A stretch of 61,239 nt of DNA, filler included. It is 7 parts of 7 records of this genome, joined end to end, with 100 filler letters (N's around TTAATTAATTAA, not from the genome) between each part and the next. Parts side by side here need not be neighbours in the genome. Positions count along the whole stretch, not along the records: positions 7,379 to 21,133 come from SRR31147125_76203; 6 more parts are not named here. One strand, written 5' to 3'. How positions within the stretch are numbered: position 1 is the first letter of the stretch; each line of letters begins with the position of its first letter. Below the pieces are notes generated by a model. It was given only the letters and a program-made list of their open reading frames with translations, did no database searches and was not told the DNA's origin. A program made the position numbers and the translations under genes. Below, in pieces: positions 1 through 61,239 of the stretch.

Positions 1-2
1 AA

Positions 3-998
3 AAAGTCATCGAAATCACGGATCAGATTAAAAAGAAATTCAAGTCAGGTGGACCCAAAAGTTTTATGCCACTGGTCATTGTGATTGCCGTAATCGCCAT
101 CGTGATCGGCGGCTATAGCAGCATGTATGAGGTCGACACGGAAGAAACCGGTGTCGTCCTTCGGTTCGGAAAATTTGCCGGATTTTCTGAGCCTGGACTT
201 CACTTCAAGATGCCTTTCGGAATCGATCAAGTCTATCTGGTACCAACCGGCCGTGTCTTGAAAGAAGAATTCGGCTACCGTACCGTCAATCCCGGCGTCC
301 GCACCACTTACAGTAAACGTGGTCTGGAAGAGGAATCGTTGACCCTGACGGGTGACCTGAACGTCAGTGACGTTGAGTGGATCGTTCAATTCCAGGTGGC
401 GGATCCGTTCAAGTACATTTTCCGGATCAAAGACCCGGTCGGAACTGTTCGCGACATTTCTGAAGCGATGGTCCGAAAAGCAATCGGCAACGCGGACGTC
501 ACCCAGGTTCTAACCACGGAGCGGCTGTCGCTGGCCAACACCATTCAACAGAGCTTGCAGGCGACCCTGAATCAGTACGATATCGGAGTCCGTATCGTCA
601 CCGTAAAGTTTCAGGACGTCAATCCGCCGGATGCGGTCAAAGACGCCTTTAACGAGGTTAACGAATCGGAACAGCAGAAGGAAAGTCTGATCTTCCAGGC
701 GCGCGAACAGTTCAACCGTGAAGTTCCGCGTGCGCGCGGTGAAGCCAAGCGAGCCCTTCAAGAGGCTGAAGGTTACCGTGTTGAACGGATCAACAAAGCT
801 CGCGGTGAAACAAACCGCTTCCTCGCTCTGCTGACGGAGTACAGAAAAGCACCGGAAGTCACCCGCCGCCGGATCCATATCGAAACCATGGAAGAGATTC
901 TTCCGAACCTGGACGAAACCTACATCATGGACGATCAGAATGGAGGGCTGCTGCCGTTCCTCCCCCTGCGTAAAACCACGGAAGGAGCGGTCAAATGA
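3..998 (+). CDS. hflK: FtsH protease modulator HflK (5' truncated by window edge)
   Basis: SPFH/band-7 domain after one TM segment (GVVLRFGK...PGLHFKMPFGID, VKDAFNEVN, PRARGEA). The frame is open back to position 3. Overlaps hflC. Confidence 0.93.
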   Translation, partial: KVIEITDQIKKKFKSGGPKSFMPLVIVIAVIAIVIGGYSSMYEVDTEETGVVLRFGKFAGFSEPGLHFKMPFGIDQVYLVPTGRVLKEEFGYRTVNPGVRTTYSKRGLEEESLTLTGDLNVSDVEWIVQFQVADPFKYIFRIKDPVGTVRDISEAMVRKAIGNADVTQVLTTERLSLANTIQQSLQATLNQYDIGVRIVTVKFQDVNPPDAVKDAFNEVNESEQQKESLIFQAREQFNREVPRARGEAKRALQEAEGYRVERINKARGETNRFLALLTEYRKAPEVTRRRIHIETMEEILPNLDETYIMDDQNGGLLPFLPLRKTTEGAVK

Positions 999-1918
999 AA
1001 AACGGTCTCCTCTTTATTGTCGTTATTGCCGTCATCCTGCTGAGTCAGGGTGGCATCTATGTTGTTAATGAAGCCGAGCAGGCAATCGTCACCCAGTTCG
1101 GTAAGCCGGTCAGCGGTGTTGTGCCGCCCGGACTGCACTTTAAAATGCCTTTTATTCACGACGTCAACCGCTTTGAAAACCGGATTTTGAAGTGGGACGG
1201 CGATCCGAACCAGATCCCGACCAAAGATAAGAAGTTCATCTGGGTTGATACCACAGCACGCTGGCGCATCACCGATCCGCTGCTGTTTTTCAAAACAGTT
1301 GCCACCGAACGTGGTGCGCACAGCCGCCTTGACGATATCGTCGACTCCGTGGTCCGCGATGCGGTCTCCGGACACCTTCTGGTGGAACTGGTTCGTGGCA
1401 ATGACTACGAAGCTCAGGGTGATGAACGCTTTGAAGTGGACGGCGTTGAAATCAAGCCGGAGGACATGCGCGGCCGCGAAGAGATTCTGGCCGGCATCCT
1501 CAACAAAGCCAGTTCCAGCACCCCTGAATACGGGATTGAGCTGCTTGACGTTCAGATTAAACGGATCAACTATGTCGAGCAGGTTCGAACCCGTGTTTAT
1601 GAGCGGATGATCAACGAACGGAAAAAAGTGGCGGCCCAATATCGCTCTGAGGGTGAAGGTGAAAAAGCCGAGACCCTTGGAAAGATGCAGCGGGAGCTGA
1701 AAGAAATCAGCTCAGAGGCTTACCGGAAAGCACTTGAAGTTCGCGGTTCCGCTGATGCTGAAGCCGCCGCCATCTACGCTGAGGCCTACAATCAGGACAA
1801 AGAGTTCTACACTTTCCTCAGAACTCTGGAATCGTACAAGAAGACGATCAAGGGCAACGGTAAGATGGTCATCTCAACCGAGGCCGATTACTACAAATAC
1901 CTGAAACAAGCCAAATAG
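995..1918 (+). CDS. hflC: FtsH protease modulator HflC
   Basis: EQAIVTQFGKP, PGLHFKMPFI, VYERMINER, FYTFLRTLESY. ATGA overlap with hflK. Confidence 0.93.
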   Translation: MKNGLLFIVVIAVILLSQGGIYVVNEAEQAIVTQFGKPVSGVVPPGLHFKMPFIHDVNRFENRILKWDGDPNQIPTKDKKFIWVDTTARWRITDPLLFFKTVATERGAHSRLDDIVDSVVRDAVSGHLLVELVRGNDYEAQGDERFEVDGVEIKPEDMRGREEILAGILNKASSSTPEYGIELLDVQIKRINYVEQVRTRVYERMINERKKVAAQYRSEGEGEKAETLGKMQRELKEISSEAYRKALEVRGSADAEAAAIYAEAYNQDKEFYTFLRTLESYKKTIKGNGKMVISTEADYYKYLKQAK

Positions 1919-1932
1919 AACATTGCTCACGC

Positions 1933-1962
1933 AAAAGCCCCCGAGATTTCGGGGGCTTTTTT
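1933..1962 (+). terminator. Rho-independent terminator after hflKC
   Basis: AAAAGCCCCCGA-GATT-TCGGGGGCTTTT followed by further T residues. Confidence 0.9.
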
Positions 1963-2104
1963 ATGCACGTCCTGCGGCGACAACCCATCGGCGTTGAGAT
2001 TCAGTCACTAGAAACCTTCAAGCATCCCCTCCCATTCTTATGACAAAGCCGCTGTTGGATCAAAATAATGAAGAGCCTTAGACTGCGATAAAGCAGGAGA
2101 ACTC

Positions 2105-2515
2105 ATGACCATCTGGATCAAAGAGCTATTGAAAAACCTGGATGCTCACACTGATGAGGCCACCCGGAAAGCCATCATGGAACCGTGCGGAGAAAGGTGC
2201 CCCTTCACTCATCTGACCGATGATAGGCTCCTGAAGATCAAAGAAGAATCACGCACTGAAGAGGATTTTCTCAAAGGGTTGTGTGAGCAATGGTATCTGA
2301 AAAAAGAGGCCGGGCAGTATTATGTCGTATTCGATCAATGCTACTGCCCGCTGGTCAATGAGGATCTGGAGGGCGTGTCAGCGACTCTCTGCTTCTGCAC
2401 ACTCGGGAGCATTAAGCATAAACTCAGAACCGGGCTCGGCAGGGATGTCGACGTGGACCTTCAATCCTCAATTCTGGCAGGCGATAAAGAATGCCGCTTT
2501 CATGTTAAACTGTAA
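2105..2515 (+). CDS. Cys-rich hypothetical protein (DUF6144/V4R-like)
   Basis: AGGAGA RBS. CGERC, CYCP, CFCT and ECRF pattern typical of this small metal-binding family. Confidence 0.65.
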   Translation: MTIWIKELLKNLDAHTDEATRKAIMEPCGERCPFTHLTDDRLLKIKEESRTEEDFLKGLCEQWYLKKEAGQYYVVFDQCYCPLVNEDLEGVSATLCFCTLGSIKHKLRTGLGRDVDVDLQSSILAGDKECRFHVKL

Positions 2516-2573
2516 AGACTCCGCGATCCCGGTGGTTTGAAAAGATCAAAGTCACAGGAAGGAGGATTCACTC

Positions 2574-2762
2574 ATGGGAAAAACGCTGACACAATGGATC
2601 AAAAAGTGCTTTCGCAGAGAAGCGAGCGCGTTTACCTTCGAACCGGTCGAGCACCGGATGGCGCCCGATCCTGTTCTTCCGAAGAGCATGATGGAGGCCA
2701 TGGCTCCGGCGTATGAAGAGGAGCTGGCCGAACAGGAAGAGAAAAAAGATCCATCGCCTTAA
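2574..2762 (+). CDS. small hypothetical protein
   Basis: AGGAGG RBS upstream of the ATG. 62 aa with an acidic C-terminus and no recognisable domain. Confidence 0.45.
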   Translation: MGKTLTQWIKKCFRREASAFTFEPVEHRMAPDPVLPKSMMEAMAPAYEEELAEQEEKKDPSP

Positions 2763-2796
2763 CTCACCGAGGGGCTCCCAGGCAATACCCTGACTT

Positions 2797-4570
2797 TCAC
2801 AGAGGCCAGAAGATTAGGATCATCGGGATGCTTACGAGCACCACCAGAATTTCCAGCGGTAACCCCATCCGCCAGTAATCGCCGAATTTATATCCTCCGG
2901 GCCCCATGATAATCGTATTGTTCTTATGACCAATCGGCGTCAAAAAGGCACAAGATGCAGCGACGGCAACCGCCATCAGAAAAGAATCGGGATTGGCGTC
3001 AAGTCGCTGGGCGATATCAACACCGATCGGTGCCGCAATCAACGCGGTCGCCACATTGTTCAGCACATCTGAAAGAGTCATCGTCACCAGCATCAGAATC
3101 GTCAGAACCGCAACCGTCGGCATCCCCGCTGTCCAGTCAACAATAGCATTCGCCACCAGGGTTGTCCCGCCACTGCTTTCCAGAGCTGCACCGATCGGGA
3201 TCATTGAACCGAGCAGGACGATGACAGGCCATTCAACAGACTCATAAACTTGCGAAAGCGGCACAATCTTCAGTGCCACATAAGCGACCACTACGGCGGC
3301 CAGAGCCAATGGCAGATAAACCAGCCCAAAGCTGGCACAGAGGATTGCAGCGGCAAAAATGGCCACGGCGCTTCCGGCTTTGCTGCGTTGGACTATTTCC
3401 AGACCACGTTCAGCCAGAGGCAAACAGCCGAGCCAGTCAACGACATCCGGGAGCTGATCTTCCGGACCGAGAAGAAGCAGGATATCACCGGCCATGACCT
3501 TTTCCCGGCGCAACTGTTCGCGAATCCGCCTCCCCTTGCGAGAAATTCCGAGCAGTGTGACATTGCGGCGGTGAAGCAGGCGAACCTCCATCGCTGAACG
3601 ACCATCAATCATGGCCCCTTTTGGAACCACCACTTCGACCATATTGACGGTGTCGGCGAGAATACTGTCATGCTTTTCCGCGCCGACGTGCTCCAGGTTC
3701 GCGGCCCCGACAAACTGATCAATGGCGTCCGGGTGGCCTTCGACCACAATCAGATCATTTTTATTCAGGACTTGCCGACGCGCAGATCCAGGAAGCCGCT
3801 TTCCACGCCGGACCAGGCCGACAATATTAACATCACTCTCTTCCGCGAAGGGATCGAGGTCCTTGAGAGCCAACCCCACAGAGCTCGATTTTTCAGAGAC
3901 CTTGGCATTGGAGACAAAATCCTGAAAATCTCCCAATTCCTTCAGCATATCGTGCTGACTCCGCTCCACCGGAATCAGGCGCCAGCCGATGAAAGAGATA
4001 AACAGGACACCGACAAGCGCAACGATCAACCCGACCGGAGCAAAGTCAAACATGCCATACGGCTCCCCCAGAGCCGTTTCACGGAACGTCGCAATGACAA
4101 TATTGGGGGGCGTCCCGATCAGAGTCACCATCCCGCCCAGAATCGACGCAAAAGAGAGTGGCATCAGGGTCTGTGCGGCACTTCTTTTGGCTCGCTGAGC
4201 CGCCTGCATGTCAACCGGCATCAGCAACGCCAGGGCAGCGACATTGTTCATAATGCTTGAGAGGGTTGCGGAGATGGCCGCCATGACCCCGATATGACCG
4301 GGCAGGCTGCGAGACGAATCGACGATCTTACGCGCCAGCATTTCAATGGCCCCCGAACGGGAGAGCCCGGCTGACAATCAGAACCAGTGCAATGATGATC
4401 ACGGCTGGATGGCCAAAGCCTGAAAACACCTGGTCTTTAGGGATGACTCCACTCAGAAAAGCGATGACCAGTGCGGCAAAAGCCGTCACGTCATAACGCA
4501 CCTTGCCCCAGATGAGGAAAATAAAAATCAGGGCGATAAGAATAAAAAGAATCGCTTGGTCAGAGGTCAT
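2797..4570 (-). CDS. SLC13/DASS family permease with TrkA-C domains (frameshift near 4366)
   Basis: ORFs 4343-4570 and 2797-4377 join as LIVSRGLSRSGAIE if one G is restored. Motifs GGMVTLIGTPPNI and FLTPIGHKNN. Confidence 0.88.
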
Positions 4571-4752
4571 GGTTATTGATTGTAGCAGATAGCGAGAAAA
4601 AAGCTGTCTGAGGTCGAAACCAGCATCGTTTTATAATGCTTATCAAGCGTGTAAATGAAATGCTCGGCTTGGTTTCATTTTAGAAATGATACAAGACAAG
4701 GTGATGATCATATTGGCGGCAGATGGCGTTTTGTGAAGAGAAAGAGCGCTCT

Positions 4753-5257
4753 TTATCCCGCCTTGTCAACGAGAGGCGCAACCTCCTGGTTCAATTTCTC
4801 GGCAATAGACCGGGCAGCATCCATCTGCAACCGCTCCAAATCGATTGGGATGCCGAAGCGGGACATGTCGAGATGGTCGGCATCCCAGCACACCCGAACC
4901 GTATAATCGGGATGAGCCCCCTTCGATATGCCCGTAACAGGCCTCGATCAGTAACTGAAGCTGCTCCGGTTCAATCGTGAACAGGTCGCCCTGCAAGGAC
5001 GAAATCAGCTGAGCGGCCCGTGATCCATGCTCCGGATCAACACCATCTTCCAACCGTTCAACATCGTGAAGCAGGCTGAAAAGAAGCAGCACAACCCGAT
5101 CAATTTCTTTTCCTTCCATTGCCTGGATATCCAGACCGTTCTTCAGAACATTCTTCCAATGTCTGTGCCCGTTGACATTATGAAGATCCAGACGGAAACG
5201 CCTCAACGAATAGGCCGTCACTCTTTTCGACAGTTCAATCAATCCCCGATGTGACAT
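4753..5257 (-). CDS. HD-domain phosphohydrolase-like protein (frameshift in G-run near 4917-4921)
   Basis: HW...LLHD...DPEHG, then the alternate frame gives VCWDADHLDMSRFGI and a TAA at 4753-4755. Confidence 0.75.
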
Positions 5258-5278
5258 ACACCCTCCAGATCAGTCGAA

Positions 5279-5680
5279 TTATCCGCCCAGCTTTTCGCCC
5301 TGATCGATCCATTGATAGATTTCACTGATCGGGCTCGGCTTATGAAAAACATGGCAGTTCAAGCGCCTTGCGCTTTCCAGCTCAGAATCATCCCACGATC
5401 CTGAAATCAACGCTCTCTTCCTGACCGGCACAACGCAGGAGCCCTGATTCATCAGCGTCATAAACTCCAGACCTGTCATGCCGGGCATACGGTTATCACT
5501 GAGCATCAGATCAAAACCGGAACTCCATTCAGACGTTTTAAGATGGCTCCAGAGTCGTAGAAACTCGGTTGGGTTGGGAAAAGCACTGACCTCAAAATCG
5601 ACGGTTTCCAGAACATCTGTCAGCATCTCACGAATGATCGGATCATCCTCAAGCACCAACGCACGCCTTTTCTCCATCAT
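5279..5680 (-). CDS. single-domain response regulator receiver
   Basis: LVLEDD, SDNRMPGMTGLE and HKP motifs. GGAGG RBS before the ATG at 5680. Confidence 0.85.
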   Translation of the reverse strand: MMEKRRALVLEDDPIIREMLTDVLETVDFEVSAFPNPTEFLRLWSHLKTSEWSSGFDLMLSDNRMPGMTGLEFMTLMNQGSCVVPVRKRALISGSWDDSELESARRLNCHVFHKPSPISEIYQWIDQGEKLGG

Positions 5681-5775
5681 GAGCCCTCCAACAGCTGTCA
5701 ATCATCATCACTATGTATGCACTATACAGATAGGATCTGAAATTTATCTGACACCTGAAGGAGTGGAATGAATCC

Positions 5776-6027
5776 TCACGAGGTGCTAAAGGCACAGACC
5801 AACGATAAAGATTTTTCCGGTTTTTCCAGCCGCAACTGAACATCGCTGAGAGCGGTAAGGATCATCGCCCGATCATTGATCAGCACTTCAGTGCCGGCAG
5901 ACAGAATCAGGTCCCGGCTATCCCCCTCACACGTCAGCCAGCATCGACCACGGTTACAAACGACTCGATAATCCCTGAACAATTCACTCAGATCGATCAG
6001 CTCTCTCTTCCTTAATGACAGTTCCAT
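5776..6027 (-). CDS. DUF2917 family protein
   Basis: VVCNRGRCWLTCEGDSRDLIL signature. Divergent from a MocR regulator, the usual context. Confidence 0.8.
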   Translation of the reverse strand: MELSLRKRELIDLSELFRDYRVVCNRGRCWLTCEGDSRDLILSAGTEVLINDRAMILTALSDVQLRLEKPEKSLSLVCAFSTS

Positions 6028-6080
6028 AACAGCCTCCTCTTACTGTGTGACTTATTATGGAACGCCTTTACCAATCGTTC

Positions 6081-6140
6081 CAGATACAGGCGGACACAAT
6101 TGTATCCAACACAAAACAAACTGAACAAAACTGTACCCAT
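6081..6140. promoter_or_regulatory. candidate MocR operator sites between divergent DUF2917 and MocR genes
   Basis: GATACA (6083), near-palindrome GGACACAATTGTATCC (6092-6107) and direct repeats AAACTGAAC/AAACTGTAC (6118-6136). Confidence 0.5.
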
Positions 6141-6230
6141 TAATGTTACGCTCAACTGTGACTGTCAATAAATGAGGCCGCCTGTTAAAAACAAACAACG
6201 GATTGATGATAAAAGCCAAAGGAGAGCAGG

Positions 6231-7278
6231 ATGCAGCATTCAGCCGCTGTCGCGACGAAAAAAACACTCTACGAAACCGTCGCCGATCGGATCTCGTTCC
6301 TGATTGAACAGGGCACCCTGCGTCCCGGCGATCGGGTTCCATCAATCCGCACCCTCAGCAGGGAGATGCGGGTCAGCATCAACACGGTGAAAGAAGCGTA
6401 CGGCCAATTGGAGGACCGCCAGATGCTTGAAGCGCGTCCGCAGTCGGGCTTTTATGTCCGGGCTCAACTGCTTGATCTGCCGGCGGAGCCGACCTTCAAC
6501 CCCCAGAGCTGCAAAACCCGTCCGAGGTCAATCTGAGTGAAATCTACCAGATGATCATGCGTGATCACCTCGACTCGAACCTGCTGAAGCTGGGAATCTC
6601 CGTTCCCAACTGTGACCTGCTCCCGGTTGAAAAGGTCAACCGTATGCTGGCCCGGGAGATCAGACGCTTTCCAAATCAGGCGGTTTCCTACCAGCTTCCG
6701 CCCGGGAACCTGCGCCTGCGGCAACAGATTGCCCGACGCATGCTGCTCTCCGGCTGCACTCTCAGCCCAGACCAGATCGTCATCACCTCCGGCTGTGTTG
6801 AGGCGGTTAATCTGTCATTGCGCACCCTCTGCCGCCCCGGTGACACGGTCGCCATCGAAACCCCCTTTTACTTCAACTTCCTCCAGTTGATCGATGAGCT
6901 TGGGCTCAAAGCCCTTGAAATACCAACCTCCCCACGCGGAGGTATCAGCCTTGAAGCCCTCGATTACGCCCTTGAGCATAACAAGGATCAGGTCAAAGCC
7001 TGCCTGGTCATCTCAAATTTCAACAACCCGGTCGGCAGCAGCCTGTCAACGGAAGACAAACAAAAGCTCGTCGAACTACTCGACCACCATCAGGTGCCCC
7101 TGATCGAGGATGACATCTATGGCGACCTGGCGTTCAGTGACGAGCGACCCAAGGTGGCTAAAGCCTTTGATCGCAACGACAATGTTCTGCTCTGCTCGTC
7201 CTTCAGCAAAACCCTGGCGCCGGGCTACCGGGTCGGCTGGATAGCGGCCGGCCGCTATCAGGACGGCATCGAACGGCG
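6231..7278 (+). CDS. MocR/GntR-family PLP-dependent transcriptional regulator (frameshift near 6515, 3' truncated)
   Basis: GntR wHTH (LRPGDRVPSIR, VSINTV, RPQSGFYV) plus aminotransferase domain (IEDDIYGDL, SFSKTLAPGYRVGW). Confidence 0.9.
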
Positions 7279-7378
7279 NNNNNNNNNNNNNNNNNNNNNN
7301 NNNNNNNNNNNNNNNNNNNNNNTTAATTAATTAANNNNNNNNNNNNNNNNNNNNNNNNNNNNNNNNNNNNNNNNNNNN
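7279..7378. other. artificial contig spacer
   Basis: 100 nt of N flanking TTAATTAATTAA (stops in all six frames). Confidence 0.99.
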
Positions 7379-7508
7379 GGGTCACTATAAAAAAAACCAC
7401 ATCCAAAATAACCCGGATATTCTATAAAGTCTTTGCACCCTCAATGCTTTGATTCCGCATGAAACCTCTTTTTAGCCTGGCGAAAATATTTCAGTAAAAT
7501 CCATCTTC

Positions 7509-10340
7509 CTATTTATACTGAAATACCATTGCCCATATAATCAGGACAACCAGGCCGAAACCTAAAATAAGGAAAAAGAAACCAAAAATTCGGGACCAAA
7601 GAACCAGCCATTTCTTGGGCGGAGTACTATGCGTCAATTCATCCAGCTTGCCGGATTTTTTCAACAATTCATATTCACGCGGTCTTTCATGTTTCCATTC
7701 TGCATAGGGTACCTTACCCGTAAAAATAACCTGATCCATGGGAAATTTCTGCGGACGGAAATGCGTATTGAAAAAATGAATCGTAAAAATAAATCCGGTT
7801 GCTAACAACGCTTCATCACTGTGAATAATAGTCGCAACATTAATGAGATACCCAGGCATGATATAAGTAAAAAATTCAGGAAACCATAAAACAAGCCCGG
7901 TTGATCCAATGACTGCCACACCCCAGAAAACAGCAAAATAATCAAATTTTTCCCAATAAGTCCATCGGCCATATCTGGGAGCTTTTTTCCGGCCAAAAAA
8001 CCAGAGAATGGTCTGGTAAAACTCGACAAAATCACGTTTATTAGGTAACAATCCTTCCGAACTGAACATAAATTTCCAAATGCTTTTATTCTCTTTTTTT
8101 GCATTTTGATAGATATAGACAAAATGCAACCCAAAATAAAGAAAAGTGATAATTGCACAAAAACGATGAATGTCTCCAGCTGCCTCTACGCCTCCCATGA
8201 ATTTACTTATGGTGACAGCCCAATTATAATCAGCAAATTTAAGACTCATTCCTGTCAGAGCCAGCCCAAAAAAGCTGACAATAACCATAACATGTAAAAT
8301 TCGAGGGAAAAGCCCAAATCGCACCATGTATCGTCTTGGGTGCTTGGGCAGTTTTTTATGGAGTTCCACTCTCTCTCGTATCGATCGGGGGATCCATAAC
8401 AAGGTATGAAGTCCAAATACAGTAAAAACGCCGATAACCAGAAAAGTCATTGCCCAAAATGTATAAAACAAAGCAGGATACTTGTTACGATTATGGTGGG
8501 TCGCATGGGTTAGATATCCGGTAAATTTACGATTGGAATTCGGATGGCATGTCTTACACGTCTCAATGATATTTTGCCGACTCAAAGTTGAAGCTAATTC
8601 CGTGGGTGGTAAAATATTATGAGAGCCATGACAATCGGAACATTTAGCTGCTCTGGCAGAACCCAACTTGGATACTTTACCATGATAAGTCTCAAAATAA
8701 GTCTCGGTGACATCATCATGACACCCACCACATTGTGTTAAAATTTGATTTCTAAAATCACTTTTATCCACACGCTCTATTTCATGAGATCTATGACAAC
8801 TATTACAAGTTGGTAGCTTTTGGTCCGTTTGTGATACTGTTGGACTGTGGATCGAATTTTTAAACTCTTCATAAATTCCCAAATGACAACTGGCACATGT
8901 TTCTCCAACTTTTAAGGGATGAATACTTGAATTCGGATCCTTTGCAGGCAACGTCTTGTGAGCTTCGTGGCAATCACTGCAAACAGCAGAAACCATCAAT
9001 CCGCTTTCAAACAGTCCCTTACCATGAATACTCATGGTATAATGGGCAATAACTTGTGTTTCAGGTCCTTCGTACCTAACAGCCGCCTGTTCACCCTCAC
9101 GATGGCACATAGCACAAAGCGTTGGAAGATTACGGGGAAAAATGGGGGAAGCTAAATCCGATTTTGGTAATATATCATGCGTGCTGTGACAATTTGTGCA
9201 GGTAGGTGCATTCACATCTCCCTCTTGCAGCAATTGTCCATGGATACCTGAGAAAAAATCATCTGCTTCCCCAGCGTGACAGATAGAACAATCAACAGGC
9301 CCGGAATCCTTACAAATCGGTTTTCTTCTCCGACTGACATTGACATGGCATTTGACACAAGCGATATTTTGACTGTGAGCAGAATGTTGGATACTGCTTA
9401 GATCAACATAAAGCGAATCAGAAGTACTATCTGTTAATGTTCTTGTCAGGTTCTTATCCTGATGACACTCCATACAATAATGATCTGTAAATTCTTCGGC
9501 ATAAAAAACTCGACGAATTTTGTGCGGAGAGTGACAATCTACACAAGCCGGAATGATATGAGGCCGCTGCTCCCATAATTCACCACGAATGACTTTTTGA
9601 TGCACTCTCTCGATCTGAGCATGGCATTGCATACATGTTGCGGCAATATTGTTGCGGTTAATGGTTGAATTCGGATTGGTGTGTGGCAAAACATTATGAG
9701 AAGTGTGACAATTGGAGCAAACAGCTGTGACGGTTAATCCGCCCTGGAATAATCCTTCACCATGGATTGACATGGAATAATTTTTTACGATATCCTGCTG
9801 AGCTATTTTATGGCGTTTGGCTACGTCGCTATCTTCACGATGACACTGCCCACAGGTAGCAGGAATATTCATGACATAGGTAGGAGAATTCGGATCAGAA
9901 TGGTTTAAAATAGTATGTTTACCATGACAATCCACGCATGTCGGCGCATCAGGATCACCCTTTGCGGCAATTTGACCATGCGTGCTATTAACATGTTGCT
10001 CTCCCACTTCATCATGGCATATGGAACAGTCAACCTTTTCCAGGGGTGAGTCGTGTGGTAGCTCTTCAACATCGGCGTCAACGTGACATGAGACACAGCC
10101 GTTATCCTCATGCACAGTTCCTTTCAGGACACTTTCTTTTACAAAAAGGGATTTAACCTTTCCATCCACTTCACTGACCAAAGTGGCATCGGCATGACAA
10201 TCCAGGCACTCTTCATCCTCAATGGCCCATACAAATGGAAGCTGCAGATGAAATAAGACAAGGCAACTCAATATACAAAAGTAGACTAGAAAGGCGGAAT
10301 ACTTTTTACTCGTTTGCCAATTCTTTTTAACAAAAGACAT
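7509..10340 (-). CDS. 19-heme cytochrome c fused to a C-terminal di-heme cytochrome b (CbcL-like quinol:cytochrome c oxidoreductase)
   Basis: Signal peptide and 19 CxxCH counted. FdnI/HydC-like membrane domain (RILHVM, DIHRF, WEKFDYFAVFWG, IIHSDEALLA, IHFFNTH). Confidence 0.85.
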   Translation of the reverse strand: MSFVKKNWQTSKKYSAFLVYFCILSCLVLFHLQLPFVWAIEDEECLDCHADATLVSEVDGKVKSLFVKESVLKGTVHEDNGCVSCHVDADVEELPHDSPLEKVDCSICHDEVGEQHVNSTHGQIAAKGDPDAPTCVDCHGKHTILNHSDPNSPTYVMNIPATCGQCHREDSDVAKRHKIAQQDIVKNYSMSIHGEGLFQGGLTVTAVCSNCHTSHNVLPHTNPNSTINRNNIAATCMQCHAQIERVHQKVIRGELWEQRPHIIPACVDCHSPHKIRRVFYAEEFTDHYCMECHQDKNLTRTLTDSTSDSLYVDLSSIQHSAHSQNIACVKCHVNVSRRRKPICKDSGPVDCSICHAGEADDFFSGIHGQLLQEGDVNAPTCTNCHSTHDILPKSDLASPIFPRNLPTLCAMCHREGEQAAVRYEGPETQVIAHYTMSIHGKGLFESGLMVSAVCSDCHEAHKTLPAKDPNSSIHPLKVGETCASCHLGIYEEFKNSIHSPTVSQTDQKLPTCNSCHRSHEIERVDKSDFRNQILTQCGGCHDDVTETYFETYHGKVSKLGSARAAKCSDCHGSHNILPPTELASTLSRQNIIETCKTCHPNSNRKFTGYLTHATHHNRNKYPALFYTFWAMTFLVIGVFTVFGLHTLLWIPRSIRERVELHKKLPKHPRRYMVRFGLFPRILHVMVIVSFFGLALTGMSLKFADYNWAVTISKFMGGVEAAGDIHRFCAIITFLYFGLHFVYIYQNAKKENKSIWKFMFSSEGLLPNKRDFVEFYQTILWFFGRKKAPRYGRWTYWEKFDYFAVFWGVAVIGSTGLVLWFPEFFTYIMPGYLINVATIIHSDEALLATGFIFTIHFFNTHFRPQKFPMDQVIFTGKVPYAEWKHERPREYELLKKSGKLDELTHSTPPKKWLVLWSRIFGFFFLILGFGLVVLIIWAMVFQYK

Positions 10341-10565
10341 GGGCAGGGATCCTTTTATTGATAAATTCCTTATTACTATTTATTAATAGTGCTAGAATCG
10401 ATCAAATTTCTGTGGCCGTGGGCTTAAACGTGCTAGACCTCATAACCCATAGTACAAATAATATTTTCAAGAACAGTAAAAGTATCAATACCTGCCTTTA
10501 AATAACAAGTAAGACACTTTACAATTCATCGGGATCACATATCTAAAACATTCTTCGATCATCAC

Positions 10566-12521
10566 CTATTTATCGAATTTACCTTCCTGAATACCCCATT
10601 TTTTTGCGGTTTCATCATTTTCCGTTTTGCGTGTCATCTTTTTAAACCACGCAGGGAATCGTTCTTCCACTTCCTCTTCAGTCATTTTGCCGGTAAATCC
10701 TGTGAGATTGATGGGATAATCTTCAGGGTGAAAAATTGCAAAAAACATGTGATATATCAAAATGGCTAAAGTTGCTAACCAGGCTTCATAATAATGAATG
10801 GTTTCAGATACTTTAACAATCCAGGAAGGTAGCAAAAAAGTGGCGGTCGTAGGAAACCACAATACAAAACCGGTTATAGCCATGATAACAGTACCCCAAA
10901 CAAGGGCCCAGTACTCTGCTTTTTCAATATATCCATAACGGTCAAATTCTGGTTTTTTGTTTGTGATTCCAAGATGATATTTCATATTATCAAAAAATAA
11001 CCACACATCATTTATATTTGGTAATAAATTTTTTAGTTCGCCTCTCCACTTGCGTACAAATAAGAGATAGTAAATATGAAAAATACCAGCTAGCAGCATG
11101 AGCACGGCAGCGCCCCGGTGTACCAGTCCGCGTACCGTTTCAGTCAGCCCTAAACTTGTCAGTAATCGAACCCATCCTGCTTCCGGAAATTTTAACGCAA
11201 AACCCGTTATCACTAATAGAGTAAACGTGACAAACATGGTGACATGCTGAGCAACCCAGGCTTTATCAAAACGCTGTACAGTTTTTTGGACTTTAAGCGC
11301 ACGATATTTTGCGCGAACATAGGCAAACCAAATAATCGCATTGTGCAAAAACATGCCGCCAATCACAAAGACAATCAGATAAATATAAATGGATTTAATG
11401 ATGGCGGACAGATTATCCGCTTGTGATTCCGGATTAGCATGAACATAACTTCTTGTAAAGGCTTCTGTTACATTAATGTGACAATTACCGCATGTTTTCG
11501 TTAAATTAGCCGGATGTATGGTCGAGTGCGGATCATGCTGAGACAGAATGTTATGTATACCATGACAACTTGTACATTTTGCAGCAATTTTGGATCCCCT
11601 TATTGATGCCAACCCATGATAGCTACCTTCCCAGGACGCAACAGGATCCGGTAAAAGACCATATTTTTCATTTAGCTTTAGTAAGCCATGGCAAGGCGAA
11701 CACGTGTCTTCTGCGATATGTCCCGGATTTGTTGGCGATGAAGCTTCTGAAGGAGATTGAATTCCATGTTCACCATGGCAACTTGTACACGTTGGTGCAT
11801 CAAATTCACCTGCAGCCAGTGCGACACCGTGTATACTGGCATCATACTCGACAGTTTCCTCTTCATGACATTGGCCGCATGTATTCGAAATATTAAATCG
11901 AAATATGGGAGATTTTGGATTTGATTTCGGCAAAATCTCGTGACTGCCATGGCAACTTGCGCAAGTGGCTGCCATTTCATTACCATCAGCAAGAGCATGA
12001 CCATGCACGCCACTTTCAAATTTTTTAATGGGTTCTGTAATTGAAATATGGTTTATATATGATTCTTGTTCACCATCGTGACATTGTCCGCACGTTGTGG
12101 AGATATTAAGAGGATGTGACCTTGAATTTTCATCTTCTGAGCTTAATATATCATGTTTCCCATGGCAGGAAACGCAGGTGGGTGCTCTTAATAAACCTGC
12201 CTGCAAAAGTTGGCCATGAATACCATTTGCATTCATTTCCGCAACATCATCGTGACATGTACTACAATCCACTATGGCTAGTTTCTCCGGATGTGGATCA
12301 CCTTCCGCATCAGAATGACAATCGACACATTCCAGACCGCCATGAATGGATTCCTGATATGTGCTGTTATCAACAAAAAGAGATTTTTCCTCGCCAGATT
12401 CGAGCGTTTTCGTAAAATCAGATTCACCATGGCATTCCAGGCAATTATCCTGGGCATAAACTGCCAGTGAAATGGCAATAATGCATAAAATTAGATAGAA
12501 CACAAACTTGTATTTGTGCAT
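10566..12521 (-). CDS. 11-heme cytochrome c fused to cytochrome b (second CbcL-like paralog)
   Basis: Likely start MHKYKFVF at 12521 with signal peptide. 11 CxxCH. Cytochrome b domain (AQHV, LVHR, EKAEYWALVWG, IHYYEAWLA, IYHMF). Confidence 0.85.
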   Translation of the reverse strand: MHKYKFVFYLILCIIAISLAVYAQDNCLECHGESDFTKTLESGEEKSLFVDNSTYQESIHGGLECVDCHSDAEGDPHPEKLAIVDCSTCHDDVAEMNANGIHGQLLQAGLLRAPTCVSCHGKHDILSSEDENSRSHPLNISTTCGQCHDGEQESYINHISITEPIKKFESGVHGHALADGNEMAATCASCHGSHEILPKSNPKSPIFRFNISNTCGQCHEEETVEYDASIHGVALAAGEFDAPTCTSCHGEHGIQSPSEASSPTNPGHIAEDTCSPCHGLLKLNEKYGLLPDPVASWEGSYHGLASIRGSKIAAKCTSCHGIHNILSQHDPHSTIHPANLTKTCGNCHINVTEAFTRSYVHANPESQADNLSAIIKSIYIYLIVFVIGGMFLHNAIIWFAYVRAKYRALKVQKTVQRFDKAWVAQHVTMFVTFTLLVITGFALKFPEAGWVRLLTSLGLTETVRGLVHRGAAVLMLLAGIFHIYYLLFVRKWRGELKNLLPNINDVWLFFDNMKYHLGITNKKPEFDRYGYIEKAEYWALVWGTVIMAITGFVLWFPTTATFLLPSWIVKVSETIHYYEAWLATLAILIYHMFFAIFHPEDYPINLTGFTGKMTEEEVEERFPAWFKKMTRKTENDETAKKWGIQEGKFDK

Positions 12522-12679
12522 TCGAATGATTCCTATTATATTCGTCCAGCTACCAGTAATTTTTAAAATGGAAATTTTACGGAATATAATTTTTTTTGTT
12601 TGCAGATGCAAGACAATTCATATTATTAATGGAGGAAATGTCAGCAAGATAAGACAATGATGGATGTCTGTAATAAATA

Positions 12680-12722
12680 TAAAAACGCCCTATGATACAA
12701 TATTAATAGTAGCATAAGGCGT
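12680..12722 (-). terminator. terminator-like hairpin between c554 and the cytochrome bc genes
   Basis: Minus strand ACGCCTTATGCTAC-loop-GTATCATAGGGCGT followed by TTTT. Confidence 0.6.
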
Positions 12723-12771
12723 CAATTCTGAAAAATACAATAATTCTTTTTATTGAAAAAAAATGTTTTTT

Positions 12772-13329
12772 TTATTCCGTTGGTACCGGATGAGCAATTT
12801 TTGACCAGGCTTCTGCAAATTTGAAAGGTTTATAAGTCGGGCTTTCCTCATTATGACACGTTTTGCAGGTTGCTTCATCACCCTTTAAATATGAAACAGC
12901 TTTAGCATCTTGTGTGCCCGCGGCCAGCGCTTTCATTACCTTATTGGATTTATAAAGTGAACCAGGGCCATGACAAGCTTCACAACTGACACCTTCTTCC
13001 TGTGTTAAGGTGGCTGCCTTGGCAGTAGCCGGAGCTTCATAACCAGTAACATGACATTTTAAACACTTTGGTGATTGTTGGGGATCACCTTCTACACCTG
13101 CCTTTTTCGCTACAGCTTTTGCCTCTTCAGTGGCTAAAACTTCAAATGCCTTGGCATGAGGACCAGCAGCCCATTTTTTAAACTGCGCACCTCTTTTCTT
13201 ACTCATATGACACATTTTACATTTCTTAACGCCGATGTATTGAGCCGTTTTTGTTTGTGCCAATAAACTCATAGACAACACAAATATTCCCAACAAAACC
13301 AGAGTAAAAAGTTTCGTTAATTTATGCAT
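12772..13329 (-). CDS. periplasmic tetraheme cytochrome c554-family protein
   Basis: Signal peptide. YIGVKKCKMCH, CLKCH, GVSCEACHGPGS and CKTCH. GGAGG RBS. Confidence 0.88.
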   Translation of the reverse strand: MHKLTKLFTLVLLGIFVLSMSLLAQTKTAQYIGVKKCKMCHMSKKRGAQFKKWAAGPHAKAFEVLATEEAKAVAKKAGVEGDPQQSPKCLKCHVTGYEAPATAKAATLTQEEGVSCEACHGPGSLYKSNKVMKALAAGTQDAKAVSYLKGDEATCKTCHNEESPTYKPFKFAEAWSKIAHPVPTE

Positions 13330-13623
13330 ATGGCCTCCAGTTCTTATTTTGTACTTTTAGTATTAATCGGAATTGAGTAAAATAAAATTAATATTAATCA
13401 AAAAAGCAATAAAATAATATGTAATTCAATAAACATTTCTTAAATTGCCAATCAAGAGTGCTATCTAAAAACGTCCACCATGCTTAAAATACCTAAATTA
13501 GATTCTATGGAAACATAATTTTCTACACTCGTTTTTTTCTACTTGCTTTACTATTGGAATAATGTATTAATCTCATTATTTTGTTTTTAAAATAATCCTA
13601 ATACAAGAAGGAGGTCTTTGGTA

Positions 13624-14949
13624 ATGCCTGTGAATATGGCGCACACAAAAGATATTCTTGATTCCATCAGTGAAGGTGTTATTACCTTAGATAAAAATTT
13701 CAAAATCACATTTTTTAATCGTGCTGCTGAAAAAATAACGGGATACAGAAGCGAAGAGGTTCTTGGAAAATTTTGCAAACAGGTTTGTAATTCCGGCCTG
13801 TGCATGAATAGATGCCCCATTGCCCATGTCCTTAAAAGTGGAAATGTCATTCACGACCTTGCCTCAACGCTATTACATAAAAATGGGCATACTCTTCAGG
13901 TAAAGCTAAATTCCACTGTTTTATATAATGGAGAGGATGAACCAATAGGTGGTGTTATATCCTTCCTGGAAAAATCCGAATTTGATTTTTTAAAAGAAAA
14001 ATATGTCAAAGAGAATCAATATTACAATATTATTTCCCGTAATAAACTCATGCGGGAGATGTTCCAGTTAATCGAAGAGATCACAGATTCTGATGCCTCT
14101 GTTCTTATTCAGGGTGAATCGGGTACGGGAAAAGAATTAATCGCCAATGCGATACAGGAAAGCAGCAATCGATCAAAAAAACCTTTCATAAAGGTGAATT
14201 GTTCCATTTTCCCGCCGCATTTATTGGCAAGCGAACTGTTCGGACACGTAAAAGGAGCTTATACCGGTGCGATTAAAGATCGGATGGGAAGATTTGAAAT
14301 CGCTCATACGGGAACGATTTTTCTGGATGAAGTTGTAGAAATGCCATTGGAAATGCAATTACAGTTATTGCGTGTACTACAGGAAGGCACATTTGAAAGA
14401 GTTGGCGAATCTCTCACCAGAAATGTGGACGTACGGATCATCGCAGCCACAAATAAAAATATCAAAGAAGCGCTGGATTCCGGTGTATTTCGGGATGATC
14501 TTTATTACCGCCTAAATGTGATCCCAATCGAAGTGCCGCCTTTACGTGACCGCGCAGACGATATCCCCTATCTTGTGAAACACTTTATCAGCAAATTTAG
14601 TTTACTCTACAATAAAAACGTCCCGGAAATTGAGGATACAGCCATGGACATTCTCTTTCATTATAATTGGCCCGGAAATATTCGGGAACTGGAAAATGTC
14701 ATTGAATATGCGATCGCCCGCACAAAATCAAATGAAATTATCCAAGCATCGAAACTCCCCAGCAAATTAAGTCAATACGGATTGACTCAGAAAACAAAAA
14801 CATTTACACTCGAGGGGCAGGAAGGTATTGAACTTTTACAGCTATTGCAAAAACATCATTGGAACAAAAGTAAAGTAGCACAGGAACTCGGCATTGGCAG
14901 GACAACTCTCTGGCGCAAAATGAAATCTCATGGAATAGATACGATGTGA
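13624..14949 (+). CDS. sigma54-dependent activator, PAS-AAA+-Fis HTH, with C-X8-C-X3-C in the PAS domain (OrpR-like)
   Basis: GESGTGKE, SELFGHVKGAYTGA, FLDE, WPGNIRELEN and C-terminal HTH. PAS contains CKQVCNSGLCMNRC. Start codon uncertain (13618/13624/13636). Confidence 0.9.
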   Translation: MPVNMAHTKDILDSISEGVITLDKNFKITFFNRAAEKITGYRSEEVLGKFCKQVCNSGLCMNRCPIAHVLKSGNVIHDLASTLLHKNGHTLQVKLNSTVLYNGEDEPIGGVISFLEKSEFDFLKEKYVKENQYYNIISRNKLMREMFQLIEEITDSDASVLIQGESGTGKELIANAIQESSNRSKKPFIKVNCSIFPPHLLASELFGHVKGAYTGAIKDRMGRFEIAHTGTIFLDEVVEMPLEMQLQLLRVLQEGTFERVGESLTRNVDVRIIAATNKNIKEALDSGVFRDDLYYRLNVIPIEVPPLRDRADDIPYLVKHFISKFSLLYNKNVPEIEDTAMDILFHYNWPGNIRELENVIEYAIARTKSNEIIQASKLPSKLSQYGLTQKTKTFTLEGQEGIELLQLLQKHHWNKSKVAQELGIGRTTLWRKMKSHGIDTM

Positions 14950-14951
14950 TT

Positions 14952-15054
14952 GAAACATAGCTTTGCTGGAGAAACATATTGTTTCATTGTCATTATATAT
15001 CTATTTTTATTCCACTTAAAACCTATTCTTCTTTTTCTTGAAACATTTCGTTCC
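14952..15054. promoter_or_regulatory. candidate upstream activator sequences GAAACA-N3-TGTTTC
   Basis: Perfect palindrome at 14971-14985, degenerate copies at 14952 and 15040-15054, and another half-site copy at 13510. Confidence 0.6.
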
Positions 15055-15097
15055 ATTTTATCAATTTTCACACAATTGTTTTTACTGAACTTACATT

Positions 15098-15114
15098 TTG
15101 GCAAAGTATTTGTA
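15098..15114 (+). promoter_or_regulatory. candidate sigma54 (-24/-12) promoter for the right-arm operon
   Basis: TTGGCAAAGTATTTGTA: GG-N10-GT, a variant -12 element, just upstream of the TPR gene and downstream of the UAS palindromes. Confidence 0.55.
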
Positions 15115-15141
15115 GATGTATAACATCTTTGAGGGATTATT

Positions 15142-15585
15142 ATGTCTGAAATGTTAGGAAATCAATACTTTTTAGCACGAAATTACGTCAGAGCAGCTGA
15201 AGAATTAAGTCTCGCACTTTCTAAAACGCCTAAAAGCAAATCTATAAAACGCAAATTAATCGTCTGTTATACACAAACAGGTCAAATCCAAAATGCGCTT
15301 AAACTTTTTTTAGGATTGGTTAAAGAAGACGCAGACTATATCATTAATACAGATCCAATCGATGATGACTGTCCATGTGCGGAATTAGTATACGATGGCG
15401 AAAAACAGCTTTGTGTAAATAAAAATTCGTGCGAGTACCACTTGAGGCTTGGTATGCTCTGGCTTTACTGTGATATCCAAAAATCCATCAACTACTTTGA
15501 GACGGCACAAGGATTAAATCAACAAAATCCGCTTATCAAATCCATTTTATCGATTTTATACACGAAAATGGAACCAAAAAACTAA
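15142..15585 (+). CDS. TPR-like protein with DDDCPC motif
   Basis: Helical TPR-like segments (LGNQYFLARNY...A, LGMLWLY...A). No signal peptide. GAGGG RBS. Confidence 0.7.
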   Translation: MSEMLGNQYFLARNYVRAAEELSLALSKTPKSKSIKRKLIVCYTQTGQIQNALKLFLGLVKEDADYIINTDPIDDDCPCAELVYDGEKQLCVNKNSCEYHLRLGMLWLYCDIQKSINYFETAQGLNQQNPLIKSILSILYTKMEPKN

Positions 15586-15681
15586 ACCCGGTCGAATGGC
15601 TCACAGATTTGCAAACAGAAGCCATCTCAAATATTTATTTATCAGATTCAACACAGAATTAGATCAAACGGAGAACATGCA

Positions 15682-16974
15682 GTGAAAAAACAAACACTCT
15701 TATTACTTGTATTGCTTCTGGCCTTGACAGCATTGTTTTACACGCAATGCACAGAAAAGTACCCGGATGCGACCCAAACCGTAAAGGTAGCAGGAAAAGA
15801 TGGATGTACAACCTGCCATTTAGATGCTGAAAAGCTGAAAATGGTTGCAGCACCCCTGCCCCCTTCGGAAGGTGATGCAGGTGAAGGCTGAGGCGGCTCA
15901 GTGTCTCAGTTAGAGGCATGGCAGATGGTTCTCGTTAAAGAATCCTTTCTCTCTTCCACTCATGGTGAACTTGGTTGTACGGCCTGTCACCATGGAAATC
16001 CGCAATCTCAGGAAAAAGAAGCGGCACATGAAGGACTGGTAGCAGCTCCAAGTGACAGCTCTGAACAATTTTGTGGCAGTTGTCATGGGAATGTATCGTC
16101 CGAACACTATAACAGTCTTCACTCAAATCTGGCCGGTTATTACAAAAGAATCGAAAAAAGACTTGGGTATGACGTATCCACTGATCCGAATATAACAGCC
16201 AATTTCAATAAAGAATGCGGAAAATGTCATGCAAGCTGTGGTCAATGTCACGTTTCCAGACCTGTTTCAGTTGCCGGAGGCTTTGTAGACGGACATAATT
16301 TTAATCGTGAACCCAGCATGCGCGATAATTGCACGGCATGTCACGGTAGTCGGGTTGGTGCTGAATTTTTCGGCGAAAACGAAGGTATTAAAGCAGATGT
16401 ACACTGGATACCAAATGTTATGCGCTGTTCCTTCTGTCATAGCAGTGAAGCAATGCATGGCAGCAGCGAATCTGCCACGCACAGATATGAAGATACCGAT
16501 ATGGTCCGCTGTGAAGATTGCCATAGCGATGTTCAAGCCTCCAATGAATTCCATGAAAAACATTGGGGTAGCTTGTCGTGCCAGGTATGTCACTCACAGC
16601 CTTACAAAAATTGTAATAGTTGTCATACAGGCGGTGCCGGAATCACTGGTAGCTCCTATATGGGATTTAAAATCGCAAAAAATCCCATTAAATCAGCTCA
16701 TAGAAATTATGACATCGTTACAGTGAGACATATACCCATCGCGCGTGATACTTATGCAAGCTGGGGTATCCCTGATTTGCCCAATTTCGATTCGGAACCG
16801 ACATGGAAATATGCAACGCCACATAATATTCAAAGGTGGACAGCTCAAACAGACACCACGAATAGCGCATGGTGTGGTGCAAAATGTCACAACTCGGATT
16901 ATTACCTGACTCTTGATGATGTGGCACCTGATGAAGTCGAAGCAAACAAAAATATCGTTTTAACAAGAAACTAA
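15682..16974 (+). CDS. predicted selenocysteine-containing multiheme cytochrome c lipoprotein (430 aa, Sec at codon 70)
   Basis: ORFs 15682-15891 and 15901-16974 are in the same frame and are separated only by TGA (15889-15891) GGC GGC TCA. Lipoprotein-type signal only on the first part. 10 CxxCH plus 1 CxxxCH. SECIS-like hairpin follows. Confidence 0.75.
15892..15922 (+). promoter_or_regulatory. bacterial SECIS-like stem-loop
   Basis: Stem GTGTCTC (15901-15907) / GAGGCAT (15913-15919) with loop AGTTA (G in second position), 16 nt after the UGA. Confidence 0.7.
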
Positions 16975-17089
16975 TAAAATACAACATTATTAAAATATAT
17001 GGAGGTGTAGATCTTATAAAAAAACAGATTCATCACTTATTAATATTAATATCATATTTTTAGTTCAAAACAAACAGGAGAAACATATA

Positions 17090-18094
17090 ATGCTTAAAAG
17101 ATTACTTTTATTATTACTTGGTCTTTCAATATTTATGATGGCGGCTTGTAGTGATGATGATAATCCAGCTGAACCAGAGTCAATAAATGAATTTGATTTG
17201 GTTGCTGAAGTTGGTGAATTATACACAACGAATTACACAACCGTATCCGGTGCTGGAGTCAACATTAAAATTGGCGATATTTTCCCAATCCTCAATGATG
17301 GAAACACAGCAAACGATCCCTATATCATCGACCTTCGTTCGGCAACAGATTTCGCCACTGGCCATATCAAGAATGCAAACAATATTTCTATTTCAGCATT
17401 GATCGACAAAGTTGAAGACGGAACCATCCCTAAAGACAAAACCATCCTTAATGTTTGCTATACAGGTCAAACAGCCAGCTATGCAACATCTGTCCTCAAC
17501 ATGCTTGGCTACGAAGCACAAAATTTGCTTTTTGGTATGTGCGGTGTGACAACATCAAGTGATATTAACGGTACGGATAAGTGGATAGGTCAGATTGCTG
17601 CAGATGAATTTGCCACACAACTCACAGCAACTGAAACCAATCCAACTGCAGAAGTTGACTATCCTACTCTCTCCACTGGGAAAGATAATGCAGAAGAGAT
17701 TATTAAGGAAAGATTCAAAGCAGTAATGGCTTCCTCTGGTTGGGGACGAATTAGTGCCGCGGACGTGTTTGCAAATCCGGGTGGCTACTTTATTATCAAC
17801 TATTGGCCAAAAGCGGAATACCTTAATCCAGGACATATTCCAGGAGCATTCTGCTTTGAACCAAAAACATCTCTTAAAAGAGATGCCATGTTGAAATACC
17901 TGCCAACGGACAAAACGATTGTAATCTATTGTTACACAGGTCAAACTTCAGCTCAAATGACAGCCTATTTACAGCTGCTCGGATACGATGCAAAAAGTTT
18001 ACTTTATGGTGTGAACGGTTTTGGGTATAATGCACTTGCTGGCCACAAGTATGTGGCACCTGCTACCGATTATTCTGCAATTATTACTAATTAA
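17090..18094 (+). CDS. tandem-domain rhodanese (sulfurtransferase) lipoprotein
   Basis: Lipobox MAAC. Two rhodanese domains (GHIKNA...CYTGQTA and GHIPGA...CYTGQTS), both keeping the active-site Cys. Confidence 0.9.
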   Translation: MLKRLLLLLLGLSIFMMAACSDDDNPAEPESINEFDLVAEVGELYTTNYTTVSGAGVNIKIGDIFPILNDGNTANDPYIIDLRSATDFATGHIKNANNISISALIDKVEDGTIPKDKTILNVCYTGQTASYATSVLNMLGYEAQNLLFGMCGVTTSSDINGTDKWIGQIAADEFATQLTATETNPTAEVDYPTLSTGKDNAEEIIKERFKAVMASSGWGRISAADVFANPGGYFIINYWPKAEYLNPGHIPGAFCFEPKTSLKRDAMLKYLPTDKTIVIYCYTGQTSAQMTAYLQLLGYDAKSLLYGVNGFGYNALAGHKYVAPATDYSAIITN

Positions 18095-18103
18095 ATAAGT
18101 ATC

Positions 18104-18136
18104 AAAGGAGGCAATCATTTTCGATTGCCTCCTTTT
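18104..18136 (+). terminator. intra-operon terminator or stabilising hairpin after the rhodanese gene
   Basis: AAAGGAGGCAATC-ATTTTC-GATTGCCTCCTTT followed by T. Confidence 0.85.
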
Positions 18137-18168
18137 CATCGTTTACGATTTTAATCGTAGGATTGAAA

Positions 18169-19359
18169 ATGAAATCTAGATTATTATCCGTTTTTATCTT
18201 TTGCTTATTTTTATTTTCAGCACTCTCTGCTCAGGGTTTAAATTTTCATGGCAGTGTCAAAAATTCAATTTACAGTTATGAAAGTGAAAAAAGCCATACC
18301 AACATCTATCAATATGCCAGATTCAGTGTGGCAACTGCCAATAATAAAATAGCACTTAACACACTTGTTCGTGCGCTTACAGATGCGAATAATTCGCTCG
18401 ATAGCGATGAGCGCTTTAAAGCTTATTCTTTAAATATTCGTTTTAATAAATTTTTGTGGAATCGATTAAATCTGACTGTAGGTCGCCAATTCCTGCATCC
18501 GGGTACAGTTCTGGGAGCCCTTGATGGGGTCAATGGCCAGCTTGCCCTGCATAAAAATATCTCCCTGCAATTCTACGGTGGAACCGAAAGCCACTTTCAG
18601 CGTAGCTTTAAAATCTATGACGCTGAAGATAGTTTTGTTACAGGTGGCTTGTTAAAACTAAAAAAGTTTTATTCCACGGCCTTTCAATTTCTTTATTTGC
18701 AAAAAAGCAATAAAGACGATACCTTTTGGCAACTGACAGGACTGAATGTAGACAGCAAGATTTTACCTTCCACTCACATCCGCGTGCAATCTCATTATGA
18801 TTTACAAAATGAAACGATGCACCGCTTACTGGTTTCTGCCAGGCATACCTGGTCAGATCGATTACAAACAACTTTTGGTTACAAAAGCCAGAATCCTCAG
18901 ATCTATGCAAATTCTTATTTTACCATTTTTGAACTTGATCCTTATCGCCAGTATCGCGCCAGTGCAGCCTATGAAATAATGCCTGGTCTCTATGTGGATG
19001 GTCAATATCAATTTATTCAATTTGACGGTGACAACGCAAACAGAGCCTTCTTAACATTACAAAACAACAATGGAAGTATTGGCTTTGTTTATGAACAAGG
19101 ATATGCCGGGGATCAGATCGGTTTGATATTCGATTATGCTTACGAGTTATTCCCCAAAGTCATTACTTCACTATATATTGATTATTCCAAGTACCGCACT
19201 GAAGAAATCTATGAATATGAAAATCAGCTCGCCAATGCCCTTCGGGTATCGTACCGCCTTAATCGGCATTTCTCAGTTGATGTAGAATATCAGTGGTTAA
19301 CCAATAAATTTAAAGACAATGACTCCAGATTTTTAAATCATATTTCGTACAGATGGTAA
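18169..19359 (+). CDS. outer-membrane beta-barrel protein (porin of a porin-cytochrome conduit)
   Basis: Signal peptide, alternating aromatic/polar strands, LTVGRQF...LDG and terminal ISYRW. Lies between multiheme genes. Confidence 0.75.
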   Translation: MKSRLLSVFIFCLFLFSALSAQGLNFHGSVKNSIYSYESEKSHTNIYQYARFSVATANNKIALNTLVRALTDANNSLDSDERFKAYSLNIRFNKFLWNRLNLTVGRQFLHPGTVLGALDGVNGQLALHKNISLQFYGGTESHFQRSFKIYDAEDSFVTGGLLKLKKFYSTAFQFLYLQKSNKDDTFWQLTGLNVDSKILPSTHIRVQSHYDLQNETMHRLLVSARHTWSDRLQTTFGYKSQNPQIYANSYFTIFELDPYRQYRASAAYEIMPGLYVDGQYQFIQFDGDNANRAFLTLQNNNGSIGFVYEQGYAGDQIGLIFDYAYELFPKVITSLYIDYSKYRTEEIYEYENQLANALRVSYRLNRHFSVDVEYQWLTNKFKDNDSRFLNHISYRW

Positions 19360-19375
19360 AAGAAGGATTTTAATA

Positions 19376-20260
19376 ATGACGAACACTGTATTCAAACTAT
19401 TGCTGATACTAACAATACTTTTCGCCTCTGGTGCGACAAAGGCGCAAGAGGTCGAATTGTTATTTTCACACAAGCTTCATGCCGAGGACGTGGAAGCGTC
19501 CTGTACAGATTGTCATGCTGCAGCAGATACAAGTAGCCTTTCTTCTCACAATCTTTTGCCAGATATGGATACATGTTATAACTGCCATGATATCGATGCA
19601 GAGTGCTCATTGTGTCATAAAGATCCGGATAATGCTGTAGCTTATCCACGAATAACAACCTATATTGCTGAATTTCCACATGTCAAACATGTTACCCAGG
19701 AAATGGAATGCAGTACTTGTCATGCTAATGTGGAAAAAAGTGACAATATATTCGATTCTCATTTACCGACAATGGGCTCATGCGTGACGTGTCACAGCGA
19801 TGTTGAAAAAGTCGAATATTGTTATGATTGCCATGCATCTCAGGAAGACTTGAAACCTGCAGATCATAAATTAGACTGGACCAAAGCACATGGGCCAGCC
19901 AGTCACATTGATGACATTAATTGCGAGATGTGCCATTCAGATAATCAATGCCTGGAATGTCACCAGCAGGACAACCTGGATCGTAAAGTCCACCCACTTA
20001 ATTTTCGCAATAATCACTCACTTTTTGCAAAAGGCAATAAAGATAATTGCTATACCTGTCATGAAGAACTCTCTTTTTGTGCTGACTGTCATCGTCAGGA
20101 ACTTGTTCTGCCTCGAAATCATTCCAGCGCAGGTTGGTCAAATTTAAGTAATGGCGGTGGCCATGCCCGTGCTGCAAAGCTTGATATGGACGATTGTCTA
20201 AGCTGCCATAACGATAGCAATGGTAAACCAATTTGTGCCGAGTGCCATCAGGCAAATTAA
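19376..20260 (+). CDS. periplasmic 12-heme cytochrome c (c3/c7-like repeats)
   Basis: Signal peptide, FSHKLH, 12 CxxCH counted, KPADH..W..H repeats. Confidence 0.88.
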   Translation: MTNTVFKLLLILTILFASGATKAQEVELLFSHKLHAEDVEASCTDCHAAADTSSLSSHNLLPDMDTCYNCHDIDAECSLCHKDPDNAVAYPRITTYIAEFPHVKHVTQEMECSTCHANVEKSDNIFDSHLPTMGSCVTCHSDVEKVEYCYDCHASQEDLKPADHKLDWTKAHGPASHIDDINCEMCHSDNQCLECHQQDNLDRKVHPLNFRNNHSLFAKGNKDNCYTCHEELSFCADCHRQELVLPRNHSSAGWSNLSNGGGHARAAKLDMDDCLSCHNDSNGKPICAECHQAN

Positions 20261-20315
20261 GTCACAATCATTTTCACAAAATGAAAACCAAAATTGATTT
20301 CAAAAGGAATTATTA

Positions 20316-21022
20316 ATGAGGACATATTTCATCTTTAGCGTTGCGCTAGCGATCGCTTCGACCTTTGGTATAGTTGCTCTGATGATAAATCGCCACTTCC
20401 TTCTGCGGCGCATCCTGAAAGCTGGTCACAAACCGAATCCCAGGAATTTCATGGGAAAAAGGTCCTGGCCGCAGGATTCTCATCTTGTACGAGTTGCCAT
20501 GGCACAGATTTCAGTGGCGGGGAAAGTCAGGTTTCGTGTTTCACCTGTCATCAATCATTCCCGCATCAGGATGCCTGGCTGGAAATTTCAAATCCTGATT
20601 TCCATGGTGAATTTATCCGTAACGACAGCTGGTCGATGGTTTCCTGTCAAAAATGTCACGGTAATGATTATCGGGGTGGCAGCTCTGAAGCTTCCTGCTA
20701 TACCTGCCATAAAGAGGCAGGTGGACCGCAAGCTTGTAATGTGTGCCATGGAAGCCAGGATAACTTTGCTCCTCCTGAAGACCTGGATAATAACGTCGCA
20801 ACAACAGCTTTAGGAGTTGGAGCTCACCAACTTCACCTCAGTTTGTTTAATGACTGCAGTATATGTCATACCGTTCCTTCAAATGTATCTGATGCGGGTC
20901 ATATCGACAATTCACCTCACGCGGAAGTAAAAGATTCATGGGATTGGGATCGGGACTCTGCAACATGTGCAAATGCGTGTCACTCAGATCCAAATAAAAC
21001 GTATATCTGGAATAACTTTTAA
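20316..21022 (+). CDS. 7-heme cytochrome c lipoprotein (frameshift near 20365)
   Basis: Restoring one T gives ...TFWYSC-SDDK lipobox, then CTSCH, CFTCH, CQKCH, CYTCH, CNVCH, CSICH and CANACH. Confidence 0.8.
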
Positions 21023-21051
21023 ACAGCTTACACAAAACATGTAATACTCTG

Positions 21052-21088
21052 GCTCGTTTCCCCGTCAATATGGAAACGAGCTTTTTTT
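21052..21088 (+). terminator. Rho-independent terminator ending the operon
   Basis: GCTCGTTTCC-loop-GGAAACGAGC-TTTTTTT. Confidence 0.9.
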
Positions 21089-21104
21089 ATACTTTATCAA
21101 ACGT

Positions 21105-21133
21105 ATCGAGTAGGCGGCAGGGTCACCCCTGAC
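21105..21133 (-). mobile_element. probable 3' end (domain VI) of a group II intron, truncated by the contig end
   Basis: Minus strand GTCAGGG-GTGA-CCCTGCCGCCTACTCGAT: GNRA-capped stem, branch-A context CCTAC and terminal AT. Confidence 0.55.
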
Positions 21134-21233
21134 NNNNNNNNNNNNNNNNNNNNNNNNNNNNNNNNNNNNNNNNNNNNTTAATTAATTAANNNNNNNNNNN
21201 NNNNNNNNNNNNNNNNNNNNNNNNNNNNNNNNN
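21134..21233. other. artificial contig spacer
   Basis: N-run/TTAATTAATTAA/N-run. Confidence 0.99.
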
Positions 21234-24200
21234 CCTGGAGCTACTCCTAAAGAAATGGATGAGGGAATTACTTCGTTGGTCGAAAATAGTATTCGAGGAA
21301 TTTCTGGAATAAAAGAATTCTCATCGCAATCGCGAGAAGGTTCTGCAAGTATAACCATTACTGCCTTGAATGGTTATGATATGGATGAGTTGTTAGCTGA
21401 GGTGAAAAATGCAGTTGATGGAATCTCTAATTTCCCTGCAGCTGCAGAACGTCCAATCGTTTCGAAACAGCGATCAAGGGATATGGCCATGTTTATGTCC
21501 TTAGTATCCGAGTCGAATGATATTTTGGAATTAAACCGAATGGCAAACCGCATTGAAGATGATTTGTTGTCTACAGGAAAAATTTCGCAAGTAAGTATTA
21601 TGGGGCTTCCAAGAAATTTGGAGCTTGCTGTAGAGCTTAATGAAACCCAAATGCGCAGGTATAATCTTACTTTTAATGATATAAAAACAGCCATTTCAAG
21701 TAATAATCTTGATATCTCGGGAGGAACAATTCGAAGCCCACGAGAACAAATCAAGGTTATTAGTCGCCAGCGTTCAATCGATCCGCAGGATATTAAACAG
21801 ATAGTAATAAAGGCGAATACTAATGGACAGCTATTGAAAATTGGAGATGTTGCAACAGTTAAGCTTCAAGGTCCCGAAGACCCAAGCAATGGGTATATTG
21901 ATAAAAAACCAGCGGTTACTTTTTTAGTTCAGAAGTTGGTGAGTGAAGATTTGGAAGCAATTTCTAATGAAGTAAATGAATATATAAATGATTTTAATGC
22001 CAAAAATGATGATTTCAGAATTGAAGTTAAGATGGACTTTCTGCAAATGATTGATGGACAACTTTCGATATTGATTAATAACGGATTGCTTGGGGTTTGT
22101 TTGGTCATTTTACTTCTGTCTTTACTTTTAAATATTCGTCTTTCTCTTTGGGTTGCCTGGGGTATTCCTGCATCATTTCTTGGAATGTTTATCGTTGCGA
22201 GTCTTACAGGGGTTACCATAAATTTGATTAGCCTTTTCGGGATGATACTGATAATAGGTATTCTGGTTGATGATGGCGTCGTAATTGGTGAGAATATTTT
22301 CACGCATTTTGAAATGGGAAAATCACCTCGGCGTGCAGCTATCGATGGAACTTTGGAAGTGCTGCCAGCAGTGTTTACTTCGGTAACTACAACTATTATT
22401 GCCTTTCTTCCTCTATTATTTATTGAAGGGCAGATGGAAATGATGTACGAAATGGCATTTGTTGTTATTATTTGTTTGCTGTTTTCCTTACTTGAAGGAA
22501 TGTTTGTTTTGCCAGGGCATTTGGCAAATCCAAAGGTTCTAAAACCACAAAATAATAAATCATTCTATGGAAAGCTTCGGGTTGCTGTTGATAGGCTAAT
22601 TTTTGGTTTCAGAGATAAAACATATGCACCTTTTCTAAATTGGATTTTAAAACACAAAGGGCTTTCATTGGCTATCGTTACTTCTATGTTTATTATCACT
22701 TTTGGACTTGTTGGTAGTGGGAAAATTGCATTTACTTTTTTCCCACAGGCTCCTTCGGATATGTTTTCAATTGATCTGGCACTTAAGCCAGGAATAAATG
22801 AAGAAATAACAAAAGAAAAGCTATTTTACATTGAAGATAAAGTATGGGAAGTAAATAAAGAGTTGATGGAAACGTATGGAGATACGGTTTCATATATTTC
22901 ATCACTCAATGTAAATATGGGCAGTGCGTTTAGTGGTGCAGAATCAGGAACAAATGCCGGTATGATCCGTGTCTTTCTAAACCCGCTGGATAAAACACAG
23001 GTGTCAGATGAGCTTCTGAAGCGGAAAATTTCTGAGAAAGTCGGAAAAATACCTGAAGCATATAAGTTTGCTGTTGGCGCTTCTAACCGTTTTGGAGCAC
23101 CCGTTTCAATTAGCTTATTGGGCTACGATCCTGATATTTTGGAGGAGGCAAAAAATGAATTGGAAGCTGAACTGGGAAAAATGCCTGCTCTCTTTAATAT
23201 CACCAATAATAGTCAGATTGGAAGTCAGGAATTAAGGCTTACGTTAAAGCCAGAAGCTTATGCGCTTGGAATAACCGAACAGTCGTTAATGTCAGAAGTT
23301 AGACAAGGGTTTTATGGAGCACTTGCCCAGCGTGTGCAGGAAGGGAAAGATGAAATTTGGGTTTATGTGCGTTATACGCGTGATAACCGACAGAATGTTG
23401 GGCAGTTGGAGAATATGTTGGTACATACCCAAAGTGGTAATTACCCATTAGGGAGAATAGCTGAAATTACAACTGCACGTAGCCTGAGTACGATTAATCA
23501 CTATAATGGTCGTCGCGAAATTAGGGTTGATGCTTATCAGAAAGACCAAAGCCAGTCGGTTCCAGATATGTTAGATTATATAGAAACTGAGATTCTGCCT
23601 GTAATCGTTAAGAATCATCCTGAAATTACATATATGCACCAGGGCAACAGAAGGATACCAATGAGCAAGTGGGCAGTATGATGCTTTATTTTGGTCTTGC
23701 TTTCCTTGTAATTGTATTAATAATAATGATCTATTTCAAATCGTTCCGACAGGGAATATTGGTGATTGCGATGATCCCACTTGGCTTTATTGGAGCTATT
23801 TGGGGGCATGGTATGCATGGGCAGCCTGTTTCAATGATGAGCCTTTGGGGCATGGTTGCCCTGTCGGGTGTAATTATTAATGATGCAATTGTCTTTATTG
23901 CGAAATACAACCAGAACCTAGAGAGAGGTATGAAGTTGCAGGAAGCTGTGAAAAATGCAGGGATATCTCGATTTAGGGCTATTTTTCTAACTACTGTTAC
24001 TACTACCGCAGGATTAATGCCTCTTATTCTTGAAAACAGCCCGGATGCAAGAATGCTAATTCCAATGGCAATTTCACTGGCTTATGGTATTTTGTTTGGT
24101 ACTGTTTTCATCCTGATTATTTTACCTGTTATGATTGTAATAACGAATAAAGCAACGGTTGCTATTCGGAGTATCAAATCAACAGATATAATTGTTCCAG

Positions 24201-24277
24201 AATCAGTAGAGACTGCTGTTATTAATGCGAATATTGAAGAAACACTAAGTCGGAATATGGCGAAGGAGTTTGAATAA
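21234..24277 (+). CDS. RND (AcrB/D/F family) efflux permease (5' truncated, frameshift near 23643)
   Basis: GILVDDGVVIGENI, GVIINDAIV and RFRAIFLTTVTT. ORFs 21255-23681 and 23669-24277 join as HQGQQKDTNEQ. Confidence 0.9.
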
Positions 24278-24316
24278 TATCTTTTTGCAGGGGCATATTC
24301 AACAATTAAAAAATAG

Positions 24317-25623
24317 ATGAAAATGAAAAACATAAAATATATATTACCACTGCTAACTCTTCTGATTTCAGTAAGTGTGCAGGCGCAACAAAATTTGTCG
24401 TTATCAGATGCTATATCATTTGCTCTTGAGAATAATTATGATCTTCAGATTATAAGAAAAAGTGAACAAATAGCGTCGATTAACAATAACTGGGGGAATA
24501 CTGGAATATTACCAGGTATAGATTTCAGCTTAAGTGGACGAGAGAACTTTAATATAAACGACAGTGAAAATTATCGAACACAAACAATCTCTCCTGGAGT
24601 ATCTTTAAATTGGGTTTTTTTAATGGCTATTCGGCAAAAATTAGTAAACAAAAATTTGAGGAACTAGAACAGAAATCACAAGGAAATACGGCTGTTTTGG
24701 TCGAAAGTACAATCCAGAATATTATTGTTGCCTACAATGCATGTATCTTACAAAAAGAAATATTGGCAGTTTACCAAGAACTGGCTGATTTATCAGAGGA
24801 TCGCTATAGAAGAGCAGAAGACAGTAAAGATATTGGAGCCAGTACAACCTACGAAATGCTTCAGGCCAAAACATCGTGGTTGGAAGATCAATCCAATTAT
24901 CTTCAACAAAAGGTAAATTACGAAAATACAATACGTGAACTCAATTATAATATGGCAGTTGAAGATGAGGCTATGTGGAATCTTACCTCTGCTTTGGAAA
25001 CAAACACTCCCGACTACTTATTGGATGAGCTATCGGCAAAGCTGTTGTCCAGCAATCAAACGCTAAAAAATCAGTACTTAAATCAGAGTTTATTAGCAAA
25101 GGAAATAGCTTTGGCAAAAAGTAATTATTACCCAACACTTAGTTTAAATACAGGTTTTGGAAATTCATGGATGGATAATTATTATTCGGGAAGCACACCA
25201 GACATGAGCCAGAGTTCGGCTGATGCATACATTGGCTTAAGTTTGTCGTTTAATATGTTCAATGGGGGAATTACACGGAGAAGTGTTAAAATAGCAGAGA
25301 TTAATCAAGAATCGGCACAAGTGCAGACAGATCAGATGACTCATAGTTTAAATAATCAGCTGTTGCAGATGTATAGCAATTACAATGTGCAAAAAGTAAT
25401 TTTTGAGCTGGCAGATGAAAAGGAGTCAACAGCAAAGCTAAACCTTGATTTGTCGGCCGAAAAACTAAAAAGCGGAGCTATCAATTCGTTTAATTACCGC
25501 GATGTTCAAATTATTTATATGAATGCTGCCATAGCCAAATTTCAGGCGATCTATAATCTAATAGAGTCGAACACTAATTTGTTACGCATTACAGGTGGAA
25601 TTATCAGCGAATATAATTTTTAA
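24317..25623 (+). CDS. TolC-family outer membrane efflux protein (frameshift in T-run near 24615-24621)
   Basis: LSLSDAISFALENN, AKSNYYPTLSL and FNGG motifs. Confidence 0.88.
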
Positions 25624-25672
25624 ATTATAGACCGGAGCAGTCTTTTTAGCTTTGGGTATGGGCATGAAGATG

Positions 25673-25699
25673 AGGGATATAAAGACTATATCCCTTTTT
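25673..25699 (+). terminator. terminator after TolC
   Basis: AGGGATATA-AAGAC-TATATCCCT-TTTT. Confidence 0.7.
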
Positions 25700-25725
25700 G
25701 CTATTTAAACGGGCTAATCAAATGA

Positions 25726-26238
25726 CTAGTAATCCATTTCCCATCGTTCACTCGGATCGCCAGGGTATGAAACTATTTTCTCTGAAAACTTAAATACTTT
25801 TGGCTGTACTAAACGATCAAAATCTTCATACTTTAATTGTATCATTTCAGTATGGGTGCCAGCGTTAAAGGCAATCTCTTCGTCTTCTGCTAACGATTCA
25901 GATACAAATACTTCCATGTTGTAAAGGTTGCCAAACGGAGGCATAGCTCCAACTTCACAATCGGGAAATAAGTAGTTGAACTCCTCTTCAGTTGCTAACT
26001 TTACATTGTTTGTTCCAAAAATTGATTCCAGAAGGTCAAAGTCAACTTGATATGATGCGGGAATAACAGCCATTGACATTTCCCCATTAATTATAATCAT
26101 TACAGTTTTCGCAAATTCTTTTCCTGGAAGATGAGCAGATGCAGCAATTTCCTGAGCAGTGAATGCGCTGGAATGATTTATAGTTACATACTTGACATCA
26201 TTTTTGTCAAGAAATTCTTTTAATTTTTTTATCGGCAT
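25726..26238 (-). CDS. YbaK/EbsC aminoacyl-tRNA deacylase family protein
   Basis: AFTAQEIAA, FAKTV, FPDCEVGAMPPFG and FNAGTH. Confidence 0.88.
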   Translation of the reverse strand: MPIKKLKEFLDKNDVKYVTINHSSAFTAQEIAASAHLPGKEFAKTVMIIINGEMSMAVIPASYQVDFDLLESIFGTNNVKLATEEEFNYLFPDCEVGAMPPFGNLYNMEVFVSESLAEDEEIAFNAGTHTEMIQLKYEDFDRLVQPKVFKFSEKIVSYPGDPSERWEMDY

Positions 26239-26416
26239 AACTATTCTTTTAAAAGATAAAAAACACAAAGTAACATTGTAAATTACAAGTAGAGAGTTAA
26301 GGTCCTGTAATTCATGTTTACTTTTTTTTATCTCAAATGTTTCGGAATAGCTGCCTAATAATTTTCAATTAGAATTTACTTGCTACTATATACTTACGGC
26401 TAACTAAAGAGTTCGT

Positions 26417-27386
26417 CTAAATTCCACTTCCGTCTGAATGATAGTTAAACAACATTTGCTTGTTGTTTTTACCTATATCATCCAAATTAAAAGGTGTTTT
26501 CTGATATACGTAATAGTTTAGCCAATTTGTAATAAGCAGGTTGGCAGCCGATCTCCATTTCATCAGTGGTTTTTTGTTTCGGATCATTTTCTGGATAGTA
26601 ATTTCTTGGTATTTCAATAGGAAGTCCTTTGTCGGCATCACGTTTATATTCATTGTTCAATGTATCTCTTGAATATTCAGAATGACCGGTAACAAATATT
26701 TGCCTTCCGTTTTTTGCCATAACCATATTCACCCCAGAATCCTTTGATTGTGATACAATGTCAAGTTCGTCAATTTTTAACACATCTTCAGCCCTTATTT
26801 CGGTATGTCGTGAATGGGGTACAAAGTATTCATCATCGAATCCTCTAAAAATTGGAAGTTTATGATCGGAAATTTGATGATTGAAAACTCCAAACATTTT
26901 TTTATTGAGTGGGTATTTTGGGATACCGTAAAAATGAAACAGGCTGGCTTGCGCTGCCCAGCAAATAAGAAGCGATGAAGTAACATTTTTGGTTGACCAA
27001 TCGAGTATTTCTTTCATCTCATTCCAATATGTAACCTTTTCAAAAGGAAGTTGCTCAACAGGTGCACCGGTAATAATCATTCCATCGTACTTGTTGTTGC
27101 TAATTTTATCGAAAGTCGTATAGAACCTCTCCATGTGTTCGGCTGAGGTGTTTTTATGCTCGTGTCCACGAATTTTAAGAAAGTCAATTTCAACCTGAAG
27201 GGGTGTGTTTGATAATAGTCGAAGCAAATCCGTTTCAGTTGATATCTTTAAAGGCATCAGGTTCAGGATTACGAGCTTTAGCGGACGAATGTCCTGATGA
27301 GTAGCACGTGTTTCATCAATAACAAAAATGTTTTCCTTTCGAAGTAACTCTATGGCTGGTAATTTATCAGGAATATTAAGAGGCAT
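26417..27386 (-). CDS. metA: MetA-family homoserine O-acyltransferase, probably acetyl-specific (frameshift near 26570)
   Basis: [28 protein letters not shown] and TGHSEY. C-terminal [19 protein letters not shown] lies in the alternate frame. The GAPVE Glu suggests acetyl-CoA use. Confidence 0.92.
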
Positions 27387-27391
27387 TTTTT

Positions 27392-27491
27392 NNNNNNNNN
27401 NNNNNNNNNNNNNNNNNNNNNNNNNNNNNNNNNNNTTAATTAATTAANNNNNNNNNNNNNNNNNNNNNNNNNNNNNNNNNNNNNNNNNNNN
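27392..27491. other. artificial contig spacer
   Basis: N-run/TTAATTAATTAA/N-run. Confidence 0.99.
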
Positions 27492-27778
27492 ATTAATTTG
27501 CTACTCGGCATGAGGCTCTGTCTGGTTGGGTGAGGATCAACAACAAGAAATATTAGATGTGATTCGTTCGTTACAAAAATTGAGTTCTGTTACAGGGAAA
27601 TATGGCTATCTTTGGCTTTGCAGAACGGCTAGAATGTCAGTCTTGAAATTTCTTATGTAATGAAAATGACAGAGGTGAAACGGGCGATTGGTTTTCGTGC
27701 TGTTGGCGAAAATCGAGGCTTGAAAATTGCATTCATTAGTGAGGGATTCTTTCTCATTGATTCTTAAAAGGATGAACG

Positions 27779-29934
27779 ATGCCTCTGAAGGAAAAAATCA
27801 AGAACACATTGGGAACACACGTCCTTTTTTCGGACGGGGAGAAGGCGAAGGTAACGAAGGAGCGCTGGGATGCAATCCTTCACTGTAAAGAAGAATTTCT
27901 GAATAATCGCACCCCGGATCCGAGCCAGTTCGCCTTCATGGATCAGGATGTGGCGGCCTCTTGGATACGCTCCAAAAAGCATGGAGTGAACCCTCATAAA
28001 GTTGTCACCCTTCCGGACGAGAATCGCTTGCAGGAAGTTCGCAAGCAGCATGAGCGTCTCATTACCATCACGACAAATACCCTTGGTCCGATGAAAAAGC
28101 AGATGGTCGATTGCGGTTATCTGTTCTACCTGTTTGATCGTTCCGGGCTGGTTCTTCTTCACGAAGGCGTGTGGAGTGAAGATCCTTTGATCTCATCGAC
28201 GGGATCCGTGTCGGCTTTCTCGTCAATGAAGAAGCACAAGGCACCATGGCCCATGATCTGTGCTTCCGGCACAAACGGCCGGTTCAACTTCTGGGTCCAG
28301 AGAACTACAACGTTCACCTGCAGAACCGAATTGCCTCAGCTGCTCCCATTATCGATACTGAAGACAATGTCAGGGCCGCTTTGGTCATTCTCAGTCCCCC
28401 TCTGGCTGACCCGGTCAGTGATGAACACATCAATCACCTCTATATGCACACCCTCGGTTTGATCTCCTCCATGGCAACGTCTATCGAGTCACAGCTTAAT
28501 CTTCAGAAGACCATGGACGATTACAGCGACGCCCAGGGGACATTGGATACGCTGGAGAAAGAGCTCGAAACCGCCAAAGAGAAGATGGTCAGTGTCCATA
28601 AGACCTTAACCGCATCATTTACCTTTATTGAAGAGGGCATGGTGGCCGTCGACAGTAAGGGAAACATTCTGCATATTAACAATGAAGCAATCCGTATCTT
28701 CAAGGTTCGACCGGAAGAGATCGGAAACCGTAATATCAAGGAGTTCCTGAGCCCGGAATCAGCTCTTATGAGCAAAGCGCGTAAGGGTGAAACCTTCACC
28801 ATTGAAGAGTGCGTCAAGATCGGCAATAAACGGCCAAGTGCTTACCGGATCAATGCCTGTCCAGTGATGAACCAGTACACTAAAAAACTGGACGTTGTCA
28901 TCCTAAAGTTCATCGATTGTACAAAGTTGAATATGCAGCTTAATAGCCGCTCAGGGCGCTTTGCCTCATACCAGTTCGATGACATCCTTGGGCAGAGTCT
29001 GGAGTTGAAGACGGCGGTTTCACAGGCCAAGCGCTTTTCTGAGTCTCCTGAAAATATCCTCCTGATTGGAGAAAGTGGTGTCGGCAAGGAGCTGTTCTCC
29101 CAGTCAATCCATAATAATTCCCGTTCCAAGGGTCCCTTCATGGCGGTTAACTGTGCAGCATTGCCACGCGAGCTGGTCGGAAGTGAACTGTTCGGTTACG
29201 AAGGAGGAAGCTTTACTGGAGCTGAGCGTTGTGGCAAAGCAGGTAAGATCGAGCTGGCCCATGGCGGAACCCTGTTCCTGGATGAGATAGGGGACATGCC
29301 CCTGGAGCAGCAGGCGATCCTGCTGCGTACCCTGCAGGACAAGCGCGTCATGCGCGTTGGCGGGAACACCTATAAAGAAGTCGACTTCCGCCTGATCGCT
29401 GCGACCAATAAAGACCTGATGAAGATGGTCGAAGAGAAGACCTTCCGCGAAGACCTTTACTATCGGATTTCTGTCCTGACAGTTTATATCCCGTCACTGC
29501 GAGAACGAACCCGAGATGTGAACTATCTCGCTCGGATTTTTATCGATGACTATTGTCGTCGCCATAACTGGGATATTCCAGAACTCTCAAAAGACGCCGA
29601 GAGGCTCCTGAACGCCTACCACTGGCCGGGCAATGTTCGCCAATTACAGAATGCCATTCGGCACGCGATCAACACGATGACTTCAGGATGTATTGAGGTT
29701 GAAAATCTGCCGCGCTATATCAGCATCGAAGATTGCGGCGAGACGGAAGGGCGCATTGCCAACTTTGGTCAATTCGGTCAGGATACGTTCAGTCTGAAAC
29801 AGATCGAGAAAGCGACCATAGAGGCCGCCTTGAAACGAGTGGACAACTGCATTCCTTCGGCCGCTGAACTGGTTGGCCTGAGCCGCTCAACCCTCTACAG
29901 GAAATTGAAGGAATATAATATCGACGTGTCTTAG
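27779..29934 (+). CDS. AcoR-type GAF-PAS sigma54-dependent activator (frameshift near 28185)
   Basis: VAASWIRS...GVNP GAF start, GESGVGKE, GSFTGA, WPGNVRQLQN and Fis HTH. Halves join as DPFDLIDGIRVGFLVNEEAQGTMA. Confidence 0.9.
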
Positions 29935-29962
29935 TGAACTGTTACAAGAGTAAATGAATATT

Positions 29963-30000
29963 AGGGCCGTTCCGAAGTGTTTCTTTTGAGCGGCCCTTTT
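29963..30000 (+). terminator. terminator after the activator gene
   Basis: AGGGCCGTTC-loop-GAGCGGCCCT-TTT. Confidence 0.7.
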
Positions 30001-30216
30001 CATTTGTTGTGTTGAACAGGCCAATTTACGCAGTGTTCTCTATCCCCGTTCTCAAAATGAAACCCACCCTCGCAAAAAAAGAGTTCTCTGGCTGTTTCTT
30101 TCTAGCCGGATAAGCCTTCCTTTCTGTTTTGAAATAGAAACGCAATTCTAGATATTTAGGCGATATTGTTGTTTTTTTTTGCCGGCTTTGCCCCAGAAAA
30201 TTAAGTTTTCTACCTG

Positions 30217-30233
30217 TTGGCACATATGTTGCG
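30217..30233 (+). promoter_or_regulatory. sigma54 -24/-12 promoter
   Basis: TTGGCACATATGTTGCG, a canonical GG-N10-GC, next to a sigma54 activator gene. Confidence 0.88.
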
Positions 30234-30367
30234 GAATGACGGTTTACGTTCATAAAACAACCGTATCCTTCTCAATTTGCGATCAACTCGGCGGGTCAAT
30301 ATGCGCTTGCTCTTGTTTTGTCGGGCGGATCTTTATTTGTAGAACCAGTGAGTAGAAGAGAGGACTT

Positions 30368-32620
30368 ATGAGTACAGATGTGAATTTGGATCAAGAAGGG
30401 GTCGAGGTAAAAAAGTCAGCCTGCTACTTTTGCCACCAGAATTGCGGTGTGCTGGCCTATGTAAAGGACAATAAGGTCCTGAAGATTGAAGGGGATCCGG
30501 AATTCCCGACCAATCAGGGCGGCCTCTGTTGTCGTGGCAATATTGCTTTGAAGCACCTGGATCACCCGGATCGGGTTAATTACCCCCTGAAGCGGGTTGG
30601 TAAAAAGGGTGAGGGCAAGTGGGAGCAGATTCCTTGGGATCAGGCCATTTCAGAAATCTCCGCCAAGCTGTCCGGGATTCGCAAGCAGTACGGTGCAGAA
30701 GCTGTTGCGACAGCGGGTGGAACACAGCGGACGGATGACTGGGCTCGTCGCCGCTTTATGAACCTTTTCGGTAGCCCGAACGGTTTCCACAACGCCCACC
30801 TTTGCTGGATTCCGACCTTCATGGTCGAGACAGCTATTTATGGCTGGTGTCCCTTTGATCTCGATATCGGCGGCAGTAAATGTATTGTGCTCTGGGGGCA
30901 GAACCCTGGAGCTTCTGGAATGCCTGAAGCGCATCACCTGGCTGATCTGCAAGAAAAGGGCATGAAGATCATCGTTATTGATCCGCGCTTCTCTGAAAGT
31001 GCAGCCAAGGCTGACCTCTGGCTGCCTCTGCGGCCGGGTTCCGACCTTGCGCTGGCTTTGGCCTGGATTCACGTGATTATCTACGAAGGCCTGATGGATC
31101 AGGACTTTGTCATGGAGTATTGCGAAGGATTCAACGAGCTGGCTGAACATGTCGTTGACTTTTCACCAGAATGGGCAGCACCTCTGACCTGGCTGACACC
31201 AGAGCAGATCAGAGAGGGTGCCCACATGTATGCCATGAACAAGCCTGGCAATATTCAGTGGGGAACATCTGTTGATCAGATCGGTCGCCCCGCCGGTGCC
31301 ACCATGCATGCTCGCGCTCTACTGCGCGCCTTGACCGGCAATCTGGATTGCCCGGGTGCTGACCTGCTGACCGGCCCTTCTCAGGACTATCTGACGGATG
31401 AAGAGCTCGAAGGCAACCAATTCCTGCCGGAAGAGCAGAAAGCCAAGCAGATCGGTTCCGATAAGTTTCCAATGGTCACCTGGCCTGGTTACAGCAAAAT
31501 CTGCGAGTTGACGAAGAAAACCTGGGGCAAGGTTCCGACTGCAGAGTGGATGTGTGAAGCGCATCCGCCATCTGTCTTCCGTGCCATCGCGAACAGTGAC
31601 CCTTATCCAGTGAAAGCCCTGCTGATTTCAGCGACAAATCCATTGGCTTCCTATGGAGAGACAGGTGTCGTTCTTGAGGCTCTGCGCAAGGTTGATTTTA
31701 TGGTCGCCTGTGATTACTGGATCACTCCATCGGCCATGTTTGCTGACTATATTATGCCGATTGCCGGTGCTCTCGAACGCCCTATTATCACCAACAGTTA
31801 CGGCTGTGCTGATTTTATGCTGAGTGCACAGCGGGCCATTCAGCCAATGTACGAACGGCGAAATGATTTTAACTTCTGGCGCGACCTCGGTGTCGCCCTT
31901 GGTCAGGAAGAAAACTGGCCGTGGAAAACCGTTGAAGAGGCTTACTACAGCGCTGTTGAGCCGATTGGTCACCCGGTCAGCAATTGGGACGAGTTTGTCG
32001 AGAACGTCCGTTTCCATTTCCCGGAGCGGGAGTATTACAAGTACAAGCGACAAGGGTTCGCAACACCGTCAGGAAAGGTCGAACTTTACTCAAGCACGCT
32101 GAAAGATCTCGGTCTGCCGCCACTGCCTGAATATGTTGGTCCATCAGAGAACGAAGTTGATCATCCCGAGATCGCAGAAAAGTACCCGCTTGTTCTGACG
32201 ACAGGTGGTGGATTCATGCCGTTCCATCATTCGGAGCATTTCCAGATTAAAGATATGCGCTTCCTGCGTCATTCTCCCTTCATGGATATCAACCCGAGAA
32301 CAGCCGCTGAACTTGGCATTGAAGATGGTGACTGGGTCTGGATCGAAACAGCTCGCGGTCGTATGAAGCAACGCGCCAACCTGACTGAAGGCATCCATCA
32401 AAAAGTTATCTTTACTCAGCGCTGCTGGTGGTATCCGGAAAAAGATATGCGCGATATAGAGCACGGCGGCGAGCTGGGCGGTGCGTTGGAGTCAAATGGC
32501 AACATCTTGACCTGTACTGAAGATGATTACTGTGATCCTTACAGCGGAACCTGGGCAAACCGTGGTCTTCTCTGCCGGGTTTATAAAGTTGAGGAAGCTG
32601 AATTGAAGGAGGTTATTTAA
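30368..32620 (+). CDS. Mo/W-bisPGD oxidoreductase catalytic subunit, acetylene hydratase/catechol dehydroxylase-like clade
   Basis: CYFCHQNC...C FS0 motif, RRFMNLFGSPN...LC (Cys ligand position), WLPLRPGSD, TPSGKVELYS and C-terminal molydop-binding domain. No Tat signal. Confidence 0.88.
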   Translation: MSTDVNLDQEGVEVKKSACYFCHQNCGVLAYVKDNKVLKIEGDPEFPTNQGGLCCRGNIALKHLDHPDRVNYPLKRVGKKGEGKWEQIPWDQAISEISAKLSGIRKQYGAEAVATAGGTQRTDDWARRRFMNLFGSPNGFHNAHLCWIPTFMVETAIYGWCPFDLDIGGSKCIVLWGQNPGASGMPEAHHLADLQEKGMKIIVIDPRFSESAAKADLWLPLRPGSDLALALAWIHVIIYEGLMDQDFVMEYCEGFNELAEHVVDFSPEWAAPLTWLTPEQIREGAHMYAMNKPGNIQWGTSVDQIGRPAGATMHARALLRALTGNLDCPGADLLTGPSQDYLTDEELEGNQFLPEEQKAKQIGSDKFPMVTWPGYSKICELTKKTWGKVPTAEWMCEAHPPSVFRAIANSDPYPVKALLISATNPLASYGETGVVLEALRKVDFMVACDYWITPSAMFADYIMPIAGALERPIITNSYGCADFMLSAQRAIQPMYERRNDFNFWRDLGVALGQEENWPWKTVEEAYYSAVEPIGHPVSNWDEFVENVRFHFPEREYYKYKRQGFATPSGKVELYSSTLKDLGLPPLPEYVGPSENEVDHPEIAEKYPLVLTTGGGFMPFHHSEHFQIKDMRFLRHSPFMDINPRTAAELGIEDGDWVWIETARGRMKQRANLTEGIHQKVIFTQRCWWYPEKDMRDIEHGGELGGALESNGNILTCTEDDYCDPYSGTWANRGLLCRVYKVEEAELKEVI

Positions 32621-32621
32621 A

Positions 32622-33164
32622 ATGGCTCGCTATGCAATGGTCATGGATACCCGGCGCTGTATTGGATGCCATTCCTGTACTGTCGCCTGTAAAGTTCACA
32701 ATGAACTTCCGACGGAAATGATTTACAACCCGGTTGTCGCAGATGGCCCCAAGGGTACATTTCCAAATTTAAATATGCGTTTTTTACCGCTTATCTGTAT
32801 GCACTGTGAAAATTCTCCCTGTGTTGATGCCTGCCCAACAGGTGCATCTATACAGCGTGAAGATGGCGTTGTTTATGTAGAAGACAAAAAATGTGTCGGT
32901 TGTCTCTCCTGTGTTATGGCGTGCCCATATGGTGCGCGCTATCACAACCATGAGACGGGTGCTGTCAATAAATGCAACCTGTGTATGGACAGACTTGATG
33001 AAGGCCTGGTCCCTCACTGTGTTGCAACCTGTCACCAGAAAGCGAGAATTTTCGGTGATCTGGATGACGAAAACAGTGAAGTCAGTAAGTTGATTAAAAA
33101 TCATGATTCGACTCAGTTGTTGCAGGAACTCGGCACTGAGCCACGCATCTATTACATTTATTAA
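32622..33164 (+). CDS. 4x[4Fe-4S] electron-transfer subunit (DmsB/PsrB/NrfC-like)
   Basis: CIGCHSCTVAC, CMHCENSPCVDACP, CVGCLSCVMACPY and CNLC...PHCVATC. Confidence 0.93.
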   Translation: MARYAMVMDTRRCIGCHSCTVACKVHNELPTEMIYNPVVADGPKGTFPNLNMRFLPLICMHCENSPCVDACPTGASIQREDGVVYVEDKKCVGCLSCVMACPYGARYHNHETGAVNKCNLCMDRLDEGLVPHCVATCHQKARIFGDLDDENSEVSKLIKNHDSTQLLQELGTEPRIYYIY

Positions 33165-33177
33165 CGGAGGTATACTC

Positions 33178-34107
33178 ATGAGTGCTAAACATCAAGCATG
33201 GGGATGGATGCTGGCGGTCGATTTTTTCTTTGCCGGCATGGGAGGTGCCATGCTGGTTATCGCCGGTCTGGCGGACTTTTTTATCGGTAAAGACAGCGTC
33301 TCTCTACTCGGAAACCTGTGCGGCCCACTGGCCATGTGTGTTGGCTGTGGCTTCTTGGTTCTGGAATTGGGTCGCCCATTCCAGGCATGGCGAGTCTTCA
33401 TGAATCCCAAGGCAATTTTGACCTTTGGGGCCTGGATGATGACATTTGCCATTATCTTTGGCTTTGTATTCACGTCGTTCAGTGTTGATTTCGCACTGTT
33501 CTTCTGGCGCGATTCAGAGCTGTTCCGTCACCTGATGGCGCTCGGTATGATCATAACAGGTCTGGTTGTCGCGACCTACCCAGGTGTTTTGCTGGCACGA
33601 CATAAGGGGCGTCCTTTCTGGGTCGGACCTGGGATTATGGGCCTTTTTCTCCTGTCATCTCTCGTCACTGCTCTGGCCGCTCATTCTCTGTGTGGTCTGG
33701 TCATGCCTGCAGCAGGAACGATGGCTTTTCTGGATCAGGTCCCACTGGTTTTGAGCGTTCTTCTTCTGGCTCAATTTATGCTCTGGATCGGTTATCTCTG
33801 GATCAAGCAATCGGGAACAAGTAAGTCAGAAGCGGCCAGTGCTCAATCTTGGATTTCTGGTGATAAATCAGTACCTTTTAAGATTTACTTCATGCTGATT
33901 GGAACGTTTGCACCTATGGTTGTTGCCTTGATTCAGCAGTCAGTTGCTATTGCTATCGCAATGGTTCTGGCATTGATTGGCGGTGTGGTGATGCGTCTGC
34001 TGGTTGTCTACAGCGGCGAAGACCGGACCATGATTCCAGGCGAAGCGGTCTACAAATCACGCTTACCACAAGGGCACGAGCGCTTCCTTAAGAAGGTCTG
34101 GTATTAG
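33178..34107 (+). CDS. NrfD/PsrC-family membrane anchor
   Basis: WGW...FFFAGMGG, ELGRP, YPGVLL...PFW and GGVVMR, about 8 TM segments. GGAGG RBS before the ATG at 33178. Confidence 0.88.
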   Translation: MSAKHQAWGWMLAVDFFFAGMGGAMLVIAGLADFFIGKDSVSLLGNLCGPLAMCVGCGFLVLELGRPFQAWRVFMNPKAILTFGAWMMTFAIIFGFVFTSFSVDFALFFWRDSELFRHLMALGMIITGLVVATYPGVLLARHKGRPFWVGPGIMGLFLLSSLVTALAAHSLCGLVMPAAGTMAFLDQVPLVLSVLLLAQFMLWIGYLWIKQSGTSKSEAASAQSWISGDKSVPFKIYFMLIGTFAPMVVALIQQSVAIAIAMVLALIGGVVMRLLVVYSGEDRTMIPGEAVYKSRLPQGHERFLKKVWY

Positions 34108-34200
34108 CCTGGATATCTGTTGAAATAACCACTGATTGATTGATAAGTCACGTTGAAAAATCCGGCCAGTTGCACTTTGAAATATTCGATTGCGGCTGGC

Positions 34201-34300
34201 NNNNNNNNNNNNNNNNNNNNNNNNNNNNNNNNNNNNNNNNNNNNTTAATTAATTAANNNNNNNNNNNNNNNNNNNNNNNNNNNNNNNNNNNNNNNNNNNN
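34201..34300. other. artificial contig spacer
   Basis: N-run/TTAATTAATTAA/N-run. Confidence 0.99.
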
Positions 34301-34519
34301 AGGGATGCAGAGCTATTGGCCTGCAGGTTTAATAACTATTGCAGGCAAAGCAAAGTCTATTCACTAAATAAAGAGCAGGATAAACTTGAAAAGTTAGTTG
34401 AAAAGCAACTAGAAGAAGGCGGCAGCTTATCTAACGATATTCTACTGGAGCAAAGCGCTCTTATCGACAGACTCGTTATAGATGAGATGCTTTTAAGTGA
34501 CTTAAAAGAAAAAATATAA
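34301..34519 (+). CDS. small helical protein, Spo0E-like C-terminus (5' truncated)
   Basis: The frame is open to the contig edge. LSNDILLEQSALIDRLV resembles the Spo0E SQELD region. Confidence 0.4.
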   Translation, partial: RDAELLACRFNNYCRQSKVYSLNKEQDKLEKLVEKQLEEGGSLSNDILLEQSALIDRLVIDEMLLSDLKEKI

Positions 34520-34546
34520 TTTTATTTTTGCGGGTAGGGGTTAATA

Positions 34547-35629
34547 ATGAAGAATAATGTAATCGATTCGGATTCTTTTTGTGCTGCGGCATTAAATGAG
34601 ATTCCTGATATGGTGCGCTTGATTGATAACAAACGAATTGTTCACTATCAAAATAAAGCTTTTAACGACAGATTCGGTCAAAGCGGAGCAGAACCGTGTT
34701 TAAAAATACCCGGAGCGACAGACAACTGCAAGGAATGTTTAGCAGTAAGCTGCATTAACACCATGAGTAGAAAGACAACGGCGTTTAATGTAAAAGGGCG
34801 TGTTTACTCGGTAAATACAAGCCCTGTAAATTTCGGCAACAAGGTTTATGCTCTTGAAATAATTTCAGATATTACTTTCGAATACAACCTTAAAAACAAG
34901 CTGATAGAAACAAATGCACGGATGATAAACGACTTAGAAGTTGCAAGAAGTCTTCAGCTTTCTATACTTCGAAACGAGCTTCCAAGAATAAGAGGTTATG
35001 AATTCGGTGCACAGTTTTCTCCGTGTGAAGCGCTTGGAGGAGATATGTATGACTGTTTCCTTATGCGTGACGGCAGAGTTTTTATGTATATTGCCGATGT
35101 TTCTGGGCACGGCGTAATGCCCGCTATGCTTACTGTATATCTTCGTCAGGAGATGTTTGCACAATGCAAAAACAAAGGCATCTCCCCCGGTCAAGTACTT
35201 TCTAATATGCAGGTATCTTTCGAAGAGCTCAGCATCGATCCCAGCATATACATAACTATATTCGCCATTGCTATGGACCCTAAAACCGGTGAATTATTGT
35301 ATGCAAATGCAGGGCACAGCGTAACTCCTCTTATTGCAGGCGAAGACGGTGTTAGGGAGCTGTTCCTTCCCGGTACGCCTGTGTGCAGATGGACAAACGA
35401 GAAGCACAGAAAAGAACAGAGAGGAAAGCTGAAAAAAGGAGAGAGACTGTTTTTGTATACCGACGGTCTCGATGACGTTCATGTTGACAGGAAAGTACTA
35501 TTCGACCTTGGAGTAATACTGCGTGATAAATCTCTTGGTAAGGATGATGTTCTAGAAAAAATTATAGATAAGTTTGCACTTAAGAAAGAAGACGATGTAA
35601 CAATGCTTCTGTGTGAAAGGAAACGTTAA
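34547..35629 (+). CDS. PAS-like plus SpoIIE/RsbU PP2C phosphatase
   Basis: ARSLQ, LGGDMYD, IADVSGHGV, YANAGH, LYTDGL and DDVT. Confidence 0.9.
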   Translation: MKNNVIDSDSFCAAALNEIPDMVRLIDNKRIVHYQNKAFNDRFGQSGAEPCLKIPGATDNCKECLAVSCINTMSRKTTAFNVKGRVYSVNTSPVNFGNKVYALEIISDITFEYNLKNKLIETNARMINDLEVARSLQLSILRNELPRIRGYEFGAQFSPCEALGGDMYDCFLMRDGRVFMYIADVSGHGVMPAMLTVYLRQEMFAQCKNKGISPGQVLSNMQVSFEELSIDPSIYITIFAIAMDPKTGELLYANAGHSVTPLIAGEDGVRELFLPGTPVCRWTNEKHRKEQRGKLKKGERLFLYTDGLDDVHVDRKVLFDLGVILRDKSLGKDDVLEKIIDKFALKKEDDVTMLLCERKR

Positions 35630-35656
35630 GCGTATAACTATAACGAACTGCATTCT

Positions 35657-35688
35657 AAAAGCACTGCCAAACAGGCAGCGCTTTTTTT
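35657..35688. terminator. bidirectional terminator between convergent genes
   Basis: AAAAGCACTGCC-AAACA-GGCAGCGCTTTTTTT. Confidence 0.75.
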
Positions 35689-35716
35689 GTAGTCATACTT
35701 ATTACAACAAGATTTT

Positions 35717-36232
35717 CTAGTATTCGTCAATATGCACTTTCTCTTCTTTATATGTCCTGTGAGGACGCAGCTCTCTGTACGGATAACCCATTGCAATTAT
35801 TGAGAAAGGATAGACATGATCCGGTATATTATATATCCGGCTTATCTTTTTCATAATTTCCTGTTTTGGATAAAGCCCCAGCCATACGCCGCCAAGTCCC
35901 TGAGCATGGGCCGCAAGCAGCATATTCATCGTACTTGCTGCACAGTCCTGAACTATGAATTCTTTTGTTGACGCACGATAGTTTTGAGTGTTTGCCATAA
36001 CGAGGATACCAAGAGGAGCGTTCTTTAGCATAGACCAGAAAGGTACAAGCTCTGACACCGCTGTTCTCTTTTCATCTGCCATCATTATCAAAAACTCCCA
36101 TGGCTGCGAGTTCATTGCCGAAGGCGCAAACATTCCGGCTTTTAAAATGTTTTCCAGTACATCATCAGGTATCGGCGTATCTGTAAAAGACCTGTGGCTT
36201 CTTCTTTCGAGTATTGGTTTTAAATAATTCAT
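35717..36232 (-). CDS. nitroreductase family protein
   Basis: RRSHRSF, APSAMNSQPWEF and NMLLAAHAQGLGGVW. Confidence 0.92.
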   Translation of the reverse strand: MNYLKPILERRSHRSFTDTPIPDDVLENILKAGMFAPSAMNSQPWEFLIMMADEKRTAVSELVPFWSMLKNAPLGILVMANTQNYRASTKEFIVQDCAASTMNMLLAAHAQGLGGVWLGLYPKQEIMKKISRIYNIPDHVYPFSIIAMGYPYRELRPHRTYKEEKVHIDEY

Positions 36233-36255
36233 AACTGCCTCCTTAAAAATCTATG

Positions 36256-37180
36256 CTAGTTTGGCACCAGCATGCTTATCGTGTTAAGTACTATTAATGC
36301 TGCACCGCTTGCAAAGAAAAATATCATACCTGTATTTGCAAATGCGAACTGACCCCAGCCGGGCTCAGGCAGCTGACCTTCTTTGGCTGTATATTTATCT
36401 TCTTTATTCGTATTATGAACATTACAAGCCCGGATATTGTAAACCCCAGTGCTGCAATAACTCCGGAATTATCCAAAAAGACTCGCTTTTAATTGCTAGG
36501 GGGAGCAATATTCCGCCGAACAGATTTATCAGCATGTGCAGTCCTATCGTTACGAGTATCTTTCTTGTTCTTATGTATACATACCCAAGCAGCAGCCCCA
36601 GAGCAATCGCATAAAACCCCTGAGTAAGATTGCCGTGAAATATGCCGAATATTAAACCTGACACTATTATAGCAGGAGCTTCACCATAGCGCTCTATCCT
36701 TGTTATAAGCAACTTCCTGAAAAAGAGTTCTTCGATAACAGGAGCCAGAATAACTACGAACAGTATGTATATATAAATGTTTATCCCGCTGAATACGTCA
36801 TCTATCAGCGACACCATAGTGCTGTCTGTAAAGTGCTGTATCAGAGCTGTTGTACCCATTCCCAGCAAGTTGCCTGCATACATAAGAAAATAACTTATTA
36901 GAAAAAGGATACAGAACCTTCCAAACGTTATTTTAAACTGCTGTGCATCCTGTTTTTGTAAGCCCCTTAATATAAGAAACGCCGCCGGCATTGCCAGTAG
37001 ATACTGCACTGCTGCATTTATCGTTAACGTTACCCACGGAACAGTCAGTACATCTTCTCCGAAATAATGTGTGAGTATCAGACCGGTTGTTTTTGCACCC
37101 GCTACGATAATCAGCATCATTACAAACAGTGCAAATCCAATCCTTGAAAAATCCCGCCTTGCCCCGTATAATTCGTCCAT
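36256..37180 (-). CDS. CPBP (CAAX/Abi) intramembrane metalloprotease (two 3' frameshifts)
   Basis: APVIEELFFR, FGIFHGN and GLHMLIN. C-terminal TM segments continue in alternate frames (…FANTGMIFFF…) to a TAG at 36256. Confidence 0.8.
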
Positions 37181-37195
37181 TAATACTGCCTCGAC

Positions 37196-38059
37196 TTATT
37201 GTTTTTGTATATCCTTAAACTGTTTTTCAAACGTCCATACTGCGTCTTCAGGCGGATCTTTCTTTAAATATATCATGTTGATGAGCGCCATCTTTATACG
37301 CCATGACAGTATTTTAGATAATATATAAAGCGTCTTGTAGCCTATACCAACAGACTTTCTTATCGGCGGATTTTTTTGCCTGAGCGTTTTAAGCACAAGG
37401 TTTGCGCATTTCTCCGGACCGTATGCGGCAAGCTCTGACCTTATCATCTCGTACAGCGCACGCTCAAAATAAGGATTATAACCAGTGTTCCTTGTAGCTT
37501 TAGTATAAGTCCTCTTCTGCGTGAATCCTGTTTTTGTGTCACCAGGCTCTATACAGCACACCTTTATGCCGTAGGGCCTCAGCTCCATGGCAAGGCTTGC
37601 GCTCATCATGAAAACCGCAGATTTTACTGCACTGTACATACCCTGGAACGGAACGGGAAAACAAGCTGCCATAGAACCTATGTTGATTACCATACCGCTT
37701 CCCTTTTCCTTCATGTATGGCAGAACTGCTCTTTGCACGTTCATAGCGCCGAAAAGGCACACGTCAAACTGTTCTCTTGCCTCTTTGGCACTCGTTTCCT
37801 CTACTGCGCCTGCTATACCGCTGCCAGCTGCGTTTATAAGAACATCTATCCTGCCGTGCTCTTTGATTACATACTCCACAGCAGATTTGACGGAATCGTT
37901 ATCTTCCAGCGTAAGCGGAAGCATCGTGCAGAATGTTTTCTCATAGTTTGCTTTGCGTGATGTACCATAGACTGTATAACCTGCCTCTGACATTCGCCGT
38001 GCAATCTCTTTACCTATGCCGGAACTCGCTCCGGTCACTAATGCAATTTTATTATCCAT
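37196..38059 (-). CDS. short-chain dehydrogenase/reductase
   Basis: TGASSGIG, YSAVK and IEPGDTKT. Confidence 0.92.
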   Translation of the reverse strand: MDNKIALVTGASSGIGKEIARRMSEAGYTVYGTSRKANYEKTFCTMLPLTLEDNDSVKSAVEYVIKEHGRIDVLINAAGSGIAGAVEETSAKEAREQFDVCLFGAMNVQRAVLPYMKEKGSGMVINIGSMAACFPVPFQGMYSAVKSAVFMMSASLAMELRPYGIKVCCIEPGDTKTGFTQKRTYTKATRNTGYNPYFERALYEMIRSELAAYGPEKCANLVLKTLRQKNPPIRKSVGIGYKTLYILSKILSWRIKMALINMIYLKKDPPEDAVWTFEKQFKDIQKQ

Positions 38060-38096
38060 AGTTATATATTATACAAAATCCTCTTTATTTGCAATA

Positions 38097-39791
38097 TTAG
38101 TTATACGGTGGATTTATCAACTCTAGGCTGGGATTTCCGTCTTTCAGTTCTATTGTGATAGCGCCTTTATAGTTATCCGACTTATCGGGATAGTCAATTC
38201 GGAAGTGCGGCCCACGGCTTTCTTTCCTATAGTCCATAGCCGTTAGCAGTAACTTTGATATCTTTATGAACGTACACAGCTTTGAGACTTTTTTTATATC
38301 TGTATCTTGGTCGTAATGAGCCAGTGGATCAAACGACTCCTCTATCTCTGAAAGCCTCTTTAGACCCTCTTTTGATCTGTCTGAGCTTCTTACTATAGAG
38401 CCGCAGTTCCACATCAGTTCTTTTATCTCTTCCATAGCTCTGTCTATATCCACAATACCGCCGACTTCAGTTTTAAAAAGGTCCTTCACATATTCAGCGG
38501 CATAATCGGCTGACGTATCCGGCATTTGTTTATCTGCAGCATAGTCCGCCGCACTGCTGCCTGCTATCTTGCCAAAGACCTGGGTTGCTGCTATTGCCGC
38601 TCCGCCCAGTCTATCAGCACCGTGCGGTCCCCCTGCCGTCTCCCCTGCCGCAAACAGTCCTGCAACACCTGTTGATGCGGTTTCGTCTATGTATATGCCG
38701 CCGTTGAACCCCTGGGCATGAGGAAGCATATCGAAGCCTTCGTTTACAACATCTATACCTTTTGACTCCATCCACTCGAGCCATGCTGTTATGGTATGGC
38801 GTTTATCCTCAAGTATGCTTTTGTCGTACTGCATATGAAGGCCGCCTTCCGGAAAAGCTCTCCCCTCTCTCCATTCCTCTATCATGGCTATGTCCATATA
38901 CCGGCTGCAATCGACATTTGTAAACGGTCCGTGTTTTGCACGTTCTGTCAGGCACTGCTCCATCGTAACGTCTTTCGGCAGATAATCGTACAGAAACTCT
39001 TTCCCTTCGTTGTTGGTTATCTTAGGGAAAGTATCGAGGTTCTTTTCCTGAAACAGCATCTTTTTTACAGGCTTAGTTATCCCGGGAATGAACTGTATGA
39101 ACTCCAGGTTTATAAGCTTTGCGCCGGATTCGAGCGCCATTCTGTATCCATCGCCAATCTGCTCTGACGTTGCAAGGCTGTATTTATACAGTCCGCATGC
39201 ACCTCCGGTTGCAAGTACCGTGGATTTTGCTTTTAAAAAAAAGAAGTTATCTGTTTCATCTATTGCGACTGCGCCAACACATGCACTCTTGTCTATAACG
39301 AGGCTAACTACAGTGACGCCTGAGCGTACTGTAATATTTCTTTGCATGAGCTGACGCCACATTATTTTTCTAATCTTATCTATCCCGTATGCTGCAGCGC
39401 CACGGAGTTTTTTCCCAAAGCACGGTATAACGGATTTATATTCTATTTCGTTTAGTTTAGAAAACTCTATGCCGTAGCTCTCAAGCTCTCTAAATCGATT
39501 AGTAGCTTCTCCTGTTATTATCTTAGAAAGCTTAGGGTCTGCCGCACCCTGCCCAGCTTCCAGTATTTCATCCAGATACATCTGCTCACTGTCGTCTTCA
39601 TACAGTACGCAGCACATACCCCAGCCGGGAACACCGGGATAGAACGTAGAGCCCGTTGTACCGAATGGTTTTTCCGAAACGAGCAGCACATCTGCGCCTT
39701 TGTCTGCCGCTGTTATAGATGCCTTTATACCGCCGCCGCCTGAGCCTATCACAAGAACGTCCGTGTCTACACTATAGTTGATTTTCATCAT
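38097..39791 (-). CDS. FAD-dependent oxidoreductase, SdhA/FrdA/NadB fold, atypical active site
   Basis: VIGSGGGG, LATGG, GLFAAGE, HGADRLGG and RKESRGPHFR. No Fe-S partner adjacent. Confidence 0.82.
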   Translation of the reverse strand: MMKINYSVDTDVLVIGSGGGGIKASITAADKGADVLLVSEKPFGTTGSTFYPGVPGWGMCCVLYEDDSEQMYLDEILEAGQGAADPKLSKIITGEATNRFRELESYGIEFSKLNEIEYKSVIPCFGKKLRGAAAYGIDKIRKIMWRQLMQRNITVRSGVTVVSLVIDKSACVGAVAIDETDNFFFLKAKSTVLATGGACGLYKYSLATSEQIGDGYRMALESGAKLINLEFIQFIPGITKPVKKMLFQEKNLDTFPKITNNEGKEFLYDYLPKDVTMEQCLTERAKHGPFTNVDCSRYMDIAMIEEWREGRAFPEGGLHMQYDKSILEDKRHTITAWLEWMESKGIDVVNEGFDMLPHAQGFNGGIYIDETASTGVAGLFAAGETAGGPHGADRLGGAAIAATQVFGKIAGSSAADYAADKQMPDTSADYAAEYVKDLFKTEVGGIVDIDRAMEEIKELMWNCGSIVRSSDRSKEGLKRLSEIEESFDPLAHYDQDTDIKKVSKLCTFIKISKLLLTAMDYRKESRGPHFRIDYPDKSDNYKGAITIELKDGNPSLELINPPYN

Positions 39792-39807
39792 TCTCCTCCA
39801 ATAACTC

Positions 39808-40803
39808 TTATTCCAGTACTCCTAAGTACTCTTCATAACACTGCCCGCTCTGGTTCATCGCCTGTGACACCTGCGTTCCCACAAAGCGCCAGTGCCAGCT
39901 TTCGAATATAACTTTTGTGATATCTTCTTTGCCTTTTGGATATCTCATTATAAAACCATAGTTAGCGGCGTTTGCAGTCAGCCACTTAAAAGCGTCGGTC
40001 TCTGCAAAACCTTTGTTGCGCTTTTGGTATGACGGTGTGACTATATCCAGCGCAAGTCCGCTCTGGTGTTCGCTGGTGTTCGGTCTTGCCGTAATAGTCG
40101 AAGCCTCCGCTTCCGCAGCTTCACGGCTGTAGCCCCTGCTAGTGTATCTTCTAACCGTAGCTTCAAACTGCTCTGACTGGGTTTCAAAGCTTCTGTATGC
40201 GTCTACCAGCATCAGGTCTACCCCGTCTTCCTTGGCATCAGCAAACATAGCTGTTGCTATTTCCAATATCCTTGCATCCACCTGACCACCCTCGAAGTCG
40301 GCAAGCTCTACTGTGAAATCGTCGGGAATAAGGTTTGTCTGATTTATCAGGATTTCTGCCCACTCTCCTGTTGGCACAGGATCTGACGGTGAACTTGACT
40401 CTATCGTATAGCTTTTATATACATAGCCGGTTACGTCCTCATATGAGATGTTTACCCAGCTGTCGTTATATTCAATTACATCTGCGCTCTGCCACGCCGG
40501 AAGCTGACCCAGTATTTCCGAATCTGTGCTCGGCTGCTGCCTGATGTTAACGAACTCGTCCGCAATGCAGACGACTTTGCTTATATAGATGACCTCTGGC
40601 ATAGGTATGGGGGTTGTTGTCGGGACAAGAGTCGGCGAAGGCGTTGGCTCTTCCGTAGGTTCTGGTGTAGGCATCGAAGTTGACAACGGTGTTGAGGTCG
40701 GCGCTTCAACTATAACCATTTCCCGCTCTTTATCGAAATTATTACTGCACGCTGCAGAAACGAATAAAAACAGCGTTAGTATTATCAGAAGTGTTTTCTT
40801 CAT
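39808..40803 (-). CDS. SH3 plus VanY/M15B D,D-carboxypeptidase lipoprotein
   Basis: Lipobox SAAC, Pro/Thr linker, SH3b (VNIRQQPST), SEHQSGLALD and ESWHWRFVG. Confidence 0.88.
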   Translation of the reverse strand: MKKTLLIILTLFLFVSAACSNNFDKEREMVIVEAPTSTPLSTSMPTPEPTEEPTPSPTLVPTTTPIPMPEVIYISKVVCIADEFVNIRQQPSTDSEILGQLPAWQSADVIEYNDSWVNISYEDVTGYVYKSYTIESSSPSDPVPTGEWAEILINQTNLIPDDFTVELADFEGGQVDARILEIATAMFADAKEDGVDLMLVDAYRSFETQSEQFEATVRRYTSRGYSREAAEAEASTITARPNTSEHQSGLALDIVTPSYQKRNKGFAETDAFKWLTANAANYGFIMRYPKGKEDITKVIFESWHWRFVGTQVSQAMNQSGQCYEEYLGVLE

Positions 40804-40810
40804 AGTATCC

Positions 40811-41068
40811 TTACTTTACCGAGTCGAAAAATGTTTTAAGCTCTTTCTTCCTCTCATCCGAAAGCCCGTGCCATCTAATACCAAGCACAGCGCCCTCCAG
40901 CGCATACAGGTGGTTGATACAAGCGTCAGGATAAATGGATTTTACACGTAAGAACGCTTCCCTGGCTCCCAGCTGTATAAGATTTTCAGGAGTATCTATA
41001 CCGGAAGCTTCAAGCCTCTCAGCAAGTGTTTTACCTATATTCGGCATCTTTGTTAAATTGCTGATCAT
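40811..41068 (-). CDS. TfoX/Sxy C-terminal domain protein
   Basis: LTKMPNIGK and LYALEGAVLGIRWHGL. Confidence 0.88.
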   Translation of the reverse strand: MISNLTKMPNIGKTLAERLEASGIDTPENLIQLGAREAFLRVKSIYPDACINHLYALEGAVLGIRWHGLSDERKKELKTFFDSVK

Positions 41069-41136
41069 AATTTTCTTTCCCTAGAATAATTGATATTACG
41101 TATTATACATGATGGGGTAAAAGCGGGCAAGGCGTG

Positions 41137-41961
41137 TTACTTAAGCTCACACTCTTCGAATTCACCTATTTTACTAAACCCGATTTTTTCATATACATGT
41201 ATGGCTGCCGGATCCTCTGCGTAAAGGAATGCTTTATCAAAACCTTTTAAGAATGAGTCCTCAACAAGTTTTTTTACGCATGCCGTCGAGTAGCCTTTAT
41301 TCCTGAATCGCTTTGGAGTATATACAAAGCCCACGCATAGCGCTTTTGCAACTTGGAGATATGACATTTGTGCTGATATTGATACTACTTCTTCATCAAC
41401 AACAAAGCACAGACAAAGATTATCCTTTTTATATCGTTCTGTCATCTGCTTTGCGCCTTCTTCTGTGATATAAAGACTGCATTCTCTATGAAAATCAAAG
41501 AAATAATCCGTTAGGTCTTTATCAACATCTCTAATATACTTAAACTCATAATTGCCTGTTTCGATATCGCTTACTTTATCACAAAGCATGAAATCGAGCA
41601 GACGTTTTTGATCGTAGTTTATGCCATGCTGTTTACATCTTTCTGCAAAAGCAGACACCGCTTCCGGCAAGCCGTTTATGTTCTCAGGAAAAGCCGTCGT
41701 ACTTAAATGCTCTATTAACACATCTGCCATTTGTTCAAGTTCGTCACCATTGGAGTACAAAACCATTGGATAAGGCTCTACCCGTATTGCAAGTATAAGC
41801 CCCTCATTACTGCTGACTTTTGCGGCAAAAAGACCGTCCTGCGAGGTTTTATCCGACTGTAAGTTTCTCCAAAACATGTTGAGCTGAAGGGCATCGGATT
41901 CCAGCATTACTCTGTTATCTTCCAAAAACTCTTTTGCATCTTTATAAATGGTCAGCTTCAT
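41137..41961 (-). CDS. GNAT acetyltransferase
   Basis: VYTPKRFRNKGYS and VYEKIGF. Confidence 0.85.
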   Translation of the reverse strand: MKLTIYKDAKEFLEDNRVMLESDALQLNMFWRNLQSDKTSQDGLFAAKVSSNEGLILAIRVEPYPMVLYSNGDELEQMADVLIEHLSTTAFPENINGLPEAVSAFAERCKQHGINYDQKRLLDFMLCDKVSDIETGNYEFKYIRDVDKDLTDYFFDFHRECSLYITEEGAKQMTERYKKDNLCLCFVVDEEVVSISAQMSYLQVAKALCVGFVYTPKRFRNKGYSTACVKKLVEDSFLKGFDKAFLYAEDPAAIHVYEKIGFSKIGEFEECELK

Positions 41962-42021
41962 AACGAATACCCCCTCATGGAATATATTTCTATTGTAGCT
42001 TAATGTGTATTTATTTACAAT

Positions 42022-42048
42022 AAAAAAGAGGAGCTGTATAGCCCCTCT
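42022..42048 (-). terminator. terminator after ileS
   Basis: Minus strand AGAGGGGCT-ATAC-AGCTCCTCT-TTTTT. Confidence 0.7.
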
Positions 42049-42061
42049 GATTATTTGTACT

Positions 42062-44799
42062 TTACAGCTTCTCTACGCTAAAACGCGCTGTTTCGCCGTT
42101 TATGTTCCACTCTTTCTCGTATCCGGAAAGCGATGTTTCTATCTTATCGGCAAGAACTTCTCCGCCGATCTCTACAGCATTTTTCTCTACTATTCCGGCA
42201 AGCTTTTCGTTTCCCGTTACAGCAAGGCGGATGTGATCCATGACCTCAAAGCCCGCCTCTTTTCTCATCGTCTGTATCTTGCTTATCATCTCACGAACGA
42301 AGCCTTCTTCTAACAGCTCTTCGGACAGCGTTGTTTCGAGTATCACACTTGCCTTACCGCTTGTTTCCACCATGAAGCCTTCTTTGTGAGTCGGTTCTAT
42401 CAGCATATCTTCTTCTGTCAGCTCGATAGTTTCGCCGCCTGCTTCAAATTTATAGACACCGTCTGCACGGACTGTGTTTACTATTTCAAGCCCATCAGCT
42501 TCGCCGAGGTGACTGCGTATAGCGCCAAGCAGTTTGCCGTACTTTGGCCCTAATGTCTTAAGCTGCGGCTTAACGTTATATGATATGAAGTCGCTAGCAT
42601 CCGCACCAAATGTAACTTTCTTTATGTTAAGCTCGCCTTCTATCAGGCTTATAAAGCTGTCGCCCGGGTCCTCCACTCCGAAACGTACATGTTCGCTATC
42701 GGCTGGCGGTTCTTTATAGCTGCAGAATTCCTTGCGCTTCTGCCAAGTACTACCGCTTTCAGCACAGAATCCATGCTCTGCTCTAGTTCTTCATCAATCA
42801 GTGACTTATCTGTTTCTGGATATTCACATAAATGAACGCTGATTGGTGCGCTTTCGTCTACTCTTCTTACTATGTTCTGATACATCTCTTCCGTCATGAA
42901 CGGCGTGAAAGGTGCGCACAGTCTGCACATGGTTTCAAGCACGGTATAGAGAGTGAGATATGCATCAACTTTATCCTGCGCCATCCCCGATGCCCAGAAA
43001 CGGTCACGGCATCTTCTTACATACCAGTTGGAAAGATCGTCTACAAAGTCTTCCATTTCTCTTGCGGCTTCTGTCAGCCTGTAGTTATCTAAATACTCGT
43101 GTACGTTCTTTACAAGCGTATTAAGCCTGGAGAGTATCCATGCGTCCATTACGTTCTCTCCGCTCCATTCATACTGCATAGGGTTGAAGTCGTCTATATC
43201 TGCGTACATGACGTAGAAAGCGTATGTGTTCCACAGCGTGCCCATGAACTTTCTCTGTGTTTCGCTGACAGCATCGCCGGAGAACCTGTTTGGCAGCCAC
43301 GGAGCGCTGTTTGAATAGAAATACCACCGTACTGCGTCTGCGCCCTGATTATCAAGCACAGTCCACGGGTCTACAACGTTGCCTTTGTGCTTGCTCATCT
43401 TCTGTCCGTCTTTGTCCTGAACGTGACCCAGCACTATACAGTTCTCGAACGGGTTTTTTCCGAAAACGAGCGTATCTATTGCAAGCAGAGTATAGAACCA
43501 GCCTCTTGTCTGGTCTACAGCCTCGCTTATAAACTGAGCCGGAAAACGTTTTTCAAACTCTTCTTTGTTTTCAAAGGGATAGTGCCACTGTGCAAACGGC
43601 ATAGAGCCGGAATCGTACCAGCAGTCTATGACTTCGGTCACACGATGCATTTCACCACCGCATTCCGAACACTTCATCGCTATACCGTCGATAAACGGTT
43701 TATGCAGCTCTACATCTTCAGGAACGTTTTCTCCTTTTTCATACAACTCTTCTTTAGAACCTATTACTGTAAAGTGTCCGCAGCCGCACTCCCATACCGG
43801 AAGCGGCGTGCCCCAGTAGCGTTCACGTGAAAGCCCCCAGTCTATAACGTTTTCTAAGAAGTTACCCATTCTGCCTTCTTTTATGTTCTCGGGAAGCCAG
43901 TTAACGTTCCTGTTGTTCTGAATAAGCAGCTCTTTTAATGCCGTCACTTTTATGAACCACGTACTTCTTGCGTAATAAAGCAGAGGGGTGTCGCAGCGCC
44001 AGCAGAACGGATAGCTGTGTTCATACTCTTTGGTGCTGAATAAAAGCCCTCTTTCATCCAAATCTTTTATTATATCTTTGTCGGCATCTTTTACGAAAAC
44101 GCCTGCCCACGGCGTCGGCTGTTTGAACTTGCCATCTTCACCGACCATCTGCACAAACGGAAGACCGTACTTGTTGCCGACACGTGCGTCGTCTTCACCG
44201 AAAGCCGGAGCTGTGTGTACTATACCGCTGCCGTCAGTAAGTGTGACGTAGTTATCCGCAGTGATGTACCATGCCTTTTTATCAGCTGTGCCGAAGTCAT
44301 AAAGCGGCTCGTATTCTTTGTACTCCAGATCCTTGCCTATGCATTCTTCTACTATTTTCGTACCTTCGCCGAATAAAGGCTCTACAAGCGCTTTTGCCAA
44401 GATGATGTATTGTCTGTTCAGCTCTACTTTAACGTATGTCTCATCCGGGTTTACGCACAGCGCAACGTTTGAAGGCAGCGTCCACGGAGTAGTCGTCCAT
44501 GCAAGGAAATACGTGCCTTCTTCGTCTTTTACCTTGAACTTAACGAATATAGACTCTTCTTTTACGTCTTTGTAGCCTTGCGCCACTTCGTGGGAAGAAA
44601 GCGCAGTTCCGCAGCGTGGGCAGTACGGCACAACTTTATGACCTTTATAAAGCAGCCCTTTGTCTGCAATAGTCTTGAGAGACCACCATACCGACTCTAT
44701 ATAATTATCTTCGTATGTGACGTAAGGGTTTTCCATGTCTGCCCAAAAGCCTACACGGTCGCTCATCTTCTCCCATTCGCCTTTATATTTCCAAACGCT
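42062..44799 (-). CDS. ileS: isoleucyl-tRNA synthetase, type 2 (5' truncated, frameshift near 42680)
   Basis: [51 protein letters not shown] and an IleRS2-type C-terminus ([12 protein letters not shown]). Confidence 0.95.
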
Positions 44800-44899
44800 N
44801 NNNNNNNNNNNNNNNNNNNNNNNNNNNNNNNNNNNNNNNNNNNTTAATTAATTAANNNNNNNNNNNNNNNNNNNNNNNNNNNNNNNNNNNNNNNNNNNN
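44800..44899. other. artificial contig spacer
   Basis: N-run/TTAATTAATTAA/N-run. Confidence 0.99.
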
Positions 44900-45891
44900 C
44901 CCTGGCCCTGATCTCCTTGGGGACAGCTGGGGCCATCGCCCTTTCAACGGGCAGATACCCCGTCGACCTTTCCACCATGGGCAGGCTGCTCTTTTCCCTG
45001 GTCGGCCCGGAAACCATTGGCCCGGACCTGGCCCAATCCTCCCTGGTGCTCTGGTCCGTTCGGATGCCCAGAATACTCATGGCCGTCATGACCGGTGCGG
45101 CCCTGTCCGTTGCCGGTGTCGTTTTCCAGGGCCTGTTTAAGAATCCTTTGGTCTCTCCGGCCATTTTGGGCGTTACTTCCGGGGCCAACTTCGGTGCGGC
45201 CCTGGGCCTTCTTTTTTTTGCCGGGTCAGCCATGCTGATCCAGGTTTCGGCCTTTGCCTGGGGGATCATCGCCGTGGCAATTACATATCAGGTCGGTCGA
45301 CAGGGGGACCGCTCCCCCACCACCCTGGTCCTGGCCGGGGTGATTGTTTCCTCCCTTTTTGTGGCGGGACTCTCCTATTTAAAGTGCAAGGCCGATCCAC
45401 TGGGTCAGCTTCCGGCCATCGTTTTCTGGACCATGGGCAGTTTCAACAGTGTTTCCTGGGCGGATGTGGCCATCGCCGGAACCATTATATTCATGGGTCT
45501 TGTTGCCAGCCATTTTCTGAGCTGGGGCCTTAATCCCATGGCCCTGGGGGAGGATGAAGCCCTGGCCATAGGCATAGAGGTCTCCCAACGCAGGGCCTGC
45601 TATATCCTCATCGCCACCCTCATGGTGTCGGCGGCCACAGCGCCCTGCGGGAATATCGGATGGGTGGGGCTTGTGATTCCCCATATGGCCAGAATGCTGG
45701 CCGGGGCGGACCATCAGGTGCTCATCCCGTTTTCAGCCCTTTTGGGGGGGATGTTCATGCTCATCATGGATACCGTGGCCAGAACCCTGCCCGGGGGGGA
45801 AATTCCGGTGGGCATTCTCACCGCCGTCATGGGTGCGCCCTGTTTCGGCTATCTTCTGATCCGGAGCCGCTCCGGCGCCTGGAGCCATTGA
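44900..45891 (+). CDS. FecCD/BtuC-family ABC permease (5' truncated)
   Basis: VRMPRIL, QGLFKNPLVSP, GEDEALAIG, GWVGLVIPH and GEIPVGILTA. Confidence 0.92.
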
Positions 45892-45896
45892 TAGGA

Positions 45897-45938
45897 AATC
45901 TGTGCAGTAAGGCTGCCAATCTGTGCAGCCCGGCTGCC
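45897..45938. repeat. 21-bp tandem direct repeat upstream of the binding-protein gene
   Basis: AATCTGTGCAGTAAGGCTGCC / AATCTGTGCAGCCCGGCTGCC (18/21 identical). Confidence 0.75.
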
Positions 45939-45958
45939 GTTAAGAGGAAATATCCGCC

Positions 45959-47054
45959 ATGTATCGATTATTCCGGAAAAGGGGGCCAGCCCCTGTCAAA
46001 ACATCCTTGTCTATTTTCTGATCCTGTCTATTTTAAACACCCCTTTGGCCTTTGCCGGACAGGGTGACGCCGCTACCCGCATTGTAAGGGACCGGACCGG
46101 CAGGACCGTCGCCATTCCCCAAAGCCCAAAAAGAATCGCCTGCATGTTCGGGGCCAGTTATGAAAAACTCCTTGCCCTGGGCGGGGCCGACCGGGTGGTT
46201 ATCACCCCAAATGTGGCTTTGCCCTGGAATTATGAGGTGAATCCCGGTCTTAAAAAAATTCCGGTCATGGGCAGTGCCACGGCCCCGGATGTGGAAGAGC
46301 TGCTGGGGCTGAAAACGGACCTTGTGATCTACCATCCATTTGCCAGGCAGATCGGCCAGATGGCTGGGGCAGGGCTCCCTGTGGTGGTCCCCTACGACGG
46401 CAGCCAGAGGCAGTTGACCCTGGATGATTTTTTACAGGATTGTTACGGCCAGATCCGGTTTTACGGCGAACTTCTGGGCGGCCAGGCACAGGACCGGGCC
46501 CGTGACTATATCGCCTATGCCGATGAACGGATCAAAAAGGTTACCCGGATCACCGCCCAGATCCCCAAGGCCGGCCGGCCCAAGGTTTTTTATTTCTGCG
46601 GCCAGGTCAATGGCCCGGCCGGCACCCAGACCCGGTATTCCACAGCCGACTGGCTGGTCACGGCCGCCGGCGGCACCATGCTGACCCATGATGAACCTGC
46701 GTATTTTGTTTCCGTCACCACGGAACAGATGATTCTATGGAATCCGGATATCATTGTGGTGAGCACCCTGCCGTCCATTGGGCCTGTGGTCAACAATCCC
46801 CATTGGAAAAATATCAGGGCCGTACGGGAGAATAAGGTGGTCATGAGCCCCAGGGGGCAGTTTTACTGGAGCCATTTTAGTACGGAATCCTTTTTATGCA
46901 TTCTTTTCTGGCCAAGCTTTTCCACCCGGAAAAATTCCAGGATCTGGATCTGACCCGGGAGCTTATGGATTATTATGAAAAATTTTACCGCTACCCCCTC
47001 ACCGCGGCCCAGGCCCGAAGAATTCTGGCGCGTAAACCGCCTTTGGACCCATAG
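45959..47054 (+). CDS. Fe-chelate/cobalamin-type ABC substrate-binding protein (frameshifts near 45980 and 46905)
   Basis: DRTGRTVAIP..PKRI, PDVEELL..KTDLV, AAGG and EQMILWNPDII. C-terminus LAKLFHPEKF...YYEKFY lies in the alternate frame, ending at TAG 47054. Confidence 0.85.
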
Positions 47055-47064
47055 AAAATTCCTT

Positions 47065-47101
47065 GGGCTGTACCGGTGAAGGGACGTCCACCGGTACGCC
47101 C
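47065..47101 (+). terminator. strong intergenic hairpin between the binding protein and the TonB receptor
   Basis: GGGC-T-GTACCGGTG-loop-CACCGGTAC-GCCC followed by TTATTT. Confidence 0.5.
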
Positions 47102-47134
47102 TTATTTCAACCCGGTGACGTCCAGGAGAAGAAG

Positions 47135-49165
47135 ATGAAACAAAAGATAAACGTCCTTATAACAGCAGGCCTGCTTGTCTTTGCCTTGACAGGGCCAGGG
47201 ACCGCCGGAGAAAAAAATGCAATAAAGGCACCGGAGGTTTTCCGCCTGGGTGAAGTTGTGGTTACCGGTGAAAAACAGGTGGCCAACCTGGCCACCACCA
47301 TAACAGAAGTCTCCATGGAGGATATCCGGGCCAAAGGGGCCACAAGCGCTGCCCAGGCCCTGGAGTTTCTTCCCGGGGTCTTTGTTCGGAACGGAGGGAA
47401 AGGGGAGACCCACGTCAGTATCCGGGGGTTTGAGCAACGCCAGGTGAAAATTCTCATCGACGGGGTCCCTGCACGGGAAAATTATTTCGGCACCGTGGAC
47501 CTTGCCATGCTGCCGGCAGAATCCATCTCCAAGATCCGCATCATCAAGGGGGCCAGTTCCGTACTTTACGGGGCCAATACCATGGGCGGGGTGATTAACA
47601 TCATCACAAAAAAGGGGGGCAAGATCCCCAGGACCGCTGTTACGGCAGCCTTTGGAGATTATGATACCGCCCACTACACCGCCAGCCACGGCGGCAGTGC
47701 CGGTGATTTTAATTATTGGCTCTCAGGTGGGTATCAGACCTCTGACGGATTCAGGCTTTCAAAGGATTTCAATCCCAATGATCCCGTTGTCGGTATGGGC
47801 ACCCCATATAATGAAGACGGGGGGAAACGGGACTTGAGCGATTACCTGAAAAAAAGCCTGAATATGAAAATCGGATATGATTCGGGCGGGGAATCCAGCC
47901 TCTACCTCTCCTTTGACTATGTGGATAATGAACGGGGCATCCCCACATTTAATAATAGGTACTGGGCCTATAATAAATGGCGCCAATGGCAGCTGAACCT
48001 GGCAGGGGAACACAGGGTGTCCCGGGCATTAAAACTGAAAACCCGGCTTTTCTACGTCAAACATGATGACGGTATCAGTGATGTCAGCTGGGATGCCGAT
48101 CATAAAACCCAGGGGAGAAAATGGTTTGAGCAGAGCTATTATGACGATGCTTCCGTGGGCGGAGAGATCCAGGCATCTGTAGACCTGGCACCATGGAACA
48201 CCCTGCGGGTCGGCGTCAACTATATGGAGGACAAACATAAGCAAGGCGATCGTCTGGGTGAGGACTGCTGGAGCGTGATCAAGGGGCGGGCCGATCTTGG
48301 GTGGCAGCCTGAAGAGGAATACACCGCCCATGTCTATACCATTGGGGTGGAGGATGAGTTCAGGCCCTTTGACCGGTTGTCCATGGTGGCGGGGGTCAGC
48401 TATGACGTGTTTGAACCGATCCGGACATCGGATCAGCCCGAACCGGACCGGATGGATACCTTTAATCCCCAGTTCGGCCTGATTTTTGAAATGACGGATA
48501 CCACAAGGTTTCATGCCTCCATGGGCCGGAAAACCCGGTTTCCCGCCCTCAAGGAACTATACAGCAGACTTGCCGGCGGCAATCCGGACCTGAACCCGGA
48601 AAAGGCAATGGCCTATGAAGTGGGGGTCACACAGTTATTTCCGGGCAATGCCACAGGGAATATATCCTTTTTCTACAATGATATTGATGATTTGATCGAA
48701 AAGACACGGATCGGCGGCAAACCGGCCTATGTCAATATCAGGGAAGCCGTCATCTTTGGTGCCGAAGCGGGCTTTCGCCTTCCCCTTTCTTCTGCCATGG
48801 ACGCCAGTGTCAATTATACCTTTCTTTCCACCAAGGATAAGTCCAACAATGACCGGGATCTTGAGGCCAGGCCCAGGCACCGGTTGAATCTGGGCCTGTG
48901 CTGTCGCTTTGCCTTCGGCCTCAGGGCGGATATCCAGGCCGCCTATAATTGCCGCCAATTTTGGAAAAACAATGATAACCAATGGAAAAAATTATCCGAC
49001 CATTTTCTGGTCAATGCCAAGTTGACCCAGTCCCTGGAAAAACTGGTCAATTGCGATGCCGAGATTTTTGTCCAGTCAAGCAATCTTCTGGATGAAGATT
49101 ATTATGAAACCAACGGGCCCGAGCCCGGGTTCAACTTTATGGCTGGTATGACCATGCGGTTTTAA
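47135..49165 (+). CDS. TonB-dependent receptor
   Basis: Signal peptide, LGEVVVTG TonB box, plug (SIRGF, IDGVP, KGASSVLYGANTMGGVINIIT), GNPDLNPE and terminal F. Confidence 0.93.
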   Translation: MKQKINVLITAGLLVFALTGPGTAGEKNAIKAPEVFRLGEVVVTGEKQVANLATTITEVSMEDIRAKGATSAAQALEFLPGVFVRNGGKGETHVSIRGFEQRQVKILIDGVPARENYFGTVDLAMLPAESISKIRIIKGASSVLYGANTMGGVINIITKKGGKIPRTAVTAAFGDYDTAHYTASHGGSAGDFNYWLSGGYQTSDGFRLSKDFNPNDPVVGMGTPYNEDGGKRDLSDYLKKSLNMKIGYDSGGESSLYLSFDYVDNERGIPTFNNRYWAYNKWRQWQLNLAGEHRVSRALKLKTRLFYVKHDDGISDVSWDADHKTQGRKWFEQSYYDDASVGGEIQASVDLAPWNTLRVGVNYMEDKHKQGDRLGEDCWSVIKGRADLGWQPEEEYTAHVYTIGVEDEFRPFDRLSMVAGVSYDVFEPIRTSDQPEPDRMDTFNPQFGLIFEMTDTTRFHASMGRKTRFPALKELYSRLAGGNPDLNPEKAMAYEVGVTQLFPGNATGNISFFYNDIDDLIEKTRIGGKPAYVNIREAVIFGAEAGFRLPLSSAMDASVNYTFLSTKDKSNNDRDLEARPRHRLNLGLCCRFAFGLRADIQAAYNCRQFWKNNDNQWKKLSDHFLVNAKLTQSLEKLVNCDAEIFVQSSNLLDEDYYETNGPEPGFNFMAGMTMRF

Positions 49166-49266
49166 GCTGCCGGCAAAGATGATGACCCGGGACAGGTTTA
49201 GATCCTGTCCCTGATTTTAATCCCATCCGGGGCGGCAGCTGCCGCAGATTATAAAATGAGGGCCCG

Positions 49267-50812
49267 ATGAAATGTCATATTTGTGAGATAAAGTGCGAGA
49301 TTAAAACCGGGAGAACCGGCAGGTGCGGGATGTACCGGAATACGGGATCCCGGATTGAGGAAGTTTACCCCGGCAGATACCTGGGGGCAGTGGAAACGGC
49401 CATTGAGTCCATGCCCATGGTCCATTACCACCCCAGGGGTATCTTTCTCCAGGTATGCACCGTGGGGTGTAATTTTACATGCCCGGGGTGTGTTTCCGAA
49501 ACCCTGACCGACCATATGGACGCCATAGAGGGACAATTCCAGGAAATGACCCCGGGCCAGGTGGTCGCCAAGGCCAAGGCCCTGAACTGCATCGGGGTGA
49601 TCTTCTGTTTTAACGAGCCCACGGTTTCCTATTTCACCTTTAAGGCCCTTGCTGGCATGGCCAGGGAACACGGGCTCCTGGTGGGGTGTTCAACCAATGG
49701 GTATATGACCGAGTGGGCCCTTCAGGGGCTGATCCCCTTTCTTGATTTTGTCAATGTGGGACTCAAGGGCGTGACCCCGGAGGCCTGCAGGCCCTGCGGC
49801 ATTACCGATACCGCCCCCATATTGCGGAATATCAGGATCCTTTATGAAAAGGGGGTCTATTTTGAGGTCTCTGCCATTTTCAGGAAATCAGGGGAAGACG
49901 AGATTGAAAACCGCAAAATTCATCAGTTCCCTTTCAAGGCAGATTCCCTTTCAGGTCATGCGGTTTATCCCCTTTGGCAGGGTGTCGGCGGATTTGGAAC
50001 CGAGTGTGCGTGAGGCTGAGGCCGTCTGCAAGGATCTGCGCCGGCACCTGGATTATGTCTATCTCTTTAATACCGCCGGCACCCGGGACCTGAACACCTT
50101 CTGCCCGGATTGCGGGGCAAAGATCATGGAGCGGGGATTTTTCGGCCCCATGTGTTCCAACCTGAACTGGCACAGGGACCAGGGCAGGTGCGCCTGCGGA
50201 TATGTGCTCCCCATCCGGGGAAAAATCCATAATACCCGGCCGGTGGAGACCGGGTACTTCGGGGGGTACCGGACCATCAGCGCCCTGGGGATGATCCGGT
50301 CCATCCTGGCCGTGCTGGGGGTCAGGGATAAAACCTGCATGGATGAGGTCATGGTCCATGTCATCAAGGCGGATATGATTAAAGATCTCTACGGCCGGCT
50401 TAACAACATGGATGCCTATTTTGATACAGTGGATGAATTTGCAGCCCTGGCCGGCCTTCAGGATCGGGCAAAGGCCTTCAGGTCCTATGTGGGCGCCCGG
50501 GTGGACCTGATCCGGGAGAAGACCGGGGGAATCCAGGGGCCTTGGGTCTATTGCGCCCTGGGCCATCCCCTCATTGCCGTGTTTGAGGAAAAAATGGAAT
50601 CCCTTCTGGTGGAGGCCGCCGGGGGAAGACTGGCCGTCCGCCGGGTTCAAAGGGAAACCCGGCCTGGTATCCCCATCCGTGCCGACCAGTTCTGCCGGAT
50701 GGCCCCGGACATCATCATCCTGACTTCCGGGGCGGCCTGGCCGCCCGGGGATTTTATGGGCTTTTGCCGGGACAAGGGGTTGGATGCCCCGGCGGTAAGG
50801 GATAACAGGATT
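49267..50812 (+). CDS. radical SAM enzyme (AmmeMemoRadiSam/PFL-activase-like) fused to a class III binding-protein-like domain (frameshift near 49905, 3' truncated)
   Basis: CHICEIKC...C, IESMPMVHYHP, CNFTCPGC, NEP and STNGY. After the frameshift come CPDCG, CACG and VEAAGG...PDIII...PAVRDNRI. Confidence 0.8.
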
Positions 50813-50912
50813 NNNNNNNNNNNNNNNNNNNNNNNNNNNNNNNNNNNNNNNNNNNNTTAATTAATTAANNNNNNNNNNNNNNNNNNNNNNNNNNNNNNNN
50901 NNNNNNNNNNNN
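50813..50912. other. artificial contig spacer
   Basis: N-run/TTAATTAATTAA/N-run. Confidence 0.99.
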
Positions 50913-51021
50913 AAAACTTCACTGCTCAAATCTCGCAGCTGGTGCCATAAGAGGCGCGATCAAGGAGTACAGAAAAACCTTCCCTGCAACATCCGAATCG
51001 TCAGCGACTGAGAATTAGACC

Positions 51022-51607
51022 ATGGCTCTTGCTCTCTGGCTCTGCGCAGCCTACCTGATCGGTGCCATCCCAACAGGCGTTATCCTCACGCGCCTCGTCG
51101 GCAGTGACGATATTCGCAACAGCGGAAGCGGCAATATCGGAGCGACAAACGTTTACCGTGTTGCCGGAAAAAAACTGGGTGTGATTACGCTGCTCGGTGA
51201 CTGCCTGAAAGGGCTTCTTCCGGTTCTGGCGGCCCATCAGTATTTCGCATCCGGCGGCTTTGAGGTTGCTGCCATCGCCCTGGCCGCGTTCATCGGCCAC
51301 TGCTATCCGGTCTACCTTGGGTTTAAAGGGGGCAAGGGGTCGCCACAGCACTCGGCATATTCCTTGTTCTCTCGCCTCTCTCTGTTCTGGTCGCCTTTGT
51401 CCTTTTTGCGCTGGTCCTCTGGAAGTGGCGTTATATTTCACTGGCATCTATCTCAGCAGCAGCGGCATTCCGGTGCTTATTCTGATTTTCAATAACACCC
51501 TGCCAATCTTTGCTGCGACCCTGATCATTGCCGCCATCGTCATCTGGAGGCACAAAGCCAACATTGACCGCCTCTTCCAGGGCAATGAAAACCGGTTCAA
51601 CCTCTAG
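51022..51607 (+). CDS. plsY: glycerol-3-phosphate acyltransferase PlsY (frameshifts near 51338 and 51463)
   Basis: YLIGAIPTG, GSGNIGATN, GHCYP...FKGGKG(VATALG) and HKANIDRL. Confidence 0.92.
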
Positions 51608-51611
51608 TCCT

Positions 51612-52613
51612 ATGCGCCGTTTTCTTTTCTGGGCCGTATCAGCGATTGCAATCGCCCTGGTCGTTCTGATCTTGGCCGGCAATGCGCTTCTGTCACATAA
51701 GGTCACCCCCGACACCCCAGTCACACTCACCATCCCTTCCGGAAGCAGCCTCTACCATGTGGCCCTCCAGTTGGAAGAGGCTCAGGTAATCCACCATGCG
51801 AACCTGCTGAAGCTTCTCGCCCGCTGGAAAAATCAGGGCGGACAGATCCAGGCCGGGACCTATCGCTTTTCTCAAGCCGCAAGCGTGGAAGAAATCCTCG
51901 ATCGACTGGTCTTGGGAGATGTCGAGAAAGTGTCACTAACGATTCCTGAAGGGTTTTCTCTACAACAAATCATCGAGCGTATCAGCTCACTCGGCTATGG
52001 AAACCAAGAAACCCTGGCAGCCCTGGCTCATAACCCGGACTTTATAAAATCATTAGGAATTCCAGCCACAGAAAGTCTGGAGGGCTACCTGTTCCCCGAG
52101 ACCTATTCCTTTGTTCCGGGAATTGATGAGAAATCACTCCTGAAAATACTGGTGGGGCATTTCAAAACGCAAATCTCAGCAGACCTGAGAAAAGCGGCCA
52201 GCAGCGTCAACCTGACCCTGCATCAGCTCGTCACTCTCGCCTCCATTATTGAGAAAGAGACTGGACTTGTGAGCGAAATGCCGTTGATCTCTTCTGTCTT
52301 CCATAACCGCTTGAAAAAGAATATTCCGTTACAAACAGACCCGACGGTCATCTACGGCATCAAGGATTTTGATGGCAACATCACACGCAAACATCTGCGC
52401 ACTCCAACCCCTTACAACACGTACCTGGTCAAAGGACTGCCACCGGGGCCGATCGCCAGCCCGGGGAGAACTGCTCTCGAAGCGGCGGTCTTTCCGGCAA
52501 CAAGCAACTATCTTTATTTCGTCGCTCGCGGTGATGGCAGTCATCAGTTCTCTAAAACTCTGCGCGAACACAACGCTGCTGTTCGAAAATATCAGCTTAA
52601 CCGTTCCCGCTAA
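51612..52613 (+). CDS. mltG: endolytic transglycosylase MltG
   Basis: TIPEG, LEGYLFPETY, LASIIEKET, LQTDPTV and GLPPGPIASPG. Confidence 0.95.
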   Translation: MRRFLFWAVSAIAIALVVLILAGNALLSHKVTPDTPVTLTIPSGSSLYHVALQLEEAQVIHHANLLKLLARWKNQGGQIQAGTYRFSQAASVEEILDRLVLGDVEKVSLTIPEGFSLQQIIERISSLGYGNQETLAALAHNPDFIKSLGIPATESLEGYLFPETYSFVPGIDEKSLLKILVGHFKTQISADLRKAASSVNLTLHQLVTLASIIEKETGLVSEMPLISSVFHNRLKKNIPLQTDPTVIYGIKDFDGNITRKHLRTPTPYNTYLVKGLPPGPIASPGRTALEAAVFPATSNYLYFVARGDGSHQFSKTLREHNAAVRKYQLNRSR

Positions 52614-52637
52614 AAGTCCTTAAAAATCTTTTTGCTC

Positions 52638-52801
52638 GCCACGAAGGCACCAAGGCTCAAAGAAGAACGAAGCTTTTTTAGTTTCAAACCAAAGTAAATA
52701 ATGTTCCAGATGTTCTCTGCGAGCTCTCTCCCTCTGCCTCTCTGCGTTAAAAGTTTTGCGTCGCTGCGTTAAAAATCTTTGTGTCTCCGTTTCTTGGTGG
52801 C
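52638..52801. repeat. intergenic element with octamer/heptamer repeats in inverted orientation
   Basis: GCCACGAAGGCACCAAGGCTCAAAGA (52638-52663) inverted against TCTTTGTGTCTCCGTTTCTTGGTGGC (52776-52801). Internal CTCTGCG/CTGCGTTAAAA repeats. Confidence 0.65.
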
Positions 52802-52818
52802 CACAACCAAAAAACCAC

Positions 52819-52848
52819 AAAAAAAACGCCCCGGATTTCCGAGGCGTT
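52819..52848 (-). terminator. terminator after sfrA
   Basis: Minus strand AACGCCTCGGA-AA-TCCGGGGCGTT-TTTTTT. Confidence 0.8.
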
Positions 52849-52881
52849 GATTCTATTTAAAAATAATTGAAAGCGATAAAT

Positions 52882-55428
52882 TTAGGCTTTGGCAACCTCA
52901 ACAGTGGCCCTGTTACATCCGTCACACACGAGCTGCATCGCGCCAAGATCAACAAAGTTATAGGGAGCAAAGAACAAGCCTTGTGGAACGGTCGCTGTCA
53001 CTTTCACCTTACCGACTGTCGAACCGATGCTGCTTGTCAACTTCACCTTGTCACCATCAGCAAGGCCGGCATCACCAGCATCCTGCGGATTGATTTTAAT
53101 CAGGCCTTCCGGCTCAACTTCCATCGGTGCCGACGCCCACGTCGATGTTGTACCAAAATGACCGGCCGAAGTCCCTGTCAGCAGCTGCAGTCCATCAGCA
53201 CTGTCTGCAACGGTGATCAGCTGGTAATTCAGTGACTTATCCGCAACAGTAAACTGATTTTTCCGGCAGGTACGCCGCTCATCAGCAACCGTCTCAGCCC
53301 CTTCGTAGAGCGATGTCAATTCCTTGATTTCCTGCTGAATTGCAGCACGGCTGAAGTTGACATGGCTCTTCTTCAGGCGGCCAAACAGTTCGGCGAAAAT
53401 CGTCCAGTCCTCACGGCTCTGCCCAACCGGACGGATCGCCTGATTGAAGTTACGGACTGTCTGATCAAGAGAAGTAAAACTGCCGGTTTTTTCTGCAGCA
53501 GAAGCTCCCGGAAGAACAACATTGGCTAATTTAGTCACCGCTGTCGGGAAGATGTCCTGGACAACGAGGAACTCAACCTTTTCCAGGGCTTTCATCCAAC
53601 GGCTGCTGTTCGGGAACGTCTGTGGATTAACCGCTGCAAGGTAGAGGAAGCGAACCTTGCCTGCCTCAATCTCCTGCAGAATTCCTTCTGCGTCCAGACC
53701 ACCATCAGGCAGATCACACTTCCACGCATTTTCAAAAGAGTATTTGTTCTCGGCGTAGCTCTGATACCCGGGAAGGTTCTCTGGGTAAACACCCATATCC
53801 AGAACACCCTGAGTGTTTCCTTTGTCATCAAGCGGATACAGACCGCCATTGCCAGCCAATGCACCGCTCATGATCGCTAGATTGGCCACGGCTGCGGACT
53901 TGGCTGTTCCCAATTCAGAACGGATGATATCGGAACCGAAAATCACGGCAACATTCTCAGCCTGGCCGATGATATCAGCGGCTTCTTCAAGCTTGGCCAG
54001 ATCCAACCCTGTCGCTTCTGCGGCAGCGTTGAGATCAACCTTGGCCAGATCATCTTTCAACTCATCCAGGTTTGCGACGCTGCGGGTCAGCTCCTCTTCA
54101 CTGATCAGGTTTTTATTGACCAGAAGTCTGCAGAGAGCGTTTGCCAGAGAAATTTCGCTACCCGGCTTGTAAATCAGTTCGCTGCTGGCAAACTGCGACA
54201 GGTGAACACTGCGCATATTAGCGAGGATCAGCTTGCCTTCACCCCGACGCACGGCATCCTGAATCTGCCAGTCAACAGCGCTGGCTTCAGCCGTTGGATC
54301 CGCACCGAAAACAAAGACCGCATCCGCCTGACCGATCGCTTCAAGCTTGTTGCTGCTGCCTTTCAGACCGAGGCCTTTGTCTAGAGCCCGCAGAGAACGG
54401 ATGGCGCCAAAACGCGCTTCGGTATCAATATTATTGCTGCCGATCGCAGCCCGGAAAAATTTCTGGAACAGGTAGTTTTCTTCATTCGTCAGACGCGGAG
54501 AAGAGAGGCCTGCGATGGCTTCTGCACCGTTTTCTTCCTTGATTTCTTCAATCTTGGTCGCAACCAGCTCAATCGCCTGGTCCCAGGTTGTCGCTTCAGC
54601 GGCGACCATCGGGCTGGTCAGGCGCTCTTTGCTGTTGACGTAATCGTAACCAAAGAAACCGCCGACACAGAGATTCCCGTTGTTGCTTGTGCCCTGATCC
54701 TTCGAGGTCACTCGAAAAACTTCGTTGCCCTGAACGTTCAGTTCAATCTGGCACTGGCTTGGGCAGTAGCTACAGACGGACGGAACATTTCTCAAAGCCC
54801 ATGGACGTGCTTTAAACTTGAACGGCTTGGAAATCATTGTTCCGGTCGGGCAGACAGAAACGCAGTTACCGCAGAAGACACAATTCTCAACCTTCTTGTC
54901 AATAAAAGCGCGATCACCCTTTTCGTTGACAAACAGGGCATCAGCCGCGACCAATTCGTGGCAAACCTTGACACACTTTTCGCACAGGATGCAGCGTGAC
55001 GGGACCTGCTGAATCAGAGGCCAGTGATCAATCGTTTCCGCGTTGACATCTTCTGCCTTGAATTCCTGACGAGTGACATCAAGATCATAACAGGTGTTCT
55101 GCAGATCACACTCACCGCCAGCATCACAAACCGGGCAGTCAAGCGGGTGATTCACCAGAATCAATTCCATGATCTGCTTACGGATCCGGGTCAGCTTCTC
55201 CGACTGCGTGGTCACGACGATGCCTTCTTTAACCGGCGTATTACATGCGGTCATCGGGCGGTCAACACCCTCAATCTCCACGGCGCAAATCCGGCAGGCA
55301 CCTGTCGTTGAGACTTTTTCCAACCAGCAGAGAGTCGGGATATGAATGTTCAACTCTCGGGCAGCCTCAAGAATCGTGCTCCCTTTTGGAACGCTTACCG
55401 ACTTTCCATCTATCGTCAGCTTGACCAT
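52882..55428 (-). CDS. sfrA: NADPH oxidoreductase alpha subunit SfrA (NuoG/FDH-alpha-like)
   Basis: IPTLCWLEKVSTTGACRICAVEIEGVDRPMTACNTPV and HPLDCPVCDAGGECDLQ closely match Geobacter SfrA as recalled. Adjacent to sfrB. Confidence 0.88.
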   Translation of the reverse strand: MVKLTIDGKSVSVPKGSTILEAARELNIHIPTLCWLEKVSTTGACRICAVEIEGVDRPMTACNTPVKEGIVVTTQSEKLTRIRKQIMELILVNHPLDCPVCDAGGECDLQNTCYDLDVTRQEFKAEDVNAETIDHWPLIQQVPSRCILCEKCVKVCHELVAADALFVNEKGDRAFIDKKVENCVFCGNCVSVCPTGTMISKPFKFKARPWALRNVPSVCSYCPSQCQIELNVQGNEVFRVTSKDQGTSNNGNLCVGGFFGYDYVNSKERLTSPMVAAEATTWDQAIELVATKIEEIKEENGAEAIAGLSSPRLTNEENYLFQKFFRAAIGSNNIDTEARFGAIRSLRALDKGLGLKGSSNKLEAIGQADAVFVFGADPTAEASAVDWQIQDAVRRGEGKLILANMRSVHLSQFASSELIYKPGSEISLANALCRLLVNKNLISEEELTRSVANLDELKDDLAKVDLNAAAEATGLDLAKLEEAADIIGQAENVAVIFGSDIIRSELGTAKSAAVANLAIMSGALAGNGGLYPLDDKGNTQGVLDMGVYPENLPGYQSYAENKYSFENAWKCDLPDGGLDAEGILQEIEAGKVRFLYLAAVNPQTFPNSSRWMKALEKVEFLVVQDIFPTAVTKLANVVLPGASAAEKTGSFTSLDQTVRNFNQAIRPVGQSREDWTIFAELFGRLKKSHVNFSRAAIQQEIKELTSLYEGAETVADERRTCRKNQFTVADKSLNYQLITVADSADGLQLLTGTSAGHFGTTSTWASAPMEVEPEGLIKINPQDAGDAGLADGDKVKLTSSIGSTVGKVKVTATVPQGLFFAPYNFVDLGAMQLVCDGCNRATVEVAKA

Positions 55429-55506
55429 ATACTATTCACCTCGAATACCGGCTGATCCGTAGCGCAGTGTTGTGGAGACTGCTCAGCCTTATTTATGTTA
55501 ATCCTG

Positions 55507-57531
55507 TTAGACTGCGATCATCGAGACCCGGTAGCAACGCAGGCAACGCTCAGCTTCCATAATCGCGTCGCTATCGCTGAATCCGAGTTCAACTTCGTTG
55601 TAATTGCCTTCACTGGCACGCTCTTTCCCGTGAACCTCTTTCTGGTCAAAGCGCTGAACAGCATCCAGCCATGGAACATCCTCACCCTTGTCATAAACAC
55701 CCAGGTGATTGAGGATATCCTCATGGAAATCTTCGTCGGTCAGGTAAGCTTCACCCTCTTCAAACCAACGCTGAATAACCTTTGCAGCCCGGTGTGCGTT
55801 ACCGACACAGGCAACAACGGTCAAAGGACCGATCTCGGCATCACCGGAGGCGAAAACGCCATCCATATCGGTGATCAGAATCCGTGACAGGGGATTCCCC
55901 ATCTCGTCATTGAGATCGCGACCAGCTGCGTTTTTCAGTGGAACATACTTGGTCACCACGGTGTTCCAGCGGGTGATCTCGATTCCGGTGTCTTCTGTGA
56001 TGAAAGAGAGCTCCGGATCCTGGCCGATGGCTGGAATCAGAGTGTCACACTCAACGACAAACTCACTGCCTTCAACCGGTTGAGGACGGCGACGGCCCGA
56101 ATCATCCGGCTCACCAAGTTCCATCCGGACACACTCGACACCCGTGACCTGATTGTTATCATCGACGATGATTTTCTTCGGCAGAACGAGGAATTCAAAC
56201 TGGACACCCTCCTCATCCGCACCGTCAATCTCCCAGGAGTCAGCAGGCATTTCTTTGCGCGTCCGACGATAAAGCAGAACCGACTCTTCGGCACCCTCAC
56301 GCAGGGCCACACGGACACAGTCAATCGCGGTGTTACCACCACCGACAACACAGACCTTTTTGCCCATACCGGTCGGTTTGCCCATATAGGCATCGCGTAG
56401 GAACTCAATACCACCGGCGAGGAAGCCATTGTAACCTGCATCTTCACCTTCTATACCAGCCGGTTTGGAGATGTGAGCGCCCGGTGCCAGCAGAACCGCA
56501 TCGTGCTTCTCTTTCAGTTCTACCAGGCTGATATCAACACCGATCTTGGTGTCATACACAATATTGACACCCATGGCGCTGATAATATCGATATCACGCT
56601 GCAGAATATGACGTGGCATCCGGTAAGCTGGAATACCAACAGCGATCATGCCGCCACCGAAACCTTCCGGCAGGGCTTCATAGATTGTACAGGGATACCC
56701 TTCAAGAGCCAGATAATAGGCAGCGGCAAGGCCTGCAGGACCGGCTCCAACAATCGCCACATCCTTGTCTTTCTTCGGCTTCGGCTGCATCGGTGGCTGA
56801 TGATTGTGCTTCCACTCGTAATCAGACGCGGTCCGCTTGAGAACCATGATATTGATCGGATCATCAACATTGGCACGACGACAGGCTGTTTCGCACGGGT
56901 GCGGACAGACACGGCCACAGACAGCCGGCAACGGCATGCTCTCACGGATAATCCCGAGAGACTCATCAAAACGCCGGTCCTTGATCGCCTCAATGTAAGC
57001 AGGGATATCGATATGAGCCGGACACTTGTCCTGGCATGGAGCGGTCATCTTGACCTTGTAATCAACGTCTTTCTTCTGAGCGTTGTTACCGTTGATGTAA
57101 GCCAGATAATCGTCTTTGAAATGCTTGACGGTATCAAGAATCGGAATCGCAGAGGTCTGGCAGAGCGTACATTTACAGTTCTGCAGCAGTTCGGCGATAT
57201 TCTCGATGGTGTCAAGATCACTCTCTTCACCCTCACCCGAGACAATCCGCGCCATCGTGTCCTGCATGACCCGTGTGCCCTTTTTACCCGGTGAGCACTT
57301 CGCGCAGCAGTAGTCTTCCTGAACACGCTTGGCATATTCCGCAGCCATGGCTACGACATCGACGTTGGGATCGTTGAGAATCAGACCGTCCCAGCCCATA
57401 AAGGCTGAGATCTGCTTTTCACCATCAAAGGTAACTGGAAGTTTTTTCTTGGCAACTTCGACTTCTCCGTCGCCGCCCTTCCGATTATCAATAACCTGTC
57501 TTCCCCAACTGGAAAAAGCAACCTGTGACAA
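55507..57531 (-). CDS. sfrB: NADPH oxidoreductase beta subunit SfrB (GltD-like flavoprotein)
   Basis: FSSWGR...AFMGWDG, CCAKCSPGKKG, APCQDKCPAH, GAGPAG and GGGNTAIDC. TTG start with AGGAGG RBS. Confidence 0.9.
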   Translation of the reverse strand: MSQVAFSSWGRQVIDNRKGGDGEVEVAKKKLPVTFDGEKQISAFMGWDGLILNDPNVDVVAMAAEYAKRVQEDYCCAKCSPGKKGTRVMQDTMARIVSGEGEESDLDTIENIAELLQNCKCTLCQTSAIPILDTVKHFKDDYLAYINGNNAQKKDVDYKVKMTAPCQDKCPAHIDIPAYIEAIKDRRFDESLGIIRESMPLPAVCGRVCPHPCETACRRANVDDPINIMVLKRTASDYEWKHNHQPPMQPKPKKDKDVAIVGAGPAGLAAAYYLALEGYPCTIYEALPEGFGGGMIAVGIPAYRMPRHILQRDIDIISAMGVNIVYDTKIGVDISLVELKEKHDAVLLAPGAHISKPAGIEGEDAGYNGFLAGGIEFLRDAYMGKPTGMGKKVCVVGGGNTAIDCVRVALREGAEESVLLYRRTRKEMPADSWEIDGADEEGVQFEFLVLPKKIIVDDNNQVTGVECVRMELGEPDDSGRRRPQPVEGSEFVVECDTLIPAIGQDPELSFITEDTGIEITRWNTVVTKYVPLKNAAGRDLNDEMGNPLSRILITDMDGVFASGDAEIGPLTVVACVGNAHRAAKVIQRWFEEGEAYLTDEDFHEDILNHLGVYDKGEDVPWLDAVQRFDQKEVHGKERASEGNYNEVELGFSDSDAIMEAERCLRCYRVSMIAV

Positions 57532-57768
57532 ACCGGCCTCCTATGACCTGCTTCGACCTTCCGTAATGGGAAGGTCGAGAATCCCGCAAAAGGGGAGAAT
57601 CACCAGCTGTACTGGCGGTTTTCAGTGCTTAAGATCGTATACAGTATGCAGGTAGATAACACAAACAACGGTTCTAAATCAAGGCTATTTTTTAGAGAGG
57701 GGTCACTATCAGAAGTCGCATAAAGACAAGCAAAAACAGTTTGTTAGATTCATCTATTCTCGACTGTT

Positions 57769-58185
57769 TTACTCGTTCCAAGGCAGACGTGGGGGAGCGT
57801 TTTCAATCAACCAGAGACCCGGTTTTGTCATCTTTTCCTGATTCAGCTTCCAAAACTGGGTCCAGCGCCATTTCTTAATACTGCCAGAGGGCAAGCGATA
57901 GTACTGCATCTGGTACTCAACTTCGGTGCGACCCTCTTGACCCGGCGACATCTTCAGCACTTGGCTCTCAACGATATGAAGATCATCGTCTTCAACAAAC
58001 TGCTCCAGAAAGGCCGCCCTGACGCCGGGGGCTATGTAAAGAGAAGCGGTCTCAAAGTCCTTCCAGCGCATCGACTCACTGAAATTTTTCGCAGTTTTCG
58101 GTAGCGGCGTGCTCTCATTGATCGGGCCAACACAGGCGGACAGTGCAACACAAAGCAGGGAACAATAGAGCAATAAACGTTTCAC
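57769..58185 (-). CDS. hypothetical lipoprotein
   Basis: GTG start, GGAGG RBS, lipobox LSAC, FSESMRW motif. Confidence 0.75.
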   Translation of the reverse strand: MKRLLLYCSLLCVALSACVGPINESTPLPKTAKNFSESMRWKDFETASLYIAPGVRAAFLEQFVEDDDLHIVESQVLKMSPGQEGRTEVEYQMQYYRLPSGSIKKWRWTQFWKLNQEKMTKPGLWLIENAPPRLPWNE

Positions 58186-58203
58186 GGCACCCTCCTTCCG
58201 GGA

Positions 58204-58875
58204 TCAGTGTCCCGACTGTCCTCGTGCAGCATTTGATTTCAGCTGCGTGATCGTCTGGTGGTAATCATCAGAACCGAAGACGGCGCTCCCGGCGACAAAA
58301 ACATCGGCCCCGGCAGCAGCCACTTTTTCGATATTGTCTACCTTGACCCCGCCGTCAACTTCCAGTTCAATCGGCAGACCAAGCTGATCAATCCGCTGCC
58401 GCAACGCGGTAATTTTGTCGAGGCAGCTGTCAATAAAGGACTGCCCGCCAAAACCCGGATTAACCGTCATCAGCAACACCAGGTCAAGATCCGGCAGGAT
58501 CATATCAAGAGCAGAGAGCGAGGTCGCCGGATTCAGAGACACGCCAACCTTCTTCCCCAGAGACTTGACCAGCTGGACGGTCCGATGCAGATGTCGGTCC
58601 GCTTCAACATGAACAACAATCAGATCGGCCCCCGCTTTGGCAAAGTCAGGAATATACTGCGCCGGATTTTCGATCATCAGATGGACATCAAGCGGCAGAG
58701 ACGTCACCGGCCGAATCGCGTTAACCACCAGAGGCCCGATAGTGATATTCGGTACAAAGTGGCCATCCATAACATCAACGTGGACGTAATCGGCACCGGC
58801 CTGCTCAATCGCCTTGACTTCATCACCCAGGCGGGCAAAATCGGCTGAAAGGATAGAAGGGGCTATCTTGATCAT
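58204..58875 (-). CDS. rpe: ribulose-phosphate 3-epimerase
   Basis: [34 protein letters not shown] and EVDGG. Confidence 0.97.
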
Positions 58876-58977
58876 GGTTTCATTCCTGGAAAGATGGCAA
58901 GAAGTTGAACTGTTCCCTGTCGCCAAAAAGTGTGGAGACAGTGACAAACCGTTTATACATCGTCAAACAGAATAAAT

Positions 58978-60335
58978 CTATCCGCGATATCTGAACCGTG
59001 CCGCAAAAAAAGCATCCATACCATCATGTCGATGCGGATAACTCCTCAGGGTTCCCGTATCCGTCAGCAACGCGGTCCAGGCATCCGGCACCGTCTGCCT
59101 CAGGTCTTCCAACTCAAATGCCGGATGCGCCTCAAGGAATTCCTCTACGACCGCATCTGTCTCCTGATGACTGAACGTGCAGACGGAATAGAGCAGCCGT
59201 CCATCCGGACGGAGCAAGCCGGCAACATTGTTCAGAATGTCCAACTGCAGTGCCGCCAGCGTCTTCAGATTCGCCTTGCTTTTGTTCCAGCGGCCCTCAG
59301 GATTGCGCCGAAGCACTCCGAGCCCACTACAGGGAGCGTCCACCAGAATCCGGTCAAAGGATTGCGGGTCAAGAAAATCAGGCTGAGAGGTCAGGTCCCA
59401 CTGCTTTGTAGCGATACCACGGCAGCCGAGACGCTCGGCACCCTTGCGGATCAGATCAACGCGCTGCGGATACTTTTCCAGGGCCGTGATTTCGGCACCA
59501 TTTTCCACCAACGCTGCGATATGCGTCGTCTTACCACCCGGTGCGGCACAGGCATCGAGAACAGACTGTCCTGGATGAACATCCAGCAGATGCGCCATCA
59601 ACATACTGGCTTCATCCTGAACCTGATACAGGCCCTCCCGGTCTCCCGGGAACGGACTGTCACTCCTCTTTTCAACAATCACCGCTTCCGGGGCGTACTG
59701 CCCGGCACGCACCTGGTGCCCAGCGGCCATGAGATTGTCCAGAAATTGCTCGCGGGTTGTCTTCAGACCGTTCACTCGCAGTGTCGTGGGGGAGGTCCCA
59801 TCAACGACTCAGCCAGAGCACAAGCTTCGCGATTGGGCAGAGGGCGCATGATCTCCTTCGTCAGCCAGACGGGAAATCCGCACGCATGTTGCAGGTATGG
59901 TTTGATCTGCCCCGGTTCCGGCCAGGGGATCGTTTCTTTCCCGCGTTCCACTGAGCGAAGAATGCCGTTGATAAAGCCGGTCGCCTGATCGTGCCCCAAA
60001 TCCCGGGCAATCGTCACCGCCGAGTCAACGGACGCATGTGCCGGAACGCGTTCCAGCTCCAGCAATTGATAAACTCCGAGACGCAGCAACCAGAGCAGTT
60101 CGTCCTGAATGCGTTGCAACGATCGGTCGCAGAATTGTTCCAAGGCAAAATCGAGACGCCCCCTGAGACGCAAAACGCCGTAGACCAGTTCGGTTGTAAA
60201 ACGCCGGTCCCTCTGATCGAGCTGTGAACGTTTTAGGGCCGCATCGAGCGCCATATCAGAATAAGCGCCGTCAGCGACCCGCATCAGAACGTCAAAAGCC
60301 ACCCTGCGAGGGTTTGATTGTGGAGAAGAGCTCAA
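58978..60335 (-). CDS. rsmB: 16S rRNA m5C967 methyltransferase RsmB (frameshift near 59790)
   Basis: NusB-like N-terminal domain (TELVYGVLR) plus QDEAS, DACAAPGGKT, DAPCSGLG and YSVCT. Confidence 0.93.
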
Positions 60336-61163
60336 TTAAACGCGCATTCCTTCAAGGCGCTTGATGCGCTCTTCCATTGGTGGGTGGGTCGAAAACAGGG
60401 CACGCATGCCGCCGCTTTTAAGCGGGTTGACGATAAACATGTGCGCTGTCGCCTCATTGACCTTCTGCATCGGCATCTGCCGGTTCGAGGATTCCAGCTT
60501 CCGCAGGGCGCTCGCCAGATAATGGGGGTTCCCACAGTACTTCGCCCCTTTGGCATCAGCACCATATTCGCGAGAGCGGGAAATCGCCATCTGCACCAGC
60601 ATCGCCGCAATCGGGGCCAGAATCATCATCCCGATCATGGCAATCGGATTACTGTCCTCGTCATCCCGGCCGCCGAAGATCATCGCCCACTGAGCCATGT
60701 GAGCCAGCCAGCTGATCGCACCGGCAAAGGTTGCCGCAATCGATCCGATCAGGATGTCCCGATTCTGAACGTGGGCCAGCTCATGCGCCATGACCCCTTT
60801 GAGCTCCTCGCGATTGAGGATCTGCATGATGCCCTGGGTGGCTGCAACCACTGCGTGTTTGGGGTTACGTCCTGTGGCAAAAGCGTTCGGAGTCGGTTGC
60901 GGCAGCATATAGACCTTCGGCATGATCAGGCCATTGGCCTGGCAAAGTTCACTGACGATATCGTAAAGATCTCCGCTCTGGACTTCCTGACCGCGGTACA
61001 TTTTGACCACGATCTTGTCGGAGAACCAGTAACTGCCCAGATTCATCACCCCGGCCATCAACAGCGCAAAGGTCGCGCCGCTCTGCCCACCAAGGGCACC
61101 GCCGGCACCCACAAGCACCAGCGTCAATAATGTCATCAACATCACGGTACGCATCGTATTCAT
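60336..61163 (-). CDS. htpX: zinc metalloprotease HtpX
   Basis: [25 protein letters not shown] and FSTHPP. Confidence 0.95.
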
Positions 61164-61239
61164 TATTTCTATCCTTTTTCCTATTAATTCGTCTTTGAGT
61201 TTTCAGTTTCGACCTGCTCAGGAGGGCAGGCAGGTTCCG

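Follow-up and report, generated by a model that had tools for sequence, protein, structure and literature searches.

A sigma54-associated gene cluster encoding an undecaheme selenocytochrome and a double-rhodanese lipoprotein, with a probable role in sulfane-sulfur reduction

A single 13.7-kb contig encodes what is probably a sigma54-controlled anaerobic respiratory cluster, with a core of selenocytochrome (F) and rhodanese (G) that would reduce sulfane sulfur. The function of F is assigned by analogy, and on that footing the reduction of polysulfide, thiosulfate or tetrathionate is our best reading; we infer both which substrate is used (S0 or polysulfide, as against thiosulfate, tetrathionate, or selenite) and which way the electrons flow. 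The contig lies at positions 7379 to 21133 of the window, the whole 61,239-nucleotide stretch of DNA that was analyzed. The window consists of several contigs strung together with N44-TTAATTAATTAA-N44 linkers, and only this contig serves as genomic context.

The genes form two divergent arms with the PAS-sigma54 activator D in between (Table 1). All of those listed in the initial annotation were recovered where it had placed them, and its tally of heme motifs was matched exactly by our recount over the six cytochromes on the contig (62 CxxCH and 2 CxxxCH). The proposal of a non-Geobacter, AT-rich lineage also held: the nearest loci are labeled Calditrichota, KSB1, and similar metagenome-assembled genomes (MAGs), and one locus (L002) is collinear with the entire contig; the source would be an uncultured Calditrichota/KSB1-like bacterium. 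GC content is 0.36 to 0.41 on the cluster contig, compared with 0.47 to 0.53 across positions 1 to 8000 of the window, which are mainly the preceding contig.

Table 1. Features of the cluster contig, in window coordinates
Feature	Position	Strand	Basis
A, inner-membrane cytochrome, 943 aa	7509..10340	-	19 CxxCH in an N-terminal periplasmic domain; cytochrome b domain PF01292 at the C terminus
B, second cytochrome c/b fusion	10566..12611	-	11 CxxCH and cytochrome b domain PF01292
C, periplasmic tetraheme cytochrome, c554 family PF13435	12772..13329	-	4 CxxCH; signal peptide
D, sigma54-dependent activator	13618..14949	+	PAS; AAA+ sigma54 interaction domain PF00158 (E 5.8e-69); HTH_8
Sigma54-type -24/-12 promoter-like site	15099..15113	+	TGGCA-N7-TTGT; ends 29 nt before the TPR gene start
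E, small TPR protein	15142..15585	+	Opens the plus-strand operon
F, undecaheme lipoprotein selenocytochrome, 430 aa	15682..16974	+	Read through TGA; 10 CxxCH and 1 CxxxCH
SECIS-like hairpin	15901..15919	+	Begins 12 nt downstream of UGA; covariation
G, lipoprotein with two rhodanese domains	17090..18094	+	Lipoprotein signal; PF00581 in two stretches
H, outer-membrane beta-barrel, 398 aa	18163..19359	+	22 predicted strands, short loops
I, periplasmic 12-heme cytochrome	19376..20260	+	12 CxxCH; signal peptide of Sec type
J, 7-heme lipoprotein cytochrome, frameshifted as assembled	20316..21022	+	6 CxxCH and 1 CxxxCH

Judging from sequence conservation, the in-frame TGA at 15889 almost certainly encodes selenocysteine (Sec). 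The F gene opens with GTG and carries a lipobox cysteine (Cys23) followed by Sec70, which is read from the TGA at 15889-15891 within a GEG-U-GG motif. Gene callers mostly miss this read-through (117 of 120 listed homologues span ≤83% of the query), and in most records they annotate the TGA as a genuine stop, which would leave two products, a short lipoprotein with one heme and a 357-aa cytochrome, or else a broken gene. A GTG start 12 nt past the TGA would suit such an arrangement, which we nonetheless regard as extremely improbable. A c-type cytochrome requires a signal peptide, and the open reading frame 3′ of the TGA lacks one; the stretch upstream of the TGA is conserved, including the lipobox and one CxxCH. 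Across many phyla, 76 of 79 informative related loci have the TGA in the same column, within the same motif; two others have cysteine there (TGT/TGC) and one has arginine. Exactly one in-frame TGA was present in 59 of the 62 ranges checked, the remaining three being those with cysteine (two) or arginine (one).

Further evidence against a true stop comes from the SECIS-like hairpin just after the TGA. Across the alignment, 76.2% of its cells are paired, compared with 64.9% in shuffles (none of 500 reached the observed value); compensatory changes occur in six of its eight pairs, and slid controls pair at only 36 to 55%. A single-sequence fold of this region did not stand above shuffles (z -0.25), and RNAalifold returned no consensus structure for it. 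SelB scored above cutoff in all three genomes of TGA-type relatives checked (those of L003, L006, and L033) and also in that of the Cys-type L002; in the genome of the Cys-type L001, it was not above cutoff. Thus, the conserved and single in-frame TGA, the covarying hairpin, and SelB in relatives bear out the earlier prediction of a Sec-containing multiheme lipoprotein.

F is closely tied to G. The active-site cysteines of G (C123 and C281), each in a CYTGQT loop, are invariant in 32 sequences. The functional coupling of rhodanese and Sec cytochrome that the initial annotation had proposed is supported by their adjacency in 66 of 80 loci and by the fusion of an F-type cytochrome to a rhodanese in 2 of the 14 long relatives scanned. 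The Arg variant (L029) is without the rhodanese, and in the Cys variant L002 the rhodanese is reduced to an 80-aa remnant. In several genomes the cytochrome and rhodanese stand alone among housekeeping genes, with neither barrel nor extra cytochromes. From these comparisons, the conserved core is the Sec cytochrome and the rhodanese, which the sigma54 activator and TPR gene may or may not accompany; the cytochromes with 12 and 7 hemes, the barrel, and the two fusions with cytochrome b are add-ons found mainly in records labeled Calditrichota/KSB1. The view of the contig as one respiratory island therefore needs qualifying: the gene set is conserved, but it is not indivisible. In the Sud/Psr system of Wolinella and in tandem rhodaneses that feed enzymes of sulfur metabolism, a periplasmic or envelope rhodanese carries sulfane sulfur to a terminal reductase; the presumed sulfur acceptor on our contig is a heme selenoenzyme and not a molybdoenzyme.

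The modeled fold of F is closest to that of the octaheme tetrathionate reductase (OTR) of Shewanella oneidensis (1sp3; TIGR04315), an enzyme that splits an S-S bond and is the best match of F both structurally and by sequence profile. The structural match (VIA-align) covers model residues 91 to 430 and aligns 249 residues at rmsd 4.2 with Z 9.1, a value that stands only modestly above the level reached by unrelated models; the runner-up has Z 4.2. The F family profile retrieves 1sp3 at E 1.5e-6. Foldseek with the F model found nothing in the PDB at E ≤0.001, and F matched neither of the curated families NF040886 and TIGR04315, even at E up to 10. OTR has 8 hemes compared with the 11 of F, which additionally has a lipid anchor and an N-terminal segment containing one heme and Sec. 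The OTR stretch with K56 and C64 (numbering from the profile alignment), residues whose roles were reportedly described by Mowat et al. in 2004, aligns to a stretch of F without cysteine. A table in PMC13188914 includes some OTR-family proteins listed as selenoproteins in GenBank annotation.

Among 44 sequences of the F family, there are 10 invariant histidines outside the heme motifs, compared with 11 motifs, so one heme may lack a distal histidine ligand. No cysteine outside the motifs is invariant in these 44 sequences; the lipobox Cys23 and the Sec/Cys column come near to it. With regard to the lysine that ligates the catalytic heme of OTR, K309 of F is invariant in the 44 close relatives and not in the wider family. 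At the Sec column, 21 more distant full-length relatives have cysteine (7) or other residues (14), and one of the two cytochrome-rhodanese fusions has tyrosine, assignments for which the loop alignment is uncertain. The Sec loop itself was modeled, without hemes, at low confidence (mean pLDDT 55 for residues 61 to 70).

The closest functional precedent is MccSep of Geobacter sulfurreducens (ExtKL, GSU2937-2936; NF040886), a polysulfide reductase required for S0 respiration, in which Sec is catalytic for the reduction of both polysulfide and selenite and whose homologues are reported chiefly in Desulfobacterota and Nitrospirota (PMC13510729). Its gene cluster and ours each combine a lipoprotein of the rhodanese family and an outer-membrane barrel with a selenoprotein that is a multiheme c-type cytochrome, and in both a SECIS-like hairpin follows the UGA (PMC13510729; PMC6148476). 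However, MccSep is a soluble periplasmic tetramer with 5 hemes, one of them His/Cys-ligated, whereas F is a lipoprotein with 11 heme motifs and no fully invariant cysteine outside them; MccSep has Sec325 in a DGUP loop of a C-terminal Ig-like domain, whereas Sec70 of F lies near the N terminus. NF040886 was above cutoff in none of five related genomes. F was accordingly rejected as a member of MccSep/ExtKL on the lack of an NF040886 match, the heme count, and the Sec position. The suggested analogy with Geobacter ExtHIJKL, which joins a rhodanese lipoprotein, a barrel, and a Sec cytochrome (PMC6148476), survives in that combination of parts; it does not extend to F, which does not match the ExtKL model, and the likeness is convergent in that part. 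The Geobacter cluster has mostly a LysR regulator and no outer-membrane cytochrome (PMC6148476), unlike our contig with its 12- and 7-heme cytochromes and sigma54 activator.

This precedent also bears on what the pair would reduce. F and G could chiefly reduce or detoxify selenium or tellurium oxyanions, with the rhodanese handling selenium in place of sulfur: MccSep reduces selenite too (PMC13510729), deletion of Geobacter extI impairs selenite and tellurite reduction (PMC6148476), and G weakly matches selenouridine-synthase rhodanese models, below cutoff. We consider this unlikely. MccSep prefers polysulfide, by about sevenfold in Vmax/K0.5 (PMC13510729), and a detoxification system would seldom call for a pair of quinol dehydrogenases together with a 12-heme wire across the membrane. 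Moreover, the F family, with labels that include Calditrichota, KSB1, Eisenbacteria, Gemmatimonadota, and others, is common across MAG lineages of sediment and sulfidic habitats.

Electrons might instead pass from thiosulfate, sulfide, S0, or metal sulfides at the envelope to the quinone pool, with F acting like TsdA or SoxAX, and the cytochrome b/c fusions could in principle work in either direction. TsdA and SoxAX, which contain a His/Cys-ligated heme, oxidize thiosulfate, and the MccSep reaction is perhaps the reverse (PMC13510729); an exported rhodanese of Acidithiobacillus is tied to metal-sulfide oxidation (PMC6148476). Against an oxidative role, which we judge to have only a slim chance of being correct, both the nearest fold (OTR) and the closest functional precedent are reductases, and family searches of the contig found no sox, dsr, or sqr genes. 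The host lineages are probably for the most part anaerobic heterotrophs, which would likewise count against it.

The minus-strand arm would supply the reductive direction with electrons. The PF01292 domain follows the CxxCH stretches in both fusions (residues 674-853 of A and 449-629 of B). L002 has a copy of A at the same position with 73% identity, and B-type matches at ≥50% coverage occur in 19 of 80 loci. The listed TTG start of B is probably too early, and ATG 12521 appears to open a signal-like helix. In their domain layout, A and B resemble CbcL of Geobacter sulfurreducens, in which a di-heme cytochrome b membrane domain is combined with a periplasmic multiheme c domain (PMC9129911); CbcL has 9 c-type hemes compared with 19 in A and 11 in B. 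Tetraheme C is likely an electron shuttle.

Genes H, I, and J resemble porin-cytochrome conduits (MtrAB(C) of Shewanella, 6r2q; Pcc OmaB-OmbB-OmcB of Geobacter), in which a barrel gene likewise lies beside periplasmic and lipoprotein multiheme genes. The initial annotation had coupled the barrel to the cytochromes, and our models agree with this in size and docking: H was modeled as a 22-stranded barrel (pLDDT 84.7), compared with the 26 strands of MtrB, and in silico its lumen accommodates the 12-heme protein. The predicted H-I complex scored 0.78 (best of three controls, 0.00), passing a mark reached for 51 of the 78 complexes with solved structures and for 2 of the 108 mismatched pairs. Runs agreed in ≥58% of contacts with partner pLDDT ≥69, and the contacts link alternate strand residues all around the barrel with residues 162 to 293 of I. 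The model supports binding, with the C-terminal half of I predicted to lie inside the barrel, and the pass may stem from likeness to the solved MtrAB complex. No NCBIfam family, MtrB/PioB included, matched H at E up to 10, and its sole Pfam match was a subthreshold one to YfaZ. Atlas neighbors of H are unannotated clusters, and its structural neighbors are generic porins and ushers (TM-score ≤0.57); H could be a substrate porin as an alternative to a conduit. The 7-heme lipoprotein proposed earlier is present in its hemes and is not an intact reading frame, with the signal peptide (ATG 20316) out of frame with the heme domain (20339-21019); in J orthologues the signal peptide is intact and includes a lipobox cysteine. 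J may lie at the cell surface, but in L008, L012, and L043 it follows the rhodanese without a barrel, which weakens that placement.

This module invites the view that the contig mainly encodes a conduit to metal oxides or electrodes, in which F is an ordinary electron-transfer cytochrome and the rhodanese and Sec are accessory or protective. The classical Pcc order of barrel, periplasmic 12-heme, and lipoprotein cytochrome genes and the predicted insertion of I in H favor it, as do the CbcL-like quinol oxidases, which are typical of extracellular electron transfer (PMC9129911). We think it quite unlikely to be the main function, however, given that F and the rhodanese occur without barrel or extra cytochromes in several genomes, that no more than 27 of the 60 loci with ≥5 kb downstream carry both the barrel and the 12-heme gene, that Sec is costly yet so widely kept, and that the rhodanese fusions indicate chalcogen chemistry.

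Regulation of the favored sulfane-sulfur pathway may depend on D. Its PAS domain has a conserved cysteine cluster (C53/C62/C66, plus C57), and all 30 matches from related loci have ≥3 cysteines in the PAS stretch. An activator lies ≤4.5 kb upstream in 25 of 56 loci, and E is upstream of F in 19 of the 56 loci with enough upstream DNA. The promoter-like site has two mismatches, and its pattern is no commoner than chance across the window; 14 of 24 related loci carry a similar motif, GG[CT]A-N6-TTG[CT], ahead of their TPR gene.

We found no earlier description in the literature of an enzyme pair formed by an 11-heme selenocytochrome and a double rhodanese. In the mechanism that we propose, D would activate the operon beginning at the TPR gene via its PAS cysteine cluster. 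The fusions A and B would oxidize menaquinol, and electrons would cross the periplasm via tetraheme C to F. Polysulfide, S0, or thiosulfate would donate sulfane sulfur to rhodanese G, which would hold it as a cysteine persulfide and pass it to Sec70 in the glycine-rich N-terminal loop of F, and the hemes would reduce the resulting Se-S adduct to sulfide. Where present, H with inserted I and lipoprotein J would form a porin-cytochrome-type module that may carry the same electron chain over the outer membrane toward insoluble acceptors.

We confirmed on a single contig (window 7379-21133) every gene of the cytochrome-rhodanese cluster that the initial annotation had described, arranged in two divergent arms (see table), and our motif counts gave the same heme total that it had reported (62 CxxCH plus 2 CxxxCH). 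The window itself is a chain of contigs, joined at six pairs of 44-N runs that each surround the 12-mer TTAATTAATTAA. Because several contigs are joined here, genes beyond 7379-21133 are not cluster context, and neighboring window genes, which lie on other contigs, were rejected as such. GC content is 0.36 to 0.41 on the cluster contig versus 0.47 to 0.53 over window positions 1 to 8000, which fall mostly on the preceding contig. By contig, the values are approximately 0.52, 0.40, 0.37, 0.50, 0.43, and 0.53, and from such contig-to-contig shifts the window record may be a mixed bin.

Genes of the cluster contig and linkers between contigs, in window coordinates
Feature	Position	Strand	Description
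A	7509-10340	-	943 aa, 19 CxxCH, C-terminal cytochrome b domain PF01292
B	10566-12611	-	11 CxxCH + PF01292
C	12772-13329	-	4 CxxCH, c554 family
D	13618-14949	+	PAS / sigma54 AAA+ / HTH_8 activator
E	15142-15585	+	TPR protein
F	15682-16974	+	Sec-containing cytochrome, read through TGA 15889
G	17090-18094	+	lipoprotein, two rhodanese domains
H	18163-19359	+	predicted barrel, no known family
I	19376-20260	+	12 CxxCH
J	20316-21022	+	6 CxxCH + 1 CxxxCH, frameshifted as assembled
N44-TTAATTAATTAA-N44 linkers	7279-7378, 21134-21233, 27392-27491, 34201-34300, 44800-44899, 50813-50912		

The seven-heme lipoprotein proposed for gene J holds as to its seven heme motifs but is broken as assembled: the signal peptide, from ATG 20316, and the heme domain, open over 20339-21019, are in different frames. 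At other loci, J orthologues keep the signal peptide unbroken, lipobox cysteine included. On the contig that follows, an AcrB-like gene has a frame break too: one open reading frame (ORF) covers Pfam profile positions 58-839 and the ORF after it covers 863-1019. In view of this second break, a genuine pseudogene is no more likely than an indel introduced by assembly. This AcrB-type pump gene (window 21255-24277) begins at the contig edge and has its frame break near 23670, and ORFs 27779-28462 and 28246-29934 on another contig overlap; together, the split gene and the overlapping ORFs suggest an assembly prone to indel errors. The tetraheme cytochrome C aligns with the C-terminal portion of an NCBIfam UshA-like (seleno)protein model (profile positions 400-512 of 519, E 1.5e-17), well under the cut-off. 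On a separate contig, window 28246-34107 carries genes for a sigma54 activator, for a molybdopterin oxidoreductase (30368-32620), and for a membrane subunit of the NrfD type (33103-34107), a layout resembling that of polysulfide, thiosulfate, or tetrathionate reductases, with a perfect TGGCAC-N5-TTGC site (30218-30232) upstream of the molybdopterin gene.

The gene for the undecaheme cytochrome F has a GTG start codon with GGAG before it and encodes a lipoprotein signal with Cys23, one CxxCH, and then a TGA that almost certainly specifies Sec70, embedded in the motif GEG-TGA-GG, beyond which the frame is open for 360 more codons. Cytochromes of the c type need a signal peptide; the ORF downstream of the TGA has none, and in related loci the protein sequence encoded upstream of the TGA is conserved, lipobox and CxxCH included. 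A database search returned more than 2,500 relatives of F, and among the 120 listed homologues whose coverage we read, 117 span at most 83% of the query, without signal peptide or first heme, and 3 are full length. The 117 are short because their gene calls begin just after the TGA, with UGA misread as a stop, an annotation error to be corrected. Among stretches of species-representative genomes that match two peptide patterns, 322 encode a relative of F, and the best 80 of these loci (L001-L080) were fetched. Reading the DNA in frame, we found TGA at the Sec column in 76 of the 79 informative loci (L012 is cut off); the column is Cys in L001 (TGT) and L002 (TGC) and Arg in L029 (CGG). Exactly one in-frame TGA occurs in 59 of 62 ranges, the other three being the Cys and Arg forms. 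SelB scored above cut-off in all three TGA-type genomes checked (L003, L006, and L033); in the genomes of the Cys-type loci it is present for L002 and absent for L001.

Evidence at the RNA level comes from a hairpin 12 nt after the UGA, in which 76.2% of cells are paired versus 64.9% in shuffles (0/500; n = 41 sequences), with compensatory changes in 6 of 8 pairs and slid controls at 36 to 55%. These counts were made on a hairpin drawn by hand after RNAalifold had returned no pairs for the 41 sequences, probably because a subset of them has the hairpin shifted by one codon; the single-sequence fold downstream of the UGA was not above shuffles (z -0.25). In the wider family, 34 of 150 listed members start right after the Sec column by our own count. 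Cys occupies the aligned Sec column in only 7 of 21 distant full-length members, and Tyr occupies it in one rhodanese fusion (P0177); these residues would speak against a universal role for Sec, with the caveat that the loop alignment is uncertain.

F matches no curated family: its only NCBIfam matches, to ExtM, ExtS, and DmsE, are far below cut-off, NF040886 (ExtKL/MccSep) and TIGR04315 (octaheme tetrathionate reductase, OTR) give no match at E up to 10, and NF041027 (GSU2204) is absent from the scans. An alignment of 44 sequences shows little or no variation in any of the 11 heme motifs; the lipobox Cys23 and the Sec/Cys column are nearly invariant, and no non-motif Cys is invariant. Only 10 non-motif His are invariant for 11 heme motifs, and one heme may therefore have no His distal ligand. 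The AlphaFold2 model (pLDDT 83.1, pTM 0.75), in which the Sec loop has low confidence, found no match in the PDB at E 0.001 or better with Foldseek, and a single-protein sequence search of the PDB reached a best E of 0.027. Structural alignment against all representatives returned a single outlier, Shewanella OTR (1sp3; Z 9.1, rmsd 4.2, 249 residues aligned across model residues 91-430), with the next match at Z 4.2, and the F-family profile finds the 1sp3 chain at E 1.5e-6. From model and profile, we regard F as distantly related to the S-S-bond-cleaving OTR, or as sharing its fold at the least, with three extra hemes and an N-terminal extension that carries a monoheme segment and Sec.

The most consistent partner of F is the rhodanese gene G. 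When the 80 loci were searched by tblastn with the ten proteins A-J as queries, a rhodanese gene adjoined F in 66 (58 downstream and 8 upstream). Six of the remaining 14 run off the contig, L079 has a single-domain rhodanese below the coverage filter of the count, and in L002 (10736-11042), a Cys-type locus whose genome retains SelB, the rhodanese is reduced to an 80-aa remnant (the last ~80 codons). No rhodanese is seen in L029, the Arg form, or in L077; L065, L067, L076, and L080, which complete the 14, were scored from the tblastn table. In L029 (6250-8100), as also in L022 and L023, a multiheme cytochrome stands between the F homologue and the barrel, replacing the rhodanese, and in L029 it ends in an apparent type-IX-secretion sorting domain (translation read by eye). 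In 32 rhodanese orthologues, neither active-site cysteine varies. A Pfam scan of 14 long family members identified two cytochrome-rhodanese fusions (P0153 and P0177), one member with an N-terminal NapC/NirT domain, and one with cell-wall-binding repeats.

Other parts of the cluster are more loosely associated. Of the 60 loci with at least 5 kb downstream, 27 have the barrel, 30 the 12-heme gene, and 25 the 7-heme gene; barrel and 12-heme gene co-occur in 27. Among the 56 with at least 3.5 kb upstream, 25 have the sigma54 activator and 19 the TPR gene. Cytochrome b fusions of the B type occur in 19 of the 80 loci. All eight kinds of part are found in eight loci (L002, L014, L016-L020, and L047), and L002, which belongs to a Calditrichota MAG, matches the contig's gene order from end to end at 61 to 76% identity; L038 comes from a Caldithrix MAG. 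At the other extreme, the F-rhodanese pair stands alone among housekeeping genes in L033, L030, L056, and L009. The initial interpretation, a quinol-to-surface island for respiring sulfur or selenium species, is borne out in part, by the Sec signals and the rhodanese pairing and fusion; the solitary pairs count against one indivisible island. Among 1.84 billion cluster representatives, a full-library profile search recovered 1478 at E up to 0.001, 616 at 1e-10, and 207 at 1e-30. Distant members P0185, P0256, and P0149 are fusions to a NapC/NirT quinol-dehydrogenase domain, cell-wall-binding CWB2 repeats, or CarboxypepD_reg, and from these fusions the F catalytic module seems to be plugged into varied envelopes and electron inputs.

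As to regulation, a sigma54-type site (TGGCA-N7-TTGT, 15099-15113) ends 29 nt upstream of the TPR gene start. Matches to a loose sigma54 consensus are no commoner than chance window-wide (55 versus 61.6 expected), and the weight of this site comes only from its position and from conservation in relatives: 14 of 24 related loci have GG[CT]A-N6-TTG[CT] ahead of the TPR gene. Inspection by eye of the sequence before the minus-strand arm gave no convincing sigma54 site. In activator D, the PAS domain has a cysteine cluster, C-x3-C-x4-C-x3-C-P, in residues 45-75, and each of the 30 matches among related loci has at least three Cys there. FisR is reported to be a sigma54-dependent persulfide sensor (PMC7315123), and by this precedent it is a guess, though a reasonable one, that the PAS domain senses sulfane sulfur or redox state; it may alternatively be an Fe-S sensor.

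The barrel-cytochrome conduit posited at the outset gains support from modeling. H is predicted to form a 22-strand barrel with short loops (pLDDT 84.7); Foldseek matches the model only to generic porins and ushers, NCBIfam gives no family at E up to 10, and its Atlas neighbors are unannotated clusters from Calditrichota, Thermodesulfobacteriota, and Zixiibacteriota. The complex prediction for H with the 12-heme protein I scored 0.78, versus 0.00 for the best of three controls, passing a mark that solved complexes attained in 51 of 78 cases and mismatched pairs in 2 of 108; contacts agreed by at least 58% between runs, with partner pLDDT of at least 69. Alternate strand residues all round the barrel contact I residues 162-293, and the model thus supports, but does not show, binding of the C-terminal half of I in the H lumen. 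As an MtrAB complex has been solved, the passing score may reflect likeness to it. J follows the rhodanese gene without a barrel in L008, L012, and L043, and for this reason is only a candidate outer-face cytochrome. After their lipobox Cys, G and J have acidic tails (C-S-D-D-D and C-S-D-D-K, respectively), which we take to recall the surface-export signal of Bacteroidota lipoproteins.

The sulfur reductase of Geobacter, long sought, has been identified as the multiheme selenoprotein MccSep (ExtKL). MccSep, a 5-heme protein that forms a periplasmic tetramer, carries Sec325 in DGUP and has a heme ligated by His and Cys; polysulfide is reduced better than selenite, S0 respiration requires the protein, and most of the reported homologues are from Desulfobacterota and Nitrospirota (Mihara et al., Sci Adv 2026, PMC13510729, August 2026). 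F differs from MccSep in heme number, Sec position, anchoring, and family, and NF040886 was above cut-off in none of five F-bearing genomes. The two systems share a partnership of rhodanese lipoprotein, barrel, and Sec, since a rhodanese lipoprotein and a 21-TM barrel are also among the ExtHIJKL products (PMC6148476). We take the cluster to be the rhodanese / barrel / Sec-cytochrome theme rebuilt around the F family, which matches no MccSep model. Three families of cytochrome-type selenoprotein are tabulated in a 2026 review (PMC13188914): ExtKL, GSU2204, and the OTR family. In the articles searched, supplements apart, we found no description of the F family and no assignment of a sulfur-reduction enzyme in the F-bearing phyla.

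Gene content, Sec signals, rhodanese pairing and fusion, and predicted folds come from the analyses above; substrate, direction of flow, lipoprotein topology, and sulfur hand-over are what we infer. In the proposed working, A and B would oxidize quinol, C would ferry electrons over the periplasm, and F would reduce a chalcogen-chalcogen bond with Sec70 as nucleophile, with G as putative supplier of sulfane sulfur and H-I, perhaps with J, as a possible electron path over the outer membrane. A bolder reading, which we hold tentatively and think rather unlikely, is that F founds a second, independently evolved class of multiheme selenoenzyme: an OTR-fold undecaheme in which Sec, on a mobile N-terminal Gly-rich loop, would take sulfane sulfur directly from a dedicated tandem rhodanese, to be reduced at a heme without a His distal ligand. 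At the boldest, Sec70 itself would be the axial ligand of that heme, to our knowledge the first natural selenolate-ligated c-type heme. If this reading is true, heme-plus-selenium reduction of polysulfide (or thiosulfate/tetrathionate) arose at least twice, and a common sulfur-respiration route would have gone unnoticed in Calditrichota, KSB1, and related sediment phyla because gene callers stop at UGA. For Calditrichota and KSB1, the F family offers a sulfur-respiration candidate open to test, and F versus MccSep a natural experiment in convergent selenium-heme catalysis.
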